NCBI GenBank assembly: GCA_012523015.1 | Contig: JAAYJI010000005.1 | Coordinates: 871 to 64,870 of the forward strand | Source: Candidatus Hydrogenedentota bacterium | GTDB taxonomy: Bacteria; Hydrogenedentota; Hydrogenedentia; Hydrogenedentales; CAITNO01 | Reading direction: 5' to 3' | Length of the DNA: 64,000 nt | In this document: positions 1 to 64,000 of the stretch, one piece after another | How positions within the stretch are numbered: position 1 is the first letter of the stretch | How the letters are laid out: each line of letters begins with the position of its first letter | The notes under the pieces: generated by a model | The model's database searches: none | What the model was told of the DNA's origin: nothing | Seen by the model: only the letters and a program-made list of their open reading frames with translations | Translations under genes and position numbers: made by a program

Positions 1-1
1 T

Positions 2-682
2 TTACCTGTCGTCGATGAGGCGGGCAAGCTTCAGGGTGTTGTCCGTCAAGTGGATGTGGTGGAGGAGTGGGGCGAGGAGCAAGGACGTACGCTGCTGCGC
101 ATGGGCGGTATCGCCTTTGGAGAAGAGTTCCGCAACATGCCGCTGTGGGAACGGAGCACGCGCCGTTTATCGTGGCTTTTTTTAAATATGATCTTGAGCA
201 TGGTCGCCGCCAGTGTGGTTCTCGGCCATCAAGAAACGGTCGATCGTCTCTTTATTCTCGTGTTCTTTATGCCCATCATCTGCAATATGAGCGGCTGCAC
301 CGGCAATCAATCGGTAGCGGTCAGTATTCGCGAACTCGCCCTAGGCTTAATTAAACCAGAAGACTTCAAACATGTCTGGTTCAAAGAAATACAGATCGGT
401 TTGATCAATGGTCTTCTTTTGGGCAGCGCCTTGGGATTGATTGCCGCCCTCTTTTCTCAAGATGGCGCAATCATGGGCGCAGTCATCGGCACAGCCTTCG
501 CCGTCAACACACTCGTTGCCGTATCGCTGGGTGGACTCATACCGCTGCTCCTGCGCAGAATGCGTATTGATCCCGCCTTGGGCGCGCCGCCCATGCTGAC
601 GACCCTCACCGATATGTGCGGATTTTTTGTGGTGTTGACCCTTGCACGGGCAGCCATTGAAGCGGGGCTTATCGGCGGCTAA
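2..682 (+). CDS. mgtE: Magnesium transporter MgtE, C-terminal part (5' end lies outside the window). The frame is open from position 2 and starts inside a CBS-domain motif (VVDEAGKLQGVV). It is followed by the MgtE transmembrane domain.
   Basis: Translation from nt 2 gives LPVVDEAGKLQGVVRQVDVV, followed by a five-TM-like hydrophobic region with the conserved MgtE acidic/Gly-rich segments; stop at 680-682. Confidence 0.85.
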   Translation, partial: LPVVDEAGKLQGVVRQVDVVEEWGEEQGRTLLRMGGIAFGEEFRNMPLWERSTRRLSWLFLNMILSMVAASVVLGHQETVDRLFILVFFMPIICNMSGCTGNQSVAVSIRELALGLIKPEDFKHVWFKEIQIGLINGLLLGSALGLIAALFSQDGAIMGAVIGTAFAVNTLVAVSLGGLIPLLLRRMRIDPALGAPPMLTTLTDMCGFFVVLTLARAAIEAGLIGG

Positions 683-709
683 GGGGAGAGCATAGACCAT
701 AAAATGGAA

Positions 710-738
710 GGGCTAAACGCAACACGGCGCTTTAGCCC
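710..738. terminator. Candidate bidirectional stem-loop terminator between convergent mgtE (+) and the glycosidase/MBL gene (-).
   Basis: Perfect 8-bp inverted repeat GGGCTAAA...TTTAGCCC with a 13-nt loop; on the minus strand it is followed by a T-rich tract (TTCCATTTT). Confidence 0.35.
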
Positions 739-908
739 TGTCCCCGTGCTCGAAACAGATTAAATAGTGTCTCCGCTTCCTTGTTCGATGTGGAGTGTGT
801 CTTTGATGTATTGGGTGATATCTCCGGGAATCTCATCGTATTCTGATCGGTGGACACGTCTTGCCCCGAAGTCAATCTTTACGCAATCCCGTTCATTCTA
901 TCACCTTA

Positions 909-2654
909 TCATTTAATCTTTTGCAGTCCTTTAAACATGAGGTAGTGTTGTTTTATGGGGCGCTTGTCCATCCAGCTGCGCACGCTTTTGGTTTGCCAGG
1001 GTCCTGAATCTTCCCCGGCGCCGGAATTATTATCCCAGAGCCATTTGGGCGTAGGCCACAGGCAATAGCTCGGATCAATGGCTTCGTAAACGGCTTCGCT
1101 CACGCCTTGTTGTCCATGATGTGCCATTTGCACGTAGTCGGAAGGCAGATAGGCGGCTTCAGGGCTTGCCATTAATTTATTGCCTCCTTCGACGCCGAGA
1201 TCAGCCAAGAACAAAACAGATTTGATGCCGTCATCAAAACGCAGCACCATGGACGAGTTGTTCAACGTATTCACGAGAATTTCAGGATTGCATACGCCGA
1301 GGACGCGAATGGAAATGCCGTCAATGGAAATGACTTGTCCCGGTGCGGGCATGAGCACTTCTTTCCCGCTCTTATCTACGGCATCGGTCAGTTCTTCATA
1401 GACTTTGAAGGAACCTTCGTCACAGTTCTTTTCAAACCATTCGCGGTCGGGGTAGGAGGCGTAGAGCGCGTTGATTTCCAAGCCCTCCGGATTGTTCAGC
1501 ACATCGGTCAGTGCTTGGCAATGATCAAGGTGAACGTGGGTCAGGAACCACGCTTCGACCTTGCCGCCCCGCGATTCTATAAAGCGCCGCAAATAGGGAG
1601 CGTTTTGGTAGTAGCCGCCGTCGATGACGATGAGTTTATTGTAGACGGTTTGGATGACATAAGACATCATCTGAGGCATGTCTCCATTGGGCAGCTGCCA
1701 CACCGTGAAAGATTGGTTCCGTTGGCGCAGGGCTTCTTTACTTTCTCCTTGCTCATAGGCGAAGACTTCGGAGTGCATCGTATAAAAACGATAGCCCGTG
1801 TCATGCTGCACCAAGATCGGACTGGACTTATCATTGTCCACAATGGGGTTGCCGCTGTACTTTTCCCAATGGATCAGGTCTGTTGAAGCCGCCACATTGG
1901 AGGTCCATTCTTGCGGCCAATTGCCGGGGATGAGCCCGTGGAAATAGGCGTAGTAAATGCCCTCATATTTGACAATCTGATCCATGGCGATCATGGCCTG
2001 ATCGTAATCGTCGGGTCCCCGTTCCAATACGGGTTCATCTTGCACATGAACCCATTTTTTGAGATCGGTGGAAGTGGCGAGCCAAATGGCTTCATCATCG
2101 CGCTCATAAAAGAGATACCAGACCTCATCTTCATACCAAACTGTTGGCGTGCCGAAGGGCCCCGGGTCAATGGCTTCACCATTGGTTTTTAAAATCGTTA
2201 ACTCCCCCTCTTCCTGCCAGTGAATGCGGTCTTTAGAAATCAAGAGATGGGTTTCATCATTATGATTCTCAGCGAACATATAATAGCTGCCGTCCACTTT
2301 TACGACGATCATATCTTCCACCCACATTTCCACGTCCAAGGGATTGTTCGCGTAGCGTTCCCAATGGAGTCCGTCGGCTGAAGTAGCGTAGCCCAGTTGT
2401 TTGCGGACACGCTTATCTGACGGATAGCCCGTATACCAAAGGTGATACATGCCCTCTTCGTAGAGGATCCATCCCCGCTCGCGCAGGTTTTCATCCCAAG
2501 CGCCTTCTCCGCCGCCTTCAAAGACCGGGTTTTCAAGGAGAGGCGTAAAGGCGACCAGTTCCGTTGGAAAAGGCAGCGAATCGGCGGCTGCCGCAGATGC
2601 GAAAGTAAGCGCGAGGCTGAGCATCAGCAGGGTGAGGATAAAGCGCGTAGGCAT
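909..2654 (-). CDS. Secreted two-domain protein: N-terminal beta-propeller glycosidase-like domain (GH43/GH32/GH130-like) fused to a C-terminal metallo-beta-lactamase-fold domain.
   Basis: Signal peptide MPTRFILTLLMLSLALTFASAAAA with AAGGAG RBS 8 nt upstream of this ATG (the longer ORF start at 2720 is probably an extension). N-terminal half rich in W/Y/D/E propeller-type motifs; C-terminal half has the MBL signature THVHLDHCQ ... MAHHG. Confidence 0.6.
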   Translation of the reverse strand: MPTRFILTLLMLSLALTFASAAAADSLPFPTELVAFTPLLENPVFEGGGEGAWDENLRERGWILYEEGMYHLWYTGYPSDKRVRKQLGYATSADGLHWERYANNPLDVEMWVEDMIVVKVDGSYYMFAENHNDETHLLISKDRIHWQEEGELTILKTNGEAIDPGPFGTPTVWYEDEVWYLFYERDDEAIWLATSTDLKKWVHVQDEPVLERGPDDYDQAMIAMDQIVKYEGIYYAYFHGLIPGNWPQEWTSNVAASTDLIHWEKYSGNPIVDNDKSSPILVQHDTGYRFYTMHSEVFAYEQGESKEALRQRNQSFTVWQLPNGDMPQMMSYVIQTVYNKLIVIDGGYYQNAPYLRRFIESRGGKVEAWFLTHVHLDHCQALTDVLNNPEGLEINALYASYPDREWFEKNCDEGSFKVYEELTDAVDKSGKEVLMPAPGQVISIDGISIRVLGVCNPEILVNTLNNSSMVLRFDDGIKSVLFLADLGVEGGNKLMASPEAAYLPSDYVQMAHHGQQGVSEAVYEAIDPSYCLWPTPKWLWDNNSGAGEDSGPWQTKSVRSWMDKRPIKQHYLMFKGLQKIK

Positions 2655-2760
2655 AGGGCGTAACTCCTTCATAATTGTGTATGCCCGGGATGGCCGCTCC
2701 GTAGAGGCGCGACACATCACCGGGCAATTATTAGATGCAGTATTCTTTAACTATCATAGA

Positions 2761-4065
2761 TCAGGGAAGGGTGAAAGCGTCCACTTCCTCGCCGTCTTCG
2801 TTGATAGCTTTGAAGCTCAAGCCGTCGGGACGTACATCGGTAACCCAGAAATGGGCAATTTGGCCTTCTTTCTCATTGTACCAGCGCGGTTCGGAATCAA
2901 CCTCTCGGGGATCAACGCCAAAGGTACCGTCGCCGAGATAAATGGTGCCTTCGCCCCTTTCGACAACTTTATTGTCTTTGAGGGGTCTCGAACGTTTGAA
3001 CACGTGGTCGTGATGTTCGTAGCCGATGGTGAGTCCATATTTGTCGAAGAGCGGGCCCCAGTGGGTACGTGCCATTTTCGAGGGAAGCCCTTCGAAATCA
3101 CGGTGCGCAGGGTAGAGGGGCACGTGATAGTTGGCAAATTTATATTTCACGTCTTTGTGTTTTTCAAGCTCTTTGCCAAGCCAGTCGGTCTGCCAGCCGT
3201 CAATGGAAATCAGATGGCCCGTATCTAAGAAGAAGATAACCACGTCATCGCTGAATTTCTTGGTGTGGAACACATATTTGCCTTGACGCCCGAAAAAGCC
3301 GAGATAGAAGGGCGAACGCATGTTGATATCATCGGAGATATAGGAGTTTGTTTCGTGGTTGCCGATGGCGGCTACCATGGGGATCATGCGGCCGTCGCTG
3401 GTGTGCATGAAGTCATCCCAGTTCTTGAACCACTGAATCCAGTCTACATATTCGGAGAAAAGGCCGTTGGCATAGGGAATGTCGCCGCCGATGGTCACAA
3501 AGTCCGGATCTTGCTCGCCTGCCCATTTCAGGAGCTTGCGCGCACGTTCACCGATATTCATGTCGCCGCCGTCCACAAAACGGAAAGGCTTATCGCCGCC
3601 GGGAAGGGTGCAGAAAGAACGTTCCGTCGTGTAGCCGTATTCGGGATCGCCGCCGACGAAATAATAGGTCTGACCCGGTTTCTGATCTTTCAACGTTGCC
3701 ATATAAATGGCGCGGCGGTCATACAATTCGATGAGCGTCTGGTAATAGGTTGCTTCAATCTTGTTCGCATAGGATTTCGGATTGCCGTCACGAGGAACGG
3801 TGTCATAGTAGACGGTTACACGACCGGTACGACGTTTGACACAGAGGTTCACGTCGATGGTCGTGGTCGGATCATCGGAATAAGTCAAGTAGGTGTGTAA
3901 GGGGCCGTCTTTGGGTTTGTCCGAAGCTGCCGCTGCCGGTGTGGCGGCCATAATGCTCGCCGCGCCGCCTGCGCCGCCTGCCATGGCTATGGAGGCGCCC
4001 ACCGCGCCGGTGCTCTTCAGAAAAGAGCGGCGTGAAGCGGTCAATTTCTCATCAGGATGTGTCAT
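2761..4065 (-). CDS. TAT-exported purple-acid-phosphatase-like metallophosphoesterase (calcineurin-like).
   Basis: Twin-arginine motif SRRSFLKS; metallophosphatase motifs GDMN, GNHE and HHDH in the canonical order; AGGAG RBS upstream of the ATG at 4065. Confidence 0.8.
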   Translation of the reverse strand: MTHPDEKLTASRRSFLKSTGAVGASIAMAGGAGGAASIMAATPAAAASDKPKDGPLHTYLTYSDDPTTTIDVNLCVKRRTGRVTVYYDTVPRDGNPKSYANKIEATYYQTLIELYDRRAIYMATLKDQKPGQTYYFVGGDPEYGYTTERSFCTLPGGDKPFRFVDGGDMNIGERARKLLKWAGEQDPDFVTIGGDIPYANGLFSEYVDWIQWFKNWDDFMHTSDGRMIPMVAAIGNHETNSYISDDINMRSPFYLGFFGRQGKYVFHTKKFSDDVVIFFLDTGHLISIDGWQTDWLGKELEKHKDVKYKFANYHVPLYPAHRDFEGLPSKMARTHWGPLFDKYGLTIGYEHHDHVFKRSRPLKDNKVVERGEGTIYLGDGTFGVDPREVDSEPRWYNEKEGQIAHFWVTDVRPDGLSFKAINEDGEEVDAFTLP

Positions 4066-4201
4066 TTTTTCTTGTCTCCTTTACTAGGTTCCGGAAGACG
4101 CCTTCGCCTTCCAATTTACATAAAAAAACAGTGAACTCTTTTTCGAGTCTAACAAAGCGATGTATATAAAAATAGTTTAAATAAGGACTTTCTATTTCCG
4201 T

Positions 4202-6076
4202 CTACGGTGTCGCCGTCGTGTTGGGATAATACTGCATGCGGAATTTTACGGCGAAGTCAGGCGACGCAGTACCCGTCAAAGTGATGCGGGATAATATCCC
4301 TTTTTTCTTGTTTGCTTTACAGATATCTTCCAGACTTTCCACCGCAAAGCTGCCCCCGTCACTTTGGATTTCGAGGGTGCCCGTGTCGGTCATAATCCGT
4401 ACCGTATCACCCTCGGCTTCTACGCGCTGCCAGGTCATGAGCGCTTCTTCCACGTCAAAGCTTCCTTCTTGGAAGTGAAAACGATCTTGCAGCGTCAAGC
4501 CTTGGGCCTGCAGTTGGATGATTCGTTCGGCCTCTTCTAATTCGGCCATAGCATAGGCGGCTTCAAAACGGATGCGTGTTCCTTTGTCGCCAAGCTGTTC
4601 AATGCTTCCGCTGCTGCGGGGACCCGTAGCCTGCAGCTTCCCTTGAATCCGTGGAACGCTGTGACCGTAGGAATTTGCAAAAATACTTTCATAGCGTTTG
4701 CCGCTGAAATAATCCCGGTTATACAGGCCCGCGCCGGGATCACAGAGATAAACCACTCCGTCTACGGCAACAATGAAACTGCCCACATCGTTATTATTAT
4801 GAGGTTCCGCGTTGTGACCCGCTTTCGCGATGACAGTCAGCGTGCCGCCTGAGACAGGGGTGGAGAGTTTGATGATTCCCGATTCGGGAAGGAACAGATC
4901 GGTGATGGGCAAATCTTTTTCAACGGTTTCTATTTCCCATAAGATATTGCGCAAGGCAAAATGGAATTGCCCTTGGGGCTGCGGCGAAGCCAACGCGGCA
5001 AGGGCTTTATTGCCCGTTCGTTTCGACAGATGACCGGCAAGGTAGGCGTCGATGGTGTTGCGTTCTTGGGAGTCGGCGAAGCTGGCGTAGGTGTTATTGC
5101 CTAAATAGACGGATAGGGGATAGGCGGCAATGGACGGCATTTTCTCATGGGCAAGCAAGTCAATTGCGCCTGCCGTGCGCACGCGCAGCATCTCCGCAAA
5201 GACCACATATTCACTGAGACCGTAACTCCAATAGCCTATGCCTTCCAAACAGGAGCCGTCTGTATGAAAACCCTTGTCAATAAAGCGTTCCAATTGTTGC
5301 ACAATCAGTGCCAGCGCTTGGGCAAGACGATCCTCGTCCTTTTCATAGAGGAGAAAGGCTTGTCCTACCGACCCGGCGCATACGCCCGTCCAATTGTTGA
5401 GTCCTCGGCTCCAGCCGTATTTTTCGCCATAGGTGAGGAAGGGGTCGAAAATACGGCGCGTTAATTCCTGATGAACACGTTCATGAATTTCTTTGGGTAA
5501 GGTATCGCCCAAGGTCGCGGCAATTTGCGCGAGCCAAGCGCCTGTTTCAGCGGCGGCAAGATCAATATAGGATGCATCTTTTTCGTGTGCAGGGAGAACC
5601 CAAGATGTTTCCTCGCAAATAGACCAGATCAGATCATTCACCCGATCCAAGCGCGTCAGATCATTGCTGAGCAATAGGACGAGGGCTTCACGGGCGAGCA
5701 AACTCCTTTTTTCGAAATAAGGCGTTTGAAAAGCGCTTCGGTCACCGGTCTTTTTAAATAGACGATACAAAGAGTAGGTGAGTTGGGGGAGTTCTGTCGT
5801 TGCTGCCGCCCCTTTGCCCCAGTCCACGAGCACAGCACTTACTGGCAGCGCGGCAAGCTCGCTTGGAGATAAGGCCTCCAATTCAGGGAAAAGCAGGGGG
5901 GAAGCGGGCGTGTTTTGCAGCAGCTGTTTCATCTGTTCTGCAGTCGGCCCCGCTGTTTCTTGCGGAGGACGCGCCTCTTCTCCATAGGCGGGAGCGAAGG
6001 CTGCGATGGAAAAATAAACCAGTGTCACAAGAGTGGCGCACACAAAATACGGTGGAGTTCGGTCGTTTTTAATCAT
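4202..6076 (-). CDS. Secreted heparinase II/III-like polysaccharide lyase family protein.
   Basis: N-terminal signal peptide; C-terminal region GHNAEPHNNNDVGSFIVAVDGVVYLCDPG matches the heparinase II/III C-terminal signature (GHxHxDxxSF). Confidence 0.6.
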   Translation of the reverse strand: MIKNDRTPPYFVCATLVTLVYFSIAAFAPAYGEEARPPQETAGPTAEQMKQLLQNTPASPLLFPELEALSPSELAALPVSAVLVDWGKGAAATTELPQLTYSLYRLFKKTGDRSAFQTPYFEKRSLLAREALVLLLSNDLTRLDRVNDLIWSICEETSWVLPAHEKDASYIDLAAAETGAWLAQIAATLGDTLPKEIHERVHQELTRRIFDPFLTYGEKYGWSRGLNNWTGVCAGSVGQAFLLYEKDEDRLAQALALIVQQLERFIDKGFHTDGSCLEGIGYWSYGLSEYVVFAEMLRVRTAGAIDLLAHEKMPSIAAYPLSVYLGNNTYASFADSQERNTIDAYLAGHLSKRTGNKALAALASPQPQGQFHFALRNILWEIETVEKDLPITDLFLPESGIIKLSTPVSGGTLTVIAKAGHNAEPHNNNDVGSFIVAVDGVVYLCDPGAGLYNRDYFSGKRYESIFANSYGHSVPRIQGKLQATGPRSSGSIEQLGDKGTRIRFEAAYAMAELEEAERIIQLQAQGLTLQDRFHFQEGSFDVEEALMTWQRVEAEGDTVRIMTDTGTLEIQSDGGSFAVESLEDICKANKKKGILSRITLTGTASPDFAVKFRMQYYPNTTATP

Positions 6077-6207
6077 GCTCGTGAGTATAACATAAAAAAA
6101 AACAAAATAAACACCTTTAAAATTTCGGTTCTAAAGTGCGAAAATAGATCAGAACGAAGCGGTATAAGAGCAACACCATGCACAAAGAGAGGACTACCCT
6201 TTCCTTT

Positions 6208-6238
6208 TTGTCAAGAACACAGCACTGTGGTATATAAT
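6208..6238 (+). promoter_or_regulatory. Sigma70-like promoter candidate for the 6295 gene, within the divergent intergenic region shared with the heparinase-like gene.
   Basis: TTGTCA (6208-6213), 17-nt spacer, TATATAAT (6231-6238), about 55 nt upstream of the start codon, in an AT-rich divergent region. Confidence 0.4.
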
Positions 6239-6294
6239 CATTTCTGCACAAATATCAGGTCAAATGCCCTAACGTTTGCCGGGAACAAGGAGGA

Positions 6295-7821
6295 TTGAGA
6301 ATGTGTACCTGTTGCATGAACCGCAGATCTTTTCTGGGGGTATCCTCAGCCTTGACGGCTGCCACAGCCGTAGGCGCTTTCTCGAAAGGAGCCGCGGCAG
6401 CGACGCCCGATTGGCCCGCTGATTATTGGGATGGGAACCGAAAGCCCCATACCTTGGGCAGACCCTTGCGCGTGCAGCCTATCCTGATGTACCGTACTCC
6501 TGAACCGCGGGTCCAAGACTCATGGAAATCGTGGGGCGGCATACAAACGGAGGAGGCGGCGGCCGAAGAAAAGCTGCGCATTACAGAAGAGTTGGAAAGC
6601 CTGAGCCGCCGAGCTGATTTTCCTCTCGAGCTGCTTCCCGTGGCGGCTATAAAAACCGAGGAAGAAGCGCAGCAGGCGCACGCGTCCAATCCCGACGTGG
6701 TGATTGTGTATCCCGCCACGGGCTCGGGGCAGCTGTTGCAAAGCGCGTTGTTGCCGGACGGTGGATTGATCTTTGTACGGCATCGTTCAGGCCCAGTCTA
6801 TTATTGGTATGAAGCCTTGAGTGTGCGTCAATTGACCAAAAGCGGAGAAGCAGCCGATCCGCGGCGCCGTGCTTCCGTGGAGGATGTGGTGGTAGATGAT
6901 ACGGATGAATTGCTTTGGCGGCTCCGCGCCCGATTTGCCGCACACAATTTCATGGGCGCTCGGGTTCTTGCCATCGGCGGCGCTCAGGGTAAATACGATG
7001 ACACTGCGCCGCAGTTCGCCCAAGACCGCTTTAAGATGGATATAGTCGACGCCTCCTACACGGATCTCGAAAAACGTATCGTGTCGGTGTTAGCTGACCC
7101 TAAGAAGATGGCGCTTTGTGAGACGTGGACCGATCAGTATCTCGCGCTGCCCCGTACGACGCTGAACACGGAACGGGATTTCGTCGTACGAAGTTTTATG
7201 CTCTACGGCATCTTCAAGGATCTTATGGAGGAAGCAGGCACAGACTTGATGACCATTAACCAGTGTATGAGCACCATTATCCCCATGTCCCAGACAACGG
7301 CTTGTCTGACCTTGGGCTTGTTGAACGATGAGGGACAGGTCGCTTTTTGTGAAGCGGATTTTGTAATTGTTCCTGCCGGCATCTTTTTGCGCTATCTGTC
7401 GGGCAAGCCCGTGTTCATGCACAACTCCACCTTTCCCCATAACGGTGTGGTCACCTGTGCTCATTGTACGGGGCCGCGGCGTATGGACGGCGTACACTAT
7501 GATCCGGCAGAGATCCTCACCCACTATGAATCGGAATATGGCGCGGCGCCGAAAGTGGAAATCCCCGTCGGCCAAGAGCTGACCTTTATCAGCCCTGAAT
7601 TCGCCACAGGCCGCTGGGTGGGGATACGCGGCGTTGTGGAAGATAATCCCTTCCTCGAGATTTGCCGATCCCAACAGGATGTGCGTATCCATGGCGATTG
7701 GCGGCGGCTCATCAACGAAGTGCGTGATTCCCACTGGATGATGGTTTACGGCGATTATCTCAAAGAGATTGCCTATGCCGCGCCTCAGATTGGCGTGACC
7801 GTGGACGCCATCACCGCCTAA
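6295..7821 (+). CDS. TAT-exported hypothetical protein (508 aa), function unknown.
   Basis: Twin-arginine motif NRRSFLGVSSALTAATAVGA; GGA-rich RBS (AAGGAGGA); long open frame with codon usage consistent with neighbours. No family recognised with confidence. Confidence 0.55.
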   Translation: MRMCTCCMNRRSFLGVSSALTAATAVGAFSKGAAAATPDWPADYWDGNRKPHTLGRPLRVQPILMYRTPEPRVQDSWKSWGGIQTEEAAAEEKLRITEELESLSRRADFPLELLPVAAIKTEEEAQQAHASNPDVVIVYPATGSGQLLQSALLPDGGLIFVRHRSGPVYYWYEALSVRQLTKSGEAADPRRRASVEDVVVDDTDELLWRLRARFAAHNFMGARVLAIGGAQGKYDDTAPQFAQDRFKMDIVDASYTDLEKRIVSVLADPKKMALCETWTDQYLALPRTTLNTERDFVVRSFMLYGIFKDLMEEAGTDLMTINQCMSTIIPMSQTTACLTLGLLNDEGQVAFCEADFVIVPAGIFLRYLSGKPVFMHNSTFPHNGVVTCAHCTGPRRMDGVHYDPAEILTHYESEYGAAPKVEIPVGQELTFISPEFATGRWVGIRGVVEDNPFLEICRSQQDVRIHGDWRRLINEVRDSHWMMVYGDYLKEIAYAAPQIGVTVDAITA

Positions 7822-7882
7822 TATAAAGAAGACGCCGTCCTCTCGCAAGAGCGACGGCGTCGAAGATAAAACAGTCTTGTCT

Positions 7883-9316
7883 TTAGCAGGGCAGTTCCCA
7901 GCCTTTGCGGTATTCTTTGCTGACGATTTCCGCGGGGTTAGACACGTTACGTGCCACGCCGTTCTGGTTGTCCCAGTGCAGTTTTTGACCGGATTTCACC
8001 ACCAGATTACCAAAGTTCACCATTTCCGTGAAGGGACCTGCGTAATCGAAATTCGAACAAGGCACTTTGCCCGTCTTAATGCCGCGGATCCAATCCAGAT
8101 AGGGGTTTTCATCGGGAATACGTTCTAAGGTCTCGTCGGGGAAGGTGTATTCTTTCATGGCGGCGTCGGGCAGCAGACGCGGATTGCCCGCATATTCGCC
8201 CGCCGTGATAATGCCTTTATCGCCGATGAAGAAGGAGCCGTTGAGATCCTCATCGCCGAGGACATCCCCTTCCGGGACTCCTGCCGGACGATCCGGGCGG
8301 TTATACACTTTTTCGCCTGTCTTTTCGTCTTGGTAATGACCGTCATACCAATACACATCGACGGGGGGCATGTCGCCGCGGGCGGGGAAGGAATATTTAA
8401 TGGTGGTGAGCAAGGGGAAGGTCTGATCGTTGCGCCCTTCCTGATGAACCACTTCCACCGTGTAATCGGAAGTTTCTACCAGCTTCAGCGCCATATAGGC
8501 ACCGTCCATAATGTGGCACGCCATGTCGCCGAGGGAACCGCCGCCAAAATCCTGCCATGCACGCCAGTCATGGGGCGCTAATTTGTGGTGGTAGGGACGC
8601 CAGGGCGCAGGGCCGATCCAACGATCCCAATCCAAGTTTTCCGGAGCCACTTCAGGCGGCAGCGGTTCGGCTAAGCCTTGGTTGTCCCACACAGGGCGAT
8701 GGGTCCAAACGTGGGCTTCACGGACATCGCCGATGGCGCCGCTCCAGATCATTTCGCAAAGGCTTCGTACGCCGTTGCCGCAGTGACCTTGGTTACCCAT
8801 TTGCGTCATGACGCCCGTCTCGGCGGCGATGTTTTTCAGCAGCCGCGCTTCAGCGACGGTATGGGTTAAGGGCTTTTGGACATAGACGTGTTTGCCCATT
8901 TTCATGGCCATATAGGCGGCAGGCGCGTGAATGTGGTCGGGCGTGGAAATGGTGACGGCATCAATTTCCGGCATCTTTTCAAGCATAATCCGAAAATCTT
9001 TAAACTGTTTGGCGTCGCGGAGCCGATAGAAACCTTCCTGGCAGCGATCCCAATCAACGTCGCACAGGGCAATCACGTTTTCGCCCAGGCGTTTACAGTT
9101 CATAATATCGCTGTAGCCTTTGCCGCCGGCGCCGATAGCAGCAACATTGACCTTTTCGTTAGGGGAGAGTTTTCTCGGTATAACGTTGGCCGTATTCGGG
9201 GTTACCGGCGGCGCGTCAATGATTTCTTTTCCGTTTTCCATGCGCACCGCGCCAAAGGCCATGCTGGTCGTAGTGGCGGCGAGAAATGCGCGGCGACTTA
9301 AACTGATACTGTCCAT
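7883..9316 (-). CDS. TAT-exported Gfo/Idh/MocA family NAD(P)-dependent oxidoreductase.
   Basis: Twin-arginine signal SRRAFLAATT; Rossmann motif VNVAAIGAGGKG; conserved EKP motif (VYVQKPLTH) typical of Gfo/Idh/MocA; AAGGAAAAG RBS. Confidence 0.85.
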   Translation of the reverse strand: MDSISLSRRAFLAATTTSMAFGAVRMENGKEIIDAPPVTPNTANVIPRKLSPNEKVNVAAIGAGGKGYSDIMNCKRLGENVIALCDVDWDRCQEGFYRLRDAKQFKDFRIMLEKMPEIDAVTISTPDHIHAPAAYMAMKMGKHVYVQKPLTHTVAEARLLKNIAAETGVMTQMGNQGHCGNGVRSLCEMIWSGAIGDVREAHVWTHRPVWDNQGLAEPLPPEVAPENLDWDRWIGPAPWRPYHHKLAPHDWRAWQDFGGGSLGDMACHIMDGAYMALKLVETSDYTVEVVHQEGRNDQTFPLLTTIKYSFPARGDMPPVDVYWYDGHYQDEKTGEKVYNRPDRPAGVPEGDVLGDEDLNGSFFIGDKGIITAGEYAGNPRLLPDAAMKEYTFPDETLERIPDENPYLDWIRGIKTGKVPCSNFDYAGPFTEMVNFGNLVVKSGQKLHWDNQNGVARNVSNPAEIVSKEYRKGWELPC

Positions 9317-9699
9317 ACTGACTTTTCCTTATGGTTGGTGAAATCTAAACAATTGCTTGCAACGTAAAAAGAGGATAACACGCATCCTAATCTTCAATCA
9401 AAAAGACTGTAAATCCCGACGATAAGTTTCCTCTAAGGTATAACCAGTACCTGCCTACTCCTTAATCAACGAATAAAAGCGATATCGTTGAAGTTTTGTA
9501 CATAGGTTCCATTGGTCGGGGAGGGTGTTTCTGCCGTAGGCGGCGCCCGGTGGCGATAGCTTCTTTTTTTCTCTGCCCATCTATGGCAACAAAAACGACT
9601 TGAGCTGTCAATCTTTTTTGCCCAAAGCTTCGGCTATTCATTTGATTTATACCTTTCTTCTCCACCACAATAGACGGCTGAAGTATTTCTTTTTTCCCG

Positions 9700-12600
9700 T
9701 TGTTCTTCACATACAGGGACCCCCAATTGCAGGATAGAACCTCACCTATTCGGCTCAGGCGCTTGATACCAATCCTCCTGTTACTCGCCGTCGCCATAAT
9801 CATCCGCGCTTATGTTTTTCAGGAATATCGCGATGAACCTGATTATGGCTATCCAATGCATGATGCCGCCTTTAAGGACTACTGGGCGCGTGCTATTGTC
9901 ACAGGAGATTGGACACCACCACCGGGTAAAGACTCACCTTTTTGCGACTGGATGCCTTATTGCCATCCGCCTGCTTACCCGTGGTTTTTAGCCGGCGTGT
10001 ACAAAGTCTTCGGCTTGAATGCTGCCGCGCCCCGTTTAATACAGCTGCTGCTCGGATTATTTTCCATCCTGCTGCTCTACGATTTCACGCGTCGCTGTTT
10101 TCATCACGGGATCGCCTTCTTTGCTGCGCTGCTCATGTCGCTGTATTTTATTTTCCCCTTATATGACATGGATATTGGACAGACGAGCCTTGGTATCTTT
10201 TTGTTGTTGGCGACAGTGGATTTACTCGCCCTTTCTTTTTCCTCGCGATCCTATCGCCCCGTCTTTTGGGCGGGACTCGTTCTCGGCTGTCTTTTTCTCA
10301 CCCGTGGTGAGTTTATCGTTTTTCTACCCCTTTTCTTGTTGGTAGTCCTCTTTCGCCGGCCCCAAGGCAGCCGCCGACGTACAGCGCTCTTCAGTCCCCT
10401 TGTTTTGCTCCTTGCCCTTGCTATTCCTCTCGCGCCGGTAACGCTACGCAATTACCGCCATGCCGGCGTGTTCCCCGTGCTTTCCGGTGACGGCCCTATC
10501 CTTTTTTATTATTCTAACAATCCCTGGGCAACGGGATTTAATCCTGACTCACCCGATCTGCGCGCCTATAGCGATAACAACGAATGGTCCCTCTTTGCTT
10601 TTCCTAAAATGTATGAACGCTACGCGGAGGCTTCTGGCTTGCCGCCCCACGACTATACCGCATTGGTCGGGCATCTCACGCAAAAGGCGTGGCACTATAT
10701 TCGCAGTCATCCTCATGACTGGGCGCGCCTCGTTTTCAAGAAGGTCGTGTTGTTCTGGGGTCCGCAGGAGATTGATGAAAATAAAATCATTGCTTATGAC
10801 AAAAAGCATTCCGCTATACTACGCTATTTGCCGGGCTTCCCCTTTATAATGGGTATTTTCCTTTTGGGCGTGATCTTGCTCATTTTTGGAAAAGGGACGG
10901 GAACTTCCGAAAATATTTCTGAAAACGCTGTCCCCGTAAAACAACAACGGCTTCTAGGGGCATTATTTTTATTCTCTATCATACTGTACACGGGCATTTA
11001 CGCCATCTTTTATGTGACCGCACGGTATCGCGTTCCCATGATCCCCTTCATGATGATTTTCGGGGGAATCGCGCTGCATCAACTCTTTCTTCTAATCAGG
11101 GGCCGCCGATATCGTTATGGTATCGGATGGGCACTGCTTTTCGCCTGTTTTTATCTGCTGTCAAGCATTCAATGGATTCCTTTCACGCCCGACCGGGCAC
11201 GGTGGCACGATGAAAGACGGCAGGCATGGACAGCAACCAACCGACTTCGGGAGGGCGTGGACGATTTGCAGCGCTGGATCGCTTACCAGCCTGATGATGC
11301 TGACGCCTACTACAATCGGGGCGTGATGCTCTTTGATCTGAAAGAACAGGAAGCTTCCTTAACTTGTTTTCGAAAGGCGCTGGAAATTGATCCGGCTTAT
11401 CTGCAGGCTTATTATAATTTAGGTCTTGCCTACAGTGAGATGGGACACTATGAAGAGGCGGTTCAGGCTTTTCAATCGCGATTGCACGGAGCGCCGGAGG
11501 ATGCCGATAGTTGGTATGGACTCAGCCGTGTCTATGCCTATATGGGACAGGGCGCTGAACAAGGCGACACCTTGGAGAAGGCGGTTGCCGTAAATCCGCG
11601 GCATGCCCGCGCCTTGGTTGATCTTGCTGTTCTGCGCAAGGGACAGGGCGACGTACAGGCAGCGGAATCCTTGCTGCGACAGGCGCTGCGCTACAATCCC
11701 AATTACAGTATGGCGGCCTTTAATTTGGGACTTTTATTGAATGATCTCGGTCATTATAAAGCGGGCTTAGCGCAGCTGGAACAGGCGCTGATGGAAGACG
11801 AGGACAATCCGGAATTCCACTACAACACGGGCTTGGCGCTCATGCACCTGGGGCGGTACGAAGCGGCCGTGATGCAATTTAACGAGACGTTAAGGGTATC
11901 GCCCGATTACGGGGAGGTTTATTCGAACTTGGGTTTGTGTTTGGGGCGGCTGGGCCGTGAAATGGAAGCACGAGCAGCTTTCGACAAGGCCTTTGCACTG
12001 CTGCCCGAAGCGGTCGATACCCTCTACAATTATGGCTGTGCTTTGAAGGCGCTTGGCGACCTGCAAGAGGCAGAAAAGCATCTCCTTCAGGTTCTTGCTC
12101 TGAACCCTGACCATGGCAAAGCGCAATTCGAGCTGGGCGTCCTCTACATTAACAGCGGCGATTTCGAAAAGGCGCTGTCCCACTTGGAAGGAGCAGTGAA
12201 AACGCTGCACGGCGATCCGGAGATCCATTATAACCTTGGGCTCATCCGCCAGCGACAAGGCATGATACCGGAGGCTATGACTCATTTCTACGACGCCTTG
12301 AAGCGTGATCCCAAGCACTATGCGGCAAATTGCAGCGTGGCGACGGTGCTGCGGTCTCGGGGTGACGGGGCGGGCGCGCTGCCTTACCTGGAAATCGCTT
12401 TAGAGCAGACGCCCGAAGATGCCTCGTTGTTGTATGAACAAGGACTCGCTTTCTACGGGCTGCAGCGTTTTGAAGAAGCCTCTGCGTCGCTCGACAAATC
12501 AAAGGCAGCCGCCCCTGACCGTCCGCAGACGTGGAAGAATCTCGCGCTCAGCTTGCACGCAGCAGGAAAGAATGAGGAAGCGATCGATAATTTCACCCAA

Positions 12601-13998
12601 TATTTGGAGGAGGTTCCGGAGGACGACGGGGCGCGTACCGACCTGGGCATCACGTTCATCGATGCACAGCGTTTTGAGGAGGCGGAATCGCTGTTCAAGA
12701 TGCTCTTGCAAGACCACGATCAGGACGCCCGCCTGTATTACGATTATGGGCGTGCCTTGGCAGGATTGAAGCACTATGAAGCCGCTGTGGACGCCTTCAG
12801 AAATGCCTTGCATTGGGATGCCGGCTATATTGACGCCATGAACAGCCTCGCCTTCACCCTTTCTCTGATCGATAGGAACGAGGAAGCGGAGCAATGGTTG
12901 AAGCACGCCCTGTGTTTGGACGCGGTGAACGGGGACAGCTTCTTTAATTTAGGCTATGTGTACAGCGTCACGGGCCGCAGTGAGGAAGCGATGAACCGCT
13001 TTCGGGACCGCTTACGTATGGATCCCCACCATGGGCCGTCACTGCTCAATGTGGGGCTGCTTCTAGAGGAGCGCGGCGATAAAGAGGGGGCATTACAGGC
13101 CTTTCACGATGCGCTCGCCGCTGATGAATCCCTTGCCCTTGCTCATCACCATATGGCGGGGCTCCTTCGCGATGCCGGTGATGGGGAAGCTGCACTCACC
13201 CATTACAGACGTGCTTTGGAACTGGATCCTGATAATGTCAACACGCCGAAGAATCTGGGCTTCCTCTTGATACAGCTGAATCGAGAAGGTGAGGCAAAAG
13301 AATTGTTTGAACGTGCCCTGCAGGCGACGCCCGACGATGCAGATGCCCATGTCGGACTGGGCGATGTCTTGGCCGCGGAAAATAATCCAGACGCCGCACA
13401 ACAGCATTATGAACGTGCTCTTGCCTTGCAGCCGCAACATGCCTTGGCTTTGCGCCAGTATGGCTTTTTGCTCATGCGAAAAGGATTGGCTGCTGAAGCC
13501 TTGCAGTATTTTGAAAGGGCACTGCCTTTGTTGTCGGAGGATGCCGGACTTCATGTAGGCCTTGCCGATGCCTTAGCAGCGCGGGGCAGTACGGACGAGG
13601 CAGAACGCTATTACCGCGAAGCGATTGAACGCTATCCTGATTTTGATCTGGCATGGAATAATCTCGGAGATCTCCTTTCCCGCGACGGGCGCACTGTCGA
13701 AGCCATCGACGCTTTTGAACGGGCGCGTGTGCTTATGCCCGGAAACGCCAATGTTCTGTTGAACCTCGGACGCCTGTATATGCGTGAGAAAAAAAAGGAG
13801 CAAGCCCTTCAGGTACTTGAAGAGGCGCGCCGCATTGAGCCCGATAATTTGCGTGTCCGTGTGTTGCTCGGCGATATACAGCTTGAGTTGGGCAATGCCG
13901 CCGCTGCCATCAAAGAATATCAACAGGTCCTTCTCGAGCGGCCCGACTGGCAGGATGTACGGGAGAAACTGACCGCTGCCGGCGCCATAAAGGAATAA
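9700..13998 (+). CDS. Giant membrane protein: N-terminal GT-C-fold glycosyltransferase-like polytopic domain (PMT_2/GT39/ArnT-like, DE motif in the first loop) fused to a very long TPR array (TMTC-like architecture).
   Basis: First hydrophobic helix followed by YRDEPDYGY (the DE motif position of GT-C mannosyl/arabinosyltransferases), then about 11 TM segments and about 20 tandem 34-aa TPR units (recurring AYYNLG / A..L..A patterns). The start at 9700 is a TTG; the true start is uncertain (an alternative in-frame TTG lies near 9757). Confidence 0.75.
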   Translation: MFFTYRDPQLQDRTSPIRLRRLIPILLLLAVAIIIRAYVFQEYRDEPDYGYPMHDAAFKDYWARAIVTGDWTPPPGKDSPFCDWMPYCHPPAYPWFLAGVYKVFGLNAAAPRLIQLLLGLFSILLLYDFTRRCFHHGIAFFAALLMSLYFIFPLYDMDIGQTSLGIFLLLATVDLLALSFSSRSYRPVFWAGLVLGCLFLTRGEFIVFLPLFLLVVLFRRPQGSRRRTALFSPLVLLLALAIPLAPVTLRNYRHAGVFPVLSGDGPILFYYSNNPWATGFNPDSPDLRAYSDNNEWSLFAFPKMYERYAEASGLPPHDYTALVGHLTQKAWHYIRSHPHDWARLVFKKVVLFWGPQEIDENKIIAYDKKHSAILRYLPGFPFIMGIFLLGVILLIFGKGTGTSENISENAVPVKQQRLLGALFLFSIILYTGIYAIFYVTARYRVPMIPFMMIFGGIALHQLFLLIRGRRYRYGIGWALLFACFYLLSSIQWIPFTPDRARWHDERRQAWTATNRLREGVDDLQRWIAYQPDDADAYYNRGVMLFDLKEQEASLTCFRKALEIDPAYLQAYYNLGLAYSEMGHYEEAVQAFQSRLHGAPEDADSWYGLSRVYAYMGQGAEQGDTLEKAVAVNPRHARALVDLAVLRKGQGDVQAAESLLRQALRYNPNYSMAAFNLGLLLNDLGHYKAGLAQLEQALMEDEDNPEFHYNTGLALMHLGRYEAAVMQFNETLRVSPDYGEVYSNLGLCLGRLGREMEARAAFDKAFALLPEAVDTLYNYGCALKALGDLQEAEKHLLQVLALNPDHGKAQFELGVLYINSGDFEKALSHLEGAVKTLHGDPEIHYNLGLIRQRQGMIPEAMTHFYDALKRDPKHYAANCSVATVLRSRGDGAGALPYLEIALEQTPEDASLLYEQGLAFYGLQRFEEASASLDKSKAAAPDRPQTWKNLALSLHAAGKNEEAIDNFTQYLEEVPEDDGARTDLGITFIDAQRFEEAESLFKMLLQDHDQDARLYYDYGRALAGLKHYEAAVDAFRNALHWDAGYIDAMNSLAFTLSLIDRNEEAEQWLKHALCLDAVNGDSFFNLGYVYSVTGRSEEAMNRFRDRLRMDPHHGPSLLNVGLLLEERGDKEGALQAFHDALAADESLALAHHHMAGLLRDAGDGEAALTHYRRALELDPDNVNTPKNLGFLLIQLNREGEAKELFERALQATPDDADAHVGLGDVLAAENNPDAAQQHYERALALQPQHALALRQYGFLLMRKGLAAEALQYFERALPLLSEDAGLHVGLADALAARGSTDEAERYYREAIERYPDFDLAWNNLGDLLSRDGRTVEAIDAFERARVLMPGNANVLLNLGRLYMREKKKEQALQVLEEARRIEPDNLRVRVLLGDIQLELGNAAAAIKEYQQVLLERPDWQDVREKLTAAGAIKE

Positions 13999-14106
13999 AA
14001 GGAAACCCTTCCCTAATGCCGTGGGGCGGAGAACAAGAATTCCGATAGGTTGTTTTCTCGGTATGGCTGTTGGACTGTTACCACCCCCTTGGGCTATGAT
14101 TTGTCC

Positions 14107-17100
14107 ATGAATACAAAAGAAAAACAACATACGATTGCCGGTCTTTTTGTGCTCCTGTTAATCATGGGAATCGCTGTCATCCTTCGGTTGGTCGGGATTA
14201 CCAAGGAGTCTTTGTGGTGGGATGAATACGCCAGCCATGTGTATTTGAATACGCCTACCCTTTCCGACTTCCTCGCGTGGAATCTAAGCCTTGATCCGCT
14301 CAGCCTGCCCAGTTATTACAGTCTGGAATATTGGTGGACACACTATGTGCATGATTCCGTATTGAGTCTTCGGCTTCTGAGTGTTCTTATCGGTGTTGCC
14401 GTCATTCCCCTCGTCTACGGATTGGGCAGACGCATGGTGAGCCGACGTGCAGGTTTGTTGGCGGCCGCGCTGGTCGCCCTGTCGCCCAACCATATACACC
14501 ACGCCCAAGGTATACGCGCTTACGTTCTGTTTATATTCCTTACCGCCCTGGTCGTGTGGACCTTTATCCGCCTTCTCGAGGAGCGGCGCTTGTCATGGTG
14601 GGCAGCCCATGCTATTGCCTGCCTGCTCTTGTATTGGACCCATGCCTTTTCGGTCTTACTGCCTCTTTCCTTAGGTATTTTTTTGCTATTTCGTTTGAAG
14701 GTGTGGCGCGGCTTTCTCTTTCAGTGGGGCATCGTGCAAGTGATTTTATTGGCGCCCACAGCCTTTTATCTTTCCACGCTTCGGTTCTGGCCGCAAGATA
14801 CCACAGCACGCTGGATTGCACTGCCGGGCGTCTTATCCCTTGGCGCTGATCTCTTCTTCGACGATATTTCCGCCTTTCATTGGCAGTTTCGATTGGGCGC
14901 GATAGCAGCTTCCTTGGGATCGCTGCGCGTGGTTGTTGACCTTGTCTTTGCCGTACTGATCCTAGTCGGTCTTTTACAAGTTGCGGCGAGTGGGGCGCGA
15001 AAGAAGACACAAGATTCCGCCTCCAAAAATAACTATGGACTCCTTTTTTATCTCTGGCTTCTTATCTCGCCCATAAGTTTATTTATACTGTCTTGGACAA
15101 TGCGCCCTTGTATGTTTCCGCGCTATACGATTCATAGTACCCTTGCCTTATACCTGCTTTTGGGCGCAGCATTTGGAGCGTCCAAAATTCCCGGTCGCCG
15201 TCTCGTATTGCCCTTGCTCCTTTGCGGACTCATGTTTCTCCAATGGTTTTGGCTGCAGCCGGGTCCGCAGCGCAGCGATTGGCGTTCCGCCGCACTCTTC
15301 CTTCAAGAACAGGCTGCGCCTCACGATGTATTGCTGGTTAAGAACAGGCTTAGCCGAAATATTTTTCTACACAATATGGAAGTATTGACACCGCAAAACC
15401 TAGAGATTCCTGTGGCTTCAGCGAGTACTTATTCCCTTTTAGCCGCGCAGACTGCTCTGTGTCTAGGCATACTTCCTTCGGAGACGGAAGACACACGAGT
15501 CTGGGTGCTCGTGGCTATGGACTATTTTGAGCCGGGCCCGCCCCAAGATTTTGAGCGTTATCTTGAAGAATGGTCTATTCCTTTTGAACGCTGGTCTTTT
15601 CCTGCCATTCGCGAAATCTATATCTATCGCATGGACAGGGGAACGGCAGCCCTGCCCGATTCTATAGAAGCTTTATATACGGACTCGGACATCAAAAAAG
15701 ACAGCTTAGCGGGAGACCTGGAGCATCACAGCATGCAAGCTTTCGGAGAGCTTGCAACGGCTCTGGCTTTGCAAGGAGAACGAGAGGCGGCAAAAGAAAT
15801 CTTTGACGGTATTTTTAAGATCAATACCTTCGCCAAAGAAATCTATGGGAATTTTCGTAAAGCCTTGGATGCGGCTGAAGAACTCGATACCAAGGCAGCA
15901 GCCATCGAAACGCTTTGGCAAGCCTATGGTTTGCGCAAGAATGTTCAGCCGCGCCTCATGCTGCAGGCGTTTCAAAAGGCGGCGGCTTTGGATCCCATGC
16001 TTGCCCTCGCTCATGTCGAAATAGGGCTGGAGCTGGCACAACAAGGAACCTATACCGAAGCGAGAGAAGCGTTACTGCTTGCAATGAATGCCGATGATCG
16101 GTATCGTGATATGCTCTCCAGTCTCGTTGATGCATTGGCAAATGGTCAGGACATTCCCGCAAAATTAAGCGCTGTTATGGACTATCGTGAGGCGCTTTTA
16201 GCACTCAGCACCGGCGACACGGAAAAAGCGCAACGTATGCTGCAACATGCCCGCGCGACTGATCCCCAACTGGTTGCTGCTCAGCTTATGCTTGCCTATG
16301 TCTGGGTCGACGGGGACAGCGATGAAGACGTAGAAGCACTGCTGCAGCAGTATCTAAGCGCCACCGACCGTCCTCTTATTGATAGTTTTGCTTATCTTGC
16401 AATGATTCTAACTGAACATAACAACCTGGACCGCGCCGCCAACACCATGAAGATGCTTTTTGACACAGATACTCAGACCCGCAAGAGCTACGACAGTTTA
16501 GCGAAAGCCCTTGCATCGGGCGAAGGTGTGTCCGAAGCAGCGTTATCAATCCGCAGCATGTGGGAAGGCTTTGATGCAGCGGCGAATGCAAAGGAAGAAC
16601 AAGCGCTGAGCGCCTTTGCCAAAGCAGTGGAAATAAATCCCGACAATAACCCGGCGGCCCTTGAATTAGCGCTTCATCTGGTTGCTGCGAAGCGACAGGA
16701 AGAGGCGCTTCCCTTGCTTCTGCGTGTTGCTGAAAAAGACCCCGATTATAGGACGATGACCGAGTTTCTCATTCACGATATACGCAGCGGGGCTGATACG
16801 ACGGCGAGCCTCAACGGGATCAACGCCTATCGGCGCGGAATCCTTGCACAGAGCCGCGGCGAGTATGAAGAGGCGGTGACAGCGTTGGAGGAGGCGGTGC
16901 AGGCGGATCCGCGACTCGAAGCCGCCCATACGTCGCGGGTATTTAACTTAATTATTCTGCGTAGATTTGAAGAGGCGATGGCAGGGCTTAACCGCTATCT
17001 TGATGGAACAGAGCATCCGTCGCCCGGAGCCTTTGGGCTTCTTACCGTGCTTTACATTGCCAACAAGGATACGGAACAAGCCGTCGAGTCGTACCGGACT

Positions 17101-17925
17101 GCCATGAGTATGGATGACAGCTACGCGCAGCAATTCGGACCGATCTTTTTCGCGGCCTTGGAGATGCGCGACTACGACAAGCTCCGACAGGAGATGGATC
17201 AACTGAAAAAGGCAGGTGTCGACCTCTATCCGCTCATGGATGAAATCACCCGCGATTATTTGGCAAATACTGAGCCTCGTTCCGAAGCTGAGATTGCCCT
17301 TCAAAAAATGAAAGAAGAGAACCGATACTGGGCAGATATGCAGCGTTTTGCCGAGGAAGATGAGGCAGAAACACCCGTTCCCGGCGATATCCTCTTTACC
17401 GGCAGCTCCACGGCTCGCATGTGGGATGTGAAGAAGTTTTTCCCCGATTTACCTGTTGTGAATCGCGGCTTTGGCGGCTCTGTGTATAAAGAAGTGACTC
17501 TCTTCCACAAGGAGATCGTGCGCAGCCACCAGCCCTCCATCCTTGTTTTGTATTCCGGTGATAACGACGTTTTCAGAAATGAGACCGCTGAAGAGACAGC
17601 ACAAGATGGATTGGATGCTGTAGATGCGCTGCGCACAGTGGCACCGAAGGCGCAGATTATTGTGATCAGCACCAAACCCAGTGCTTCCCGCTGGCAGTAT
17701 GCGCCGGTCATGCTCGCCGCCAATGGGATTATCGCTGAACAGCTTGCCACGCGGGAAAACATGATCTTCGTCGATCTTGTTCCTTTGCTTCTGGATGAGA
17801 AGGGCTTGCCCGATCCCGTATGTTTCCGTGACGACGAATTACATTTAAGCGATGAAGGATACCGTCGCTGGAGCGAAGCGCTGCGACCCTACCTCATCAA
17901 AGCCGGAGAAACAACAGAAAACTGA
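14107..17925 (+). CDS. Giant three-module membrane protein: GT-C-like polytopic domain (PMT_2/GT39-like, WWDEY motif), TPR-like helical repeats, and a C-terminal SGNH/GDSL hydrolase domain.
   Basis: ATG at 14107 (MNTKEKQHTIAGLF) precedes the first TM; LWWDEYASH DE motif; multi-TM region to about aa 400; helical repeat region. The C-terminus has the SGNH blocks in canonical order: FTGSS (block I Ser), GFGGS (block II Gly), YSGDNDV (block III GxND), DELHLSDEGY (block V DxxH). Confidence 0.75.
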   Translation: MNTKEKQHTIAGLFVLLLIMGIAVILRLVGITKESLWWDEYASHVYLNTPTLSDFLAWNLSLDPLSLPSYYSLEYWWTHYVHDSVLSLRLLSVLIGVAVIPLVYGLGRRMVSRRAGLLAAALVALSPNHIHHAQGIRAYVLFIFLTALVVWTFIRLLEERRLSWWAAHAIACLLLYWTHAFSVLLPLSLGIFLLFRLKVWRGFLFQWGIVQVILLAPTAFYLSTLRFWPQDTTARWIALPGVLSLGADLFFDDISAFHWQFRLGAIAASLGSLRVVVDLVFAVLILVGLLQVAASGARKKTQDSASKNNYGLLFYLWLLISPISLFILSWTMRPCMFPRYTIHSTLALYLLLGAAFGASKIPGRRLVLPLLLCGLMFLQWFWLQPGPQRSDWRSAALFLQEQAAPHDVLLVKNRLSRNIFLHNMEVLTPQNLEIPVASASTYSLLAAQTALCLGILPSETEDTRVWVLVAMDYFEPGPPQDFERYLEEWSIPFERWSFPAIREIYIYRMDRGTAALPDSIEALYTDSDIKKDSLAGDLEHHSMQAFGELATALALQGEREAAKEIFDGIFKINTFAKEIYGNFRKALDAAEELDTKAAAIETLWQAYGLRKNVQPRLMLQAFQKAAALDPMLALAHVEIGLELAQQGTYTEAREALLLAMNADDRYRDMLSSLVDALANGQDIPAKLSAVMDYREALLALSTGDTEKAQRMLQHARATDPQLVAAQLMLAYVWVDGDSDEDVEALLQQYLSATDRPLIDSFAYLAMILTEHNNLDRAANTMKMLFDTDTQTRKSYDSLAKALASGEGVSEAALSIRSMWEGFDAAANAKEEQALSAFAKAVEINPDNNPAALELALHLVAAKRQEEALPLLLRVAEKDPDYRTMTEFLIHDIRSGADTTASLNGINAYRRGILAQSRGEYEEAVTALEEAVQADPRLEAAHTSRVFNLIILRRFEEAMAGLNRYLDGTEHPSPGAFGLLTVLYIANKDTEQAVESYRTAMSMDDSYAQQFGPIFFAALEMRDYDKLRQEMDQLKKAGVDLYPLMDEITRDYLANTEPRSEAEIALQKMKEENRYWADMQRFAEEDEAETPVPGDILFTGSSTARMWDVKKFFPDLPVVNRGFGGSVYKEVTLFHKEIVRSHQPSILVLYSGDNDVFRNETAEETAQDGLDAVDALRTVAPKAQIIVISTKPSASRWQYAPVMLAANGIIAEQLATRENMIFVDLVPLLLDEKGLPDPVCFRDDELHLSDEGYRRWSEALRPYLIKAGETTEN

Positions 17926-17983
17926 AGCTATCGGTTGTAGTCCTGTGTCCGCCACAGGGGGGCTGTACCGACTCAACGGCTTA

Positions 17984-20782
17984 TTATTGATTCATGATAA
18001 ACACACCACTATATCCCAAGGGAATATAGGCGGTATGGTCGACAAAAGAAATCTTCCACGGATAAGACATGGTCGATTCCAGCGCTTTCAATTCAGGATT
18101 CGAGCCGCTGAAATCGTATTGAGCAATGACGGTTCCCGAAACGGTCAAATACAGATGATTTGCGTGTGCGCCCAAGAGTGTACACCATTCCGTGCTTACG
18201 GGTTTTTGTGCCGTCAATTCGATCATACCTTCTTGGGTCAAAATATACTTGCCGATGTGATACGACAGGTTACTGTCTCTATCGGTGTCATTTGTCGTGG
18301 AAGTAGACACGTCCCCGTCAAGCGTTTCATCAACCGTATAGGGCATACCGACGAAATATAGCTTCTCTTCATCAGGCATAAAACTCTGGTAGTCAGATTC
18401 CAAGACGACCGTGTCAACCAACGCAGCCCGGCTGTCTGAAAGGATGACCGAATGGAGCACTGTGGCAAGGGTATTGTCCTTGTTGTATTGGTGATCTTTA
18501 AAGTATGCGTAATTCGTACCCGTCACCCTGTGAATGATAAGTCCGGGCACATTGATGCGTTGCCCCAGCGTGCGGTCAAAGGGATTGAGCGATTGCAGAA
18601 AATAGGCGCACCGGGGCTGCATGCTGTTGGCACTATAAAGCGTGTCGTAGGAGCTGATATAAATCAAATGACCTTCCGCCGTAACTTGCTCTATATTCTG
18701 TGTGCCTAAGCTTAGATAATGGGGAGCTGCGGGATCGGCAAGATCCAAGACTGCAAAAATATGTTCAAAGCGCGTCCTCCACCAATCTGACTGAGAACGG
18801 CCTCCGTGAAGGACAAGGAAATCACCGGCTAAGAAAGCGGTGTTTCCTGAGTAATAACCGTTAGTATAGGGTCGGTAAAACATGCCTTCTGCGGGATATA
18901 TACCGCCCCAATACCCCCACCCCCAAAGGGGCTCAATATCTGCGACCCAATTCCCGATTTCGACGGGGTGAAAAACGTCACTGAAATCGACCAAACTGAT
19001 TTCATAGCGGGCGCTGTATTCGGGTTCATAGCCGTAGGCCTTCGTGACCAAAACAATACTGTTATGCCAAGGGAAAGCCTGAGACAGTTCTGTATTTTTC
19101 AAGACGAATGTGCCCGCCTCTTCTCCGCCCGGATGAGACAGGGCACGCAATACCGTTTCTTGACGTCCGTGGGGCGCCAAAAGTTCGACGATCGCGCCAT
19201 TTTCCAGAAGCAGCACATCAATGATATTTTCCGCAAGGACAAGATTGTTTTTTACAACAGGCAGAGATAAGTCCGATCCGTCAATGATGGCAAGTTCTTC
19301 TTGAGTCACGCCATAAAACAAATTATCATAGGCAAAGGAACGCACAATTTCAGATTGCACATCAACGCGGCCGCGCACCGTCAAGCGGTCACGCTGCCAC
19401 GAAACAAATTGCAGACGGTTATAAGGTTTGTCCTCTTCTTTGTTAAAACCGCTTACGGGGATCAGCAAGATATCATCGAAAATGGAGAGGGATTTGACGT
19501 CATTATAGGCGGATGACCAAGACCACTCGTCGCCGAAACTGACATAGTCAAGCCGTTTAGGGGCCGCCGGATCGTGTACATCAAAGAGGCTTACCATAAC
19601 ACGGCGCCCTTCAGAATCATCCACGCCAAGCGCAATTAACCGATCGCCCCGTGTTTCAATATGCGTAGACCATCCGGGCACTTCCAATTCACCTGCCACG
19701 TATGGATTTCGCGGGTCTGTTAAGTCGACGATAAAAAGGGGATCCACGTTGAAATAAGTGACGATATAGGCCCGAGGACCATCGAAACGGGTGGCGAAAA
19801 GACTGTCGCCTTCAGCACTTTCGAGGGCAGTCTGCCCCAATTGTATCAGGCTGTCGGGATTGGTAATATCAAAAACGGTCACAATCGTTTGACGGTTTTG
19901 TCCCCATGTATTAGTCACGGTTCGCAAACTACCCTGCCAAGCATCCATTTTGAAACGATCTGCCATATACCCGGGCACTATAGTGGAGCCGCGCAGCATG
20001 ATTTTCCCTTTTGGATCACTAATATCCACGTAGTCAATGCGGCTGTTTCCGCTGCCATAATCGTGGCTTACGGTGAAAATGGCGTTCTCCGTAGCGTAAA
20101 TAAGGTTTCCGTATCCTTCAAAGAGAAGTTGGTCAGCCACGTAGATATTTTCCGGGGTAGTAATGTTAATGGCTGTCGCGCCGGTGGTGCCGTAGGATAC
20201 GGTTTCGGAGTCGGCACTTGTCCCGTCTTGGCTGTATTCGTACCAACTGTAATCGCTTGTGACCACATAGAGGGTATTCCCCACCATGCGGCTGTCGACA
20301 AGATCGCCATCAAACCCGAAAGTGCCGCGGGTCGTGATCTTCGTCGGGTCGTTGATATCCAGCACATAGAGCATGGAGCCATACGTGACACGGATGAGTT
20401 CATTCTCTACAGAGACATTACGTGCGTAACTGACCAACACGTAAGCCTGATCATTGACCAAATATAAATCACGGGGATAACCGTTTACAGGCGTCTGTGA
20501 TAACAGCTCTTCCCGTGCCATATCCACAATGGTCAATCCTCTGTATTGATTCAAAATGAATAAAAGATCTCCGGAACGGCGGATGACATCCGGTTCCACT
20601 AATTCCCGGTCGGAATGCTCTTCCTCATTTGCCTCAGGGGAACCGTCTAATGCACCCCAAACAAACTCACGCATAGTCGTGTTGAGATTTGCACTGGTAA
20701 ATTGAAGGTCTTTGTCCGAGCACCCGGCCAAGACACCCATCACTACAGACGCTACGACTGAGAAAGAAAAGATGAATCGCAT
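17984..20782 (-). CDS. Large lipoprotein (about 930 aa), probably a beta-propeller repeat cell-surface protein; function unknown.
   Basis: Signal peptide with lipobox LAGC (MRFIFSFSVVASVVMGVLAGC); long Y/G/D/T-rich beta-strand-like repeats. Start placed at the ATG of MRFIF, which has an AAGGGA RBS, rather than the upstream MEIRDLST start. Confidence 0.55.
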   Translation of the reverse strand: MRFIFSFSVVASVVMGVLAGCSDKDLQFTSANLNTTMREFVWGALDGSPEANEEEHSDRELVEPDVIRRSGDLLFILNQYRGLTIVDMAREELLSQTPVNGYPRDLYLVNDQAYVLVSYARNVSVENELIRVTYGSMLYVLDINDPTKITTRGTFGFDGDLVDSRMVGNTLYVVTSDYSWYEYSQDGTSADSETVSYGTTGATAINITTPENIYVADQLLFEGYGNLIYATENAIFTVSHDYGSGNSRIDYVDISDPKGKIMLRGSTIVPGYMADRFKMDAWQGSLRTVTNTWGQNRQTIVTVFDITNPDSLIQLGQTALESAEGDSLFATRFDGPRAYIVTYFNVDPLFIVDLTDPRNPYVAGELEVPGWSTHIETRGDRLIALGVDDSEGRRVMVSLFDVHDPAAPKRLDYVSFGDEWSWSSAYNDVKSLSIFDDILLIPVSGFNKEEDKPYNRLQFVSWQRDRLTVRGRVDVQSEIVRSFAYDNLFYGVTQEELAIIDGSDLSLPVVKNNLVLAENIIDVLLLENGAIVELLAPHGRQETVLRALSHPGGEEAGTFVLKNTELSQAFPWHNSIVLVTKAYGYEPEYSARYEISLVDFSDVFHPVEIGNWVADIEPLWGWGYWGGIYPAEGMFYRPYTNGYYSGNTAFLAGDFLVLHGGRSQSDWWRTRFEHIFAVLDLADPAAPHYLSLGTQNIEQVTAEGHLIYISSYDTLYSANSMQPRCAYFLQSLNPFDRTLGQRINVPGLIIHRVTGTNYAYFKDHQYNKDNTLATVLHSVILSDSRAALVDTVVLESDYQSFMPDEEKLYFVGMPYTVDETLDGDVSTSTTNDTDRDSNLSYHIGKYILTQEGMIELTAQKPVSTEWCTLLGAHANHLYLTVSGTVIAQYDFSGSNPELKALESTMSYPWKISFVDHTAYIPLGYSGVFIMNQ

Positions 20783-20948
20783 TGTACTCAAGTCCCTTAT
20801 TTCCATCGTTGTGGAGAATCATCACTTCAGTATGTAAATCCCAAAGGGATTATTATCCATCTGTATTGCGTGGAAAGACAAACACAGGAGCACGTATAAC
20901 CTACTCCCATATTCATTATACAATCGAGTACAAACTATGTGTCAGATT

Positions 20949-22403
20949 TTAACGGAATTGGATGGCATATAGATCGGCGTCTTTCAAGACAAGGTGCAGG
21001 CGTATGGGCGTGCCCGCCAAGGCACGGATATCCTCCTTGTCTTGCCAGGCTATGGGTTGATCCACCATATTGCCAATAATTTCCGGGCAATCGTCTAAGC
21101 CGTAGCCGTCAATGGCTGAACCGTCCTCATGGAGCAATGCCACGCGGATGGATCCGGCGGCGGATGTGCTGAAATTCATATAGAGTGCCGTTCCCGTAAA
21201 AAGTAGGGGTTTCGTGGTCATACTTCCGCCGTCATAGCCGGCGCGTAGGCTCACAAAACCATCGGGCCGCATGCTGTAACGATCAAGCCTCGCCGTCGGC
21301 TGCCCGTAATTGTGCTGGATATAAAAGGACATTTCAGTCTCACCCGTAGGAACAATACCCCAAGCGGGATAGTTGGTTCGTGAGGTCCAATTTTCCAAAC
21401 CGATGCCGGGCCGTATGAAGCCTTCCATAAAAGTGCGTGTGTAGTGATTGCCGCCGCGGCTCGTGATTAGCACATTATCGGAACAGTCCTTGTAGTACCC
21501 CTCCTCAATGCCCAGCTTGCGTGCTGCCTCTTCCGATACCACGCGCCGTCCCGGCATGAAGCGTGCCGCCAAGGAAACATAAATATGGGGAGCACGATAG
21601 TAAGCGAGGGTCTGGTTCGTATAGAGTTCTTCGGGAGGACGGTCACCTGCATCCATCACGACAGGTGCGCTCCAATGCCTGAAATCGGGAGAGGTGCAGC
21701 GGCTGACCCAACGATAGCCCTTGTAATCGCCTTCCGACCAGCTCCGGAAATAACAGACATAACAGGATTCTGATTCCGACCAAAACGCCACGTTCTGAGA
21801 ATCAAAAGCGCCTTCCGTGATCATAGCTTCTTCCGTTTTATGCCACCGGAAGCCGTCTTCCGAAGCGAAACCACTGAGTCCTGTTGAAGAAGTGCCTGCC
21901 AGCGCGAGATAGCGTTCCTCCGCCGGTGCTCCGGGGCGTATATTAAGAAAGGGACTGAAGTTGTGGGAGTAGGGTGCATGCCCCGCCAAAACCACATTAT
22001 TTTCGCTGCTGTTCCGCACGGTAAAGAGTTTCAGCTTCGGTTTATTCCAAAGGATGCCGTCGCTGCTTTCCGCGTAACAGGTGACCTCATTTTGAGAGCC
22101 GTCCTTGCCCGCTTCCGGTAAGCCTCGATAATACATGCGGTAAAGGCGCTGCCCATCATCCCAAAATACCGTAACGTAGCCGCAATAGCGTCCTTCCCAA
22201 GCTTCATCAAAGAGCAGTGCAGTGCCTTTATGTTCCGGCACCCCCATAACGAGCTGTGTCCCTTCCATGGCGTCGATTAGAAAATCGTCGACGAAGAGTT
22301 CCCGTTTGGAAGCAATGTCAAGAGGAGAAGCGAAAGCCTGCGTCCCCAATGCGATACACAGCAACAGTCCCACTATCTCCCAAAAAGCTGAAAATAAGCG
22401 CAT
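20949..22403 (-). CDS. Secreted glycoside-hydrolase-like protein (five-bladed beta-propeller type, GH43/GH32/GH117-like); exact family uncertain.
   Basis: N-terminal signal peptide (LLLCIALGTQAFA); aromatic/acidic-rich repeated blades (W..D.G..Y.Y.. patterns) typical of propeller glycosidases. Confidence 0.45.
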   Translation of the reverse strand: MRLFSAFWEIVGLLLCIALGTQAFASPLDIASKRELFVDDFLIDAMEGTQLVMGVPEHKGTALLFDEAWEGRYCGYVTVFWDDGQRLYRMYYRGLPEAGKDGSQNEVTCYAESSDGILWNKPKLKLFTVRNSSENNVVLAGHAPYSHNFSPFLNIRPGAPAEERYLALAGTSSTGLSGFASEDGFRWHKTEEAMITEGAFDSQNVAFWSESESCYVCYFRSWSEGDYKGYRWVSRCTSPDFRHWSAPVVMDAGDRPPEELYTNQTLAYYRAPHIYVSLAARFMPGRRVVSEEAARKLGIEEGYYKDCSDNVLITSRGGNHYTRTFMEGFIRPGIGLENWTSRTNYPAWGIVPTGETEMSFYIQHNYGQPTARLDRYSMRPDGFVSLRAGYDGGSMTTKPLLFTGTALYMNFSTSAAGSIRVALLHEDGSAIDGYGLDDCPEIIGNMVDQPIAWQDKEDIRALAGTPIRLHLVLKDADLYAIQFR

Positions 22404-22521
22404 GCCGTGTCTCCTGATCTAGGTGATATCTTCGATCTGTTATTACTGTACTTTGATCATAGCACAGCGGCGGGGTAAATCGCGTATTTCACGAAGGTTT
22501 TTATGCTATAGGCGCTTCGTT

Positions 22522-23310
22522 TCAGCCTTCGAAATGATGATCCATTTCGAGGGAGGGCTGCGCAAAGGATTCTTTGCCGATGGGATGGGCGGGTATGCCT
22601 GCCACCGTGGTGTGGGGCGGCACATCTTCTAATACGACGGCGCCGGCAGCGATCTTAGCGCCCTCGCCAATTTCGATATTGCCCAGTACTTTTGCACCTG
22701 TGGAAATCAAGACACCTCGGCGCACTTTCGGATGGCGGTCGCCTTGTTCTTTGCCTGTTCCGCCTAAGGTCACCCCATGGAGCATGGACACGTTTTCACC
22801 CACTACGGCGGTCTCGCCGATGACAACGCCTGTGGCATGATCGATAAAGCAGCCTTTGCCCAATTGCGCCGCAGGGTGGGCGTCAACACCAAACATTTCA
22901 GAGATACGGCTTTGCAGAAACAACGCTAAATGAATGCGTTCTTTATGCCAATAATAATGGGCGATACGCTGGGCTTGAATCGATAAAAACCCCTTAAAGT
23001 ATAAGAGCGGCTGTGAATATTTGCGGCACGCCGGGTCACGGCCGTAGACTGCCAATAAATCTGCTCGGGCGAATTGACCCAATTGTTGTTCTGCGTCATA
23101 GGCCTCTTCGATTAGGTCGCGAAGAGACAGTGCAGGCAAAGTGGCGCTTTCCAATTTGCTTGCCAATTGAAAGCCTAAAGCGTCTTCAAAGGTTTTATGA
23201 TTGAGGATGGTAGTGTGCAAAAAGCTCGCCAATAATGGTTCACGCCAAGCGCCTTCTGTTGCTTCAGCACGAATTTGTTCCCACAAACTATCGGGGGTAA
23301 CCGTTTCCAT
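22522..23310 (-). CDS. cysE: Serine O-acetyltransferase.
   Basis: N-terminal SATase helical domain plus a left-handed beta-helix with hexapeptide repeats (GVDAHPAAQLGKGCFIDHATGVVIGETAVVGENVSMLHGVTLGG...), characteristic of CysE. Confidence 0.9.
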   Translation of the reverse strand: METVTPDSLWEQIRAEATEGAWREPLLASFLHTTILNHKTFEDALGFQLASKLESATLPALSLRDLIEEAYDAEQQLGQFARADLLAVYGRDPACRKYSQPLLYFKGFLSIQAQRIAHYYWHKERIHLALFLQSRISEMFGVDAHPAAQLGKGCFIDHATGVVIGETAVVGENVSMLHGVTLGGTGKEQGDRHPKVRRGVLISTGAKVLGNIEIGEGAKIAAGAVVLEDVPPHTTVAGIPAHPIGKESFAQPSLEMDHHFEG

Positions 23311-23521
23311 AAAATGTATAATAATCCTTTATAAGCTAGTCTGCTTCAATTCAATCAGAGGGGATCGGGAGGGCTCCGAGCACAAGCCTGTTTTAGACAA
23401 GGCGAAACGCTCCGGTCATGAACCGCTTTTTGTGCCGCTATGGATCAGGCGGCAACAGTGCGGACGCCGCCGCTGCCCGGCAGCGGTCGCAAGGAGCCTT
23501 TGCAATGAGCCCCTTGGGTAC

Positions 23522-23836
23522 TCAAGCACCTTTCTCTGAGTCGGGAGCCTTAGCAACTGTACTTTTCGCCTTGGCTTTTGGCTTCGCTTTTGCCTTTGGT
23601 TTTGCCTTGGCTTTGGCAGGCGCTTTCACACGTTTGGGCAAAGAAACATAAAAGGTTTTGAGCAGTTCCAGAAGTTCCCCCAGACACAGACGCAATTCTT
23701 CGTCGTCGTTAATGCCCAGCGCAGCAGCGGCATCACAAAATTGTTGCCATTTCTCGTGATCCCACATCCCTTTGTTTTTTACGACAAAATTACTTGCGAG
23801 TTTTGCCAGTTGTTCAATCGTGTACGGTTCGGCCAT
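23522..23836 (-). CDS. Small basic protein with a histone-H1-like Lys/Ala/Pro-rich C-terminal tail; hypothetical nucleoid-associated or DNA-binding protein.
   Basis: 104 aa: an N-terminal 65-aa helical acidic domain followed by KRVKAPAKAKAKPKAKAKPKAKAKSTVAKAP. The DNA shows the matching GCC/TTT/GGC periodicity. Co-directional with and 211 nt upstream of cysE. Confidence 0.5.
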   Translation of the reverse strand: MAEPYTIEQLAKLASNFVVKNKGMWDHEKWQQFCDAAAALGINDDEELRLCLGELLELLKTFYVSLPKRVKAPAKAKAKPKAKAKPKAKAKSTVAKAPDSEKGA

Positions 23837-24493
23837 GTATAGGGCTCCTTTTATTTTGGGCAGGCGAAGCGATTACCTCATAGCGGTAAAAGACCTGTCC
23901 ACATACAATTCTTAAACACATTTAAATGTATTCATAGTCACTATTATACACTATGCAGAATTTCCAAGTTTGGGCAAGGGTCAGTCTCTCCAGGTCGGGA
24001 TAACATTAGGGCGAGGAATACTGTGTTTTCCTCGGTGTAACCTTTTGATTCGAAACAATAGCCTATGCGTGTTATAGCAGCAAATATTCCTATATAAGAA
24101 ACACACGGAGGAATTCTTATTATTCCGTATATATACAGCGTCCTTCCGTCGGAATGCAACGACCGCTACCGTACTGCAAATTTTTTCAAATAATCTTTTC
24201 ATAAAATGTCTATCATTCTAATTATCTTGATATGATCATAAAAAGGCTTTTACCGGCAGCGGAGGACACAAAAATACCCGGATGATCTATCCTAACGATA
24301 GAAATACTTATGTGGATTGGGATTTTGAAGATACTTAGGTGCACGACACGGAGGTTGCTGTTAATGGTGGTTATCCCTATTTGAAAACACTCCCGCCCAT
24401 ACCGGAAAATAAGACGAAATAGAAAATACAGTCCCCTGCAGCCGATGCTGCAGGACTCATGCTAAGAGCGTATCCGCTCCAAGGGAAAATAAA

Positions 24494-26569
24494 ATGAATA
24501 CGACCAAGTCCGTCGCCCATCTTTTTATAGTGCTTTTGTTGCTGCTGAGTTCATCAACGCTCTTTGCCGACTTCTTTGTTGCGCCTGATGGTGCCGATGA
24601 TAATCCGGGAACAGAACAGGCTCCTTTTCGAAGTCTTGAAAAGGCACGGGATGCCATCCGCGCATTAAAAAAAGAAGCAGGGCTTCCCGACGGCGGTGTT
24701 ACCGTTCATATTGCCGGCGGCACCTATGAACAGCGCCGTACGTTTGTTTTGACTGCTGAGGATTCCGGAACTGCTGCCGCCCCCATTCGTTATTGTGCCT
24801 TCGGAGCTGAAGCGCCTTGTTTTACGGGAGCCTTGCCGCTGCGCAACTTTAGGGCTGTTGACGATCCGGAGATTTTGGCAAGGCTGCCGGAATCAGCTCG
24901 GGAACATATACGTTGCGCCGATCTTGCTGAAGCGGGATTGGATGAGGTGCCTGCACTGCTGCTGGGTGGTTTTTCAAGTGGCAGGGGATTCGTAACCCAC
25001 CCGATCATGGAACTCTTCGTTGAGGATGTGCCCATGATACCGGCGCGTTGGCCCAACGAAGGCTTTATCTTTACCGGCGAAATCCAAGGGGACACAGTTC
25101 AAGCTGCGAAGGACGAGGCGGACACGCCTAAGGACGGTATTTTCAAATTTCTTGAAGAGCGTCCCTTGTCGTGGGTCAACGAGCCGGACCCTTGGCTTTA
25201 CGGCTATTGGTATTGGGACTGGGCTGATTCCTACGAAAAGATTGCGTCAATCGATGCTGAAAACCGTATCATTCGATTGGAGAAGCCGTGGCATGGTTAT
25301 GGTTACCGCGCCAAGCAGCGCTACTATGCGCTGAACCTGCTCTGTGAACTGGACATGCCCGGTGAATGGTATTTGGACAGGGCAGAGAAAAAGCTGTACC
25401 TCTATCCGAAACAGGATTTGGAGGGCGCAAGAGTGTCGCTTTCTGCCGCGCTCTTTTCGATGGTGCATGCAACAGACCTTGCCTACCTTTCCTTTGAAGG
25501 TATTCAATGGGAATGCGGCGCGGCAGACGGCATTCTTTTGGAAGGCGGTACTGCCTGCCGACTAGAAGGCTGTGTCATTCGTAAAATGGCGGGTAATGGT
25601 CTGGAGATCAACGGCGGCTTCGAACATCATGTTCAATCCTGCGACATTTATTCTATGGGCCGCGGCGGCATAGTGCTTAGCGGCGGCGATCGCAAAAGCT
25701 TGCGCCCGGGAAAACATCGAGTTGAAAACTGCCATATCCACCACCTGTCACGGATTGACCATTGTTATACGCCCGGAGTCTTGTTATCAGGTGTCGGCAA
25801 TGAGATCCGCCACTGTTTCATTCATGATGTGGCAAGCAGTGCTTTCCGCGTGGGCGGCAACGATCATCTGTTGGAATTTAACGAAATCTACAGAGCTGTA
25901 TTGGAATCCGATGATCAGGGCGGCGCTGATATGTGGGGCGATCCGACGTATTACGGAAACGTGTATCGCTACAATTATTGGCATCATTTGGGCAATCCGA
26001 AGAAAGATAAAGAAGATGCCCATTCTATGCAGGCAGGTATCCGTCTGGACGATGCCATTTGCGGCGTGGTTATAGAAGGCAATATCTTTCAACGTTGTTC
26101 CATGGCGCCTACCGTATTTGGCGGTGTACAGATTCACGGAGGAAAAGATAATTTAATTACGGGCAATCTCTTTGTAGACAATGCGGCTGCCGTCAGTTTT
26201 TCACCTTGGGGCGAGAAACGTTGGCATGCCTTTGTCGCAGATGCCCTTGACGCGGAAGAGATAGACCGCGCCCTCTATCTGGAGCGCTATCCCGCCTTGG
26301 CAAAACTCTTAGACGATCATGATTTTAATAGGGTTGAGAACAATGTGGTGTTGCGTTGTGATCAGCTTTTCCTTCGTGCTCCCGATGTTATCCAATCACG
26401 GGGCAACCGAGAGCTGCCCGACAGCGGCTTCATGAGAGAATCGGCGGAGGAACGACTCCACTGGTCGGAAAGCGAAGCGGCCGAACTCGGTCTGCAACAC
26501 ATCCCCTTTGAAAAGATCGGCTTATACAAGGATCGGTGGCGGAGCGAAGTGGTCAGAGCGGGAAATTAA
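24494..26569 (+). CDS. Secreted right-handed parallel beta-helix repeat protein (pectin-lyase fold), probable polysaccharide-active enzyme.
   Basis: Signal peptide (LLLLLSSSTLFA); the hallmark FVAPDGADDNPGTEQAPFRSLEKA N-terminus of beta-helix proteins; repeated G.N..I.-type coil motifs (NGLEINGG, GNEIRHCFIHD, IEGNIFQRC, ITGNLFVDN). Confidence 0.7.
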   Translation: MNTTKSVAHLFIVLLLLLSSSTLFADFFVAPDGADDNPGTEQAPFRSLEKARDAIRALKKEAGLPDGGVTVHIAGGTYEQRRTFVLTAEDSGTAAAPIRYCAFGAEAPCFTGALPLRNFRAVDDPEILARLPESAREHIRCADLAEAGLDEVPALLLGGFSSGRGFVTHPIMELFVEDVPMIPARWPNEGFIFTGEIQGDTVQAAKDEADTPKDGIFKFLEERPLSWVNEPDPWLYGYWYWDWADSYEKIASIDAENRIIRLEKPWHGYGYRAKQRYYALNLLCELDMPGEWYLDRAEKKLYLYPKQDLEGARVSLSAALFSMVHATDLAYLSFEGIQWECGAADGILLEGGTACRLEGCVIRKMAGNGLEINGGFEHHVQSCDIYSMGRGGIVLSGGDRKSLRPGKHRVENCHIHHLSRIDHCYTPGVLLSGVGNEIRHCFIHDVASSAFRVGGNDHLLEFNEIYRAVLESDDQGGADMWGDPTYYGNVYRYNYWHHLGNPKKDKEDAHSMQAGIRLDDAICGVVIEGNIFQRCSMAPTVFGGVQIHGGKDNLITGNLFVDNAAAVSFSPWGEKRWHAFVADALDAEEIDRALYLERYPALAKLLDDHDFNRVENNVVLRCDQLFLRAPDVIQSRGNRELPDSGFMRESAEERLHWSESEAAELGLQHIPFEKIGLYKDRWRSEVVRAGN

Positions 26570-26612
26570 CAAGGACTTGATCACAAAGCGCTTGCCGTCG
26601 GCAGGGATAAGG

Positions 26613-27821
26613 TTAGTCTTCGTCCGGCTTTTTTTCGGTCGCTATTTTCTTCTCAGTAAGGTTTAATCCGCGGCCCAGACCCATGGCATCAAAACCCAGT
26701 TTATCCCGTACTGCATCCACGCTTTGCATGACCCGTTCCCATTTCTTTTGTTGTTCGTGGTGGAACAAATCTAACTGATGCTGGTGGGCGCTTAGGGCGG
26801 AAAGATTCACCCCAATGAGGCGCACGCTGGCACGTCTGCTTTTCGCTTTAGGCACCAATGCAGCGATGGCGTCAAGCAAGGTCGTATCCAGGGAGGTGGA
26901 TTCGCTGAGCGACTTGGAGAAGGTTTTGGTCAAGAAATCACGATACCGTACTTTCAAGGTTACGCGCCGCGTCTCCAATCCTTCGCTGCGCATCGTATAG
27001 GCACAGTCCTCGACCAAGCGGAAGAGAACCGATTGGATGACTTCCCAATCCGTCAGATCTGATGAAAAGGTAGTTTCTCGGCTAATGGATTTGGGTTGGA
27101 CATTCAGCACGATCCGGTCGTCCCCTTCTCCCATGGCGGAGACGCGCAGGTGCCGCGCCAAATTCTCGCCCATACAGCGTTCGAGGAGTCCCGGCGGTAT
27201 TTCACGGAGCTGCTGCACGGTCATGATGCCCAATTGTTCGAGGGAGTCGCCCGTATGTTTGCCGACGCCCGGCAATACGCGCACAGATAGAGGCGCTAAA
27301 AATGCTTGTTCATCTCCCGGGTCAATGGTCAGACAGCAGTTAGGCTTCGCTTCGTTGGCAGCTATCTTGGCAACAGCTTTGTTGGAGGCGATCCCTATGG
27401 TTGCGGTGATTTGCTCCTGTTCCCAGATCATCTTTTTGATATGTGCGGCCAAAGCCTCTTCGCTGCCAAATAAATGAATGGAACCCGTAATATCCAAGTT
27501 TGCTTCATCAATGGATGCCATCTGCACTTGGGGCGTGACGCTTTCTAAGATGGCGTGAATGCGCCGTGATACCTTGCCGTACAATCCATGGCTACAGGGG
27601 ATAAAGACGGCTTGGGGGCACAGGCGTCGCGCTTGGGCGATGGGCATGGCGGAGCGCACGCCGAAATGGCGCGCTTCATAGGAGGCGCTGGTAACAACGC
27701 CACGGCTGTCACCGGCGCCTCCGCCCACAATAACAGGTTGACCGCGTAAGCTGGGGTTACGCGCGATTTCCACAGACGCGAAAAAGGCGTCCATATCAAT
27801 ATGAAGTAAACGGCGTTGCAT
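26613..27821 (-). CDS. dinB: DNA polymerase IV (Y-family translesion polymerase).
   Basis: Starts RLLHIDMDAFFASVE with catalytic DMDAFFAS; SIDEA motif; overall Y-family domain order including the little-finger region. Confidence 0.9.
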   Translation of the reverse strand: MQRRLLHIDMDAFFASVEIARNPSLRGQPVIVGGGAGDSRGVVTSASYEARHFGVRSAMPIAQARRLCPQAVFIPCSHGLYGKVSRRIHAILESVTPQVQMASIDEANLDITGSIHLFGSEEALAAHIKKMIWEQEQITATIGIASNKAVAKIAANEAKPNCCLTIDPGDEQAFLAPLSVRVLPGVGKHTGDSLEQLGIMTVQQLREIPPGLLERCMGENLARHLRVSAMGEGDDRIVLNVQPKSISRETTFSSDLTDWEVIQSVLFRLVEDCAYTMRSEGLETRRVTLKVRYRDFLTKTFSKSLSESTSLDTTLLDAIAALVPKAKSRRASVRLIGVNLSALSAHQHQLDLFHHEQQKKWERVMQSVDAVRDKLGFDAMGLGRGLNLTEKKIATEKKPDED

Positions 27822-27873
27822 GATTCAACATCAAGGGCGGTGTACGAAGAAAGGTTTAATACCTAGCTTCGGT

Positions 27874-29034
27874 TCACAGCGCAGCAAGGGGGATGAACCA
27901 GTATCGAACCCGTTCCCGTTTCCACGTATAGGATACGGCAATACCTTCCTTGGTGGAGATGATGGCGGGATACGAGAATTCAAATTTCGTGGTGGGCGGA
28001 TCATCTTCAAAATGGGCGAACAAGTTCCAGCTTTCACCATTATCCGAGGAGATCGCCAGCGACAGCGGCGTCCGTGCGCCCCAATTCCTATCCACGGGAT
28101 TCAAGACCAAGAGCACCCGGCCATCTTCAAGATTGATGGCGTCGAGACCGCTGTTGTTATTGGGCAGCCCTGCATCCCGTATGGGGGTCCAAGTTTTACC
28201 GTAATCCTCTGAATCGGCGCGCCATGCACGGCCCGCACAGGCACGCATTAAAGCATGTACTTTACCGGGTGCAGATTCCCAGAAGGTGGGCTGGATACAT
28301 CCTTTGCCTTTGAAAATGGATCGGTCGATTTGGAAATCTTCAGAACGTTCCCATGTCAGCCCGCGGTCGGTGGAGCGATCGGCGAAACTCTCCCACAGTT
28401 TATGTTCGGTCGAAGCGGGGGCAAGCCAAGCGCCGTCGGACAGGATGATCGCTTTGTTTTTTACAGGTCCACGGCCGCCCACATCGCCGGGAACCATTTC
28501 CTTGGCTTCGGACCACGTGACGCCGTTATCTTTGGAACTCATCCACCATGTTTTCCAAATGGGCACATCAGTAGCCACTTTAAAAAACAGGTGTACTTCG
28601 CCTTCTGCATCGGTGAAAAGAACAGGGTTCCAGTGTGCCGTCTCTTCCACTTTGACGGCTAGATAGGGCGGCAGCCACTGCCCATCAATGAGCCGTGACA
28701 TCCAGATGCCCACATCAGGATCTTTTTCTTTGGTTCCGCCGAACCACGCGGCAATCATGGTTCCGTCAGGCGCTTGGGCAACGGTGCTGGCGTGACATTC
28801 GGGGAAAGGCCGATCATCACCAAAAACAAAATCGACCCTGCCGCCTGCTTCCAGCACGCGAGCTTCAAAATCTTTCGCAGATAATACGGCGCTTTCGTCT
28901 AATGCGTTGACCCACTCCGCCCCTTTGTTTTCGACAAGAGGTTTGATTTCCGCTTTCCCATCTTGGGCACAGGCGACAAGGGTAAATACACCTAAAGAAA
29001 GAACCGACAAAACAAGTAATAATCGTAGTTGCAC
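27874..29034 (-). CDS. Exo-alpha-sialidase / BNR-repeat glycosidase (GH33-like), lipoprotein.
   Basis: Lipobox LVAC; four Asp-box (BNR) motifs SKDNGVTW, STDRGLTW, SEDYGKTW and SSDNGESW spaced as in sialidase six-bladed propellers. Confidence 0.85.
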   Translation of the reverse strand: MQLRLLLVLSVLSLGVFTLVACAQDGKAEIKPLVENKGAEWVNALDESAVLSAKDFEARVLEAGGRVDFVFGDDRPFPECHASTVAQAPDGTMIAAWFGGTKEKDPDVGIWMSRLIDGQWLPPYLAVKVEETAHWNPVLFTDAEGEVHLFFKVATDVPIWKTWWMSSKDNGVTWSEAKEMVPGDVGGRGPVKNKAIILSDGAWLAPASTEHKLWESFADRSTDRGLTWERSEDFQIDRSIFKGKGCIQPTFWESAPGKVHALMRACAGRAWRADSEDYGKTWTPIRDAGLPNNNSGLDAINLEDGRVLLVLNPVDRNWGARTPLSLAISSDNGESWNLFAHFEDDPPTTKFEFSYPAIISTKEGIAVSYTWKRERVRYWFIPLAAL

Positions 29035-29132
29035 TGTATTTTCTCCTTTTCCGTTAAGATCATGTGCGTTGTTGGCACGGAATCGTCTGATTCAAGTATT
29101 CATGACGATACAGGTCATGAACACAGCTTCTA

Positions 29133-32504
<3,372 letters not shown>

Positions 32505-32758
32505 CTATTCGAAATTAAGGATATCACCGCGCGATTTCGAGGCTGCGCCGTCCGTGACTCACGGAACCATTTTACTTGCCTTTGCCCTGCCGATTCCACC
32601 TTTGGAAAAGGAAGGCTTTAAGGGGCGTGAAACGGTAACTCCGCAGAGATGCAAGAGGCGGGGAAGATTTGTTATACTATGCGTTCATCCTTAGGTCATA
32701 TCTATAGCTGTCTCTAACGCTGACTCCCGGCACATTTTCCAAGAAAGGTAGAAAAGAA

Positions 32759-33229
32759 GTGATTGTATTTGCAAAACGGCTGACTGTTGAACAGATTGAA
32801 GAAGGAAATGAGCTGGCGCCTAAATTTGATGCCCATGGATTGATTCCGGTAGTGACCACAGATTTTGAAACGGGCGAATTGCTGATGCACGCCTATATGA
32901 ATGAAGAAGCCTTGAAAAAAACCATTGAATTGGGAGAGGCTGTTTATTGGAGCCGCAGCCGTCAGGTACTGTGGCATAAAGGCGCTACCAGCGGTCTGGT
33001 TCAAAAAGTGATCGAAATGCGGATTGACGATGATCAGGATACGGTTTGGCTCCGTGTGGATGTTCAAGGCGGCGCAAGCTGCCACGTGGGCTACCGCTCC
33101 TGTTTCTACCGCTCCGTTCCCGTGGGCGAGGCAGCTAAAAAAGCCTTAGACTTGACCTTTACGGAGACGGAAAAGGTTTTTGACCCCAAAGAAGTGTATG
33201 GGGATGCGCCTAATCCGACACGCATATAA
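32759..33229 (+). CDS. hisI: Phosphoribosyl-AMP cyclohydrolase.
   Basis: Conserved HisI core: [34 protein letters not shown]. The annotated start is a GTG at 32759. Confidence 0.85.
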
Positions 33230-33386
33230 AAACAGCTTTATTACCGTGTTGGAACAAAGGATTAACATGCGTTTTATGTGAGGTTCATTCGACAGCGATC
33301 AACGGAATTCGAATGGACTGCAATTCATTACGATAGAACTGGTTTGCGCTTATCCATAAGCGCTGTTGAGAGAAGGAAAAGATATT

Positions 33387-33560
33387 ATGGCATCCAAAGC
33401 AAAAGGCAATCGCGAGACCATCATTTTGGAATGTACGGAAGCGCCGGGTACCTCTCGTTATAATACGGAGAAAAACAAGCGCTCCCATCCCGAACGGCTC
33501 GAACTGAAAAAATACAATTCGACCCTGCGCAAGCACACGCTCCACCGCGAGAAGAAATAA
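33387..33560 (+). CDS. rpmG: 50S ribosomal protein L33 (non-zinc-ribbon type).
   Basis: [18 protein letters not shown]...[34 protein letters not shown] matches the L33 family pattern (NKR..PE.LELKK); a GAAGGAAAAG RBS precedes the ATG at 33387. The track ORF begins earlier at 33366. Confidence 0.85.
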
Positions 33561-33573
33561 GGCGTGCCGGCAT

Positions 33574-33604
33574 TGCGGCGATGATACTTCGCCGCCTATT
33601 CTTG
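33574..33604 (+). terminator. Rho-independent terminator candidate downstream of rpmG.
   Basis: GGCGGCGA tgatact TCGCCGCC, a perfect 8-bp GC-rich stem, followed by TATTCTTG. Confidence 0.45.
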
Positions 33605-33835
33605 CTGCATGCCTGCGTCCCTATGCTGCGCTTTGAACGGTGTTCGTATTGACCCATTTCCGAGCGTCGATCTCAATTCTCGACATAGAAGTTCTGCAGT
33701 GGTTTCTGCAATTGAATGATCTGTGGAAAAGAGCATTGTTTTTCTTGTACACTCAGTACTAACATGATACGCGTATGTATCTATGAATAATGCTTTGCTT
33801 TCATGTGTGTATCTGAGCAATAAGGAGCCTTAATT

Positions 33836-34279
33836 ATGCGTGTTTGGATGATTCACTTTTTTGGAGCGCTGGGGTTGGTCTGTTTCCTCTCGTTGCTGCC
33901 TGAGTGCACACCTGCGGAAGCATACCAAGCGAAGGTTATCAACGCCAGTATCTATCCCCTGATTTCGATCAAAATTGCGCCCTTCTGTGAGGATGAAGAG
34001 ATTCAACGGCAATTCCTTAAGAATGCACGCAATTTGTTGCCCGCCGATCGTAGCGGACACACCGTCGCCCTCCAGCCCGGACTCACCCAAAGCTTTAATT
34101 TTAAAAGTGAGAGCGCGGTGCTCGCAGCTGCCGTCACCTTTTTTATAGATGGTGATTATGTGGAATACGTGCACCGACTGCCTGCAGATATGTCCGTTGC
34201 CCACGATAGCACCGTGCTTGTGGTGCGTGTCATTTACGACACGGTCAACGCGCCCCATATTTTATTCAGCTACGAATAA
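33836..34279 (+). CDS. Small secreted hypothetical protein (147 aa).
   Basis: N-terminal signal peptide (FFGALGLVCFLSLLPECTPAEA); AAGGAG RBS (aataAGGAGccttaattATG). Confidence 0.45.
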   Translation: MRVWMIHFFGALGLVCFLSLLPECTPAEAYQAKVINASIYPLISIKIAPFCEDEEIQRQFLKNARNLLPADRSGHTVALQPGLTQSFNFKSESAVLAAAVTFFIDGDYVEYVHRLPADMSVAHDSTVLVVRVIYDTVNAPHILFSYE

Positions 34280-34361
34280 ATCACAAGTCCTTGTCATGGA
34301 AGTGCGCGGGACACTGCGGAACAACCCTTATAAAAGGAATGCGTTTTTAGTGCATTATTGC

Positions 34362-35192
34362 ATGTTCAGCTCCTATGCTTTCCTCTTTCTGATCCTCTTC
34401 AGCACGGCCTTCATTGCGGGCTGTTGTGTGAATTGTCCCCGTTCTGTGCCGCCGACGGACGGAGAACCGCCTGAAACCCTTGTCTTTTATACGGTACAAG
34501 TGGTCAATACCTTTCCCCACGATCCCCAAGCCTTCACACAGGGATTGGCTTTTGCCGATGGTTTCCTCTATGAAGGGACGGGTATGCACGGCGCTTCCTG
34601 CCTGAAAAAAGTCGCCTTGGAGACGGGCGAGACTTTGCAGCGTGTTGATCTGGGGCGCAGCTATTTTGGGGAAGGTATTGCGTTGCAGGGGGATCGAATT
34701 ATCCAGCTCACATGGAAAAATCAGACTGCTTTTATCTATGACCGAAATACCTTTGAAAGCAAAGGTAAGTATAGCTATCTCGGGGAAGGGTGGGGATTAA
34801 CTTTTGACGGCAGCCGTTTTATTCTCAGTGACGGCACGGCGCAATTGCGCTTTCTCGATAAAGACAGCTTCCAACCGCTGAGCAGTCTTTATGTGCGTGA
34901 CGGTCAAAAGCTCATTAAAAACCTCAATGAGCTTGAGTTTATAGACGGCAAGGTTTTCGCCAATATTTGGAGAGAAGAACGTATCGCCGTCATCGACCCT
35001 CAGACCGGCTATGTCACCGCTTGGATTGATTTGACAGGACTCCTCACCAAAGAAGAGCGCAAACACGTTGATGTCTTAAATGGCATTGCTTGGGATGCCT
35101 CGGGGGAGCGCCTCTTCGTGACCGGAAAGTATTGGCCAAAGCTCTTTGAAATTCGATTGGTAGAACAGCGCAGCATTCCCTATCCGCAATAA
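34362..35192 (+). CDS. Glutamine cyclotransferase (glutaminyl-peptide cyclase, beta-propeller type), lipoprotein.
   Basis: Matches plant/bacterial-type QC: YTVQVVNTFPHDPQAFTQGL...EGTG...S.L..VDL..G, plus repeated propeller blades (FGEGIAL, GEGWGLT, NGIAWD). Lipobox IAGC after MFSSYAFLFLILF. Confidence 0.8.
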   Translation: MFSSYAFLFLILFSTAFIAGCCVNCPRSVPPTDGEPPETLVFYTVQVVNTFPHDPQAFTQGLAFADGFLYEGTGMHGASCLKKVALETGETLQRVDLGRSYFGEGIALQGDRIIQLTWKNQTAFIYDRNTFESKGKYSYLGEGWGLTFDGSRFILSDGTAQLRFLDKDSFQPLSSLYVRDGQKLIKNLNELEFIDGKVFANIWREERIAVIDPQTGYVTAWIDLTGLLTKEERKHVDVLNGIAWDASGERLFVTGKYWPKLFEIRLVEQRSIPYPQ

Positions 35193-35265
35193 ACTATCCT
35201 TCTTCATAATCCCGCCCTTGTAAAATTGTCTTATAGTGGCGGCCGCTTCCCCCAGAGCTTGATAA

Positions 35266-35294
35266 TTGGGATAGACAATACAGATTGGTATAAT
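35266..35294 (+). promoter_or_regulatory. Sigma70-like promoter candidate for the pnt operon.
   Basis: TTGGGA, 17-nt spacer, TGgTATAAT (extended -10) ending 65 nt upstream of the pntAA ATG. Confidence 0.4.
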
Positions 35295-35358
35295 AAGATT
35301 CGTTGCGATTTCGATATCGACGTCATACCGTGTTTTATCACACTCAAGGAGATGAGCC

Positions 35359-36543
35359 ATGACATCGTTAAAGGGATTGACGATTGGGGTGCCCCGTGAA
35401 ATCATTTCGGGCGAAAGGCGCGTGGCAGTCACGCCGGAAACGACGGCCCGCTACGTGGCAGCAGGGGCGCAAGTTTTAATTGAAGCGGGGGCAGGTTTGG
35501 GCGCTTTTTTTGACGACGACAGCTACCGTGCCGCCGGCGCGGAAATCCTTGCAGATGTCAAAAACGTGTATGCCCGATCTACGCTGGTTCTCAAAGTAAA
35601 AGAACCACAATTCAATCCGGATCTGGGCGTACATGAGGGCGAGCTCATTCCCGAGAAAACGGTCTTGGTTTGTTTTTTGCATCCAGCTAATCCTTTGAAC
35701 CATGACACAGTCCGCCTGTTAGCGGCGCGCAATATTACCAGTTTTTCCCTCGACAGCATCCCCCGTGTTTCCAGAGCACAGCATATGGATGCACTCACTT
35801 CCATGAGCACAGTGGCGGGGTATAAAGCCGTCATTACAGCTGCCCATCATCTGGCACGTTTTGTACCGATGATCCCCACAGATGCAGGCATTATAGAGCC
35901 TGCCCGAGTACTGGTGGTAGGTACAGGAGTTGCCGGTTTGCAATCCATTGCCACTGCCAAGCGCTTGGGGGCGCGGGTAAGCACCTTAGACATTCGGCCT
36001 GAAGCGAACGAGCAGGCGCGCAGTCTCGGCGCGCTCTTGGTGCCATTTGCGCTTGAAGAGGGGGAGGGCGTAGGGGAAGGCGGATACGCCAAGCGCCTGT
36101 CAGAAGACCTCTATGAACGGGAGCGGACGAGTCTCACGCCCGTCGTTGCGCAAAGTGATATCATCATTCTCACCGCCTTGGTGCCCAGAGAACGAGCGCC
36201 TATACTTATCACAAAAGCCATGGTGGAAGGTATGAAAAAAGGCGCGGTCATAGTGGATGTGGCGATTGATCAGGGCGGCAATTGCGAATTGACCCGGCCC
36301 GGCGAAAGCTATGTACACAAGGATGTGCTGCTCGTGGGACTGCTCAATATACCTGCTTCATTAGCCATAGACTCCACGCGCATGTTTGCCCATAATCTCT
36401 ATGAATATATTGGTCATATTGCCGTTGATGGGAATATTGATGAACACGCTGCCGATGATTTGATTCAAGACGCCTGCGTGACCCGTGACGGTAGGATCGT
36501 TCATCAAGGTACCTTAAGAGCTATGGGATTGGCAGGAGACTAA
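35359..36543 (+). CDS. pntAA: NAD(P) transhydrogenase alpha subunit part 1 (dI, alanine-dehydrogenase-like NAD(H)-binding domain).
   Basis: GVPREI..GE.RVA.TPE start; Rossmann motif VLVVGTGVAGLQSI; AAGGAG RBS. Confidence 0.9.
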   Translation: MTSLKGLTIGVPREIISGERRVAVTPETTARYVAAGAQVLIEAGAGLGAFFDDDSYRAAGAEILADVKNVYARSTLVLKVKEPQFNPDLGVHEGELIPEKTVLVCFLHPANPLNHDTVRLLAARNITSFSLDSIPRVSRAQHMDALTSMSTVAGYKAVITAAHHLARFVPMIPTDAGIIEPARVLVVGTGVAGLQSIATAKRLGARVSTLDIRPEANEQARSLGALLVPFALEEGEGVGEGGYAKRLSEDLYERERTSLTPVVAQSDIIILTALVPRERAPILITKAMVEGMKKGAVIVDVAIDQGGNCELTRPGESYVHKDVLLVGLLNIPASLAIDSTRMFAHNLYEYIGHIAVDGNIDEHAADDLIQDACVTRDGRIVHQGTLRAMGLAGD

Positions 36544-36617
36544 AGACCTCAGGGAGCTCCGTCCTTTTTTCGAACACTGCAATCTCATCGCTCTCGGCAC
36601 AAGTAAGGAGAAAAGAT

Positions 36618-36926
36618 ATGACTGTCGTGTTGCCCTTGCTGTTGCTCTTCGCTGCCCTATGTGCTTTCTTGGGATATATCATCATTATGGCGGTGCCGCC
36701 GCTCTTGCATACACCGCTCATGTCCGGCATGAATGCCTTATCGGGAATTTCGCTTTTGGCGGCGATGGCGGCTTTCCATGATCGAATACCCTATAGCCCG
36801 GGCTGGTACATTGCCCTTATCGCGATTGGCTTGGCCATGATCAATGTGGCGGGGGGCTATTGGGTGACAGAACGCATGTTGCGCATGTTTAAGTCTGATC
36901 AAAGTGGAGAGGGGAGCAAGCAATGA
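36618..36926 (+). CDS. pntAB: NAD(P) transhydrogenase alpha subunit part 2 (membrane dII-alpha).
   Basis: 102-aa protein with three TM helices containing GMNALSGISLLAAMAA and NVAGGYWVTERML, immediately before pntB. Confidence 0.85.
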   Translation: MTVVLPLLLLFAALCAFLGYIIIMAVPPLLHTPLMSGMNALSGISLLAAMAAFHDRIPYSPGWYIALIAIGLAMINVAGGYWVTERMLRMFKSDQSGEGSKQ

Positions 36927-38314
36927 GTATTGTTTACAGCTATTTTCCGCCTGCAGCACTTGTCGCCGTTTTTCTCTATAGTATCTACCTCATGCAATCG
37001 CCGAGAACAGCCTTGCGTGGGAACCGCCTGGGCGCGCTGACCATGGCTGTTGCTGTCATACTCACCTTCCACCAATACGCGCTTTTCATGAACGCTGCGG
37101 CATGGACCGCACTCGGCGTGGGCGGTATCCTGGGCTTGTTGTTGGCGCAGCGGGCGGGTACCCTACGGATGCCCCAGCTGGTAGCCTTGTTTAACGGCGT
37201 TGGCGGTGCCGCTTCCGCCTTGGTGATTCTCGCGTGTTTGTCCGCGGAGATGACGTGGGCCAACCGGCTTATTGCGTCGCTCGCCCTTGCTATAGGCAGC
37301 GTCACCTTTAGCGGCAGTATGGCGGCGGCGCTGAAGCTTGAAGGAAAGCTGTCGTCACGCCCCGTGTCCTTTCTCGGCTATTCCCAAGCGCTTCGGATCC
37401 TTTTCGTGGTGATACTCGTGTTGATTGTGATTCCCGTGGATAGAGTTGGTCACGTGTCTCTATATATCTTGACGGTGCTTGCCTTGGTCTATGGCTGGTT
37501 CATGGCGCTCCGTGTAGGCGGCGCGGATATGCCTGTCATCATCTCGCTTTTAAACTCCCTTTCCGGGGTTGCGGCGTGCGTGAGCGGTATTGCCATGGAC
37601 AATATACTGACTGCAGGTGTCGGCGCCCTTGTGGGCGTGGCGGGGATGATTCTAACGCAAATTATGTGCCGCGCTATGAATCGGGATTTATGGGCGGTCT
37701 TGAGCGGCTTCACGGTCTATAGTACTCAGAAAAAAGACGCGGCAACGGATGAGGCTGTGGCTGACGATAGGGGAGAGGAATCAGCGCAAGGTCTGACCCA
37801 ATCGGATATTCCTGCCTTGTTGGAAAAGGCGGAGACCGTGATTATTGTGCCCGGTTACGGCATGGCATTATCGCAGGCGCAGCAGGTGGTAAAAGATCTG
37901 ATGGACGCCTTGGAGGCACGGGGAAAAGACGTGAGGGTGGCGGTACATCCGGTGGCGGGCCGTATGCCCGGCCATATGCACGTGTTATTAGCGGAAGTGG
38001 GCGTTGATTATGAAATGCTTTATGATATGGTTAAAATCAATGACCGTTTCGCTGCAACAGATTTGGTCGTTGCCGTGGGCGCTTGTGATGTGATGAATCC
38101 TGCCGCAGCGACGGCGGAAGGGACGCCTATTTTCGGTATGCCTATTTTAAAGGTATCCGAAGCGAAGGCGGTGATTGTGTGTAATCTTGATGCGAAACCG
38201 GGCTATTCAGGTGTTGAAAATACACTGTATACGCAAGCCCATGTGGTAACGCTTTGGGGAGACGCTTCGGTCACCGTAGCCGACCTAAAAGATCAATTGG
38301 AAGCCCTGCAATAA
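36923..38314 (+). CDS. pntB: NAD(P) transhydrogenase beta subunit (dII-beta membrane plus dIII NADP(H)-binding domain).
   Basis: Overlaps pntAB via ATGA; multi-TM N-terminus; C-terminal dIII motifs IVPGYGMA..QAQ, VHPVAGRMPGHM and NDRF. Confidence 0.9.
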   Translation: MSIVYSYFPPAALVAVFLYSIYLMQSPRTALRGNRLGALTMAVAVILTFHQYALFMNAAAWTALGVGGILGLLLAQRAGTLRMPQLVALFNGVGGAASALVILACLSAEMTWANRLIASLALAIGSVTFSGSMAAALKLEGKLSSRPVSFLGYSQALRILFVVILVLIVIPVDRVGHVSLYILTVLALVYGWFMALRVGGADMPVIISLLNSLSGVAACVSGIAMDNILTAGVGALVGVAGMILTQIMCRAMNRDLWAVLSGFTVYSTQKKDAATDEAVADDRGEESAQGLTQSDIPALLEKAETVIIVPGYGMALSQAQQVVKDLMDALEARGKDVRVAVHPVAGRMPGHMHVLLAEVGVDYEMLYDMVKINDRFAATDLVVAVGACDVMNPAAATAEGTPIFGMPILKVSEAKAVIVCNLDAKPGYSGVENTLYTQAHVVTLWGDASVTVADLKDQLEALQ

Positions 38315-38468
38315 GTTTCGAACAGGGGCTGCACCGGGCGCGTCGCTGCTCACTGTATTCGGTGGTTCAGGAAGTGATTTGCTCTTTCTTCTGTTTTATT
38401 TGTGAGGGAACATGGTGTATAGTGTGCTCTTGTTCAAAAATCGAAAACGATAGGACGTTAAATATAGT

Positions 38469-39635
38469 ATGAAAATAGGTATTACGTGTCAGGCGACCGT
38501 CGGCGGCAGTGGTGTATTAGCGGCTGAATTGGGCTTTGCCCTCGCGCAACGTGGTCATGAAGTTCATTTTGTGACTTTGGAAGAACCCTTTCGGCTAGGA
38601 CGCTTTATTCCCAATCTCTACACCCATCATGTGGAAACCATTAGTTATCCCTTGTTCAAAATACCGCCTTATTCCATTGCGCTCTCCAGTAAAATCGCCG
38701 AAGTGGCGGAAGAATATGATATCCAAGTGTGGCACAGTCATTATGCCATGCCCAATTCGGTGGCTGCTCTCGTGGGCAGGGATATGCTGCCCCGTGAAAA
38801 ACAGTTTTGCTTAATCACGACGCTGCACGGGACCGACATCACCTTGGTGGGAACACACCCCAGTTTTTACCGTGCCACCCGGTATGTGATGGAAAACAGT
38901 TGTGCCGTTACTGCTGTTTCTAAGTGGCTCAGCCAACAAACAGAAAACGAATTTCAGCTGACCCAGCCGGTGCAGACCATTTATAATTTCGTGGATATGG
39001 ATCGCTTTTGTGATCAGCCTGCCGACCGTATCGCCTTGGCAGCGCCCAACGAAAAGATTCTCATGCACATCTCTAATTTCCGGCCCGTCAAACGGGTCAC
39101 CGACGTGGTTCGTGTCTTTGGCAAAGTCTTGGAAAAGATGCCCGCCCGATTAATCATGATCGGCGACGGCCCCGAACGGCTCTCTGCAACGGGGGTTGCG
39201 AAACAGTTGGGTATCCAAGATAAAATTCAATATCTCGGCAATTGTGACAATATCGAGTGTTTATTGGCGACTGCTGACCTGCTGTTGCAGCCCAGTGAAC
39301 ACGAGAGTTTCGGACTGGTGCCCCTTGAGGCGATGGCGAGTGAAGTGCCGGTCATTGTGACGCGCAGCGGCGGCGTGACCGAGGTCGTGCGCCACGGCGA
39401 ATCAGGCTTTTTGTGTGAGGTAGGCGATATTGAGAGTATGGCACTGCACGCCATAAAAATTTTGAGTGACCCCGTATTGGCGAAGCAGATGGGCCAGCGG
39501 GGCCGCAAGGTCGCCGCCACAGAATTTGGCCGCGAGAAGATTGTAGACCAATATGAGGCGTTGTACGAGGAGATATTAGCGCGGCGCGCAAATATGCCCC
39601 ACCCAGAAGGACATCTTCCGGGTATGCCTAAATAA
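38469..39635 (+). CDS. bshA: GT4 family glycosyltransferase of the BshA / N-acetyl-alpha-D-glucosaminyl L-malate synthase type.
   Basis: N-terminus MKIGITCQATVGGSGVLAAELGFALAQRGHEVHF closely resembles the BshA signature MKIGITCYP.GGSGVV.TELG; C-terminal GT4 E..G...EAMA motif (ESFGLVPLEAMASEVPVI). Assigning specific bacillithiol function is inference. Confidence 0.6.
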   Translation: MKIGITCQATVGGSGVLAAELGFALAQRGHEVHFVTLEEPFRLGRFIPNLYTHHVETISYPLFKIPPYSIALSSKIAEVAEEYDIQVWHSHYAMPNSVAALVGRDMLPREKQFCLITTLHGTDITLVGTHPSFYRATRYVMENSCAVTAVSKWLSQQTENEFQLTQPVQTIYNFVDMDRFCDQPADRIALAAPNEKILMHISNFRPVKRVTDVVRVFGKVLEKMPARLIMIGDGPERLSATGVAKQLGIQDKIQYLGNCDNIECLLATADLLLQPSEHESFGLVPLEAMASEVPVIVTRSGGVTEVVRHGESGFLCEVGDIESMALHAIKILSDPVLAKQMGQRGRKVAATEFGREKIVDQYEALYEEILARRANMPHPEGHLPGMPK

Positions 39636-39675
39636 TGCGCCTCTAGTGCCCTTGTTTTTTGCTGAAAGGAATACG

Positions 39676-42600
39676 CGTGAAATCGAGGTGGACACAGCGC
39701 CTATTTTCGCATAGCCCTATCATAGACATTCTTTTAGCCTTCTTGATCTTTTGTATAGGCGGCGCTGTCGGCTATGGACATTTACGTTCGCTGCGCACCG
39801 ATCGTTCCTCTGTGACCGGCATTGAACTGCTCTATGGTCCTGCTGCTATGCTCGTTCAAGGCAAAGGCTTTATTTCACCCAACGTCCTAGAGTACCCGGA
39901 GCTGCGCGCCTTCTTAAATGGCGAAATTGAATCCCTTCCCGAAGACGCCGTTCCGGAAATCGTCGTGGAAAGTCCCTCACAAGTAGCCACGTATCATCGC
40001 TATTTAAATTATAGTGTGGCACTCTTTTGGCGGCTCTTTGGTATTTCGTGGACCAGTACGGAACCTTTGCTTGCGCTGCTCTTTGCGTGGTCAAGCCTTG
40101 CTATTTATGGGTTGATGCGGCTTGGGATGCGCCGCTCCATCGCTTTCGTTCTCGTGTTTTTGGTAATACTTTCTCCGGCAATGTTGGGGCGTATCACAGA
40201 ATTACGGGATTTCAGCAAGGCTCCTTTTATCCTGAGTGTATTGTGGGGCTTAGGTTGGGCTATCCGACACAAGATCTCCTCGCGCCAATTATTATTTCTC
40301 TCCATTGTCTTGGGCGTGACCATCGGTATTGGCTGCGGGTTCAGGATGGATCTCGTTGTTTTCATGCCTTTGGCTTGGGCGGTCTTGAGTGTTGTCGCCT
40401 TACGTGTGGACGGGACAGGTAGGTCGCGCTTGCGCCCTTTAATGTCAGTGCTTCTTTTACCTCTTTGTTTTTTGATCACAATCCTACCATTGTTTACAGA
40501 AATAGAGGGACCAACCCACCCTAATCACCACTTAGTACAAGGTCTCTCCACGAAACGACAATACAATCTAGGACTGCTTCCTGCATCTTACAGACCCTTG
40601 TCCTCAGGCTCAGACTGCTATGTGTTTTCTGCTATCCAATCGCATATGCGCAGAACAAGCGGCGAAAACAAAAGTAATTTTTCCTTAGATACCTCAGGTG
40701 CCGATGTGGCAGGAACGAATTGGCTTAAATCGGCTATTGGCTATTTTCCCGCTGATTTTCTTGCCAGAGCTTATGGCGCCGTCTTGAGGAATCTGCGCTA
40801 TGCCGATGCCTATCCGCACACCTTTGCTATGCCCACGAAAGGGCACGCGTATATGTATTCTTTTCATCATAAGCTGGCGGCTCATTTGAATCGCTTCGGG
40901 CTGGTTTACGCAGTGGCTGTTCTCCTCATCTTGGCGGTTCATCAGCCCTTGTGGGCATTGGGCATCTTTTTCTTCGTCCTATACGTATTGGGATATATTG
41001 GGCTCCAGTGTGAATACCGACATGCTTTTCCCCTTGCTTTTTTCCCTTTTTGGATCCTTGGTTTTTTGCTCAATTGGACACTGATTTTTACCGTTCATCT
41101 CTACAAACGCGGTGTGCCCCCCAAAGGGTGGTGGATTGTTTCCGGTATCCGCGCCGCCGTATTTTTATCTCTATGTTTTATTTTGCTGATCGCGCCGCTC
41201 ATGGTATCGCGCATCTACCAAGAACACAAGATCAGACCTTTATTGAATCTGTATAGAAAGGCGGAAACGACACCTGTGCCGGTCCGTATGGAAAGTAAAC
41301 ACGGTTGGACTCTATTTGCCCCTGAGAACACTTCGGCAAGAGGTCCCGCGGATTCGGATCTTCAAACCCTTTATAAAATCCTTGCCGGATTTTTCAATCC
41401 CGAATTTCGTCTCTGGCATGTGCGGACGCGGCTGATGATGGTCGAATTAAAGGCCGATGCCTGCGTAGAATGGCTCATACAAAAATATGATTCCGTGATA
41501 AACCTCAACGACTTTTCGCAACTCTTGCCTTTGCCCTATGTCTCCGAAAAGAGCCATAACATCCGCTACTACTTTCCCGTTTATGAGCTGCTTATGCCGC
41601 TCGTTGATAAGGAGTTCTTGCTAGGTAGAAATCGCTTTCAAGGGATCGCATTGCCCGATGATCAAGCAGACGCTTTTCTCGGGTTCTACGAAGTGTCACC
41701 GCCTGATGAACTGGATTTTTTGATGCAGGTGGCGCTTACGGACGATGCCGGTTCTGAAAAATGCTATCAACGAATTAACGGATTGCCTGATCCGCTCCTG
41801 TATTATCAAGAAGAAATGAACGCCGTGGACAATCCTAATTTGTTTTTTGCAGCACAAAGTTTCGGACGTAAAGAAGAAGCCTGTTTTCTCGCCCGCGCAC
41901 AATTGGTCTTGAGCCGAAAACCTGAAACACGCATACTCATTAGCGATTTGCTATTTAGAGAGGGGCAGACGGAGGAGGCTTTGGATGCTGCATTCGCTAT
42001 TAATCCCCGTACCGAGGACGAAAAGAGCCGCCAGTTGAGACTGTTGGAAGTGATTGGCCATCAGTATCTGATTGAAGACAAAATAAGTGAAGCAGAATAT
42101 ATTTATCGCTTTATATGGGATCAGAAATCCGAGAAACGCAGTCCTTTACGCATACAGCTGGCAGGGGCGATGTGCGCGAAAGACCCTGATAAAGCTTTCG
42201 AACAATACCGTTTCGTCTTGGAAGAAGAACCGGATAATGAAGTCGCTGTTAACGGTATGATCTCTTTGCTCCAAAGCAGCGCCACGACGGAAGAGCAATT
42301 GTCGTTTTGGAAAGATTTGACTGAACAGCACCCCCAATCCCTTTATCCTTGGTTACAGCTTGGGATCACTTTGGAAAGGGCCGGTTTAGATGCCGCCGCC
42401 GCTGATGCCTATGGGAAGGCCTATCCCACACACAAAGATCATCCGGAACTGATGCTTCGTTATAAGATTGCCCAAAAAGGAATTGCTTATTTCCTATCGG
42501 ATAGAAAAGAACTGCTCCGCATCTTGGGCGAGCATCCTCTGCTGGAAGACGTCGTGATATTTTATATTGATCGGGAAGGGCGCCGTTTACTCGCCGCTAA

Positions 42601-44479
42601 TGAGGTGAGCAAAGCCATGGATACGTACCAGCGTGCACTGGATTATTTCCCCGACAGTGAAAGGCTGGCGCTGGGACGGGCGAAGGCTTTTTCTTTGGGA
42701 AACGAATTTGAACCGGCTATGGAGCTTTTAAAAAGCTTGATCAATGGCTCTATGGCAGAGGAAACCGTTGCGTGGATGGATCAGATGCTGAGCCGCCCCG
42801 ATAAAGACGCTCTCTCTTATTGGCAAGAGCTGGGAAAAGAATTTCCTGAGAATAAAGCCATTCACGATTTGATTCTTCGCAAACAAGAGGTCCAAGGGCG
42901 GGCTGCTTTTGAATCGGGAGAGTATTCGGCTGCTCTCGACATTCTGAAAACAATGGATTCCACTGAGGACATCGGTGCGAGTCTTCCCATCTTGATAGCT
43001 CTATCAGAGATCGCAACGGGAGCAGAAGCCAACGACGCACAAAAGATTTTGACTCAAATTGAGGCACGGCCCGAACTGAAGGATGATGCGATTGGGTGGA
43101 TCCTCATGGTCTTGGATCAGCTTCACGACGAAGGACGGACGAATGCCATGGAGCGGCTGGGACAAGTGACCGTCGCCCTAGCTCCCGAAAAAGAGCGAGG
43201 CTGGCGCCTTCGGATTCTTGCCCATCTTGAACAGCGCGAGACCGAGCGCGCTTTGGCCTTGTGTGAAGAGGCGCTGTCCAACGTGGAAGACTTGAGCGAA
43301 ATTCTTCCGCTCGTGCAGCGCAGTTGTGATAAACCGGAACGGCTGTTGCAGATATGGCAGGACTTGGATCGTAAACGTCCCGCACATCCGCTCATACGAC
43401 GTTATCTTGCCCGTGCCTATGAAGCCAATAACCGCTATGTAGAGGCGGCCGAACTATATAAAAACTTGAGCGAATCCGAAAACTTTCCCCGTGATCTTGT
43501 TTTTAATCAAGGCTGCGCATTGATCGGAGCGGGGAACTGGGGGCATGGCGTGGCGCTGGTACGGAAGTCTTTGGACGCAAGTTCTCCTTACGCGCCTGTC
43601 ATGGTTGAACAATTAATGGCGCTGGGTGAAGGCTTTCTCAAAGAAGAAAAACCGTCCAGAGCGGAGTTGATGTATTCCTTTGCCTCTGCGATGGCGCCCG
43701 ACTCAAGCTTCGTCTTATTGCGTTTAGGTCAGACGCAATTGGCTTGGGGAAAGACGGAACGTGCTGTTAAAAGCTGGGTTCAGGCGATCCGGGTCGAAGC
43801 CGATAGTGGCGCCGCCGCACAAGCCGCGCATTTCTTGTTCCACCATCTTCCCGAGGAGATGCAATTGGAGACATGGTTATCTTTAACCGAAGACGGGGAA
43901 GAGGAATCACCCTTGCCTTATGCCTATAGCGTATTGGCATGGGTAAAAGCAGGCGATATAAGCGAAGCACAGCGCTTAGCCGACAAGCTGTCCGCAATGC
44001 ATCCGCAATCGTCGGAAGCCCTTTGGATTACGGGTGTATTGGCTTGCCTTGCGGGAAATGAGGACTTGGGTATTGACCAAATTCGTACGGCGGCAAAAGA
44101 ACGCCCGGAACTTGTCGACGACAGCGCTCGCTTCCTAGCAGATGTGGCACTTCAAAATAAGGATAACGAAGGGCTCGTACAGGCGGAGCGTTTATTGAGG
44201 ACAGCGCAAAAGCTGGAACCGGAAAACTTGTCTCATTTCATGCATTTGGGAGAGGTCTTGCTCCGCGCAGGTGTTATTGATGAAGCGATCGAGCAATTCA
44301 CCCGTCTGCTAATGCGTGAACCGGAATCTCTTAAAACAGCGGAGCTTTTAGATGCCGCCTATACGGCAAAAAATGATCCGGAAGCACGTTTGCAAGGATG
44401 GCAGGCAATTAGTAACGTCCATCCCACTGCGCATTTGCCACGACAACGCCTCGAAAAACTCGAGAAAGGGCCGCGGTGA
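39676..44479 (+). CDS. Giant membrane protein (about 1600 aa): N-terminal polytopic (about 12 TM) domain of unknown family, possibly GT-C-like, plus a C-terminal TPR-like helical repeat array; third paralog of the 9700 and 14107 proteins.
   Basis: Long hydrophobic N-terminal region (aa 20 to about 520) with multiple predicted TM helices, then about 1000 aa of A/L/E-rich repeats with TPR-like periodicity. Start placed at the GTG at 39676, which has an AAAGGAA RBS; the track ORF starts at a TTG at 39659. Confidence 0.6.
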
Positions 44480-44523
44480 TTCGAAGACATTATCCTTCAA
44501 GGATGGTCTGTAAGTCTCTGTTG

Positions 44524-46371
44524 TTATTCTAAGGCGTCATGGATTATTTGCGCCAAGTTTCTGCTAATCGAAGGAACAGCGGCGAGTTGTTCCACAGAGG
44601 CTTTTTTGATTTCAGCGACCGAGCCGAAGGCACTCAACAATTGTCTTGCTCGTTTTGAGCCTATCCCGGGGATGGTAGTCAAAACACTGGTGAGTCTTGT
44701 TTTCGAACGTTTCTTTCGGTGATAAGTAATGGCGAAACGATGCGCCTCGTTTCTGACGATACTCAAAAGCCGAACGACCGAGCTATTCTGTTTCGGTATG
44801 ATCGGATTGCTTCGACCCGGTATGAAAAAGCGTTCAAAGGATGCGCTGTTATTTTTCCCGCTGCGCGCCTCGGCAATAGAGACGCACGCGAGCCTATCAA
44901 AACCAAGATCCTTAAGAATGGTATGGGCAACATTTAGCTGTCCCTTCCCGCCGTCAATGAGCACAAGGTCAGGCAGATCTTCCTGTCGTGAAATTTTACT
45001 ATAGCGTCTAAAGATTACTTCTCGCATCGATGCGTAATCATCTTGCCCTTCAATGGAGCGAATCATATAATGCCGGTAACAACTCTTTACCGGAACACCG
45101 CGCTCAAAAACGACCATGGCCGCCACGGTTGTATCGCCTTGGATGGTTGAGATATCGAAACATTCAATCCGATTGGGCAATACGGGTAAATGGAGCGTCT
45201 GTTGAATTTCTTCGAGGGTATTTTGAATCGCTTTTTCATGCCCCTTCCGTTCAATAAAGGCCTGACGGGCATTATCCGACGCTAATTCCACCAATCCGAT
45301 AAGGACGCCTTGTTTCGGTACACGCAAGGTGGTTGGAGCACCGCGCTGTTCACTGATGATTTCTGCGAGGATACTGCGTTCTTCCAAGTCGATGGGCACG
45401 AGAATTTCAGATGGGATAAAGGGCGTAGATTCATAATATTGCAATAAAAAAGAACTCAGCAGCTCCGGTAAAGGCGCTTCAATGCGATCAAAAGCGAAAC
45501 TTTTGCCGCCAACCATGGCGTTGTTACGATAATAAAGAACGTGGAGCTGCAAATAGTTTCCTTCTGCGTGATAGCCAAAGACATCTCTGTCTCGGGCACG
45601 CCGACCGTGTACGACACTGCGTTGCGGTTCCATGGTAGTATGCAGATCACGGAGCCGATCCCGTACCACTGCCGCCTCTTCGAAACGGAGCGCATCAGAG
45701 AGGGTGTTCATCTCTTTTAATAATTGTTCTTGGAGATCGCCGCTGCGGCCTTCTAATATGAGTAGTGCTTGCTGCACCAATGCCGCGTAATCCTCCTTGC
45801 TAATCAATCCTACGCAGGGAGCGTGACATTGTTTTATCTGATAATAGATGCACGGTCGTGTTCGGTTTGCCAGCACGTGGTTGGAACACACACGGAGCGG
45901 CACCAGTTTTTGGAGGCGTTTTATCGTTTCTCTTGCCGCTCGTGTATCATGATAAGGACCAAAATAACGCGCTTTATCTTTTTTTCTGCGGCGCACTACG
46001 GTCAGGCGAGGAAAGTTTTCTGTAGGATCCAGACGCAGGCTCACATAGGTTTTATCATCTCGTAGGCGAACATTATACCGTGGTTTATGCGCTTTGATGA
46101 GGGTGTTTTCGAGGAGCAGCGCCTCTTTTTCGGAAGAGACTCGTATATACTCTATAGAGGCGACGCGGCGCATGAGAAATTTCACACTGTATCTGCTATC
46201 GCTCTCATTGATATAATTGCGGATACGCGCGCGCAGGTTTTTTGCCTTGCCGATGTACATGATTTTGGCTGCCTCATCACGCATGATGTAGCAGCCGGGA
46301 GTTGTGGGCGCTGCATCGGCATCTTTCTTCAGCGCGGAAGAAATAATGTTGTTGTCTTGTTTGTCTTTCAT
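44524..46371 (-). CDS. uvrC: Excinuclease ABC subunit C.
   Basis: GIY-YIG domain (GCYIMRDEAAKIMYIGKAKNLRARIRNY), Cys-rich region, UvrBC-interaction domain, RNase H-like endonuclease domain and C-terminal HhH2 (GIGSKRARQLL). Confidence 0.95.
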   Translation of the reverse strand: MKDKQDNNIISSALKKDADAAPTTPGCYIMRDEAAKIMYIGKAKNLRARIRNYINESDSRYSVKFLMRRVASIEYIRVSSEKEALLLENTLIKAHKPRYNVRLRDDKTYVSLRLDPTENFPRLTVVRRRKKDKARYFGPYHDTRAARETIKRLQKLVPLRVCSNHVLANRTRPCIYYQIKQCHAPCVGLISKEDYAALVQQALLILEGRSGDLQEQLLKEMNTLSDALRFEEAAVVRDRLRDLHTTMEPQRSVVHGRRARDRDVFGYHAEGNYLQLHVLYYRNNAMVGGKSFAFDRIEAPLPELLSSFLLQYYESTPFIPSEILVPIDLEERSILAEIISEQRGAPTTLRVPKQGVLIGLVELASDNARQAFIERKGHEKAIQNTLEEIQQTLHLPVLPNRIECFDISTIQGDTTVAAMVVFERGVPVKSCYRHYMIRSIEGQDDYASMREVIFRRYSKISRQEDLPDLVLIDGGKGQLNVAHTILKDLGFDRLACVSIAEARSGKNNSASFERFFIPGRSNPIIPKQNSSVVRLLSIVRNEAHRFAITYHRKKRSKTRLTSVLTTIPGIGSKRARQLLSAFGSVAEIKKASVEQLAAVPSISRNLAQIIHDALE

Positions 46372-46437
46372 TTTGTATACAATACGGTAATTACCATTGT
46401 GTCTAGTAATAATTTCAGCGGTGTGGAATCACTATAC

Positions 46438-47142
46438 ATGAAACAATCCCAGTCCATTCAACAAAAGGGCGAACCCTCGTCATTATTCTTGTCCACTTTG
46501 ATAGCACTCGGATTCTTCCTGCTCTTAGTCAGTTTATCTGTGTGGCTTGGCGCATGGTTTTTTTGGGGGGCGCCTTATGGTAAAACGTGGCAAATCATTT
46601 TTTACGCAAGCTTTCTGGGCAGAGCAGCCACCGTCGGTGTTGGACGTGAATTCGGTTTCTCGCCCACGTTTTTATTTCTTTTGACGTCGGTGTCTGAATT
46701 TACAGTCGTTTGCCTGGTGTTTCCTGTTTTTGTAAAAGGCTATAAACATTTAACGCGTATTCCATACATTGGCACTACGTTGGACAACTTACATACCGTT
46801 GCCTTAAATTATAAACCCGTTATAGCCCCCTATGGATTCCTGGGATTGATGATTTTTGTCTTATTTCCTTTTTGGAGTACCGGTCCATTAGTAGGTTCTA
46901 TTCTCGGATATATTATAGGCATGTCAGTAGGACTTACGCTCGTCGCAGTAAATTCGGGAAATATTATCGCCATCGCCGCTTGGGTCTGGTTTTATGAATA
47001 CGTGAATAAATGGAATTCTGATGTGGCGACCATGATCCTTGTCGCTGTATTGCTTGTGGCGTTGCTCGGCGTCTTTTGGGGAACTAAGCGTAAGCAAAGT
47101 GTTTCCACCCCCCAAGGCGGCACGCCTTTAGATAAACCCTAG
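46438..47142 (+). CDS. Integral membrane protein (about 235 aa, 6-7 TM), function unknown.
   Basis: Strongly hydrophobic ORF beginning MKQSQSIQQKGEPSSLF.... The longer track ORF (from 46087) overlaps the uvrC 5' end antisense, so the internal ATG is the more likely start. Confidence 0.5.
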   Translation: MKQSQSIQQKGEPSSLFLSTLIALGFFLLLVSLSVWLGAWFFWGAPYGKTWQIIFYASFLGRAATVGVGREFGFSPTFLFLLTSVSEFTVVCLVFPVFVKGYKHLTRIPYIGTTLDNLHTVALNYKPVIAPYGFLGLMIFVLFPFWSTGPLVGSILGYIIGMSVGLTLVAVNSGNIIAIAAWVWFYEYVNKWNSDVATMILVAVLLVALLGVFWGTKRKQSVSTPQGGTPLDKP

Positions 47143-47409
47143 GATGCTGCCGGCAAGGAATGGAAAAGACTCGTTAAAAAAAACGGAATGATTTTATCCG
47201 CAATGATTTGCGCAGGTAAGATCATTTCGTTATCATAGCAAGCGGGCGTGCTGTAGATATAAACGCTCTTCAATTTTGCTTTAATAGGGCATAATGATAA
47301 GAATTTTATGATGTTTTCTATTAGACAACGCAAGATAGTAAACAACGGTACCATCATCCCCCGTGTTGGGTGATTGAAATATTATAGCGATACGAGGAAA
47401 ACTATTTTC

Positions 47410-49125
47410 ATGAAAATTGAACTCCTGTTTTTATATCTGTGCGTTATTATCAGCGCCGTTGTTGCCCTATCTGAGCTCGTGCGCCCGGAAGCAGATTTCA
47501 GCGTGCAGCCTGCTTCAGGCGAAGCTCCCCTGCAAGTCGAATTCCAGAACAATTCTTATGGACGGATGCTGCCTATTACCCGATATTCCTGGGACTTTGG
47601 AGATGGTACACCAACCGAATCCGCAAAAGAACCCCGGCACACCTATACAAAAGCGGGTAAATATACGGTTAGCCTAACCGCATACAGCCTGTGGTTTAAA
47701 AAGGAAGTGAAAAAAGCTGAGGCCGTCACAGTTACCGCAAGAGATTCAGATGTCAGCCCTGACTTTATTGCCTTAACAAGAACCGGGGCTGCGCCGCTGA
47801 CGGTTCAGTTTGTTGACGTGTCTCGGAGTGGTCAACATCGTGTCCGGGGGGTTCTATGGGAATTTGGGGATGGCACAACTTCAGAAGTGCAAAATCCCAT
47901 TCATAGCTATGATGAACCGGGCTTATATTCCGTTTCTTTTGAACTCATATTGGACATAGGCCGATTTCGTGAAGTAAAGCGTGCCTATATTAAAGTTGAA
48001 GGAAATCAGACGGAAGGCGAAGGGGAAGCCGAAGCTGAGGGTGAAGGCGAAGAAATTATTGAGGGTGAGGGCGAAGAGATCGTTGAAGGCGAAGGGGAAG
48101 CCGAAGCTGAAGGTGAGGGCGAAGAGATCGTTGAAGGCGAAGGCGAAGAGATCACTGAAGGTGAAGGCGAAGAAATCGTTGAAGGTGAAGGCGAAGAAAT
48201 TATTGAGGGCGAAGGCGAAGAGATAACTGAAGGTGAAGGAGAAGAAATTGCTGAGGGCGAAGGCGAAGAGATAACTGAAGGTGAAGGCGAAGAGATCGTT
48301 GAGGGCGAGGGCGAAGAAATTATTGAAGGCGAGGGCGAAGATGTGCCTGTGGAACCGCAGTCTCCAACACTTCGTATGAAACACACCGTAGACACAGACT
48401 ATCAATATGAGGCCGGCGCAGAAATAGTCTTTACTGTTACCTTGGAATTTGAAGGCGAAATAGAGCTTAGTTCTTTGGTCGTGCAAGAGCAATTGCCGGG
48501 GTCATGGGTTTTTCAAGGGATCGTTGATGACGGCGGCTTAGCTGCGTCATCCGACATCGGATCAGAAGACTTGTTAGAATTTTCTTGGTCGTCACCCTTC
48601 ACCTTTCCTTTGACATTCAGCTATCGCCTTAAAGCTCCCGATGAGGAAGCAATTGTTTTATTCCCTCCCATAGCCGTGTACGAAGCGGAGGGGGAGCTTT
48701 TGAGTTCCAATGAGGTAGAAACACAACTGCGCAGCTATCAGACCATATTTGTACTTGATCGCGAGGTTGGTGCGTATACTCCCGGCGAAATAATAGAGAT
48801 CACCGTATTTTTTGAGGCGTTTGGAATTGAATCGCCGCTGGTCTTTGGATTAGTTGAGACGCTTCCCGAGGGCTGGTCTTTTGTTGAATGTGTCAATGGT
48901 CTGGGGACACTGCCCGATGTCTTACCCGATGAAGGTACTGAGGGAGACTTAGAATTCTCTTGGTTTACGCCGCCCGCCATACCGGGTTCAATGAAATATA
49001 AAGTATTGGTTCCGGAAAGCTTTGAGGGACCGGGAAAACTTTATGGATACGGCTTGTATCGTTTCACCGATTCTATGTTTCAAACTGCCGGTTTAGAAAG
49101 CCTGATCCCAAGAACAATACACTAA
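47410..49125 (+). CDS. Secreted repeat protein: signal peptide, two PKD domains, an acidic (EGEGEEIx)n tandem-repeat linker, and two copies of a roughly 100-aa C-terminal repeat domain.
   Basis: Start at [22 protein letters not shown] (GAGGAAAA RBS); two PKD motifs WDFGDGT...Y.V.L and WEFGDGTTS...Y..PG.Y.V; about 14 copies of EGEGEEI[IVTA]; C-terminal duplication (LPGSWVFQG...LEFSWSSP // LPEGWSFVE...LEFSWFTP). Confidence 0.7.
48013..48342 (+). repeat. Near-perfect 24-bp tandem repeat array (about 13.7 copies) inside the 47410 CDS, encoding (E-G-E-G-E-E-I-x)n.
   Basis: Unit gaaggYgaRggcgaagaRatYRYt repeated head-to-tail with only wobble/third-position variation and occasional GCC GAA GCT (AEA) variants; ends at GAA GAT GTG CCT. 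Confidence 0.9.
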
Positions 49126-49305
49126 AATCTTGAGAGATCATTTGTTTTTGGCGCAAAGGTCGTAGCATTGGCAGCGATAAGTTGCACACAACTCCGTGTG
49201 TTCGGATAATTTAGATAGGATAATCATAGAGATTATGGTATCCTTTGCTCGATCCGGTGTGGACAAGATCGAAGCATAAAAACATACATTAAAAGGATAA
49301 AGAGG

Positions 49306-50622
49306 ATGAATAGTTTTAGACCGTTAGTTTTTATTCCGCTGATTATTCTTATTGCCGGAATACACGGATACACTGAGGAAGCTGTGCGTATTACCTCCGA
49401 TATCGGCATGGACAGCCGTGTGTTGGTAGCTGTGCCCAACTTCGCCGTATCTGATGCGCAATTTGTCAGTATTGCCGCGGAAATGACCCAAGCCGTCTCC
49501 GATGACCTTGAATTTTCCGGACTTTTTGTAGCCCTGCCGCCGGCACGATATCCCGCAGGATTCACCGGAATTGAAGCCAACGTCAGTGCCATCGATTTGC
49601 CCGCATGGCGCGCGACCCGTGCGGAAAATTTGGTACATGGCTACATTTATCAGGATGGCGATTCATTGGTAGCGCAATTTCGGCTCTTTGACCTCTATAG
49701 CAATACACAACTTTATGGTCAAGAAATCCGCGTCGACAGAAGCCATTATCGTTTGGCTTCCCACCGTTTCACAGAAGAGGTCATCCGTGTGGTCGACGGG
49801 GTGCCCGGTATCGGTACTTCAGAAATCGTTTTTGCAGGCATTTCCGGGCCCGGCGTCAAAGAAATTTATGTTGCAGATTATGATGGCGCAAATGTGCGGC
49901 GCCTAACCAATCACAATTCCCTGTCTATCATGCCGGAAATATCGCCGAACGGCTCAGATATCGTTTATCTCTCGTACAAAGACCGTTACAGTTTTCTTTA
50001 CGTGTTGAATCGCGCCACAGGCGCTACCCATCCCTTATCAAAAGAAGTGGGGCTCAACAGCGCCGCCATGTGGGCGCCGGATAATGAACGTTTAGCCATG
50101 ACCCTGAGTAAAGACGGGAACGCAGAAATATATTTGCGCAACAAAAACGGGTCCAATACGCTACGTCTAACCAACAATCGGGATGGCGACACGTCGCCTT
50201 GTTTTTCGCCTGATGGCGGCCGGATCGCATTCGTGAGTGACCGTGCCGGGCGGCCGCAAATTTATGTCATGAATGCTGACGGCTCGAACCAAAACCGCTT
50301 GTCCTTCCATGGCGGCTCCGCCTATGATCCGGTTTGGTCGCCTGATGGAAAGATGATTGCTTTTGTATCGTCTATTTCAGGCGAAGGTCTAGAAATTTAT
50401 GTGATGGGCGCCGATGGTTCGAATCCGCAGCGGCTTACAAACTCGCCCGGTATCAATGAAGCGCCTTGTTGGTCGCCCGATTCACGGCATATTGCCTTTA
50501 CTTCAAGCCGTCGGGGCCGTCCCGAATTGTGGGCTATTACCTTGAGCACCATGACGGAAAAAGCGGTCTCCCGCGTTGAGATGCCCGCAGAAGGACCCAG
50601 TTGGGGACCGCGCCGTAAATAA
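49306..50622 (+). CDS. tolB: Tol-Pal system beta-propeller protein TolB.
   Basis: Signal peptide, TolB N-terminal domain, and six-bladed propeller with recurring P.FSPDG..IAF.S.R.G...IYVM..DGSN..RLT motifs. Confidence 0.85.
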   Translation: MNSFRPLVFIPLIILIAGIHGYTEEAVRITSDIGMDSRVLVAVPNFAVSDAQFVSIAAEMTQAVSDDLEFSGLFVALPPARYPAGFTGIEANVSAIDLPAWRATRAENLVHGYIYQDGDSLVAQFRLFDLYSNTQLYGQEIRVDRSHYRLASHRFTEEVIRVVDGVPGIGTSEIVFAGISGPGVKEIYVADYDGANVRRLTNHNSLSIMPEISPNGSDIVYLSYKDRYSFLYVLNRATGATHPLSKEVGLNSAAMWAPDNERLAMTLSKDGNAEIYLRNKNGSNTLRLTNNRDGDTSPCFSPDGGRIAFVSDRAGRPQIYVMNADGSNQNRLSFHGGSAYDPVWSPDGKMIAFVSSISGEGLEIYVMGADGSNPQRLTNSPGINEAPCWSPDSRHIAFTSSRRGRPELWAITLSTMTEKAVSRVEMPAEGPSWGPRRK

Positions 50623-50682
50623 TAGAATAAATTGCGGTTCCTTCCGAATCCGTGTGTATTATCACTGTCACTAATTGTTGCC

Positions 50683-51600
50683 ATGAAAAAAAGTTCTTTC
50701 AAATGGATGTGCTGCCTGCTGTGCTTGGTTGCGAAACACTGTTTGTTCGCGACACAGGCCTATGGTGATCTCATTGTTTTGGAGAATAAGGAGACCTTGT
50801 CGGGAAGTTTTTCGCGGATTAAAAATAATACCCTCGTTTTTCGAACCTCCTTGGCTGGTCAGATGATGACGCCCTTGGAAAACGTGAAACAAATCTCGTC
50901 CACGGCGCCGTTATACGTAGAGATGGAGAACGGTCAGGTTTATTTCGGTCGATTAGCGGTTCGGCAGGACAGGCAAGTTATTGAGCCTCTAGATGGCGGC
51001 TCCGCTCACAACATTCAGATAACCGATATTAAAGAGACTTTACCTATACCCACCGTACCGGAGGGGATAAAGGAGGAAGACAAAGAAGCGTGGCTTACAG
51101 ATGCTCTTCCTGATATTCAAAAAAGTGACGGCTATCCTTCTCTCAGCGATAAAAACTTGCAATTTGATGCGTCGGGAAAATCAGGCCCGTGGGATGCTGA
51201 AGAACCTTATCCTGATAAAGGGGAAGGAGGGCACCGTCTCGTTTCGCCCACCAATCTGGGAGAGCCCATCGATAAATCCGAAACCCATCCCGGATTAAGC
51301 TTAAATTTTGAAGCGGGGCAAGACACGACCTCGCCTGCCACGAAAAAAATAGAAGCGCCTCTCATTGAAGGAGCCGAGCAGCAACGTCTGAAAACAGCCC
51401 ATAGAGAAGAGGTAACGACAGGAGCGCAAGAGCAACGGGAAGACAGCACCGCTCCGTTGACTTCACCCTTTGGGTATCAACTCCGTGTGCGTGCCTTTCC
51501 GCAACCTCAAAGCAGCGATGAAAAAAGTGGTGAATCCGCCAAGCCCAAGGCGTATCGGATGCCGCCTGCGCCGCCGCTGCGCCTGCGTTACAGGATGTGA
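50683..51600 (+). CDS. Secreted hypothetical protein with a Pro-rich, low-complexity C-terminus.
   Basis: Start at MKKSSFKWMCCLLCLVAKHCLFATQAYG (signal peptide); the C-terminal half is polar/Pro/Glu-rich without a recognisable domain (not an OmpA/Pal domain). Confidence 0.4.
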   Translation: MKKSSFKWMCCLLCLVAKHCLFATQAYGDLIVLENKETLSGSFSRIKNNTLVFRTSLAGQMMTPLENVKQISSTAPLYVEMENGQVYFGRLAVRQDRQVIEPLDGGSAHNIQITDIKETLPIPTVPEGIKEEDKEAWLTDALPDIQKSDGYPSLSDKNLQFDASGKSGPWDAEEPYPDKGEGGHRLVSPTNLGEPIDKSETHPGLSLNFEAGQDTTSPATKKIEAPLIEGAEQQRLKTAHREEVTTGAQEQREDSTAPLTSPFGYQLRVRAFPQPQSSDEKSGESAKPKAYRMPPAPPLRLRYRM

Positions 51601-52028
51601 GACTTCAGTAAAAAGAGGCTCCTTTTGATAAAATAGAAACGCACCGGTCCCAATACGGTATAATTTCGACAAAACCCGAATCCATGAAAATTTATCGGAT
51701 AAGTTTGGGTTCCTTCTTTTTTTAGAATTGTTCAGGAGTTGCAGGGGTTTTTTCGCCGGGATGCTATACCATAGCGTTCGGAAGGATGATGCCGGACTGA
51801 CTACAAAGCGGTCACGCCGGTTTTTTGTACCATGCGGGAACCGGGAAAGTGCCGCATTAATATAGACATAATAGACATTCATTTATAAAAAATTATCAAG
51901 GTTGTTCATTTAGGTATAATACAGTCTTTTATTGGAGCGACGGTTTGCCCACAATCGAAATCTGAAAGCAAAAGGGGGAGAGATAAGATTTTTGTGCGGT
52001 CCTTACCCGTCTTTATGGAGTTTGATAC

Positions 52029-52865
52029 ATGAAAAAAATGCTTGAAAAAACAGTGTCCCTGGCTTTGTCTGAAGACATCGGTCAGGAAGATTTAACGACC
52101 AACACCACCGTTTCCCCCGATCTGCGGTGCCGCGCCCGATTGATTTCAAAAGATACGGGCGTCCTCAGTGGGATGCGTCCTTTTCGTTGTGCCTTTGATC
52201 TCTTGGAAGCTGACGTTCAAGACTGGAGCGGCTTACAAGACGGCACTCCTTTCGGCAATGGTGATTTGCTCGCAGAGTTCACCGGAAATGCGCAGGCCGT
52301 GCTCACAGCCGAGCGGACAGCGTTGAATTTTGTGCAGCGCCTCTCCGGTGTTGCGTCGCTCACCGCCCAGTTTGTGAAGGAAGTTAAAGGACTTCCCTGT
52401 AAGATATGCGGAACGCGAAAAACGAGTCCCATGATCCGCCAGTTGGAAAAAGAAGCGATCGTTCACGGGGGCGGATCCAACCATCGCCATACGCTGTTTA
52501 ACGGCATTTTGATTAAAGAAAATCATGTGATGATGGCAGGCGGCATAACGGAAGCGGTGCGCCGCGCAACAGAAAGAACACACCATCTCATGCGTATTGC
52601 TGTTGAAGTGCGTACCTTGGATGAGTTTGACGAAGCACTGAAGGCCGCCGCCGGTGTTATTATGTTGGACAATATGAGTTTGGACGATATGAAAGAAGCG
52701 GTAAGCCGCGTTAAGGATCATCAGGTACTTCTTGAAGCCAGTGGCAATGCCACCCTTGATCGGGTCCGTGCCATGGCTGAAACAGGCGTCCAATTCGTAT
52801 CGGTCGGCGTTTTAACCCATTCTGCCCGGTCTATTGATATGACCTTGCTCATTGAGCACGCCTGA
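52029..52865 (+). CDS. nadC: Nicotinate-nucleotide pyrophosphorylase (quinolinate phosphoribosyltransferase).
   Basis: Conserved QPRTase blocks: LSEDIG..DLTT, TAERTALNF.QRLSGVA, GTRKT.P..R, KENH, IMLDNM, LEASGN. Confidence 0.9.
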   Translation: MKKMLEKTVSLALSEDIGQEDLTTNTTVSPDLRCRARLISKDTGVLSGMRPFRCAFDLLEADVQDWSGLQDGTPFGNGDLLAEFTGNAQAVLTAERTALNFVQRLSGVASLTAQFVKEVKGLPCKICGTRKTSPMIRQLEKEAIVHGGGSNHRHTLFNGILIKENHVMMAGGITEAVRRATERTHHLMRIAVEVRTLDEFDEALKAAAGVIMLDNMSLDDMKEAVSRVKDHQVLLEASGNATLDRVRAMAETGVQFVSVGVLTHSARSIDMTLLIEHA

Positions 52866-53598
52866 GTTCGTTTTGGGCAGCCCCTATCCGAAAAGTCTGG
52901 ATGGCACCCGGCTCCTTGCCAAACAAATTATCTGGTATCCGCAGACCGAATCGACCAATCTGCTCGCCATGGCGTGTGAGACAGACGGAACGGTCTTCAT
53001 AGCGGATCAACAAACGCAAGGCCGCGGCCGGCACGGGACGAAGTGGCACAGCCCTGCCGGTAAAGGCTTGTATTTCAGTGTGAGTCTCAACGGGCCGTTG
53101 CGCGGGATTGCCTTTGCCGCTGCCATTGCCTTATATAATGCCCTTTCCTTGATGATTCCTATACGGCTGAAATGGCCGAACGATTTGTTGTGTAACACGA
53201 GGAAAGTAGGCGGCATTTTGATCGAACAACGGGAGAACCGAATCGCCCTTGGCATTGGTGTGAACGTAAACCATGACTTAGAAGATTTCCCGCCGTCCTT
53301 GCGCCATAAGGCAGGGTCGTTGCGGATAGCAAGCGGCGAAACCAAGGATTTGCAAGCACTGTTCTATACGGTGATCATGCACCTTGACGCCGCTGTGCAG
53401 CGGCTAAAGAGCGGACAATTGCTTGCTGTTCATGAAGAATGGGTCAAAGCCTGTGATTTGATCGGCAAAGAGATTTCTCGTGGCAACATCAGCGGCAGAG
53501 TGACCGCCATTGATATGGAAGGCACGCTCTTCGTCGAGACTATAGCAGGCATACAACGGATTGAATACGGCGACATAACGATCCCCAACAGCCCCTAG
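52852..53598 (+). CDS. birA: Biotin-[acetyl-CoA-carboxylase] ligase (catalytic-domain-only, group I BirA).
   Basis: QTESTN...QQTQGRGRHGTKWHSPAGKGLYFS matches the BPL signature GRGRRGR.W.S..G.GLY.S; KWPNDL motif; C-terminal SH3-like domain. The start is a TTG overlapping the nadC stop by 14 nt and its coordinate is uncertain. Confidence 0.8.
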   Translation: MSTPEFVLGSPYPKSLDGTRLLAKQIIWYPQTESTNLLAMACETDGTVFIADQQTQGRGRHGTKWHSPAGKGLYFSVSLNGPLRGIAFAAAIALYNALSLMIPIRLKWPNDLLCNTRKVGGILIEQRENRIALGIGVNVNHDLEDFPPSLRHKAGSLRIASGETKDLQALFYTVIMHLDAAVQRLKSGQLLAVHEEWVKACDLIGKEISRGNISGRVTAIDMEGTLFVETIAGIQRIEYGDITIPNSP

Positions 53599-53819
53599 CC
53601 GGTGTTGAGGCGCCGCCAATCAAAGATACAGGAGCGCAACATTTTTCTAATCGAATAAAATTGTGATCAAGAGAGCTTGCCCTTTGTTTGCGTTTAGAGC
53701 GACGAAAGACATACAGTAATTTATTCCGTATCCTCTCACGATCATCTCGGCGCGAGAGGGGCAACGCAAAATAAGGCTGAAAATAGTGTTGAACTTTTTG
53801 AAAAAAGGATACTGCAATC

Positions 53820-54596
53820 ATGTTGTTTGTAGTTGATATCGGAAATTCCCATACGGTTTTGGGCTTATACAAAGAAAAGGAACTCTTGGGTCAATGGCGC
53901 GTCTTTACTTCGAATTACCGTACCGGCGATGAATTGTCGATCTTGTTGACCATGCTGTTGCAAAGTATTCAGGTGAATCAACAGGAAATCACCGGTTGCT
54001 GCGTGTCCAGTGTGGTGCCGCCCTTAAACGGCGCCATTCAATATGTGTGCAACCGCGCTTTTGGCATTGATGCGCTGATGGTTGAGCCCGGCGTAAAAAC
54101 GGGTGTTATGCTCCAATGTGAAAATCCGAGGGAAGTGGGCGCAGACCGCATCGCCAATGCCGTTGGCGCCCTCGAAGAATATCCCGGCCCCCTCATCGTC
54201 ATTGATTTTGGAACGGCCATTACCTTCGACGTGATTACAGAGCGTATGGAGTGGCTGGGCGGCGTCATTGCCCCCGGCATACAATTATCGGCAGATTCCC
54301 TTTTTGAACGCTGTGCCCGACTGCCTCGCGTCGATATTGTAGCGCCCAAAGAAGTGATCGGACGCAATACGGTAACCAACATTCAAGCGGGCCTGACCTA
54401 TGGCTATGCGGATATGGTCGATGGCATTGTGGGTCGAATTTGCAATGAACTGGGCCGTGATGCGAAGGTCATTGCGACCGGTGGTTATGCCCGTCGGATA
54501 AGCAGTGTTTCCAAACGTATCGATCTTGTGGATCCGCTCTTGACCCTGAAAGGGCTGCGCGCCATTTACGAACGGAACTTGGGGAAAGGATCATGA
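53820..54596 (+). CDS. coaX: Type III pantothenate kinase.
   Basis: MLFVVDIGNSHTVLGLY (the Bvg-accessory-factor/CoaX N-terminal DIGNT motif), ADR, IVIDFGTAITFD, ATGG. Confidence 0.9.
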   Translation: MLFVVDIGNSHTVLGLYKEKELLGQWRVFTSNYRTGDELSILLTMLLQSIQVNQQEITGCCVSSVVPPLNGAIQYVCNRAFGIDALMVEPGVKTGVMLQCENPREVGADRIANAVGALEEYPGPLIVIDFGTAITFDVITERMEWLGGVIAPGIQLSADSLFERCARLPRVDIVAPKEVIGRNTVTNIQAGLTYGYADMVDGIVGRICNELGRDAKVIATGGYARRISSVSKRIDLVDPLLTLKGLRAIYERNLGKGS

Positions 54597-55186
54597 GAAA
54601 AGTTATCCTAGGTGTTCTGGTATCTCTTTTGCTGGTCAGCGCTTGCAGCAAGCCTGTTCAGGAAGAAAGAGCTGCGCCGATTCTTGAAGATAATACGGGC
54701 GCATTGGTTTCACGAGCGGCGCCCATTGTGGAGCCCATGCAAATGAAGGGGATTAATTTGTACATGCACCGCCCCGCCAGCGCCGATACGGCAACGGGCA
54801 AACCCGAACTGTGGATCAGTGCCGACTCTTTTTCCGTTCAAGAGGAACAGATTTATTCTTTTGAAAAGGCCCATGCCGTCATCTATTCTAAAGATGATCA
54901 GGAAATTACCTTGGATGCTGCACAAGGTATTTTTGAGCAGGACAAAAGTGCGCGCTTGGAAGGAGAAGTGCGGATGGTGGCAGGAAGCTTAAAAATAATG
55001 CTGCATGATATTGAATGGTCTCGGGAAGAAGGTACCCAAGGAACCGCAAAAACAGATCGATCTGTTATTATTGATGATCCGGATTTACAGTTAAACGCTG
55101 CCGGTATGCGCCTCTACCCCGATGAACGTGTTTTTGAACTTACGGACGTGTCCGGCGTGGTGCGTTTTGGAAAGGAACTAACGTGA
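54593..55186 (+). CDS. lptC: LptC-like periplasmic LPS-export protein, lipoprotein-anchored variant.
   Basis: Lipobox LVSAC; about 190 aa, predicted all-beta; overlaps the coaX stop (ATGA) and lptA (ATGA), directly upstream of the lptA-like and lptB genes. Assigned by size and context; sequence similarity is weak. Confidence 0.5.
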   Translation: MRKVILGVLVSLLLVSACSKPVQEERAAPILEDNTGALVSRAAPIVEPMQMKGINLYMHRPASADTATGKPELWISADSFSVQEEQIYSFEKAHAVIYSKDDQEITLDAAQGIFEQDKSARLEGEVRMVAGSLKIMLHDIEWSREEGTQGTAKTDRSVIIDDPDLQLNAAGMRLYPDERVFELTDVSGVVRFGKELT

Positions 55187-56064
55187 TTCCTAAAAAGATT
55201 TTCATAATCGCCTTATGTTTTTTGAGTCTGCCGCTAATGGCGCAAACAGACAGCGGCATGGGCGGCTATTCCTCAATGGAAATAGAAGCCGGTACGATGA
55301 AAGGTAATTTCGCGACCGGCGCCATCGAAGAGATGACCGGCGGTGTACGTATACGGCTTCTCTCCGATGAACCCGGCTTGGCTGACTTGCCCATCGAAGC
55401 CGGTACCATGAAATTTACCTGGGAAAAAGGGCGTGCCACACCGGCGACGGTGGTCATGGAAAGTAATGTCAAGGTTAAGCACCCCGATGCCGAGATCAGC
55501 GCGGGCCGTGCAGAATGGAATTTTAATTCGGGGGAACTCGTCTTTTCCGGCAATCCCGTCGTGAATAGCGAGCGGCTGCAGGGTTTGCGCGGTGAAAAGA
55601 TGATTCTAAATCTGAAAACCAATACTTTTGAGGTTACCCGCGTACGAGCCGATCAGGTGCCTTTGCATGGCGCTGCAAATGGTGCCGCTGCGCCCGCCTC
55701 CAAAGCCTATGAATTGCGCAAGGATGATATTAAAGACTGGCCCGGTCTCATGAACGCCATTAAGGCGGAAGCCGCTTCAGCCGATCCTTCTCCCGGTCGT
55801 CAGATCCTCAAGCAGATGTCAACGCAAAACCAGCAACTGCTGCTTCAGATGGAAACGGCGCAGTTGGTCGAACGCAAAGAAGATATTTTACGACTCTTTA
55901 ACGGCATATTGCCGGCACAGGGATTCTATGCTGCCGATGCGTGGGCAGGTAAAACATTATCTGACGAAGCACGCCAATTGACGGCTGCCGACAATCTTGA
56001 ACAAAATGATTTGAGTAAGCTGAACCGGCTTCTATTGGAAGCCGCTTATCCTTTTGCATTCTAA
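55183..56064 (+). CDS. lptA: LptA/OstA-like periplasmic LPS transport protein.
   Basis: Signal peptide (IIALCFLSLPLMAQ); OstA-N-like beta-jellyroll segment with I.A..M.....G...F.GNV pattern (IEAGTMKGNFATG; IEAGTMKFTW); located between the lptC-like gene and lptB. Confidence 0.5.
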   Translation: MIPKKIFIIALCFLSLPLMAQTDSGMGGYSSMEIEAGTMKGNFATGAIEEMTGGVRIRLLSDEPGLADLPIEAGTMKFTWEKGRATPATVVMESNVKVKHPDAEISAGRAEWNFNSGELVFSGNPVVNSERLQGLRGEKMILNLKTNTFEVTRVRADQVPLHGAANGAAAPASKAYELRKDDIKDWPGLMNAIKAEAASADPSPGRQILKQMSTQNQQLLLQMETAQLVERKEDILRLFNGILPAQGFYAADAWAGKTLSDEARQLTAADNLEQNDLSKLNRLLLEAAYPFAF

Positions 56065-56085
56065 TCCAACTTAAAGGAGCGCACG

Positions 56086-56823
56086 GTGTCAACGGACCAA
56101 CAGGCATTACTTTATATGGAAGGCCTGACCAAGGCATTTAAAAAACGGGTCGTTGTCCGAGAAATTTCTCTTGCCTTGGAGGCAGGCGAGGTGGTGGGGC
56201 TCCTTGGTCCGAATGGTGCCGGTAAAACCACTACCTTTAGTATGATTGTCGGGCTTTTGAAACCCGATGCCGGCACCATACACTTCGACGGCATTAACAT
56301 TACCAAGACGCCCTTGTATCGCCGTGCCCGCGCCGGAATTGCCTATTTGCCCCAAGAGCCCTCTGTCTTCCAACAATTGACGGTGCGGCAAAACCTTCAA
56401 GCCGTGTTGGAATACCAATCGCTGAAACGCGCGGAACGTATCGCGCGCATCGACAGCGTCATGACCGAACTCAATATCACCCATCTCTCCGACAGTCCTG
56501 CCTATACCTTGTCCGGGGGAGAACGGCGCCGCACGGAAATTGCTCGCGCCCTTGTTATCGAACCGCGAATATTTCTGTTGGATGAGCCTTTCGCAGGTAT
56601 TGATCCCATTGCTGTAGCCGATTTACAGCTGATTGTCCGCGACCTGAGTAAGCGGGGAATCGGCGTTCTTATAACCGATCATAATGTACGTGATACACTG
56701 GCTATTACAGACTACGCCTACATCATCAATGAAGGCTCTCTATTGGCAGCGGGTAAGCCTCAAGATATTGCTGAGGATCCGCTCGTTCGAAAAATATATC
56801 TTGCCGAAAAATTCCGCCTATAA
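56086..56823 (+). CDS. lptB: LPS export ABC transporter ATP-binding protein LptB.
   Basis: Walker A GPNGAGKTT, Q-loop, signature LSGGERRR.EIARAL, Walker B FLLDEPFAGIDP, and the LptB-specific GIGVLITDHNVR.TL H-motif region. Confidence 0.9.
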   Translation: MSTDQQALLYMEGLTKAFKKRVVVREISLALEAGEVVGLLGPNGAGKTTTFSMIVGLLKPDAGTIHFDGINITKTPLYRRARAGIAYLPQEPSVFQQLTVRQNLQAVLEYQSLKRAERIARIDSVMTELNITHLSDSPAYTLSGGERRRTEIARALVIEPRIFLLDEPFAGIDPIAVADLQLIVRDLSKRGIGVLITDHNVRDTLAITDYAYIINEGSLLAAGKPQDIAEDPLVRKIYLAEKFRL

Positions 56824-56876
56824 CTAAATATATTTTAACGAGTTGTATTTCTTCAATCCCAGAGAGGAGATGCATT

Positions 56877-58055
56877 ATGAACCGACGCAATTTTTTAATG
56901 CACAGCGCCGCTGCTGCCGCTGTGCTGACCCACCAACAAGTCCGAGCACAGGACAGTAAGACCACAAAGAAATATCGTGCTTGCATTATCGGCGACTCCC
57001 TTCAAGGTAAATACGGACACGGGCTCCACATGGCTTGGGGACTGCGCGATGAGGTCGAAGTGGTCGCCTTGGCCGATCCCGATGAGGCGGGCCGTGAAAA
57101 ACACGCCAAAGAATCGGGGGCATTGCGTCAGTACAGTGACTACAGAGAGATGCTTGAAAAAGAGTCTCCCGACTTGGTCACCATTGGTCCGCGCTGGACG
57201 AATAAACACCGTGAGTATTTATTGGCTTGTGCCGCCATAGGAGCCCACGGCTTCATAGAAAAGCCGCTGACCCCCGATCTTGCCGAGGCAGATGAGGTGG
57301 TCGCAGGGATGACCGCCAAAAATCTGAAGTGGGCAATAGCCTTTAATTTTCGTACCGACCCCGTCATTGCCCACGCTAAGAAAATGCTTTTCGAAGAGAA
57401 ACTTATCGGCGATATTCTGGAGATTCGAGGTCGCGGAAAAGAAGATGTCCGCTCAGGTGGTGAAGATTTGATCGTCTTGGGAATTCATCTCTTCGACATG
57501 ATGATTTATTTTTTGGGAAAGCCCAGCTGGTGTGCAGCGCGTATTTTGACCGATGGACGCTTGTCCACGCGCCAAGACATTACACTTCCGCAAAAGGAGC
57601 TTCTCGGTCCTATCGTCGGCGATAGTCTTCATGCCGTTTATGGATTTAAAGGGGAGATTCCCGGATACTTTGCGTCCACTAAAGTCAACGAAAAAAATCC
57701 CGGTCGCTACGGCATGGACATTTATGGTAGTAAAGGGATGGCTACCATTCGCATTGATCCGCGCCCCACGGTGTATTACACCCTTTCGCCGTCATGGGTT
57801 TCCGGCGGCGGCGCAGCAGAATGGACGCCGCTCCCCGACGCGCCGACTGTGCCGCTCCGTCGCCCCGAAATCGTCAGTGATTATGCGCCCATTATCGACG
57901 ATTTGATGGCGGCCATAGCGGAAGACCGCCAGCCGCAGGTTTCCATTGAGGACGGGCGGCAAGCCACCGAAATGATTCAAGCTGTTTTTGACGCACATTT
58001 TAACGGCGGCTATGTGGATATGCCCCTAAAGCAACGTTCTCATCCCTTAATTTAA
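56877..58055 (+). CDS. TAT-exported Gfo/Idh/MocA family oxidoreductase (second copy).
   Basis: Twin-arginine motif NRRNFLMHSAAAAAV; the Rossmann-like N-terminus is atypical (RACIIGDSLQGKYGHG); EKP motif (GFIEKPLTP); AGAGGAG RBS. Confidence 0.8.
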   Translation: MNRRNFLMHSAAAAAVLTHQQVRAQDSKTTKKYRACIIGDSLQGKYGHGLHMAWGLRDEVEVVALADPDEAGREKHAKESGALRQYSDYREMLEKESPDLVTIGPRWTNKHREYLLACAAIGAHGFIEKPLTPDLAEADEVVAGMTAKNLKWAIAFNFRTDPVIAHAKKMLFEEKLIGDILEIRGRGKEDVRSGGEDLIVLGIHLFDMMIYFLGKPSWCAARILTDGRLSTRQDITLPQKELLGPIVGDSLHAVYGFKGEIPGYFASTKVNEKNPGRYGMDIYGSKGMATIRIDPRPTVYYTLSPSWVSGGGAAEWTPLPDAPTVPLRRPEIVSDYAPIIDDLMAAIAEDRQPQVSIEDGRQATEMIQAVFDAHFNGGYVDMPLKQRSHPLI

Positions 58056-58174
58056 CTAGCGATAATCAAGACTGCGCTGTCCATGGAATAGGCGACCCTT
58101 TAAAAGTGTTGTCCCAGTATTCACGTCAAATCAAATGGAAATGAACGCTTTAACCACGAATGGAGGAAACAACA

Positions 58175-58663
58175 ATGGCAAAGGTCACATTTCACGATAA
58201 CCCCGCAAACACCTGTGGTGATTTACCTGCAGTTGGCTCCAACGCCCCTGAATTCACATTGACCGGTAATGATTTAGCAGAATTTGCATTGCCCGCTACG
58301 GGGAAGGTTCTTCTGAATATCTTCCCAAGTATTGATACGCCTGTTTGCGCCGCTTCTGTGCGCCAATTCAATGCCAAAGCCGCTGATCAAGTTCAAGTAC
58401 TTTGTATTTCTGCTGATCTGCCCTTCGCACAAGCTCGGTTTTGCGGCGCTGAAGGTATCGAAAACCTGAAAATGCTTTCCGTATTCCGACACCCTGAATT
58501 TGGACGAGCCTACGGCGTATCCCTTGTTGACAGCCCCATAGCGGGACTCCTCGCTCGGGCCGTCGTCATTGTCGACAATAACAAAGTCGTCTATACGCAA
58601 CTCGTTCCGGAAATCACTACGGAACCCGATTATGAAGCTGCCTTAAAAGCATTGGGCGCGTGA
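58175..58663 (+). CDS. tpx: Thiol peroxidase (atypical 2-Cys peroxiredoxin).
   Basis: Start at MAKVTF with a GGAGGAAAC RBS; Tpx signature FPSIDTPVCA (peroxidatic Cys) and resolving Cys in ...ARFCGAEG.... Confidence 0.9.
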   Translation: MAKVTFHDNPANTCGDLPAVGSNAPEFTLTGNDLAEFALPATGKVLLNIFPSIDTPVCAASVRQFNAKAADQVQVLCISADLPFAQARFCGAEGIENLKMLSVFRHPEFGRAYGVSLVDSPIAGLLARAVVIVDNNKVVYTQLVPEITTEPDYEAALKALGA

Positions 58664-58840
58664 CCGCCCTCTTTGGTGTGTCTGTCCCCTATGTGCTAGT
58701 GCACGGCGTGTCCTTAGCTTTTGTCTCACAGGACAAGCCGTTGCCGTGGTATAAAAATTTTTGGGTTACTCGTGCTTCTGTTACACTTTCCTATAGAACA
58801 ATACGATTTAATAGGTCCCGGATGAAAGGAAAGTACAGAT

Positions 58841-61129
58841 ATGTTTTCGCTATCGTTACCAAAAAGACTAACACTCGGCCGCGTGCTTTGTCGGACATCA
58901 CTGCTGCTGTCGGGGTTCCTCATGCTTTTTGTGGCGCTCGGGTGTGATCTCTTTGAAGACAACAGCTTCACCGAATTAAGCAATCCTATGAAACGCATGT
59001 TCAAGGGCCGCCTCACCTATGGTGTTGGAGAATCGCCCTATGAGATTCTCAGCGGTGACTTCAACAAAGACGGCTTGAATGATCTGGTTACCTTAAATAT
59101 TGGCGATGAAAGCGCGACTGTGCTGCTGGCGCAAGGCAGTTCTTTTGCAGCGCCTGTCAGCTATGACGTCGGTCCCAGCCCGCGCACCGGCGCTGTGGCG
59201 GATTTGGATGGCAACGGCACCCTTGATTTGGTCATCGTCAATGAGAGCATCGATCAGCTGACCTTGCTTTACGGAAATGGTGATGGCACCTTTACTGATG
59301 GCGTCGTCTTAACCTTGCCCGCCGGCTCATCGCCGGGAAACGTTTTTGTCTACGACCTAAACCAGGATGGTTATGTCGATATCATTACGGCGAATGGCGG
59401 CAATGATTCCATCAGCATTTTCACCGGTGCCGAAGAAGGCGAATTTTTAGAAGCCCATTCTTTTTCTGTCGGACAGCGTCCTTTGGGCTTGTGGGCAGGC
59501 AACTTGAAAGGGGGGCCTTACGCGGACATACTCGTCGCCAACCAAGGTTCTAATGCTGTATCGTTACTTGAGTTTGATGGTACCCAATATCTTCCAACCA
59601 AGCTCATTCCCTGCGGCAAATCGCCCCGGTTTTTAAAAGTTGTCGATTTGAATTTGGACGGTCATCTAGACTTGATTGTCAACAATCTGGACCAAAATTA
59701 CCTGTCCATTTTGTTGGGGCTCGGTGACGGCGAATTTAGCCAAGAAATGCATTTTACTTTTCCCGGACCCATTGGGCGTTTTGTAGTGGAAGATTTCAAT
59801 CACGATAATTACCCTGATGTGGTTGCCTTGCGTTTTAATGGCGCCGGCGCAGCACGCCAACCTGCCGGTATGTTCTGCTTCGCCGCCGGAAATGGACTCG
59901 GCGGATTTGAACAAGTGCAGGTCTACGGCGCAGGATGGCGCGCCATTGGTTTGGTCGCCGCCGATATGAACGCGAATCAATCCTTGGATATCGTGACCTC
60001 TGATTTGGCGCGGAATACCGTGTCTGTAATCTATAGCCGCGGGGACGGCAGCTTTGAATCCGATCAGCGCTTTAATCTCGGCACACGACCGGGCCCCGCC
60101 GTTTTAGGTGATTTTAATGCAGATGGGATTAAAGATGTCGCTGTTGCCAATCGCGGTACGAACAATATCTCTATTTTGTTGGGTGAAGGCGACGGCAGCT
60201 TTACGCCTGCCAGACCATTGCTGCTCACCCAATCACCGGTTGTCATGGCTGTTGGGGATCTCAATAAGGACGGGAAAGACGATCTTGTCATTTATTTGAA
60301 CCAACAATATGTTGTTTGGGTGTACCTCGCCTCAGATGACGGCGCTTTCTCAGCGCCTAAAGCCTATAATTTGTTGAACAGCAATCAAGGCTTGCCGCCT
60401 CAGGTCATGTCTATTGCCTTGGGCGATATGGACAAGGACGGTAACCTTGACATTGTCGCCGGAAACACCAAACGGGATTCGGTTTCCGTTCTTCTCAATA
60501 ATGGTTCCGGACATTTTCCCAACCGCGTAATTACCGAAGTGGATAATTTCCCCTTGGCAGTAGAGGTTGTGGATGTCAACAATGACGGTATACTGGATCT
60601 CCTGCTCGTATCCAGCAACGATCCGGAAGTGCCTACTGATGCCGCTGAACCCCGCGTAGCCCGTTGGTTCGGTATTGGCGATGGTTCCTTCGACCCGGAA
60701 ACACAACTGCGATTTGCCACAGGACCGGGACCGAGGGCGTTGAGGGTAGGGGATATATCCGGAAATGGCCGTCCTGACGTGGTCACCGTTCATACGGGCA
60801 AGGATAGTCTCTATTTGTTGAAAGGTGTCAGCGACACGAATTTCGCGCCCGGCACCAAGATGATCGTTGGAGAAAAACCCACCATGGTAGCCCTTCACGA
60901 TCTAAATCGAGACGGAAAAAAAGATCTCATTTATTCTTTGAACGGCGGCAGCGTTGTGGTTTCTCTGAGCCGAGGCGACCTTGCCTTTGAAGGACCGAAT
61001 AATTTTATTATCACGCCCGGCGCAGTGAATCTGCTGGTGGCTGATTTAAATGGCGACCAATTCCCTGACCTTATAACGATTAATGCAGGCTCGGAAGATC
61101 TGTCGGTCGTTTTGGGCGGCGCAATTTAA
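58841..61129 (+). CDS. FG-GAP/VCBS repeat lipoprotein (integrin-alpha-like beta-propeller repeats).
   Basis: Lipobox LGC; more than 10 repeats of the D.N.DG..D.. / GDFNKDG..D calcium-binding FG-GAP pattern (GDFNKDGLNDLV, DLDGNGTLDLV, DLNQDGYVDII, DLNLDGHLDLI, GDLNKDGKDDLV, DMDKDGNLDIV, and others). Confidence 0.65.
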   Translation: MFSLSLPKRLTLGRVLCRTSLLLSGFLMLFVALGCDLFEDNSFTELSNPMKRMFKGRLTYGVGESPYEILSGDFNKDGLNDLVTLNIGDESATVLLAQGSSFAAPVSYDVGPSPRTGAVADLDGNGTLDLVIVNESIDQLTLLYGNGDGTFTDGVVLTLPAGSSPGNVFVYDLNQDGYVDIITANGGNDSISIFTGAEEGEFLEAHSFSVGQRPLGLWAGNLKGGPYADILVANQGSNAVSLLEFDGTQYLPTKLIPCGKSPRFLKVVDLNLDGHLDLIVNNLDQNYLSILLGLGDGEFSQEMHFTFPGPIGRFVVEDFNHDNYPDVVALRFNGAGAARQPAGMFCFAAGNGLGGFEQVQVYGAGWRAIGLVAADMNANQSLDIVTSDLARNTVSVIYSRGDGSFESDQRFNLGTRPGPAVLGDFNADGIKDVAVANRGTNNISILLGEGDGSFTPARPLLLTQSPVVMAVGDLNKDGKDDLVIYLNQQYVVWVYLASDDGAFSAPKAYNLLNSNQGLPPQVMSIALGDMDKDGNLDIVAGNTKRDSVSVLLNNGSGHFPNRVITEVDNFPLAVEVVDVNNDGILDLLLVSSNDPEVPTDAAEPRVARWFGIGDGSFDPETQLRFATGPGPRALRVGDISGNGRPDVVTVHTGKDSLYLLKGVSDTNFAPGTKMIVGEKPTMVALHDLNRDGKKDLIYSLNGGSVVVSLSRGDLAFEGPNNFIITPGAVNLLVADLNGDQFPDLITINAGSEDLSVVLGGAI

Positions 61130-61276
61130 ATCATTTTTTGCTATGATAAAAGAATATACTTATCGCCATCGTAAAAGCGTCCCGTAATTACATGATGTTT
61201 TATTGTGACTTATGGGCATCATTTGCTACTGCCATAGCAAGGTGTTAGATACTTTTACAGAAGGAAAAGTAAAATT

Positions 61277-63685
61277 ATGATAAACCATACAATTCCACTG
61301 GGAGGTATTGGTACAGGCTACCTGCTCCTAGATCAATGGGGGCGTTTTTTTTCCCACTTGCCCTATGAGGGCATGAAAAGCCTTCCCCTCAATAACACCT
61401 TCTCCTGCATCCGCGTCCAAAAGCAGGGCGCGCAGCCTTATCTGCGTCTGCTGTGTGGGAAATTGAACGGCTACACGCGCTTCTATCCCAACGCGCTGCC
61501 ACCCTTATTAAATGAAGATGAATACCAACGGGACTATGCTTATCCTTGGGCTAATTTCAAGTGTTCTTATCCGCAAACGCCTGTCTCTATTTCGTGGCGT
61601 TATTTCTCACCTTTTGTTCCCTATGATCCTGTTGCCGCTGCCATGCCCCTGGAGCTGATGCAGCTGCGCGTTGTAAATAAAAATCCTTTCCCCGTCCGTG
61701 TTAGCGTGTTGTTTTTGGTTGATAATCTGCTCTTGCTAGACAGTAACTCCCGAACATCCGGTAAAGGAAATGTCTATGCTGTTCAAAGCAGTTTGCAGCA
61801 AGCTATGGTGGATCAATTTAAAGCCAATGGCTTCCGGGGCACCATTACCGAACTGCCGCCGGAGATGGTCAAAAGCTACGAGTTTAACGGGCTTGTTTTT
61901 GGTGAACGACGCAAAGACGATTCCCATGTGTCGCCGTTCAATGCCTGCCTTATGCTGAAGAAGCATCCTTCAACCAAGATTTCCCTGGGCGCTTATGATC
62001 CCGAAGATATAGAAAAATCAGAACGGTTTTGGCGTTACTTTACGAAGTCGGGAACCGTCCCCGCTCCTCGCATCCCACAACCTATGAAAGGGGCCGCCCT
62101 AGTGGCGACGACGGATTTACCTGCGGGATCCGCCCACCAATTTAACAAAGTATTCGTATGGTATTTGCCGGAGAATCAACTAGACAAAATAAAAAGCGGC
62201 CGAGATGAAGCCTCAAACGTCAGCTCCAGTTCGCAAGGAGTCGCTCAATATGCCTTGCAGCATATTGATTATTACGCCACAGCCGTTGATAAATGGCAAC
62301 AAAAATTGTTAACGTCGAATTTGCCGCCTGAATTTGTGAGTGCCTTGCTGCATGCAAGCCGTTCCTTTACGACGCAAAGCAGTTATAATGGTGACGGTCA
62401 TTTGATGTTGTGGGCAGGTGTGGCGAACTGTGCTAAACGCGCTTGTTCGTGGAATTTTCTCACCGGTATGGCCTTTCTCATTTTCTCGCCCCATTATCAC
62501 ACCAAGGCGATAACCGAATGTTTCGCCCGCATCAATCATTTATTAACATCCAACGAATATCCCAACACACCGGAGTCGCTGTCCTGTACGGCGAGCTTAT
62601 TTCTTTCCGCCTATGCAGACGCCCTTTTCCTCGGACATCGTGCACGTTTGGCGGAATGGCTGAAGCCCATGGAAAATATCGTTGATACAGTGCTGCATGA
62701 TTTTAAGGATGGAAGCCCGTCCATGGGGGCACTGCGCAGCGCCTTTGATCTTCGTGGCATGGGCTTGTGGGCGGGCGCGCTCTCCGTGTTTTCCCTCATG
62801 CTCCACGAAGTCGGCGAGAGTCAAAAAGCGGACAAGTACCAACAAATGGCGACTGTGTTCAGTCTCAGTTATGGAGATGAAATTTATAAAAAATTGGTGC
62901 CGCCCGAGGCTTCCGGCAGCAACGGGACGGAAGCGAGCCCCGCCTCCGCGTCAGAAATTGACAGTATCCTATTGGAGGGTCCTTGCAGTCTCAGTTTGTT
63001 GGGTATAGAACCGAAAATCGCCTTCAAAAAGACCTTGAAATATCATTGGCAGTCTTCCAAAAATCAGGCTACAGCTGCGGGGCGCAGTACGCAAGATTTT
63101 TTGGGGAACGTCGTTGATACCATCGTCGGTCAATTTTATAAGAGGTCGTCGGATTCAGAAGCGGAAAATATCAAGGACAGCCTCAGCCACTTGGTCGAAG
63201 CCTATTATCTCCATGTTCAAGAGCAAGAGAGCAAAAGGGAAACTGCGTTTACGGAGTCCTTGTCCATGTGGGCTGTCCTGCAAATGATTAATGGATTCTA
63301 TTACGACGCGCTGCACCAATCGCTCTATCTGCGTCCTATTATGATCAATGATGAAGCGCTGCGACTACCCTTATTTACACCCCTGTCCATGGGGGATCTC
63401 GTGGTTCAAAAAAATGCGTCAGGCCGACCCGGCGTAACCTTTACCTTTTCCATCGAAATTCCTGTGTCGATCCAGTCGGTCAATATTCTGCTGCCCATGG
63501 TTATGGATAGTATTGTGGTGGAATGCAATAACGATGGTCATAGCGAGTCGGTTGAATCGACCGTAACGGCCAACGACGACAGCACCCACTTGTCCATAAC
63601 CTTTAAGAAGCCCCTCAAAGTATTGAACGATTTTGCCCTTCGTATTACCGACACCAGCCAAAACCAAACCCGTACGCAATCATGA
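61277..63685 (+). CDS. GH116-like (GBA2 / non-lysosomal glucosylceramidase-type) glycoside hydrolase family protein.
   Basis: N-terminal [19 protein letters not shown] matches the GH116 N-terminal beta-sandwich signature (PLGGIGTG.I); roughly 800-aa two-domain size fits an N-terminal beta-sandwich plus (alpha/alpha)6 barrel. Confidence 0.55.
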
Positions 63686-64000
63686 TTATCATTGGGTTGA
63701 CAGGTGGCATCGGCAGCGGTAAATCTTCCGTGGCACGCTACTTGGAAGAAGAAGGATTTCCGATCATTGATGCAGACCGGGTAGGTCATGAACTGTTGGA
63801 TAGTCCGTCGATCCAAGACGCGATTGTGGCGCTTTTTGGCAATGAAGTTCTTGAAGAGGGAACCATATCCCGTGAAAAATTAGGGATGCGGGTCTTTGCC
63901 GACACGAGTCTGAGAAATCAATTGAACGCCTTGCTGCATCCGCTCATCAAGGAAGAAATTGCCCGATGGTGCGCGCAACAATACGAACAAGGAAACACAA
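63682..64000 (+). CDS. coaE: Dephospho-CoA kinase (3' end lies outside the window).
   Basis: [39 protein letters not shown] has the P-loop and the CoaE DAD motif; the ATG overlaps the upstream stop as ATGA. Confidence 0.85.

Follow-up and report, generated by a model that had tools for sequence, protein, structure and literature searches.

The gene at positions 909–2654 on the minus strand of the window (the whole stretch of 64,000 nucleotides of Candidatus Hydrogenedentota DNA analysed here) encodes a genuine secreted two-domain fusion polypeptide, in which a GH130-related beta-propeller is followed by a metallo-beta-lactamase (MBL) fold domain. With a probability of roughly 45%, this polypeptide would be a bifunctional glycosidase and glycan phosphodiesterase, whose activities and substrate we infer from architecture, homologies, residue conservation, synteny and recurrent fusions. 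It would probably strip and trim phosphate-decorated acidic polysaccharides. The gene and its parts are located as follows.

909–2654, minus strand: coding sequence of the fusion protein, 581 aa plus stop codon (909–911), from the ORF list and translation
2664–2669, minus strand: Shine-Dalgarno-like AAGGAG, 9 nt 5' of the ATG at 2654, read from the sequence
2583–2654, minus strand: putative Sec signal peptide, aa 1–24, MPTRFILTLLMLSLALTFASAAAA, read from the sequence
1755–2576, minus strand: five-bladed beta-propeller of a GH130-related family, aa 27–300 (AF2, Foldseek, profile, hhalign)
1713–1754, minus strand: variable inter-domain linker, aa 301–314 (poorly conserved columns in the fusion-homologue alignment)
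912–1712, minus strand: MBL-fold domain of the ComEC/Pce type, aa 315–581

In the ORF list the frame is unbroken over 909–2720 (minus strand), and the ATG at 2654 is preferred over the GTG at 2720 because AAGGAG is found 9 nt upstream of it. The N-terminus looks like a Sec signal peptide, and equivalent hydrophobic N-termini are present in the aligned fusion homologues. The product is 100% identical to an NCBI MAG protein (P0001, 'MBL fold metallo-hydrolase [Candidatus Hydrogenedentes bacterium]'), and since seven more full-length homologues of the fusion (567–569 aa, 58–66% identity) come from independent assemblies, it is not an assembly artefact. The ORF, Pfam, Foldseek and AlphaFold results thus bear out the first-pass annotation, which had proposed a secreted polypeptide that begins with a GH43/32/130-superfamily propeller and ends in an MBL domain bearing a metal site.

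The two domains were modelled separately with AlphaFold, giving pLDDT 95 for the propeller and 96 for the MBL domain, and the nearest folds of the models, GH130 and MBL respectively, agree with that architecture. All of the top 22 Foldseek PDB matches of the propeller model are GH130 proteins (TM 0.70–0.75, about 20% identity), the propeller family profile matches the GH130 structure 9fj8 at E 1.4e-17, and hhalign of the family against a GH130_6 alignment returns 98.9–99.4% probability. The GH130 proteins Teth514_1788 (9fj8/9gph), Teth514_1789 (7fip) and BT3780 (5a7v), which provide the best structural and profile matches, are likewise five-bladed propellers of about 300 aa. The match of the N-terminal half to a GH family, as first proposed, stands as clear homology to GH130 and fails at the level of formal assignment, as no curated Pfam or NCBIfam GH threshold is reached by the propeller: Pfam Glyco_hydro_130 (PF04041) gives 24.3 bits (E 1.8e-5) against a cut-off of 26, with the match limited to profile positions 108–220, and the NCBIfam beta-1,2-mannobiose phosphorylase model gives 55.6 against a cut-off of 450. 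Homologues of the propeller are alike borderline for GH130, GH43 and GH32N. By these sequence comparisons, the propeller is a distinct, large GH130-related family of common ancestry with GH130. Its relation to the GH130 active site is seen at three places.

2313–2318, minus strand: E113-D114, equivalent to Glu91-Asp92 of GH130 (Teth514_1788), the catalytic 'EDPR' motif (hhalign; 70 of 70 members)
2475–2477, minus strand: R60, an invariant Arg in place of the −1-subsite Asn28, a ligand of mannose O3/O4 (hhalign; 70 of 70 members)
2100–2105, minus strand: E184-R185, an invariant inserted Glu beside an Arg aligned with GH130_6 Arg160 (hhalign, conservation)

The Glu-Asp motif, whose residue roles in GH130 have been described (PMC4264767, PMC4599007), is common to both families, and the GH130 catalytic Asp (Asp131 in BfMGP, Asp92 in Teth514_1788, Asp142 in BT3780) is kept as D114 in the hhalign alignment. 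Because this motif is kept, the propeller is most likely an exo-acting glycosidase. Neither of the −1 mannose ligands, Asn (Asn28/73/74) and Asp (Asp281/344/363), was found in the propeller by sequence alignment alone: Asn28 is replaced by the invariant Arg, and the 'GGAD' of GH130 (the Asp281 motif) gives way to 'YTMH' with an invariant His294, in a last blade that hhalign does not align reliably. Judged from the profile alignment alone, the propeller lacks two of the three residues with which GH130 recognises mannose, and therefore even the glycosidase activity is one that we infer. At the presumed phosphate site, the equivalents of Arg160 and His213 (R185 and H239) are the only candidate basic positions kept in the hhalign alignment, whereas Arg112, Arg118, Lys142 and the Arg of 'aRvG' are not conserved; the lack of Arg43 and Arg94, a 6-residue deletion and the extra Glu184 further set the family apart from GH130.

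Within GH130, phosphorylases carry basic phosphate-binding residues and hydrolases a Glu pair instead (Glu227/Glu268 in BT3780). GH130 phosphorylases are cytoplasmic, whereas the protein described here is exported and fused to an MBL domain. Because of this export and of the loss of most basic residues of the phosphate site, hydrolysis by the propeller appears more likely than phosphorolysis. About 46 columns are invariant across the 70 family members at about 55% identity, among them an acidic/basic cluster of D54, E59, R60, E113, D114, E129, D133, E184, D187, H239 and H294. With Arg60 in place of the mannose-binding Asn and the invariant His294 in the last blade, the sugar pocket appears to have been rebuilt and would take a non-mannose, probably anionic, sugar.

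The C-terminal half exceeds the cut-off of Pfam Lactamase_B (PF00753; 35.7 bits against 22.7), and its model has 482 PDB matches in Foldseek at E<=1e-3, all of them of the MBL fold among the matches listed. The motifs of the metal site were assigned as follows.

1521–1538, minus strand: motif II, H373-V-H375-L-D377-H378 (HVHLDH; translation, 65–66 of 66 members)
1251–1262, minus strand: N465-N466-S-S, invariant, aligned with 'NNNS' of ComEC, holding the probable Asn ligand of motif III (profile alignment to 9ic4)
1200–1202, minus strand: D485, the bridging Asp of motif IV (alignment to ComEC 'SAD'/'GD'; 66 of 66 members)
1116–1121, minus strand: H512-H513, the motif V His and a second His, compare 'HHGS' of ComEC (alignments; 66 of 66 members)

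The metal ligands D345, H373/H375/D377/H378, D485 and H512 are conserved in 65–66 of 66 members, and the MAHHG motif corresponds to aa 510–514 in the translation. The complete His/Asp ligand set expected earlier is thus present apart from the canonical motif III His, which is absent from the family; its place is taken by an invariant Asn (N465/N466), as in active ComEC.

The domain is markedly nearer to the C-terminal domain (CTD) of ComEC and to Pce than to other MBL proteins. Its family profile matches ComEC domains at 5.8e-8 and Pce at 0.023, Foldseek gives TM 0.75 and 0.70–0.74 to this subgroup, and the Z score of structural matches falls from 25.5 to 17.7 past ComEC and Pce. With Mn2+, the ComEC CTD cleaves both bis-pNPP and DNA, and active ComEC domains have Asn in motif III; Pce, in contrast to ComEC and to the family described here, has His in that motif (PMC8579336). 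Pce strips phosphorylcholine off teichoic acid (PMC4929436). Pce/CbpE of Streptococcus pneumoniae (2bib, 1wra) is only 13–14% identical to the domain and is a Gram-positive cell-wall enzyme with a choline-binding repeat module, where the present protein carries a propeller. All characterised members of the ComEC/Pce subgroup are, to our knowledge, phosphodiesterases. The domain is thus predicted to belong to the ComEC/Pce branch as a metallo-hydrolase with a binuclear site and a full ligand set including N465/466, and its subgroup membership and context suggest that it is probably a phosphodiesterase. By homology, a metal-bridged hydroxide would be activated and attack the phosphodiester.

Part of this context is provided by the neighbouring genes of the window.

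2761–4065, minus strand: purple-acid-phosphatase (PAP)-like metallophosphoesterase with a TAT signal, 434 aa (Pfam Metallophos, Pur_ac_phosph_N, TAT_signal)
4202–6076, minus strand: PL33-like polysaccharide lyase, 624 aa (PDB 8r73 at 1.5e-42)
6295–7821, plus strand: syntenic, divergently transcribed TAT-signal protein, 508 aa (TAT_signal match only)

The heparinase-like lyase and the secreted phosphatase recognised beside the gene from the outset are both present, as a PL33-like 'heparinase II/III' lyase and a TAT-signal PAP-like protein. With phmmer, the lyase matches over aa 102–555 three PL33 enzymes (PMC11848413), 8r73 at 1.5e-42 and 8r75 and 8r6z at 7e-36, its Pfam Hepar_II_III_C match remaining below the cut-off of that family; the PAP-like protein matches PDB 6gja at 7e-9. 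The fusion is syntenic with both in three related contigs: PAP-like orthologues (67–68% identity) adjoin fusion genes in L004, L005 and L008, with synteny of the two genes in the window, L004, L005/L006 and L008, and orthologues of the lyase (61–63% identity) occur in L004, L005 and L008. The 508-aa protein, for which no PDB relative and no Pfam match beyond TAT_signal were found, has an orthologue of 78% identity in L005 and another in L008. Promoter and terminator scans of 909–6076 gave background-level results.

A sequence of reactions can be proposed on this basis. The MBL domain would cut a phosphodiester substituent or bridge on the glycan, the adjacent TAT-exported PAP-like enzyme would remove the leftover phosphomonoester, the propeller would take off the exposed terminal sugar, and the adjacent PL33-like lyase would cleave a glucuronate-containing backbone. 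Together with its conserved PL33-like and PAP-like neighbours, the fusion makes up a compact four-gene set that could be expressed directly. A similar logic is found in the yeast-mannan loci of Bacteroides, in which a GH130-type exo-enzyme and phosphoesterases are directed against a phosphodiester-containing glycan, and BT3780, a GH130 beta-1,2-mannosidase, is located in mannan loci (PMC4599007). In the Bacteroides system the genes are separate, the phosphatase has another fold and the substrate is established, whereas here one fused polypeptide is involved, its pocket does not appear mannose-like and the partner lyase would imply a uronic acid. In the work of Cuskin et al. (2015, Nature), a mannose-6-phosphatase reportedly accompanies BT3780.

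Further context comes from other associations of the MBL family, which arose independently of the propeller fusion. In four loci, a GH42-like protein of 710 aa carries a member of the family at its C-terminal end; other members are joined to a SASA (sialate-acetylesterase) esterase/lectin protein and, in L085 and P0393, to an EEP (Exo_endo_phos) domain. Weak hits suggest that the partner proteins of 710 and 777 aa may be GH42-like; neither matched a solved structure or, with confidence, a Pfam family. An apparent 1600-aa 'triple fusion' ORF in L018 was discarded, as it contains a masked run of N and is truly a 777-aa gene followed by a fusion gene. SusC/D genes are found beside MBL family members in L065, L076 and L077, GDPD phosphodiesterases together with SusC/D adjoin the family in two Parapedobacter (Bacteroidota) loci, and in L007 a NAGPA phosphodiester glycosidase is encoded two genes from the fusion, past an adjacent 709-aa gene. 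The EEP fusion, the GDPD neighbours and the PAP-like synteny point to a phosphoester context.

It is tempting, albeit doubtful, to extend the argument beyond this locus and to regard the C-terminal module as belonging to a class of secreted glycan phosphodiesterases that is widespread but has gone unrecognised, mounted on varied glycosidases, and the N-terminal module as a new GH130-derived family with an anionic-sugar pocket. Such enzymes would be used by Planctomycetota, Hydrogenedentota, Verrucomicrobiota, Armatimonadota and Bacteroidota against teichoic-acid-like polymers, phosphoglycans and microbial-mat exopolysaccharides with phosphodiester bridges or decorations, the Arg/His-lined propeller pocket taking a uronate or a phosphorylated sugar. 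A considerable amount of organic carbon and phosphorus is bound in phosphodiester-linked and phosphate-decorated polysaccharides (teichoic acids, phosphomannans and phosphoglycans of capsules or exopolymers among them), for which we know of few degraders outside the Gram-positive autolysins. If true, this reading would add two families to the catalogues of carbohydrate-active enzymes, a GH130-derived one with a rebuilt pocket and a glycan-dedicated MBL-type phosphodiesterase module; if it is wrong, the fusion simply joins the multidomain hydrolases from MAGs that are still uncharacterised.

The assignment of the MBL domain as a glycan phosphodiesterase has to be weighed against its kinship with ComEC. 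The ComEC nuclease domain is its nearest relative in both sequence and structure, the motif III Asn is as in ComEC, and NNSS and the HHG doublet are specifically common to it and the ComEC/Rec2 domains (9ic4; Moorella, Bacillus); in addition, EEP partners belong to a group that includes DNase I-like nucleases, and a PAP-like phosphatase adjoins. The domain might therefore be a secreted ComEC-like nuclease, which together with the phosphatase would scavenge phosphate from extracellular DNA/RNA, the propeller serving in matrix binding or as an unrelated glycosidase. We consider this unlikely, because the soluble, secreted 581-aa protein contains no OB-fold, competence channel or membrane domain, of which the first two guide DNA in ComEC; the ComEC/Rec2 models TIGR00361 and PRK11539 match the MBL part alone, scoring 26.4 and 29.6 bits where 190 and 969 are required. 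Furthermore, motif II has the Pce pattern HxHxDH, whereas that of ComEC is HxDxDH, and an aromatic-rich (Trp-rich) C-terminal extension, CLWPTPKWLWDNNSG, is conserved in the family but absent from ComEC. The repeated fusion to glycosidase-like and carbohydrate-esterase modules and the position beside SusC/D likewise indicate a glycan rather than a competence context.

The glycan phosphodiesterase reading also departs from the function initially suggested for the MBL domain, that of an alkyl/aryl-sulfatase or acyl esterase, which would clear sulfate or acyl groups for a propeller glycosidase acting on a glycosaminoglycan-like polymer. The underlying idea, that a module which removes a decoration is paired with a glycosidase, finds indirect support in the independent fusions of the family to other glycosidase-like and esterase modules. 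Removal of sulfate or acyl groups, on the other hand, seems improbable: the Pfam scan that recovers Lactamase_B yields no match of the fusion protein to alkyl-sulfatase families, likeness to sulfatases is no better than for any MBL protein once the Z score has dropped past ComEC and Pce, the HHG doublet and NNSS are traits common specifically to ComEC, and the fusion and neighbour partners (EEP, GDPD, PAP-like) are phosphoesterases.

A sugar lactonase is a still poorer candidate. In other bacteria, members of this propeller family carry fused SMP-30/gluconolactonase domains, and the MBL domain might be a functional analogue of these, opening aldonolactone ends produced by periplasmic Gfo/Idh/MocA-type oxidoreductases. 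Lactonase MBL proteins are, however, distant structural matches, with no AHL lactonase among the best 50–60 matches of the model, and the subgroup nearest to the domain consists, as far as characterised, of phosphodiesterases only. Gfo/Idh/MocA genes are so abundant in these phyla that their proximity is weak evidence, and the Gfo gene is outside the synteny conserved in L004 and L005. Finally, it is very unlikely that one domain is catalytically dead and only binds, for instance with the propeller as a lectin steering the MBL enzyme to its polymer: the missing mannose ligands and phosphate-site residues and the failed family thresholds would fit such a loss, but the roughly 46 invariant columns in 70 members include an acidic/basic cluster typical of an active site, and the MBL metal-ligand set is fully invariant.

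How far the two proposed activities belong together beyond the fusion can be judged from its distribution. Literature searches returned no relevant precedent either for this kind of fusion or for polysaccharide utilisation loci with MBL phosphodiesterases. Stand-alone propeller genes adjoin stand-alone MBL genes in none of 80 species-level loci, where the neighbour search returned two fusions and two weak matches to other propellers and nothing else. Stand-alone MBL genes showed no evident shared neighbourhood, with scattered families only, either among about 365 clustered neighbours or among 117 immediate neighbours examined by Pfam (GH78 4, Gfo/Idh/MocA 4, GHL10 3, SusD 2); given such heterogeneous neighbours, the two activities are not coupled as a rule. 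At 50% identity, the fusion itself forms a single cluster among 1.84 billion representatives, while the propeller and MBL families are each widespread as stand-alone secreted proteins, the GH130-derived propeller family with thousands of members in bacteria of soil, sediment and wastewater.

Within the window, a minus-strand open reading frame (909-2720) places a GH130-related propeller (aa 27-300) and a metallo-beta-lactamase (MBL) domain (aa 315-581) in one protein. The ATG at 2654, the start chosen in the first-pass annotation, is likely the true one, since AAGGAG lies nine bases upstream; its 581-aa product is identical to a Candidatus Hydrogenedentes MAG protein labelled in NCBI merely as "MBL fold metallo-hydrolase". 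Judged by sequence, residues 1-24 (MPTRFILTLLMLSLALTFASAAAA) resemble a Sec signal peptide. Independently assembled ENA and Logan data contain seven further full-length homologues (567-569 aa, 58-66% identity), alignable over their whole length around a variable linker (aa 301-314), so the fusion is real and no mis-assembly. The single secreted polypeptide proposed at first reading is confirmed.

The propeller had been likened to GH43, GH32 and GH130 enzymes. Its homology to GH130 stands, while the curated threshold is not reached: it scores 24.3 bits against the Pfam cut-off of 26, and far below threshold (55.6 against 450) with the NCBIfam beta-1,2-mannobiose phosphorylase model. Close relatives barely exceed the GH130, GH43 and GH32N thresholds simultaneously, the signature of a separate family inside the same superfamily. 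When 70 members of this family are built into a profile, it matches the GH130 enzyme Teth514_1788 (9fj8) at 1.4e-17, and profile-profile comparison with a GH130_6 alignment gives probabilities of 98.9% (local) and 99.4% (global). The 22 top PDB matches of the AlphaFold model (pLDDT 95) are GH130 throughout (TM 0.70-0.75, identity about 20%), followed by GH43, GH32, GH62 and GH117. Functional residues published for Teth514_1788 (roles of Asn28, Asp92 and Asp281; PMC4264767), for BT3780 (PMC4599007) and for GH130 in a further source (PMC12814180) were transferred to the family through hhalign columns.

Teth514_1788 residues and their propeller counterparts
Glu91-Asp92, catalytic: E113-D114, invariant (70/70 members)
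Asn28, mannose ligand: Arg60, invariant in the family
Arg43, +1 subsite: Thr75
Arg within "EDPR": lost from the family
Arg112/Arg118 loop: deleted in the family
Lys142, beta-1,2 determinant: not conserved in the family
Arg160: R185, retained
His213: H239, retained
No counterpart: Glu184, inserted and invariant in the family

The last blade cannot be aligned with GH130, and "GGAD" (Asp281) corresponds only roughly to an invariant "YTMH" with His294. The propeller is homologous to GH130 and shares its catalytic scaffold, and it falls outside GH130 both by curated thresholds and by sugar-recognition residues. Where GH130 has the neutral hydroxyl ligand Asn28 the family has an invariant Arg, and the unalignable blade carries an invariant His; together they suggest that the sugar may be anionic.

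The C-terminal domain scores above the Pfam Lactamase_B threshold (model pLDDT 96). ComEC MBL domains come first in the family profile search (5.8e-8 to 1e-4), which also matches Pce (0.023), and in Foldseek ComEC 9ic4 (TM 0.75) and Pce (0.70-0.74) outrank everything else. Of the metal-ligand motifs, I (D345), II (H373-x-H375-x-D377-H378), IV (D485) and V (H512, then H513) are kept in 65-66 of the 66 family members, and at motif III the family has no conserved His. Its place is taken by an invariant NNSS (465-468) that lines up with "NNNS" of ComEC domains, for which Asn has been reported at motif III (PMC8579336). Given these four motifs and the ComEC-like Asn, the metal site looks intact. 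ComEC domains are reported to be Mn2+-dependent phosphodiesterases and nucleases (PMC8579336; PMC12455585), and the characterised members of the subgroup into which the domain falls all cut phosphodiesters. The sulfatase or esterase activity initially proposed fits fewer observations than a phosphodiesterase, and the earlier functional reading is supported in part; an extracellular nuclease also accounts for fewer of them.

The fusion gene is the last of three same-strand genes, and the lyase and secreted phosphatase noted beside it are indeed present.

4202-6076, minus: PL33-like lyase, first of three (1.5e-42 to PL33 structure 8r73)
2761-4065, minus: TAT-signal purple-acid-phosphatase (PAP)-like protein, second of three
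909-2654, minus: propeller-MBL fusion
6295-7821, plus: 508-aa TAT-signal protein, divergent to the three

Glucuronate is the sugar that PL33 enzymes bind at +1, and the polymers they cleave are hyaluronan, heparosan, chondroitin sulfate or gellan (PMC11848413). The block recurs beside fusion orthologues in three related contigs (L004, L005/L006, L008; identity 61-78%). Its best-conserved part is the 508-aa protein (78%), for which, apart from the TAT signal, no Pfam or PDB relative was found. A 777-aa protein of no assigned family (L005:5650-7983, L008:6744-9077, L018:5321-7300 approximately), absent from the window and L004, lies between the PAP-like and fusion genes in L005/L006 and L008 and ahead of the fusion gene in L018; an apparent 1600-aa ORF there (L018:5321-10123) is spurious, arising from out-of-frame read-through of N-masked bases in the public contig. 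In L007 the fusion orthologue adjoins a 709-aa GH42-like gene, just past which lies a NAGPA "phosphodiester glycosidase" gene.

What the analysis shows is the protein's architecture and homology, its conservation and synteny, and the patterns of fusion; every activity and the substrate are inferred. The best-supported reading is a secreted bifunctional phosphodiesterase and exo-glycosidase. The MBL domain, as a ComEC/Pce-type binuclear phosphodiesterase, would remove or cut a phosphodiester on a glycan, the GH130-derived propeller would take off the sugar thereby exposed, and the adjoining phosphomonoesterase and glucuronate-specific lyase would finish breakdown of an acidic, phosphorylated polysaccharide. 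An MBL lactonase, or a dead binding domain in one half, explains fewer observations than this bifunctional enzyme.

Both halves are widespread as separate secreted proteins: propellers as ~320-aa "glycosylases" (50-58% identical) in Planctomycetota, Spirosoma and others, and MBL proteins of ~300 aa (50-60% identical) with 982 matches. Scanning genomes turned up no fewer than 592 loci, the best 80 belonging to Hydrogenedentota, Planctomycetota, Verrucomicrobiota, Armatimonadota, Latescibacterota, Bacteroidota and Clostridia. The fusion is rare, occurring in just two of these 80, and when HMMER was run exhaustively over 1.84 billion representatives clustered at 50% identity, a single one matched both domains. 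Searches of the available literature found no previous description of either family or of the fusion, whose main value is as a way into two large uncharacterised enzyme families. Several very large proteins (P0359, P0360, P0372, P0407 and others; up to 5844 aa) match propeller residues ~41-106 alone, 8-52 times each, and appear to be made of a repeated single blade-like unit.

Both modules are promiscuous in their fusion partners. Propellers are also joined to SMP-30/gluconolactonase, 3-keto-disaccharide-hydrolase (DUF1080) and DUF4185 domains. The MBL module is the last domain of a 1658-aa protein that also has SASA acetylesterase, Laminin_G_3 and Ig-like domains, and in a different protein it comes after a DUF5122 propeller. 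L085 and P0393 show an independent joining to a phosphoesterase, with the module downstream of an Exo_endo_phos domain. These two (L085:9062-11734, from a Chlamydiae-labelled MAG, and P0393) are 884-890-aa lipoproteins with ~300 aa of unassigned C-terminal repeats. The commonest MBL partner is a ~710-aa secreted protein, 62-65% identical between loci, with only weak GH42M, GLMA_2nd and GH42C matches and no solved relative; it may represent an unrecognised glycosidase family. In four Planctomycetota/Hydrogenedentota loci the MBL module is C-terminal to this GH42M/GLMA-like protein.

L010:7793-10804, L011:1004-3988, L027:64-3771, L032:7835-10804: single ORF
L001:5872-8894: separate genes, overlapping at ATGA
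L007:5661-7790: separate genes, divergent and adjacent
L049: adjoining upstream ORF also matches the 710-aa family

In Bacteroidota the stand-alone MBL gene adjoins SusC/SusD genes, joined in two Parapedobacter loci (L076:546-10801, L086:6933-10801) by GDPD glycerophosphodiester phosphodiesterases; the two are possible loci for the use of teichoic acids or phosphodiesters. L086 additionally carries a choice-of-anchor-I protein. Neighbours elsewhere are heterogeneous, with URO-D-like (uroporphyrinogen decarboxylase family) genes close to the stand-alone MBL gene in about five loci (e.g., L038:1329-2423, L002:14884-16104).

Beyond this block the window carries ordinary chromosomal genes (MgtE, UvrC, TolB, PntAB, DinB, GH2, glycosyltransferases), with three giant TPR proteins (1291-1606 aa) and scattered glycan-active genes.

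9700-13998, plus: TPR protein, N-terminal PMT_2 glycosyltransferase-like membrane domain
14050-17925, plus: the same, with a C-terminal GDSL lipase/acylhydrolase domain
39659-44479, plus: TPR protein
24494-26569, plus: beta-helix protein, weak GH141 insertion-domain match
27874-29034, minus: BNR_2 sialidase-like protein
29133-32492, minus: GH2 beta-galactosidase

Follow-up and report, generated by a model that had tools for sequence, protein, structure and literature searches.

Two neighbouring, co-directional genes from uncultivated Candidatus Hydrogenedentota each appear to encode a membrane-bound glycosyltransferase of the GT-C type with a long C-terminal arm. What do these proteins modify, and do they work together? 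The genes, A and B, lie in a 64,000-nucleotide stretch of DNA (the window), which also contains many glycan-degrading genes. A sequence-only reading of the window had described two adjacent co-directional open reading frames of 1432 and about 1272 amino acids, and the ORF coordinates bear this out. We saw nothing resembling a terminator in the A-B spacer, and the regional counts of such sites are not above chance. The features are:

9700..13998, + strand: gene A (1432 amino acids, TTG start), putative GT-C (PMT_2) glycosyltransferase with a very long, predicted periplasmic TPR array (ORF; Pfam PMT_2 and many TPR families)
9700..11190, + strand: membrane GT-C module of A, residues 1–497, with 11 helices; EL1 (44–108) and EL4 (256–379) are large and predicted to be periplasmic
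11197..13950, + strand: array of ~27 canonical 34-residue TPRs in A, residues 500–1417 (Pfam; our own repeat HMM)
13999..14106, + strand: A-B spacer, 108 bp
14050/14107..17925, + strand: ORF B, 1291 amino acids from a TTG or 1272 amino acids from an ATG
14107..17925, + strand: gene B as numbered here (1272 amino acids), putative GT-C (PMT_2) module, alpha/beta domain, TPR-like repeats and SGNH hydrolase (ORF; Pfam)
14107..15261, + strand: membrane GT-C module of B, residues 1–385, with 11 helices
15280..15636, + strand: predicted periplasmic alpha/beta domain of B, residues about 392–510 (AF2 strands)
15724..17286, + strand: degenerate TPR-like helical repeats of B, residues about 540–1060 (Pfam; PDB profile matches)
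17362..17901, + strand: C-terminal SGNH/GDSL hydrolase domain of B, residues about 1086–1265 (Lipase_GDSL_2)
39659..44479, + strand: ORF C (1606 amino acids), remote GT-C-like membrane domain and degenerate TPR-like region, outside the A-B unit

Two membrane proteins and their arms

The sequence-only reading had assigned both membrane domains to the GT-C type, and a profile search agrees. Against a gathering score of 26.1 bits for Pfam's PMT_2 (PF13231, clan CL0111), A scores 60–63 bits (60.4–62.7) and B scores 38–40 bits (38.2–40.2). Both modules have high-confidence AF2 models whose best structural matches are exclusively GT-C enzymes, and the secondary structure of these models gives 11 helices each, which supports the N-terminal polytopic domains of the earlier description. 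As modelled, GT-C enzymes that modify proteins are not set apart by fold rank from those that modify lipids or glycans: the best match for A is ArnT, and for B the scores of ALG12 and AglB are near that of Pmt4.

In both modules, all of the K/R-rich loops share the side of the N-terminus, with the acidic and conserved loops on the opposite side, an alternation that is consistent with N-in topology. The computed topology has a cytoplasmic N-terminus, whereas the loops of the active site and the whole C-terminal part are periplasmic. EL1 is thus predicted to be periplasmic in both proteins, as the earlier reading had it. The TPR regions are also predicted to be periplasmic, which is comparable to their luminal location in TMTC1–4 and TMEM260 (PMC7801869, PMC10214176).

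The sequence-only reading proposed an acidic DE pair right after helix 1 as the catalytic position. Both strings are present directly after helix 1 (YRDEPDYGY at residues 43–51 of A and LWWDEYASH at residues 36–44 of B), and the proposal suits B, whose invariant EL1 residues are E34, W37, D39, and E40 (WWDE). It does not suit A: among 58 aligned A-family sequences, D45 is kept in 7 and E46 in 5, and the near-invariant acid of EL1 is instead D55 (D/E in 57/58). Judged by their place where the first loop helix begins, D55 of A and D39/E40 of B are probably equivalent to D55 of ArnT or D77 of Pmt1. The A family also conserves E/D156 (58/58), R202, R250, N251 (58/58), E357, and, in EL5, R442/R444 (R444 in 58/58). 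In the B family, D39, E40, R89, and Y139 are found in all 41 sequences, and the EL5 motif R333-P-C-x-x-P-R339-Y340 is invariant in outline (R339 itself in 40/41). The near-invariant polar residues of both proteins all lie within predicted periplasmic loops.

Could A, B, or both be non-catalytic scaffolds, with the GT-C fold merely anchoring a TPR arm in the membrane? D45 and E46 of A are not conserved, and we found no conserved acid in EL1 of the ORF C family, as might be expected of pseudo-enzymes. However, A keeps D55 and the other residues listed above, B keeps its own set (including R339), and the location of these residues in periplasmic loops is as expected of active GT-C enzymes (PMC7801869). 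We consider a scaffold role to be very improbable; A and B are very probably active GT-C enzymes.

The layout of a membrane domain followed by TPRs was correct for A, which has about 27 of them. Its array matches TPR_1/2/8/16/19 from Pfam (E down to 1e-100), and our own repeat HMM finds units spaced strictly 34 residues apart between 534 and 1416, about 26–27 of them in register and without interruption. The length of the array is maintained in A orthologues (22–25 matches in loci L003, L022, and L072); the orthologue in L003 aligns with A along 1392 residues at 61% identity, with a single gap. As a description of B this layout was too simple, because an alpha/beta domain, degenerate repeats, and an SGNH domain follow the membrane module. 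The AF2 strands of the alpha/beta domain are at 408–412, 436–439, 465–470, 493–498, and 504–509, with helices between them, and D391, D407, W466, and Y507 are conserved in this region. The repeat array of ~500 residues is degenerate: TPR_19, TPR_2, TPR_11, TPR_8, and TPR_14 score above the Pfam cut-offs, with only some of the repeats reaching these thresholds. The B-family profile also matches TPR proteins in the PDB. The repeats are grouped as roughly 220-residue super-repeats, and the L003 orthologue has one more of these.

The sequence-only reading also suggested a paralog expansion, with ORF C as a third copy. By BLASTP, A and B match at E = 0.52; comparing their membrane modules with hhalign gives 97.2% (E = 3.7e-11). 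They are remote homologues, related at the profile level only. As for ORF C, its membrane domain (residues 1–734) has no match in Pfam or NCBIfam. Its family (1216 representatives) is related to the A family only remotely (hhalign 90.7%, E = 1.3e-6, 412 columns), and 10 of 45 family members match PMT_2. Rather than recent copies, A, B, and C are three lineages that split long ago, and each has orthologues of its own. We found 143 homologues of A (25–52% identity across the whole membrane domain) from Hydrogenedentota, Planctomycetota, Verrucomicrobiota, Sumerlaeota, Zixibacteria, and Acidobacteriota. B is a GT-C lineage that is restricted to one phylum; full-length orthologues are in L001, L003, and L077, and a 99%-identical protein is present in SRR8925718.

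SGNH hydrolases within and beside B

The C-terminal domain of B matches Lipase_GDSL_2 (51.5 bits versus a cut-off of 32.9; E = 2e-13), with intact SGNH catalytic residues (S1101, G1123/G1124, N1153, D1243, and H1246). Its relatives in the PDB are 7pzg/6njc (sialate O-acetylesterase / lysophospholipase L1, E = 2e-11) and PAF-AH Ib. The domain is fused to B in four lineages (the window, L001, L003, and L077; 47–50% identity). The motif residues are kept in all of the fused orthologues and in stand-alone relatives, which have signal peptides.

Separate genes for signal-anchored (membrane-anchored) GDSL proteins lie beside B-family genes in 26/75 loci, so the fusion in B mirrors a conserved neighbourhood. 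The signal anchors of these flanking proteins look uncleaved, unlike secretion signals, which suggests that the proteins stay at the inner membrane beside the GT-C enzymes. Orthologues of A are directly upstream of orthologues of B in two other MAGs (L003 and L022), and in L072 the order is B, then A. Counting the window, 17 loci have an A-family and a B-family gene less than 10 kb apart; L077 has an orthologue of B without an adjoining A. A long-TPR GT-C, a second GT-C, and a fused or adjacent SGNH form a conserved three-part module that recurs across the Hydrogenedentota. The SGNH domain and this conserved neighbourhood of A, B, and GDSL genes were overlooked by the sequence-only reading and are the most informative features of the locus.

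Another view of the GDSL/SGNH proteins is that they are nutrient-scavenging lipases or esterases of a saprophyte, and that the GT-C/TPR proteins glycosylate, fold, or anchor them as clients. On this view, B would carry its own client as a fused domain, unless the gene fusion was accidental. There are up to four GDSL paralogues around each B-family gene, which is more than one editing step needs; pilA-tfpW is a known adjacency of a client and a GT-C/TPR enzyme (10.1101/2020.04.19.049825); and glycan-degrading genes are abundant in the window. On the other hand, the uncleaved-looking anchors point to an inner-membrane location next to the GT-C enzymes, and each of the four lineages with the fusion has kept the SGNH and its catalytic residues, as would fit a domain that works as part of the same machine. 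We think that the GDSL proteins are improbable as clients and that a functional partnership of A, B, and SGNH is quite probable.

Proposed reaction and candidate acceptors

The analysis itself shows the fold, the computed topology, the conserved residues, the domain make-up, and the conserved neighbourhood; the donor type, the joint action of A, B, and SGNH, and the kind of acceptor are inferred, as follows. A and B would be two inner-membrane GT-C glycosyltransferases that diverged long ago and are both catalytically competent. Each would take a polyprenyl-phosphate-linked sugar at the periplasmic face and pass it to an acceptor that is held by the enzyme's own TPR arm. The general base would be D55 in A and D39/E40 in B, and EL5 arginines (R442/R444 in A and R339 in B) would bind the donor phosphate. 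A and B would share a target, for instance with each adding a different sugar or with one enzyme initiating and the other extending. The SGNH domain that is tethered to B, or the set of membrane-anchored GDSL proteins in related genomes, would remove or move an O-acyl group on this shared target. In L046-type loci, an A-like gene abuts a gene for a GT2 protein that ends in TM helices and resembles the polyprenyl-phosphate sugar synthases AglJ, PpgS, and ArnC. Beside A-B, in the window as in L001/L003, there is no gene for such a synthase, for a flippase, or for an obvious substrate.

The most likely class of target would be secreted or envelope proteins, with O-glycosylation of Ser/Thr as by TMTC, TMEM260, PMT, and TfpW. 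GT-C proteins with TPRs and protein acceptors include TMTC1–4 (PMC7801869), TMEM260 (PMC10214176), and TfpW (10.1101/2020.04.19.049825). We give a protein acceptor somewhat less than an even chance.

The acceptor might instead be an envelope glycan or lipid; candidates are the LPS core, lipid A (which ArnT modifies), an exopolysaccharide, and other glycolipids. In that case, the TPR arms would guide or hold a polymer across the periplasm, as in PgaA, BcsC, AlgK, and PelB, and the SGNH domain would strip O-acetyl groups from the sugar polymer or O-acylate it. SGNH domains act mainly on carbohydrates, removing or adding acyl groups (PMC9487903), so a glycan acceptor fits this domain at least as well as a protein does; the closest solved relatives of the SGNH domain of B are carbohydrate O-acetylesterases. 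TPR arms also bind polysaccharide in PgaA-type systems, where the TPR of PgaA binds the polymer and modulates an esterase-type partner (PMC9384988). Related clusters carry sugar-modifying genes (DegT aminotransferase, WbuX amidotransferase, and GT2), and a superhelix of 27 TPRs, as our repeat HMM implies, could reach far into the periplasm. In contrast, no polysaccharide synthase, export, or Wzx/Wzy gene adjoins A-B in the window or in L001/L003. With the ArnT equivalog model (NF009784), A scores 23.2 bits versus a cut-off of 567 and B has no match, and ArnT has 13 helices and no TPR (PMC7801869). Also, the TPR-armed GT-C enzymes that have been characterised so far (TMTC, TMEM260, and TfpW) all modify proteins. 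We view a glycan or lipid acceptor as a real possibility, though a doubtful one.

We give the full explanation (paired GT-C enzymes and an SGNH hydrolase, most likely acting on secreted or envelope proteins) somewhat less than an even chance. A bolder version is that A, B, and SGNH are a self-contained, Hydrogenedentota-specific machine for periplasmic glycosylation and editing. Two GT-Cs would decorate envelope or secreted proteins, a built-in esterase would edit O-acyl groups on the glycan or the lipid-linked donor, and the 27-TPR arm of A would be a periplasm-spanning ruler or a multi-client scaffold. We consider this version to be unlikely.

Because the three-part module is conserved, one can put forward, as a testable hypothesis, that glycosyl transfer and O-acyl editing are partnered on the periplasmic side. 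The catalytic residues to mutate are defined, and the soluble SGNH and TPR domains can be expressed without culturing the organism.

Comparison with known systems

The client-specific protein O-mannosyltransferases of animals (TMTC1–4 and TMEM260) are GT-C enzymes with a TPR arm. TMTC1–4 (CAZy GT105), which O-mannosylate cadherins in metazoa, resemble A and B in having an 11-helix GT-C module with a cytoplasmic N-terminus, a C-terminal TPR arm on the active-site side, an acid at the catalytic position of the first extracytoplasmic loop, and, in the loop joining TM9 to TM10, a conserved Arg (PMC7801869). They also share a PMT_2-type signal, with sequence similarity limited to the generic PMT_2 model. 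The sequence-only reading called A and B TMTC-like, which is apt for the 11 TM helices and the TPRs on the active-site side, but not as family membership. All human TMTCs contain the DUF1736 segment in the TM7-TM8 loop (E < 1e-30), and TMTC1–4 have a strict DD and SHKSYRP in EL1, KET(Q)xxT in EL3, and ERxxY in EL5 (PMC7801869). The membrane domains of A and B have no match to DUF1736 at E ≤ 1. A comparison of strings, as distinct from a residue-level TMTC alignment, found neither SHKSYRP nor KETxxT in A or B, and in place of DD there is a single conserved Asp (D55) in A and DE in B. With no DUF1736 in either protein and a single Asp in A, membership of the TMTC family is not supported. The arms differ as well (27 TPRs in A; a degenerate array, alpha/beta domain, and SGNH in B), and the compartment is the bacterial periplasm instead of the ER. 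TMEM260, a DUF2723 O-mannosyltransferase with catalytic Asp52 in loop 1 and known distant homologues in bacteria, likewise joins an 11-TM GT-C module to a C-terminal domain that is partly TPR (PMC10214176); a TMEM260-like model matches B at no better than E = 0.32 and has no match in A.

Bacterial GT-C+TPR relatives are very numerous in the databases, and a substrate is known for TfpW only. The sequence-only reading had stated that bacterial versions of this architecture have no demonstrated substrate, yet TfpW of P. aeruginosa is an O-D-arabinofuranosyl transferase that glycosylates pilin (bioRxiv 10.1101/2020.04.19.049825). It has an 11-TM GT-C module, modelled on ArnT, with an essential acidic motif in periplasmic loop 1, and a periplasmic TPR (10.1101/2020.04.19.049825). 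By description, it is like A and B: a bacterial inner-membrane GT-C with 11 predicted helices and a C-terminal periplasmic TPR. Unlike them, it has just 646 amino acids, a short TPR, and no SGNH, and its gene is directly downstream of pilA. No prepilin or pilin gene is near A-B within the window, so A and B are not of the TfpW type by gene placement; a prepilin-like (prepilin-type HX9DG) gene is 3' of the B orthologues in L001 and L003.

ArnT (GT83) modifies lipid A with 13 helices and no TPR, whereas A and B have 11 helices and a TPR arm; these differences and the low equivalog score set A and B apart from ArnT. PMT/POMT (GT39) enzymes are dimeric and have a MIR domain in a large loop. We found no match to PF02366 (PMT) or MIR in A or B, which sets them apart from this family; a few B-family homologues have a precomputed match to PF02366. 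A does belong to the widespread bacterial PMT_2+TPR proteins, which are annotated as "tetratricopeptide repeat protein" or "glycosyltransferase family 39 protein." Typical members have 600–880 amino acids and 3–10 TPRs, while A and its Hydrogenedentota orthologues have 1286–1432 amino acids and 22–27 TPRs. In the literature that we searched, we found no function for any of these widespread proteins. If the acceptor is a protein, TMTC-type client-specific O-glycosylation would extend to bacteria.

OatA and OafA/B are of the AT3-SGNH type, in which the SGNH domain is tethered to a polytopic membrane enzyme. Along with AlgX/AlgJ and PgaA-PgaB, they resemble B in pairing a periplasmic SGNH-fold domain with such an enzyme. 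These SGNH carbohydrate modifiers edit the O-acyl groups of extracytoplasmic glycans, some with a TPR scaffold (PMC9487903, PMC9384988). In these systems, an acyltransferase (AT3/MBOAT) takes the place that the GT-C glycosyltransferase has in B, and we saw no AT3 or MBOAT gene near A-B. If A, B, and SGNH do form a self-contained machine, B would be the first case of an SGNH editing domain built into a GT-C glycosyltransferase, and the machine would be a bacterial counterpart of the client-specific O-glycosylation systems of TMTC and TMEM260.

Genes A and B and their membrane domains

Genes A and B are co-directional open reading frames separated by 108 bp:

Gene A: 9700-13998, + strand, ORF of 1432 amino acids with a TTG start
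Gene B: 14107-17925, + strand, ORF of 1272 amino acids from an ATG, or 1291 from an upstream TTG

Chance would not be expected to give ORFs anywhere near this length, and close relatives of both are found elsewhere. For instance, a protein that is 99% identical to B, in the same gene context, is found in the public run SRR8925718. In a promoter and terminator scan of the A-B region, site counts were at chance level, and the scan did not settle the operon structure.

Pfam identifies PMT_2 in residues 89-242 of A (E = 3e-16) and residues 81-211 of B (E = 2e-9). The TPR signal in A is very strong (TPR_2, E = 1e-100), and several TPR models are over threshold in B. In addition, residues 1114-1254 of B match Lipase_GDSL_2 (E = 2e-13). 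The sequence-only reading had described a tandem pair of GT-C genes with TPR arrays; this was largely right, but it missed the SGNH domain of B.

A is a long-armed member of a very common bacterial family of PMT_2 proteins with TPRs, which is itself uncharacterised. For B, a degenerate-pattern scan with one genome per species found relatives at 75 loci. Essentially all of these are from metagenome-assembled genomes (MAGs) of Candidatus Hydrogenedentota, with 2-4 paralogues per genome. B belongs to a GT-C lineage that is apparently confined to this phylum. Some of the bins carry a Nitrospirales label: L006, L013, L026, L043, L050, L052, L054, L061-L064, L067, L069, L071, and L072 are from "uncultured Nitrospirales/Nitrospiraceae" MAGs. 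Their B-family genes and clusters are identical in kind to those of the Hydrogenedentota MAGs, and these taxonomic labels may be wrong.

AlphaFold models built from the family alignments have high scores (pLDDT 91.4 and pTM 0.92 for residues 1-567 of A; pLDDT 90.3 and pTM 0.90 for residues 1-638 of B), and each model contains 11 membrane helices.

Fold-comparison figures for the two models
A model: ArnT 20.4, Pmt4 19.6, ALG12 19.2, AglB 18.3, STT3B 18.2
B model: Pmt4 25.6, ALG12 24.8, AglB 24.4, ArnT 21.9, Pmt2 21.0, STT3B 20.9

Foldseek returned the identical set of enzymes. Because all of the best structural matches are GT-C enzymes, we assign the GT-C fold to both proteins; Pfam and the models thus bear out the proposed architecture of a GT-C membrane domain followed by TPRs. 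The ranking does not separate the protein-, lipid-, and glycan-modifying enzymes. When we compared the membrane domains to PDB chains, using either single sequences or N-terminal-only family profiles, we found nothing meaningful, so it is Pfam and the predicted fold that link A and B to GT-C enzymes of known structure. A profile that included the TPR part matched TPR proteins only and was discarded.

The short loops that are rich in lysine and arginine (127-136, 181-186, 217-228, 398-417, and 467-474 in A; 104-113, 158-162, 195-200, 294-310, and 358-364 in B) lie on the same side as the N-terminus, which is also K/R-rich. Applied to these loops, the positive-inside rule predicts a cytoplasmic N-terminus and a periplasmic location for loop 1, for the large loop between TM7 and TM8, and for the whole part after helix 11. 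The same topology has been reported for TMTC1-4, TMEM260, and TfpW, the pilin glycosyltransferase of P. aeruginosa (PMC7801869; PMC10214176; 10.1101/2020.04.19.049825).

The residues that are invariant or almost so in the B family include E34, W37, D39, and E40 (motif ESxWWDE), which agrees with the DE motif (LWWDEYASH) that had been placed at the catalytic-loop position. D63, R89, R137, Y139, H179, D248/D252/D253, and R333-P-C-x-x-P-R339-Y340 are similarly conserved, and all of these residues are in predicted periplasmic loops. The acidic pair proposed for A does not hold: among 58 members of the A family, D45 is found in just 7/58 and E46 in 5/58. The conserved acid is instead D55 (D or E in 57/58), at the start of the first loop helix and in the same structural position as D39 in B's own model. 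E/D156, R202, R250, N251, E357, R442, and R444 are also nearly invariant. In the TM9-TM10 loop, ARYRVP of A falls on PRYT of B when the profiles of the two families are aligned; TMTCs have a strictly conserved arginine (ERxxY) in this loop (PMC7801869). This pattern of conservation argues for A and B being active enzymes rather than scaffolds. The numbering of D55, D156, and R202 in A nearly coincides with D55, D158, and K203 of ArnT, but we gave this coincidence of numbers no weight.

The membrane domains of A and B are barely similar by BLASTP (E = 0.52), which led us to reject a recent tandem duplication and, with it, the earlier suggestion of recent paralogy. When the family alignments are compared with hhalign, the two are related with 97.2% probability (E = 3.7e-11, 342 columns). 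A and B are thus ancient relatives.

C-terminal arms and a conserved neighbourhood

In A, 34-residue repeats run in strict register from 534 to about 1417 and, together with one earlier repeat, make about 27 TPRs. Ordinary members of the A family have 600-880 amino acids, while the Hydrogenedentota orthologues (1286-1428 amino acids) keep 22-25 detectable TPRs. The alignment of A with its orthologue at locus L003 spans 1392 residues at 61% identity and needs only one gap, so the length of the array is itself conserved. This unusually long, length-conserved arm is a second point of interest, besides the neighbourhood described below.

After helix 11, B has a conserved alpha/beta domain (392-510), then a stretch of about 500 residues in which degenerate TPR-like repeats form super-repeats of about 220 residues, and then the SGNH domain. 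The orthologue at L003 carries an additional super-repeat. Among solved structures, the SGNH domain comes closest to sialate O-acetylesterase or "lysophospholipase L1" (7pzg, 6njc; E = 2e-11) and PAF acetylhydrolase Ib. S1101, the glycine, N1153, and the Asp-x-x-His motif (D1243, H1246) are kept in all of the fused orthologues. The nearest stand-alone relatives are GDSL esterases of 215-340 amino acids with signal peptides, and the closest of these are from Hydrogenedentota.

Our main new result, and the chief interest of the locus, is a conserved module of two GT-C proteins and an SGNH esterase, rather than the mere existence of TMTC-like proteins in bacteria. Using family HMMs, we found A-family and B-family genes no more than 10 kb apart at 17 loci, including the window. 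The A orthologue is directly upstream of the B orthologue at L003 and L022, and at L072 the order is reversed. The SGNH domain is fused to B in the window and at L001, L003, and L077; the last of these lacks A alongside.

Elsewhere, the esterases are separate genes. At L060 (Ca. Hydrogenedens terephthalaticus) and L062, a B-family gene of 739 amino acids sits between two pairs of GDSL genes, one pair upstream and divergent, the other downstream and co-directional; a convergent A-like gene of 1353 amino acids comes next. All four GDSL proteins of L060 have an N-terminal signal anchor, and most have the GxS serine motif and the C-terminal DxxH. Relatives of these genes lie beside B-family genes at 26/75 loci. 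These are L060 (7445-15227), L062 (4102-11825), and 24 further loci, with 2-4 signal-anchored GDSL/SGNH genes around a B-family gene of about 735 amino acids, often with a convergent A-like gene of about 1350 amino acids and a DegT aminotransferase. The cluster of GDSL/SGNH, B-family, and A-like genes is conserved across the phylum, and we view the fusion in B as the fused form of what, at other loci, is an association of neighbouring genes. Fused or separate, the esterase stays attached to the inner membrane on its periplasmic side.

Another type of cluster is found at L046 (7303-21513) and L051 (636-13374), which both contain:

B-family gene
Two B12-binding radical SAM genes
WbuX-like N-acetyl-sugar amidotransferase
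Alpha/beta hydrolase, glucuronoyl/acetyl-xylan-esterase-like
GT2 glycosyltransferase
One or two A-like genes of 880 amino acids

The GT2 is AglJ/PpgS/ArnC-like, has C-terminal membrane helices, and adjoins an A-like gene. By its best hits it is a putative polyprenyl-phosphate sugar synthase, and its location supports a polyprenyl-phosphate monosaccharide as the donor. Near A-B in the window, or downstream of the L001 and L003 orthologues, we found no genes for donor synthesis (GT2), flippases, polysaccharide export, or substrates.

Directly after the SGNH-bearing B orthologues, L003 (10976-12022) and L001 (5841-6890) encode a 350-residue protein (78% identity between the copies) that has an N-terminal methylation motif of the prepilin type and, at the C-terminus, an H-X9-DG domain. 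This resembles the pilA-tfpW arrangement. We set this protein aside as a client because the window lacks an equivalent.

ORF C and the rest of the window

The supposed third copy is a remote relative of the A family:

ORF C: 39659-44479, + strand, GT-C-like membrane protein

BLASTP against the A family gives E = 0.085, and hhalign gives 90.7% probability (E = 1.3e-6, 412 columns in register). The membrane domain of ORF C has no match in Pfam or NCBIfam. Its family has 1216 representatives, and a PMT_2 match was obtained for 10 of 45 members. D184, GFRxD (R229, D231), D366, and R454-H455 are invariant in the family; no acid is conserved in the first loop. The C family, which has no Pfam model of its own, may be a GT-C subfamily that is not yet described. 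The GT4 gene just upstream (38469-39635, + strand) is BshA (TIGR03999, E = 1.7e-148, above the cut-off), which points to bacillithiol synthesis in this genome rather than to a glycosylation partner of C.

The remainder of the window encodes TolB, an LptB-like ABC ATPase, GH2, a BNR sialidase-like protein, GH116-N, BshA, PntAB, and UvrC, which fits a diderm saprophyte. The regions 24494-32492 and 58841-63685 encode beta-helix/GH141-like, BNR_2 sialidase-like, GH2 beta-galactosidase, 10-repeat FG-GAP, and GH116-N proteins, and these glycan-degradation genes are consistent with a saprophytic lifestyle. Convergent on the end of gene B is a lipoprotein-like protein of 940 amino acids with a Beta_propel domain (17984-20806, - strand; PF09826, E = 3e-71). 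Its gene is also present in the same-strain contig L076, and is not beside the B orthologues at L001, L003, or L077. Five ORFs of 293-624 amino acids lack a Pfam family (4202-6076, -; 6295-7821, +; 20949-22403, -; 50632-51600, +; 55183-56064, +); the one of 508 amino acids has a sub-threshold TAT signal only.

Proposed activity and comparison with known families

We propose that A and B are active GT-C transferases that work at the periplasmic face: they would take a sugar from a polyprenyl-phosphate carrier and add it to an acceptor that the TPR arm presents. The genes are found together repeatedly, which suggests a single target for the A-type and B-type enzymes and the SGNH esterases. Both the acceptor and the sugar of the donor are inferred in this scheme, as is the direction in which the SGNH domain reacts. 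Every characterised GT-C protein with a TPR arm (TMTC1-4, TMEM260, and TfpW) modifies proteins, so we rank protein O-glycosylation first. A glycan or lipid acceptor is close behind, because ArnT is the best structural match of A, SGNH enzymes are mainly carbohydrate (de)acylases (PMC9487903), and in PgaA-PgaB a TPR scaffold binds polysaccharide and steers an esterase-type partner (PMC9384988).

In the literature, which we covered in part, we found no earlier description of SGNH fused to GT-C, as in the window's clade of the B lineage (weak evidence of absence), and no characterised bacterial PMT_2 protein with TPRs besides TfpW. TfpW itself contradicts the earlier view that such bacterial proteins have no demonstrated substrate. 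Among the known families, A and B differ from PMT in lacking PF02366 and the MIR domain, and from ArnT in their low match to the ArnT model (23 bits for A versus a cut-off of 567, and no hit for B) and in having 11 helices instead of 13. Nor do they belong to the TMTCs, as had been proposed: they do not match DUF1736, the TMTC hallmark, and no DD, SHKSYRP, or KETxxT motif was seen in them. In architecture and topology, A and B are like TMTC, TMEM260, and TfpW.

Follow-up and report, generated by a model that had tools for sequence, protein, structure and literature searches.

A Hydrogenedentota protein that joins a GT-C membrane domain, a TPR arm and a predicted periplasmic SGNH hydrolase domain in one open reading frame

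Introduction

Many bacteria have GT-C enzymes that carry a periplasmic TPR arm, but to our knowledge the substrate is known for almost none of them. In PelB-PelA and PgaA-PgaB a deacetylating enzyme is kept beside a glycan pathway by an array of TPRs in the periplasm. There, the partners are separate polypeptides, CE4-type N-deacetylases and outer-membrane TPR porins, unlike the single protein reported here. With respect to layout a comparable enzyme is TfpW, the pilin D-arabinofuranosyl transferase of Pseudomonas aeruginosa, in which 11 transmembrane segments (TM) and a periplasmic TPR region were verified by PhoA fusions (bioRxiv 10.1101/2020.04.19.049825). Similarly, the eukaryotic TMTC1-4, O-mannosyltransferases of the GT-C/PMT clan, are described in PMC7801869 as having a polytopic PMT_2-like GT-C part which is followed by non-cytoplasmic, i.e. 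luminal, TPRs.

SGNH domains are another recurrent partner of membrane proteins. In OatA, OafA, OafB (AT3-SGNH), PatB and Ape1 an SGNH domain is tethered to, or works with, a polytopic membrane protein and an extracytoplasmic glycan is modified. PvSAE from Phocaeicola vulgatus (PDB 7pzg, 7pzh, 6njc), with about 200 aa, is small, secreted and homodimeric, is encoded together with sialic-acid catabolism and deacetylates mucin and pNP-acetate (PMC9063846). SGNH esterases and O-acetyltransferases use the same Ser-His-Asp and oxyanion-hole chemistry (PMC9487903). As the triad is shared, they are indistinguishable from sequence.

Here we report a gene, denoted B, in which a GT-C membrane domain, a TPR arm and an SGNH domain are encoded in a single reading frame. 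It is located in a 64 kb stretch of DNA from an uncultured Hydrogenedentota bacterium, which is called the window below. We infer that the product is an inner-membrane protein which faces the periplasm.

Results and discussion

Architecture of the gene B protein

Gene B comprises 1272 aa when read from the ATG at 14107. Further upstream, TTG starts are present at 14050 and near 14089, and the frame is unbroken from 14050 (TTG) or 14107 (ATG) to 17925. The segments are as follows.

14107..17925, + strand: gene B, GT-C, alpha/beta, TPR and SGNH in a single ORF
14107..15261, + strand: GT-C_A membrane domain, residues 1-385, 11 TM helices (Pfam PMT_2, AlphaFold2 model, Foldseek, loop charges)
15262..15726, + strand: periplasmic alpha/beta domain after TM11, residues 386-540 (strands and helices of the model, conserved start)
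15727..17316, + strand: all-helical TPR-like repeat region of about 530 residues, 541-1070 (Pfam, profile matches to TPR structures)
17317..17901, + strand: SGNH hydrolase domain with two N-terminal helices, residues 1071-1265

A further protein (P0001) is 99% identical over its full length, and orthologous single ORFs are present at the loci L001, L003 and L005. A Pfam scan of the whole protein yielded 17 families at E ≤ 0.01, i.e. PMT_2, TPR-type and GDSL families and a weak BATS match. Thus, the make-up of GT-C, TPR and SGNH which a first-pass annotation had read from the DNA was borne out by PMT_2, the TPR families and Lipase_GDSL_2.

The GT-C membrane domain

PMT_2 (PF13231) matched residues 81-211 (E 2.2e-9; 38.2 bits at a cut-off of 26.1). 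The AlphaFold2 model of the domain (pLDDT 89.7) has 11 long helices and Foldseek matched it to STT3, Pmt4, ArnT, ALG9/12 and PglB (E 8e-8 to 3e-4) and to AglB. The positively charged loops alternate between the sides in agreement with the positive-inside rule; the predicted orientation has the N-terminus in the cytoplasm and the C-terminus in the periplasm. A putative catalytic acidic motif is located in the first periplasmic loop.

14206..14229, + strand: ESLWWDEY motif directly after TM1

Within this motif W37, D39 and E40 (W-x-DE) are invariant in 37 family members. A catalytic role is suggested by analogy because PMT, ArnT and TfpW have a DE or DxD motif in loop 1. The hallmarks of a GT-C_A protein were thus found, i.e. 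a profile match above threshold, a polytopic fold and, in the first loop outside the cytoplasm, an acidic motif which is conserved. A search of PDB sequences with a profile of the whole family returned TPR proteins only and no GT-C match; hence the GT-C assignment rests on Pfam and the fold search. Judged from the family, the donor would be a polyprenyl-phosphate-linked sugar.

TfpW and gene B are alike in layout: the N-terminus is placed on the cytoplasmic side, 11 TM are predicted, loop 1 in the periplasm carries an acidic motif, and the TPRs form a C-terminal region which is periplasmic as well. TfpW differs in that it has 646 aa and lacks an SGNH domain. The TMTCs are eukaryotic and have no esterase domain. 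They carry a DUF1736 domain. This signature of the TMTC membrane domain was absent among the Pfam families of the whole gene B protein at E ≤ 0.01.

The predicted periplasmic arm

The alpha/beta domain which follows TM11 begins with a conserved QPGPQR(T/S)DW, and in the model strands alternate with helices over residues 392-509. In the repeat region TPR_19, TPR_2, TPR_11 and TPR_14 were matched at about residues 680-1010, and profile matches were obtained to consensus TPR and OGT TPR structures. Modules of about 210 aa, counted by eye from the sequences, are present twice in gene B, three times in orthologues of about 1480 aa and once in relatives of about 840 aa without SGNH.

The SGNH domain

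At the C-terminus Lipase_GDSL_2 (PF13472) was matched at residues 1114-1254 (E 2.2e-13; 51.5 bits at a cut-off of 32.9), which answers the Pfam check proposed earlier. The first-pass annotation had assigned positions 17385-17925. The catalytic core is indeed inside this range, but the two N-terminal helices move the start of the folded domain to near 17317, about 70 nt upstream of it. The AlphaFold2 model (pLDDT 96.1) displays the three-layer alpha/beta/alpha fold of the flavodoxin-like type. The four catalytic blocks are listed with the PvSAE residues to which they align.

17395..17409, + strand: Block I, FTGSS, residues 1097-1101; predicted nucleophile Ser1101 (nt 17407-17409), which aligns with PvSAE Ser52 (GNS motif)
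17467..17481, + strand: Block II, GFGGS, residues 1121-1125; Gly1124 is the predicted oxyanion-hole glycine and aligns with PvSAE Gly75
17551..17571, + strand: Block III, YSGDNDV, residues 1149-1155; Asn1153 is the predicted oxyanion-hole asparagine and aligns with PvSAE Asn103
17833..17862, + strand: Block V, DELHLSDEGY, residues 1243-1252; Asp1243 and His1246 complete the predicted triad and align with PvSAE Asp199 and His202

At the level of the alignment the five predicted catalytic residues, S1101, G1124, N1153, D1243 and H1246, equal their PvSAE equivalents. All four blocks had been recognized in the first-pass annotation in this order and at these places, and their key residues are invariant or nearly so in an alignment of 52 sequences of the domain family. 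Strictly invariant are G1099, S1100, S1101, N1119, G1121, G1123, S1125, G1151, N1153, D1154, D1243, L1245 and H1246; Block II is invariant or nearly so. Stand-alone SGNH relatives were retrieved with E values from 1e-40 to 1e-53, and 7478 representative proteins match the domain at E ≤ 1e-3. At the sequence level the match is far beyond chance. The topology prediction, likewise proposed earlier, places the domain in the periplasm.

Closest relatives of the SGNH domain

The best Foldseek matches of the SGNH model were PvSAE (E 7e-13) and PAF-AH Ib. By sequence and structure the nearest solved relatives belong to the clade of sialate-O-acetylesterase and PAF-AH Ib-like acetylesterases, and PvSAE together with 'putative acylhydrolases' from Bacteroides (3p94, 4ppy, 4iyj) are the closest known. 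Identity to PvSAE is only about 25%, and whereas PvSAE is a small secreted protein, the SGNH domain of gene B is the C-terminus of a 1272 aa membrane glycosyltransferase. The alpha subunits of PAF-acetylhydrolase Ib (PDB 1wab, 1fxw, 1bwp) differ in being cytosolic and eukaryotic, act on a lipid mediator and have neither a membrane nor a TPR fusion. Stand-alone SGNH relatives start with signal peptides, and in multidomain relatives the partners are sulfatase, alpha-L-fucosidase, ceramidase or beta-helix domains. The closest stand-alone copies in Hydrogenedentota (P0085, P0104) are found among genes for sugar uptake, sugar catabolism and sugar conversion or modification, and no GT-C genes adjoin these two. 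By context, this SGNH family is extracytoplasmic and hydrolytic.

The likening to OatA, PatB and Ape with which the SGNH domain had first been introduced was not sustained. OatA-C, PatB, Ape1 and OafB are not its closest relatives by structure or sequence, and no AT3/MBOAT protein as acetyl donor was encoded in the window (Pfam, 39 ORFs with at least 200 aa). When the window ORFs left without annotation were checked by hydropathy, no polytopic candidate emerged except TPR-bearing proteins. Because an AT3/MBOAT protein is absent from the window, de-O-acetylation, i.e. hydrolysis, is favoured over O-acetyl transfer. An O-acetyltransferase like OatA-C, PatB or AlgX, which would obtain acetyl through a membrane acyl carrier encoded elsewhere and would modify the glycan built by the GT-C domain, is an unlikely alternative. 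It would fit the chemistry that transferases share with esterases (PMC9487903) as well as the predicted periplasmic SGNH domain which is tethered to a biosynthetic enzyme, and a stand-alone SGNH neighbour at the locus L022 has a weak AlgX-like match.

A lipid substrate was considered as well. ArnT-type GT-C enzymes need prior deacylation of the lipid-linked donor; deformylation by ArnD precedes ArnT. By this logic the SGNH domain might deacylate a polyprenyl-phosphate-linked donor before GT-C transfer, or else act on an outer-leaflet phospholipid or lysolipid. PAF-acetylhydrolase Ib, a lipid deacetylase, is among the best structural matches and many SGNH relatives are labelled as lysophospholipase L1-like. 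These labels are, however, automatic annotations, the SGNH domain sits on the tip of the TPR arm and off the membrane, except if that arm is folded back, and PvSAE as the closest characterised relative acts on glycans (PMC9063846). We consider an action on lipids to be quite unlikely.

Conservation and distribution of the fusion

GT-C, TPR and SGNH on a single ORF were found in 7 protein clusters from independent assemblies, and all clusters that could be placed are from Candidatus Hydrogenedentota. A search of related genomes for the fusion, as suggested in the first-pass annotation, thus demonstrated that it recurs. At identities of 46-99%, the one-ORF layout is present both in independent NCBI MAGs and in assemblies of read-archive data (Logan). 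Considering this and the unbroken ORF, a frameshift or assembly artefact which joined two genes was rejected; nothing was found in its favour and its probability is practically negligible. Among the fusion proteins the SGNH domain is 57-63% identical compared with 55-62% for the GT-C domain, and the fusion is kept through divergence down to about 45-50% identity. The fusion is conserved and under selection. It is also rare and confined to few lineages.

Most members of the gene B family lack SGNH (about 27 of 34 clusters). In a gene-fission test with the domain HMM against all ORFs at 26 loci, no orthologous stand-alone SGNH gene was detected within 10 kb of SGNH-less members. Therefore, the esterase is not essential for the core function of the family. 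At L022, two stand-alone SGNH genes are located between three GT-C genes of the B family and a similar pairing exists at L026; these SGNH genes belong to a different SGNH subfamily. This is a second, unfused and independent association of GT-C and SGNH.

These data bear on the question whether the two activities are coupled at all. A catabolic carbohydrate acetylesterase might just be anchored in the periplasm and act on imported or scavenged acetylated glycans. This would agree with the glycan-catabolic settings of the stand-alone relatives, with the wealth of glycoside hydrolases in Hydrogenedentota genomes, the window included, and with the dispensability of SGNH in most family members. Yet the fusion persists over the divergence given above with an SGNH domain as conserved as the GT-C domain, and GT-C and SGNH genes cluster independently at L022 and L026. 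We consider an anchored but uncoupled esterase to be quite unlikely.

Full-text literature searches for proteins with GT-C, TPR and SGNH and for bacterial TMTC-like enzymes, and term searches within an SGNH review, yielded no characterised example. This agrees with the first reading of the DNA, which knew of no characterised example of the combination.

A tethered de-O-acetylase as the preferred reading

The domain fusion suggests coupled glycosylation and (de)acetylation. In the reading which we prefer, and for which we see the balance as about even, the protein would be a bifunctional enzyme in which a GT-C/TPR glycosyltransferase and a tethered periplasmic de-O-acetylase act on the same extracytoplasmic substrate. 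The GT-C domain would move a sugar from a polyprenyl-phosphate carrier onto a TPR-bound extracytoplasmic acceptor, either protein or glycan, by analogy with TfpW, which acts on pilin, and with TMTC, which acts on cadherins. From its position on the distal tip of the arm the SGNH domain would hydrolyse a short O-acyl ester, most likely O-acetyl, on the same acceptor, on the product or on a polymer. This would either free a hydroxyl for glycosylation or edit the finished glycoconjugate. With an arm of about 530 residues in between, a long distance may separate the distal SGNH domain from the GT-C site, and the two activities might act on different molecules.

If the activities are coupled, the protein would be the first case in which deacylation is physically joined to GT-C transfer in one polypeptide. 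The attached acetylesterase would be a biochemical handle as it would imply a short O-acyl group on acceptor, donor or product. For Hydrogenedentota our searches returned only MAGs, and the protein would be a first concrete lead on the biosynthesis of their cell-surface glycoconjugates. Its practical importance is modest because the fusion is limited to few lineages.

Gene neighbourhood

A second GT-C/TPR protein is encoded 108 nt upstream of gene B on the same strand.

9700..13998, + strand: gene A, 1432 aa, polytopic protein of the PMT_2 type with a very long array of TPRs (Pfam: TPR families, and PMT_2 at E 3.2e-16)

The adjacency of A and B recurs in L005, L002 and L018; they are conserved neighbours in the gene B subclade. 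Hhalign of gene A with the B family gave a probability of 92% for the core from TM2 to TM6 only, i.e. a distant kinship. Gene A probably works with gene B. A promoter and terminator scan of 9300-18200 gave counts at background level. Beside gene B in the window no genes for donor synthesis were obvious, for instance for a flippase or for a polyprenyl-phosphate glycosyltransferase of the GtrB type.

While tfpW adjoins pilA, neither a prepilin motif nor a pilin-like gene was present in the 64 kb window around gene B. A prepilin-like DUF1559 gene is located immediately downstream of the B-family gene in L003, L005 and L007. Possibly, genes A and B constitute a dedicated periplasmic glycoconjugate-editing machine of Hydrogenedentota which glycosylates surface proteins, e.g. 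those of the abundant DUF1559 prepilin-like type, and in which the tethered SGNH domain removes or moves O-acetyl as an obligatory step of the cycle. Gene B would then combine a glycosyltransferase with its own protecting-group esterase, for which a characterised precedent is lacking among GT-C enzymes. So extended a scheme is speculative and we regard it as quite improbable.

A third polytopic protein with TPRs in the window (39659..44479) was examined as a relative of genes A and B and no relation was detectable. The window further encodes several glycoside hydrolases, i.e. GH2, a BNR sialidase-like protein and GH116; Hydrogenedentota genomes are rich in such enzymes.

Architecture and conservation of the gene B fusion

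Gene B, which encodes the GT-C, TPR and SGNH protein studied here, is an open reading frame without interruption; counted from the ATG, its product has 1272 residues.

14050/14107..17925 (+), gene B reading frame
Residues 81-211, PMT_2 (Pfam)
Residues ~680 to 1010, several TPR families (Pfam)
Residues 1097-1101, FTGSS motif
Residues 1114-1254, Lipase_GDSL_2 (PF13472; Pfam, 51.5 bits, curated cut-off 32.9)
Residues 1121-1125, GFGGS motif
Residues 1149-1155, YSGDNDV motif
Residues 1243-1252, DELHLSDEGY motif

The first-pass annotation had named these four SGNH motifs in this order and had suggested a scan for PF13472; all four were found, and the Pfam match exceeded the curated cut-off. Its placement of the motifs stands, whereas the fold starts about 70 nt upstream of the start it had given, with two N-terminal helices.

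Homologues were searched for in a 5.8-billion-protein collection. The fusion was present at 99% identity (cluster P0001) and in six further clusters, P0002-P0007, at 46-50% identity to gene B (1279-1509 aa). PMT_2, TPR and PF13472 were detected in all of P0001-P0007. In three loci on independent MAG contigs (L001, L003 and L005) the whole protein was encoded without a stop in a single frame that ended with the SGNH match. This settled the suggested search for the fusion in related genomes: it is conserved. Identities to P0002-P0006 were 57-63% for the SGNH part, 55-62% for the GT-C part and 49-52% for the TPR region. The SGNH part is conserved to the same degree as the membrane domain, as expected under vertical inheritance of a functional domain. 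This domain-by-domain conservation ruled out a frameshift or assembly join, and an artefact is practically inconceivable.

By eye, compared with P0002-P0006 and P0009-P0018, the helical-repeat arm (15727..17316) consists of ~210-aa modules in varying number. Forms of ~840 aa have one such module, gene B has two and the orthologues of ~1480 aa have three, so the tether carrying the SGNH domain has varied in length during evolution.

Membrane domain and predicted topology

Residues 1-560 were modelled with 37 homologues (pLDDT 89.7). Eleven long helices were seen in the model, and residues 392-509 formed an alpha/beta domain. Foldseek matched it to STT3 of OST complexes, Pmt4, ArnT, ALG9, ALG12, PglB and AglB (E 8e-8 to 3e-4, TM-scores 0.42-0.57); as modelled, the membrane domain is a GT-C_A fold. 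PMT, ArnT and TfpW, the Pseudomonas aeruginosa pilin D-arabinofuranosyl transferase, have an acidic catalytic motif in loop 1. Throughout the B family, i.e. relatives of the gene B GT-C part with or without an SGNH domain, W37, D39 and E40 immediately past TM1 are invariant. By analogy, we infer that these residues would constitute the same motif.

Arg/Lys-rich loops (GRRMVSRR, EERR, RLKVWR, ARKKT, KIPGRR) alternate with acidic ones such as loop 1, which has seven acidic residues and one basic residue. Eleven helices and the positive-inside rule thus predict that the N-terminus is inside and the remaining 888 residues are outside. This matches the layout of the 646-aa Pseudomonas TfpW, a GT-C with a periplasmic TPR domain which glycosylates pilin and whose layout was verified by PhoA fusions (bioRxiv 10.1101/2020.04.19.049825). 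The predicted topology, the TfpW layout and the signal peptides of stand-alone SGNH relatives make a periplasmic SGNH domain likely. The topology check that the first-pass annotation had proposed thus favours a periplasmic location, going by charge pattern, 11-helix model and likeness to TfpW.

The SGNH domain resembles sialate O-acetylesterase

The AlphaFold2 model of the SGNH domain (52-sequence alignment) had a pLDDT of 96.1. Foldseek against the PDB returned the Bacteroides/Phocaeicola vulgatus sialate O-acetylesterase (PvSAE) as top match (E 7e-13), followed by PAF-acetylhydrolase Ib (PAF-AH Ib).

Comparison of the gene B SGNH domain with other proteins
PvSAE 7pzg: 25.6
2hsj: 25.3
PAF-AH Ib: 24.0
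3p94: 22.8
OatA-C: 16.4 and 16.3
PatB: 15.0
Ape1: 14.2 and 14.1
OafB: 14.2

PvSAE and PAF-AH Ib rank above OatA-C, PatB, Ape1 and OafB, and at the sequence level PvSAE matched with E 1.5e-11 as against 0.52 for Ape1. The earlier comparison with OatA/PatB/Ape types therefore addressed the wrong subfamily; PvSAE and PAF-AH Ib are closer by structure, and PvSAE by sequence. A HMMER alignment paired S1101, G1124, N1153, D1243 and H1246 with PvSAE Ser52, Gly75, Asn103, Asp199 and His202, the triad and oxyanion hole according to the structure paper (PMC9063846). Both proteins have a block I without aspartate (GNS in PvSAE), and PvSAE deacetylates mucin and pNP-acetate (PMC9063846).

The nearest non-fused relatives (40-48% identity, 215-340 aa) have N-terminal signal peptides or lipoprotein-like leaders; larger ones have sulfatase, alpha-L-fucosidase, ceramidase, beta-helix, DUF4838 or DUF7133 as partner modules. 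The closest stand-alone copies in Hydrogenedentota adjoin genes for ABC sugar transporters, GFO/IDH/MocA oxidoreductases, ThuA, beta-helix and DUF4838 proteins or, alternatively, a DegT aminotransferase. Leaders, partner modules and neighbours point to a family of extracytoplasmic, hydrolytic carbohydrate acetylesterases and make de-O-acetylation a better candidate than acetyl transfer. In line with this, no MBOAT/AT3 protein was found by Pfam among the 39 large window ORFs scanned. Among the unannotated window ORFs a third TPR-bearing giant was the only polytopic protein. OatA and OafA are known examples of an SGNH domain tethered to a polytopic protein. That the domain of gene B is an acetyltransferase of the OatA kind, supplied by an unlinked acetyl donor, is unlikely.

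A coupled glycosylation and deacylation?

The following scheme is the most likely one, and we give it about an even chance. The GT-C domain would take a sugar off a polyprenyl-phosphate carrier and attach it to a periplasmic acceptor that the TPR arm holds. The SGNH domain would then strip an O-acetyl group, or another acyl group of similar shortness, off the same acceptor, the product or the growing polymer. A weakness is the geometry: with ~530 residues of repeats ahead of the SGNH domain, its active site may lie a long way from that of the GT-C domain. Deacylation of a lipid-linked donor or a membrane lipid by the SGNH domain is distinctly unlikely. That it is just an anchored catabolic esterase without functional coupling to the GT-C, as the catabolic setting of its stand-alone relatives might suggest, appears quite improbable. 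Taken singly, both the GT-C/TPR enzyme and the SGNH acetylesterase are ordinary. In agreement with the first-pass annotation, no characterised example of GT-C, TPR and SGNH in one protein was found in full-text literature searches or in term searches of an SGNH review.

Distribution of the B family

One genome per GTDB species was scanned with the back-translated GT-C motif ESLWWDEY. Of the 24 loci obtained, 19 carry Candidatus Hydrogenedentota, Hydrogenedentes or Hydrogenedentales in their titles. Three of the remaining five are metagenome bins with the label Nitrospirales or Nitrospiraceae, and two are labelled 'uncultured bacterium'. Although the window's own genome was not part of this set, the distribution makes Hydrogenedentota its most likely source. 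About 27 clusters (P0008-P0034) consist of GT-C and TPR without SGNH (roughly 720-1065 aa). In a crude neighbour-joining tree of the GT-C part the SGNH-bearing proteins formed one subclade with the SGNH-less P0008 nested inside, which suggests one SGNH gain and perhaps one loss. SGNH-bearing and SGNH-less paralogues occur together in two MAGs (L003 with L009, L005 with L021).

When 1.84 billion representatives were searched exhaustively by HMMER with only the SGNH domain as query, 7478 relatives came up. Among the best 150, the fusion members were only P0007 and probably P0201, a TPR and SGNH fragment, and P0204 (SGNH match alone). The architecture is rare, and the fusion occurs only in a few lineages of Hydrogenedentota.

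Independently of the fusion, SGNH and B-family GT-C genes are associated a second time in a GC-rich Hydrogenedentota MAG (L022, 5238..14828), where two stand-alone SGNH genes lie amid three B-family GT-C genes. Their products are membrane-anchored and match PF13472, yet belong to a subfamily other than that of gene B; one has a weak AlgX-like match. L026 has a similar pairing, a homologous SGNH gene near a GT-C gene (600..1847 and 3131..3925).

Gene neighbourhood

Gene A (1432 aa), 108 nt upstream of gene B on the same strand, encodes a polytopic protein of the PMT_2 type whose TPR array is very long (Pfam). Its relatedness to gene B is limited to the TM2-TM6 core and the TPRs. This pair of giant GT-C/TPR proteins is conserved in the subclade containing the SGNH fusion.

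Window, 9700..13998 (+) and 14107..17925 (+), genes A and B
L005, 1332..5618 and 5845..10542, A-B pair (61% identity)
L002, 184..3381 and 3783..7994, pair in the order B then A (53%), B being SGNH-less P0008
L018, 759..5036 and 6728..7936, A-B pair

The pair was not seen at the remaining B-family loci. Pmt1 and Pmt2 work as partners; speculatively, the A and B proteins may cooperate in a similar heteromeric pair.

At three loci the gene directly following the B-family GT-C gene is of the prepilin type (N_methyl and DUF1559), which resembles the pilA-tfpW arrangement in pilin glycosylation. Such a gene is absent from the 64-kb window.

L003, 5841..6893, prepilin-type DUF1559 gene
L005, 10976..12025, prepilin-type DUF1559 gene
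L007, about 3167..4099, prepilin-type DUF1559 gene

Further genes in the window were as follows.

39659..44479 (+), third giant, 1606 aa, ~10 predicted transmembrane helices in the first 520 residues, C-terminal half with TPRs; no Pfam family matched the membrane domain, and no relation between it and gene A or B could be detected
38469..39635, GT4 glycosyltransferase, upstream of the third giant
17984..20806 (-), convergent with gene B, 940 aa, lipoprotein-like N-terminus, Beta_propel (PF09826, E 2.8e-71), no NCBIfam match
4202..6076 (-), 6295..7821 (+) and 20949..22403 (-), proteins of 484-624 aa, N-termini resembling a signal peptide or Tat signal, without any Pfam match at E <= 1e-5
27874..29034 (-), 29133..32492 (-), 61277..63685 (+) and 24494..26569 (+), scattered glycan-degrading genes

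The glycan-degrading set comprises a BNR_2 sialidase-like protein, a GH2 beta-galactosidase, a GH116 N-terminal-domain protein and a beta-helix protein, and fits a polysaccharide-scavenging lifestyle.

What the first reader, a model, noticed from the sequence alone, without database searches (positions are those of the whole stretch)
23522..23836. Small histone-H1-like (KAKP-repeat tail) protein upstream of cysE
The 104-aa protein is an acidic helical N-domain followed by KRVKAPAKAKAKPKAKAKPKAKAKSTVAKAP. That tail composition is nearly identical to eukaryotic H1 C-terminal tails and to bacterial histone-like proteins such as chlamydial Hc1, Bordetella BpH1 and AlgP. Such proteins compact DNA and act as global regulators. 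The N-terminal domain (WDHEKWQQFCDAAAALGINDDEELRLCLGELLELL) is not a recognisable HU/H-NS fold, so this may be an unclassified nucleoid protein. Its co-orientation with cysE is unexplained.
Basis: partly seen in the sequence, partly recalled or inferred. Interest (0 to 1): 0.5.

Follow-up and report, generated by a model that had tools for sequence, protein, structure and literature searches.

The report
Small protein with histone-H1-like tail
A real, conserved 104-residue protein of an uncultured Hydrogenedentes bacterium joins a previously undescribed three-helix domain to a lysine/alanine/proline tail like that of histone H1, so it probably sticks to DNA or another polyanion, though that is untested.

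Summary
Window 23522..23836 (-) encodes a 104-aa protein with the quoted N-terminal sequence and KAKP tail. It has a strong Shine-Dalgarno site and lies 211 nt upstream of co-oriented cysE.

The gene is real:
- An exhaustive search found 143 cluster representatives.
- Invariant residues are F17, W25, H27, W30, G53 and E57.
- dN/dS is about 0.07-0.08 between orthologues.

The N-terminal 65 residues fold confidently as an acidic three-helix bundle. They match no Pfam, NCBIfam, PHROG or PDB family, and no solved fold specifically. This 'GxWxHxxWE' module occurs in 1-5 tandem copies. It also sits behind REC-GGDEF and TPR regions, or ahead of helix-hairpin-helix domains.

The basic tail is kept in orthologues and in 48 of 62 single-domain relatives, so it is not an artefact.

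Best reading: a two-part adaptor or nucleoid-associated protein. The tail would bind DNA or a polyanion non-specifically, and the folded module would mediate protein interactions, as in AlgP, PhaF and PhaM. It is not homologous to H1, Hc1, HU or H-NS.

cysE linkage is kept in four lineages, two of them named Hydrogenedentes. It is absent in the six other family lineages examined. Function is inferred, not shown.

The parts
23522..23836 (-). Complete CDS of the 104-aa protein (stop codon TGA at 23522..23524)
   Evidence: called gene on at least 21 contigs; 143 relatives; purifying selection.
23639..23836 (-). Residues 1-66: an acidic three-helix module (helices 4-20, 27-39, 46-65) carrying the family motif F17, G23, W25, H27, W30, E31, G41, G53, E57, Y63
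   Evidence: AlphaFold2 with a 29-sequence alignment gives pLDDT 91-96 over residues 11-60. Conservation was measured over 232 domain instances. The head carries net charge -5.
23525..23638 (-). Residues 67-104: a disordered Lys/Ala/Pro-rich tail (PKRVKAPAKAKAKPKAKAKPKAKAKSTVAKAPDSEKGA), net charge +12
   Evidence: One search gives the sequence. pLDDT is 51-70 with no secondary structure. Orthologues keep comparable tails.
23562..23614 (-). Imperfect 12-nt (four-codon) tandem repeat, 4.3 copies, that encodes the AKAK/PKAK core of the tail
   Evidence: Tandem Repeats Finder: period 12, 80% matches, score 69.
23845..23850 (-). Shine-Dalgarno sequence AAGGAG, 8 nt upstream of the ATG
   Evidence: Read directly. 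Orthologues also carry GGAGG or AGGAG before their ATG (alignment A5).
23465..23486 (-). G+C-rich hairpin (CCGCUGCC...GGCAGCGG) about 40 nt after the stop codon, with no U-tract. It may be a terminator or a processing site; its status is uncertain
   Evidence: RNA fold of the spacer. The terminator scan did not call it. Orthologue spacers contain G+C-rich, partly palindromic stretches by eye, but no conserved structure was found.
22522..23310 (-). cysE (serine O-acetyltransferase), 211 nt downstream on the same strand. The pairing is kept in four related lineages (two named Hydrogenedentes)
   Evidence: Searches identify it. The same small-gene-then-cysE order is seen in L015, L016, L020 and L021. 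The cysE proteins of the window, L015 and L016 carry Hydrogenedentes names.

Best explanation
The gene encodes a small cytoplasmic two-part protein.

The C-terminal 38 residues are an intrinsically disordered polycationic Lys/Ala/Pro tail. It would bind a polyanion electrostatically and without sequence specificity. The most likely target is nucleoid DNA; polyphosphate or RNA are alternatives.

The N-terminal 65 residues are an acidic three-helix module of a previously uncatalogued family with the motif GxWxHxxWE...G...LGxxLExxKxxY. This module would not bind DNA itself. It would act as a protein-protein interaction or self-association unit.

Together they would work as a nucleoid-associated adaptor or bridging protein, in the manner of AlgP, PhaF and PhaM, where one end holds DNA and the other holds a partner.

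Shown here: the gene is real and conserved; the fold; the charge separation; conservation of the tail; the modularity of the domain.

Inferred: binding to DNA or another polyanion; the interaction role of the module; any effect on chromosome structure or gene expression.
For: 1. The tail is a conserved trait, not noise. Of 62 single-domain relatives (<=130 aa), 48 have a tail of at least 15 aa with net charge of at least +5. Median tail charge is +7 and median head charge is -3. The Hydrogenedentes orthologues all keep it while their repeat sequence differs.

2. The tail is predicted disordered, and the head is a confident three-helix bundle.

3. Three family representatives (P0009, P0022, P0044) carry a helix-hairpin-helix domain (HHH_5, E 4e-6 to 3e-5) after two modules and a tail. 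[quoted passage not shown] In those proteins that end binds DNA non-specifically and the N-terminal end binds the cargo (PMC13052382).

4. The KPAA-repeat C-terminal domain of AlgP binds DNA in vitro and is needed for polyphosphate-granule spacing (PMC9239181).

5. The module itself is acidic in 75% of 232 instances. It occurs as 3-5 tandem copies without a tail, and C-terminal to REC-GGDEF and TPR regions. This fits an interaction module and not a DNA-binding fold.

6. In most lineages the gene stands alone with varied neighbours. It has a strong Shine-Dalgarno site and a long AT-rich upstream region. This layout is compatible with an independently expressed gene.
Against: No binding experiment exists for any member of this family.

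The tail is short: 38 aa, against 154 aa of repeats in AlgP.

Lysine-rich disordered tails also occur on ribosome- and RNA-associated proteins, so DNA is not the only candidate ligand.

No partner of the module has been identified. No conserved neighbour gives a hint beyond cysE in one clade.

The family search used the full protein, tail included, so it may over-represent tailed members.
Confidence: 0.5

Rival explanations
1. It is a classical abundant chromatin protein. The protein would coat and compact DNA and act as a global regulator like chlamydial Hc1, with the head domain simply dimerising it.
For: The tail has H1-like composition. The gene is small and stands alone, with a strong Shine-Dalgarno site. 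It is conserved across several Hydrogenedentes lineages. No paralogue lies in the 64-kb window.
Against: There is no homology to Hc1, Hc2, the linker-histone globular domain, HU or H-NS. The same head module occurs in multi-copy arrays and on signalling proteins without a basic tail, which a dedicated chromatin fold would not be expected to do. Abundance and compaction are untested.
Confidence: 0.2
2. It is an RNA- or ribosome-associated factor. The basic tail would bind rRNA or mRNA, and the head would dock on a translation component.
For: Lys/Ala/Pro-rich disordered extensions are common on ribosomal and RNA-binding proteins (general knowledge). In one other lineage (L013, L022) the gene sits two genes upstream of a SUI1-family translation factor, and in L013 it is near RsfS and GatCAB.
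Against: That context is confined to one lineage. Elsewhere the neighbours are unrelated: cysE, ferrochelatase, Fur/ferritin, glycosyltransferases. The helix-hairpin-helix fusions point to DNA. No Rfam element or ribosomal gene lies nearby.
Confidence: 0.12
3. It has a role specific to cysE or sulfur metabolism. The small protein would be co-transcribed with cysE and regulate it, or sense cysteine or redox state through the Cys34 that is invariant in this clade.
For: The small-gene-then-cysE order is kept in four lineages at 41-64% identity, although both outer flanks differ in L016. The cysE proteins of the window, L015 and L016 carry Hydrogenedentes names. Cys34 is invariant in the seven closest relatives, whereas the family consensus is Leu (59%).
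Against: The six other family lineages examined lack cysE nearby. P0036 also has Cys at that position but sits next to Fur, ferritin and AhpC. The spacers are 134-298 nt with no conserved sequence or structure and no Rfam hit. The head is not a recognisable sequence-specific DNA-binding domain.
Confidence: 0.08
4. It is a spurious ORF or a low-complexity artefact that is not translated.
For: The gene is short, has a repetitive 3' half, and matches no database family.
Against: There are 143 relatives with invariant residues. dN/dS is well below 1 with saturated synonymous sites. The start (MA...) and Shine-Dalgarno site are conserved. The fold prediction is confident. The artefact is the antisense ORF 23418..23651 (+), not this one.
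Confidence: 0.02

Closest known systems
AlgP (AlgR3) of Pseudomonas aeruginosa and the related C-terminal domain of the phasin PhaF
   Same: Both have an alpha-helical N-terminal part followed by a disordered Lys/Ala/Pro tandem-repeat tail encoded by short DNA repeats. In AlgP and PhaF the tail binds DNA non-specifically, and the protein tethers granules to the nucleoid (PMC9239181; PMC13052382).
   Different: AlgP has 154 aa of KPAA repeats and a 124-aa N-terminal domain. Here the tail is 38 aa of AKAK/PKAK units and the head is a 65-aa three-helix module. No sequence relationship was detected, since no Pfam or PDB hit was found. No granule association is known.
PhaM (Cupriavidus necator) and PhaH (Caulobacter): PHB-granule-to-nucleoid tethers
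   Same: They share the two-part logic of a cargo-binding N-terminus plus a non-specific DNA-binding C-terminus. That C-terminus is a histone-like tail in PhaM and a helix-hairpin-helix domain in PhaH. The present family shows the same two alternatives: tails in most members, and a tail plus HHH_5 in P0009, P0022 and P0044.
   Different: The N-terminal module is unrelated by every search run here. No PHA genes were seen next to any family member examined.
Chlamydial histone-like proteins Hc1 and Hc2, and Bordetella BpH1
   Same: They are small bacterial proteins with lysine- and alanine-rich, H1-like regions that bind and condense DNA (general knowledge; PMC2848022 abstract).
   Different: At E<=1 no Pfam model was hit, so the Hc1 and HC2 models did not match. 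The head fold and motif are different. Condensation is untested here.
Eukaryotic linker histone H1 (C-terminal domain)
   Same: The tail composition (K, A, P), its disorder and its positive charge are alike.
   Different: H1 is defined by a winged-helix globular domain. That domain is absent here: there is no Linker_histone hit, and the model is three helices with no beta wing. The likeness is compositional and probably convergent.
DdbA of Streptomyces (H1-like domain fused to a DksA-like domain)
   Same: It is another case of an H1-like basic low-complexity DNA-binding region attached to an unrelated folded domain (PMC3643593 abstract).
   Different: The order is reversed, with the H1-like part N-terminal, and the partner domain is different.

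Membership tests
Eukaryotic linker histone H1/H5 | Winged-helix globular domain (Pfam Linker_histone) | tested here: not met
   hmmscan against Pfam at E<=1 gave no family. The AlphaFold2 model has three helices and no beta hairpin.
Eukaryotic linker histone H1/H5 | Disordered Lys/Ala/Pro-rich C-terminal tail | tested here: met
   Residues 67-104 have 37% K+R, 42% A+P and net charge +12. pLDDT is 51-70 with no secondary structure.
Chlamydial Hc1 / Hc2 | Sequence homology to the Pfam Hc1 or HC2 models | tested here: not met
   The Pfam scan at E<=1 returned nothing. HMMER's bias filters may suppress purely compositional matches.
AlgP / PhaF KPAA-repeat proteins | Long tandem array of KPAA-type four-residue repeats at the C-terminus | tested here: inconclusive
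   A four-codon (12-nt) repeat is present, but only 4.3 copies with AKAK/PKAK units. AlgP has 25 perfect KPAA repeats plus variants within its 154-aa repeat region.
AlgP / PhaF KPAA-repeat proteins | Homologous N-terminal domain | not tested
   No AlgP or PhaF sequence was compared directly. No Pfam or NCBIfam family was hit by the query.
AlgP / PhaF / PhaM functional class (nucleoid tethers) | Non-specific DNA binding by the basic C-terminus, and cargo binding by the N-terminus | not testable with these tools
   This needs gel-shift assays, localisation and pull-downs.
HU/IHF and H-NS nucleoid proteins | Bac_DNA_binding or H-NS domain | tested here: not met
   No Pfam or NCBIfam hit. No PDB sequence hit.
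Homeodomain-like / helix-turn-helix three-helix DNA-binding folds | Specific structural match together with a basic recognition helix | tested here: inconclusive
Unnamed 'GxWxHxxWE' three-helix module family (defined here) | About 56-aa module with F17, G23, W25, H27, W30, G41, G53, E57, Y63 | tested here: met
   The window protein has all of these residues. Their frequencies are 78-97% over 232 domain instances. The HMM score of the window protein is 71 bits.

The most novel reading that the evidence does not exclude
The GxWxHxxWE three-helix module is a new, widely scattered bacterial docking domain that gathers proteins onto a common polyanionic scaffold, either the nucleoid or polyphosphate. 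The short tailed forms, such as this Hydrogenedentes protein, would be the scaffold anchors. The tail-less multi-copy forms and the REC-GGDEF fusions would be clients that dock on them through module-module contacts, so that c-di-GMP synthesis and other activities become spatially organised on the chromosome. In the Hydrogenedentes clade, the invariant Cys34 and the fixed position before cysE might add thiol or cysteine sensing.
Probability: 0.12. Interest if true: 0.65.

Novelty: new variant of a known kind. Interest (0 to 1): 0.42.

Why it matters
Almost nothing is known about chromosome organisation in candidate phyla such as Hydrogenedentota. This gene is a concrete, cheaply testable candidate for a nucleoid- or polyanion-binding protein there.

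It also exposes a folded domain family that is missing from Pfam, NCBIfam and the PDB. The family has at least 143 clusters at 50% identity, including members named as Hydrogenedentota and Nitrospirota. Its fusions to histone-like tails, helix-hairpin-helix domains, diguanylate cyclases and TPR proteins suggest a reusable docking module.

The finding adds another independent case of an H1-like Lys/Ala/Pro tail attached to an unrelated bacterial domain. That bears on whether such tails are convergent and on the proposed bacterial origin of the H1 tail.

It does not overturn anything. Bacterial proteins with H1-like tails are well documented.

Tried and rejected
- **Family libraries.** Pfam, NCBIfam, PHROGs and PADLOC scans of the protein and of family members gave no credible family. 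Scattered weak hits (HTH_91, HA, Cas4, DotZ, TPR_Sec16) were inconsistent between members and were rejected.
- **PDB by sequence.** Neither the single sequence nor the 73-sequence domain profile found anything below E 0.5.
- **Word-indexed homologue search.** The N-terminal 70 aa found nothing. The domain profile found only 2 proteins. The tailed profile found 28, all unnamed or called 'hypothetical'.
- **Genome-collection scan.** It was swamped by the AKAKAKPK pattern and gave one unnamed MAG. The 50-sequence alignment was too divergent to use.
- **Regulatory RNA between the small gene and cysE.** Rfam gave nothing. RNAalifold over five spacers gave -1.8 kcal/mol and no covariation. The single-sequence fold z-score was -2.1, which is not compelling.
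- **Promoter and terminator scan.** No minus-strand promoter or terminator was called for this gene.
- **Paralogues.** None in the 64-kb window. The rest of the genome could not be searched.
- **Magnetosome, PHA or polyphosphate gene neighbourhoods.** None was seen in any context examined.
- **Taxonomy of most other family members.** It could not be obtained.

Full report
**1. Observation**

The window contains one ORF at exactly 23522..23836 on the minus strand (ATG start, TGA stop, 104 aa). AAGGAG lies 8 nt upstream of the ATG. The next gene on the same strand, 22522..23310 and 211 nt downstream, is serine O-acetyltransferase cysE. It hits SATase_N at 1.5e-38 and TIGR01172 at 224.6 bits against a cut-off of 210.65.

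Upstream lies a 657-bp intergenic region of 37-42% G+C against roughly 50% elsewhere. It is shared with a divergent 691-aa beta-helix protein.

The plus-strand ORF 23418..23651 (…FALAFGFAFAFGFALALAG…) is the mirror image of the repeat and is not a gene.

**2. Source organism**

The cysE and DinB proteins of the window are identical to NCBI entries named 'Candidatus Hydrogenedentes/Hydrogenedentota bacterium'. The exact 104-aa protein is a called gene on at least 21 contigs of up to 154 kb from ENA, JGI and Logan metagenome assemblies. All show the same neighbourhood.

**3. Is it a real protein?**

Yes.
- An exhaustive phmmer scan of 1.84 billion cluster representatives returned 143 proteins at E<=1e-3 and 41 at E<=1e-10. 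The best has 64% identity (P0001, 108 aa).
- In an alignment of 50 short relatives, F17, W25, H27, W30, G53 and E57 are invariant.
- Over the first 66 codons, orthologues from four other contigs show saturated synonymous change with dN of 0.14-0.56. Examples are L015 against L019 (dN 0.137, dS 1.90) and the window against L019 (dN 0.28, dS 3.45).
- The start (MA…) and a Shine-Dalgarno site are conserved.

The 'untranslated ORF' refutation is therefore very unlikely.

**4. The tail**

Residues 67-104 are 37% K+R and 42% A+P, with net charge +12. AlphaFold2 predicts them to be disordered (pLDDT 51-70, no secondary structure). They are encoded by an imperfect 12-nt repeat of 4.3 copies.

The tail is not absent from orthologues. 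L015, L016, L019 and L020 all have a K/A/P-rich tail whose exact repeats differ. Among 62 single-domain relatives of at most 130 aa, 48 have a tail of at least 15 aa with net charge of at least +5 (median +7), while the head is net negative in 50 (median -3). One caveat applies: the family was gathered with the full-length query, which may favour tailed members.

**5. The head**

With a 29-sequence alignment, AlphaFold2 gives a three-helix bundle (helices 4-20, 27-39 and 46-65) with pLDDT 91-96 over residues 11-60.

No match was found by any of these searches:
- Pfam, NCBIfam, PHROGs or PADLOC.
- PDB sequences, with the single protein or with a 73-sequence domain profile.
- Any consistent Pfam family across 73 domain instances.

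**6. The family**

A local HMM iteration defined 232 instances of a module of about 56 aa. Its consensus is …F-V-x-x-Q-K-G-x-W-D-H-x-x-W-E-x-F-L…G…L-G-x-x-L-E-x-x-K-x-x-Y. Residue frequencies are F 96%, W 97%, W 97%, G 89%, H 78%, E 86% and Y 81%.

The architectures seen are:
- one module plus a basic tail (about 60 representatives, including the window protein);
- two modules, with or without long K/E/P-rich tails (64 representatives);
- three to five modules with essentially no tail (P0002, P0008, P0050, P0081…);
- two modules at the C-terminus of REC-GGDEF or REC-GAF-GGDEF proteins (P0032, P0111, P0136);
- four modules after a TPR region (P0013);
- three modules before a membrane region (P0073);
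- two modules plus a tail plus a helix-hairpin-helix domain (P0009, P0022, P0044; HHH_5 at E 4e-6 to 3e-5).

No source gives any member a name other than 'hypothetical protein'. One two-module member is from a Nitrospirota MAG.

**7. Genomic context**

In four lineages at 41-64% identity to the window protein, the order small gene then cysE is kept. These are L015 (spacer 298 nt), L016 (172 nt), and L020 and L021 (134-161 nt, where the downstream ORF begins MDSPKRDILWEQIRSEAAEGAWREP…). In L016 both outer flanks differ. The cysE proteins of L015 and L016 carry Hydrogenedentes names; L020 and L021 have no taxon name.

Other family lineages have quite different neighbours:
- a stand-alone gene between a 988-aa protein and a radical-SAM gene (P0145);
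- ferrochelatase and galactokinase (P0108);
- Rce1-like, then the small gene, then GFO_IDH_MocA, then SUI1, in two related contigs (P0163 and P0132);
- glycosyltransferases (P0153);
- AsnB, then the small gene, then Fur, ferritin and AhpC (P0036);
- a REC-PAS-GGDEF neighbour (P0157).

The spacers before cysE share no sequence or structure. RNAalifold gives -1.8 kcal/mol, and Rfam finds nothing. The cysE link is therefore a clade-specific synteny. It may reflect co-transcription or mere inheritance, and it is not a property of the family. No paralogue lies in the window.

**8. Mechanism**

The best-supported reading is a two-part adaptor or nucleoid-associated protein. The polycationic disordered tail would bind DNA, or another polyanion, without sequence specificity. 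The acidic three-helix module would mediate protein contacts.

The strongest indirect argument is the family's own alternation between a histone-like tail and a helix-hairpin-helix domain at the C-terminal end. [quoted passage not shown] In addition, the KPAA domain of AlgP is documented to bind DNA (PMC9239181). The occurrence of the module in tail-less arrays and on diguanylate cyclases argues that the module is not itself the nucleic-acid-binding part.

All binding and cellular roles are inferred. The rivals considered are a classical compacting chromatin protein, an RNA or ribosome factor, a cysE- or thiol-linked role, and a spurious ORF. They are weighed in the Rival explanations section of this report.

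**9. Comparison and novelty**

The protein works like the class of bacterial proteins with H1-like tails (AlgP, PhaF, PhaM, Hc1, BpH1, DdbA). It is not a member of any of their families. The winged helix of H1 and the Hc1, HC2, HU and H-NS domains were tested and not found. The tail resemblance is compositional.

What is new is the head domain family and its architectures. I rate this a new variant of a known kind and of moderate interest. It is a tractable lead for chromatin biology in an uncultured phylum and an uncatalogued domain worth a Pfam entry, but it is not a surprise in kind.

Noticed in passing
window 23418..23651 (+): A 77-aa ORF lies antisense to the tail (…ATVLFALAFGFAFAFGFALALAGAF…). 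It is the reverse-complement reading of the AKAKPK repeat codons and looks like a hydrophobic peptide, but it is an artefact of the repeat.
   Followed up: partly
window 23837..24493: An unusually long (657 bp) intergenic region of 37-42% G+C, against about 50% in the flanking genes, lies between the small gene and the divergent 691-aa beta-helix (Pel9A/GH141-like) gene. It contains a perfect TATAAT about 95 nt upstream of the ATG but no scored sigma-70 promoter on the minus strand. L019 also has a 515-bp upstream gap.
   Followed up: partly
window 20949..22403 (-): A 484-aa secreted-looking protein with no Pfam hit lies directly downstream of cysE. It is conserved in the same position in L015 (482 aa), so cysE and this gene travel together in two species.
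   Followed up: no
residue 34 of the protein (window 23735..23737, -): Cys34 is invariant in the seven closest relatives (the cysE-linked clade), whereas the family consensus at this position is Leu (59%), Val or Ile. P0036, P0084 and P0129 also have Cys there, and P0036 sits beside Fur, ferritin and AhpC. A thiol or redox role is conceivable but untested.
   Followed up: partly
family members P0032, P0111, P0136 (not in the window): Response-regulator diguanylate cyclases (REC-GGDEF and REC-GAF-GGDEF) end in two copies of the same three-helix module. This suggests the module docks signalling enzymes onto something.
   Followed up: partly
family members P0018, P0038, P0127 (not in the window): These one- or two-module proteins (P0127 has one module, P0018 and P0038 two) share a further conserved C-terminal region of about 80 aa (…RLTKKxLMELxEGxFLVSxxxxDxxxNPxFxxEV…REExW…NQRxCxxF…) that has no Pfam hit. 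It is possibly another uncatalogued domain.
   Followed up: no
L013 6001-6327 and L022 5001-5357: In another lineage the homologue is embedded in a conserved run: Rce1-like protease, then the small gene, then a GFO_IDH_MocA oxidoreductase, then a SUI1-family translation factor. L022 also has ParA and bactofilin genes nearby.
   Followed up: partly
tool behaviour: The exact 104-aa sequence was reported as 'not in the collection' by the cluster look-up, yet the contig look-up found it as a called gene in 36 blocks. The word-indexed search likewise missed the 64%-identical P0001. Negative results from the word-indexed tools are therefore unreliable for this low-complexity protein.
   Followed up: no
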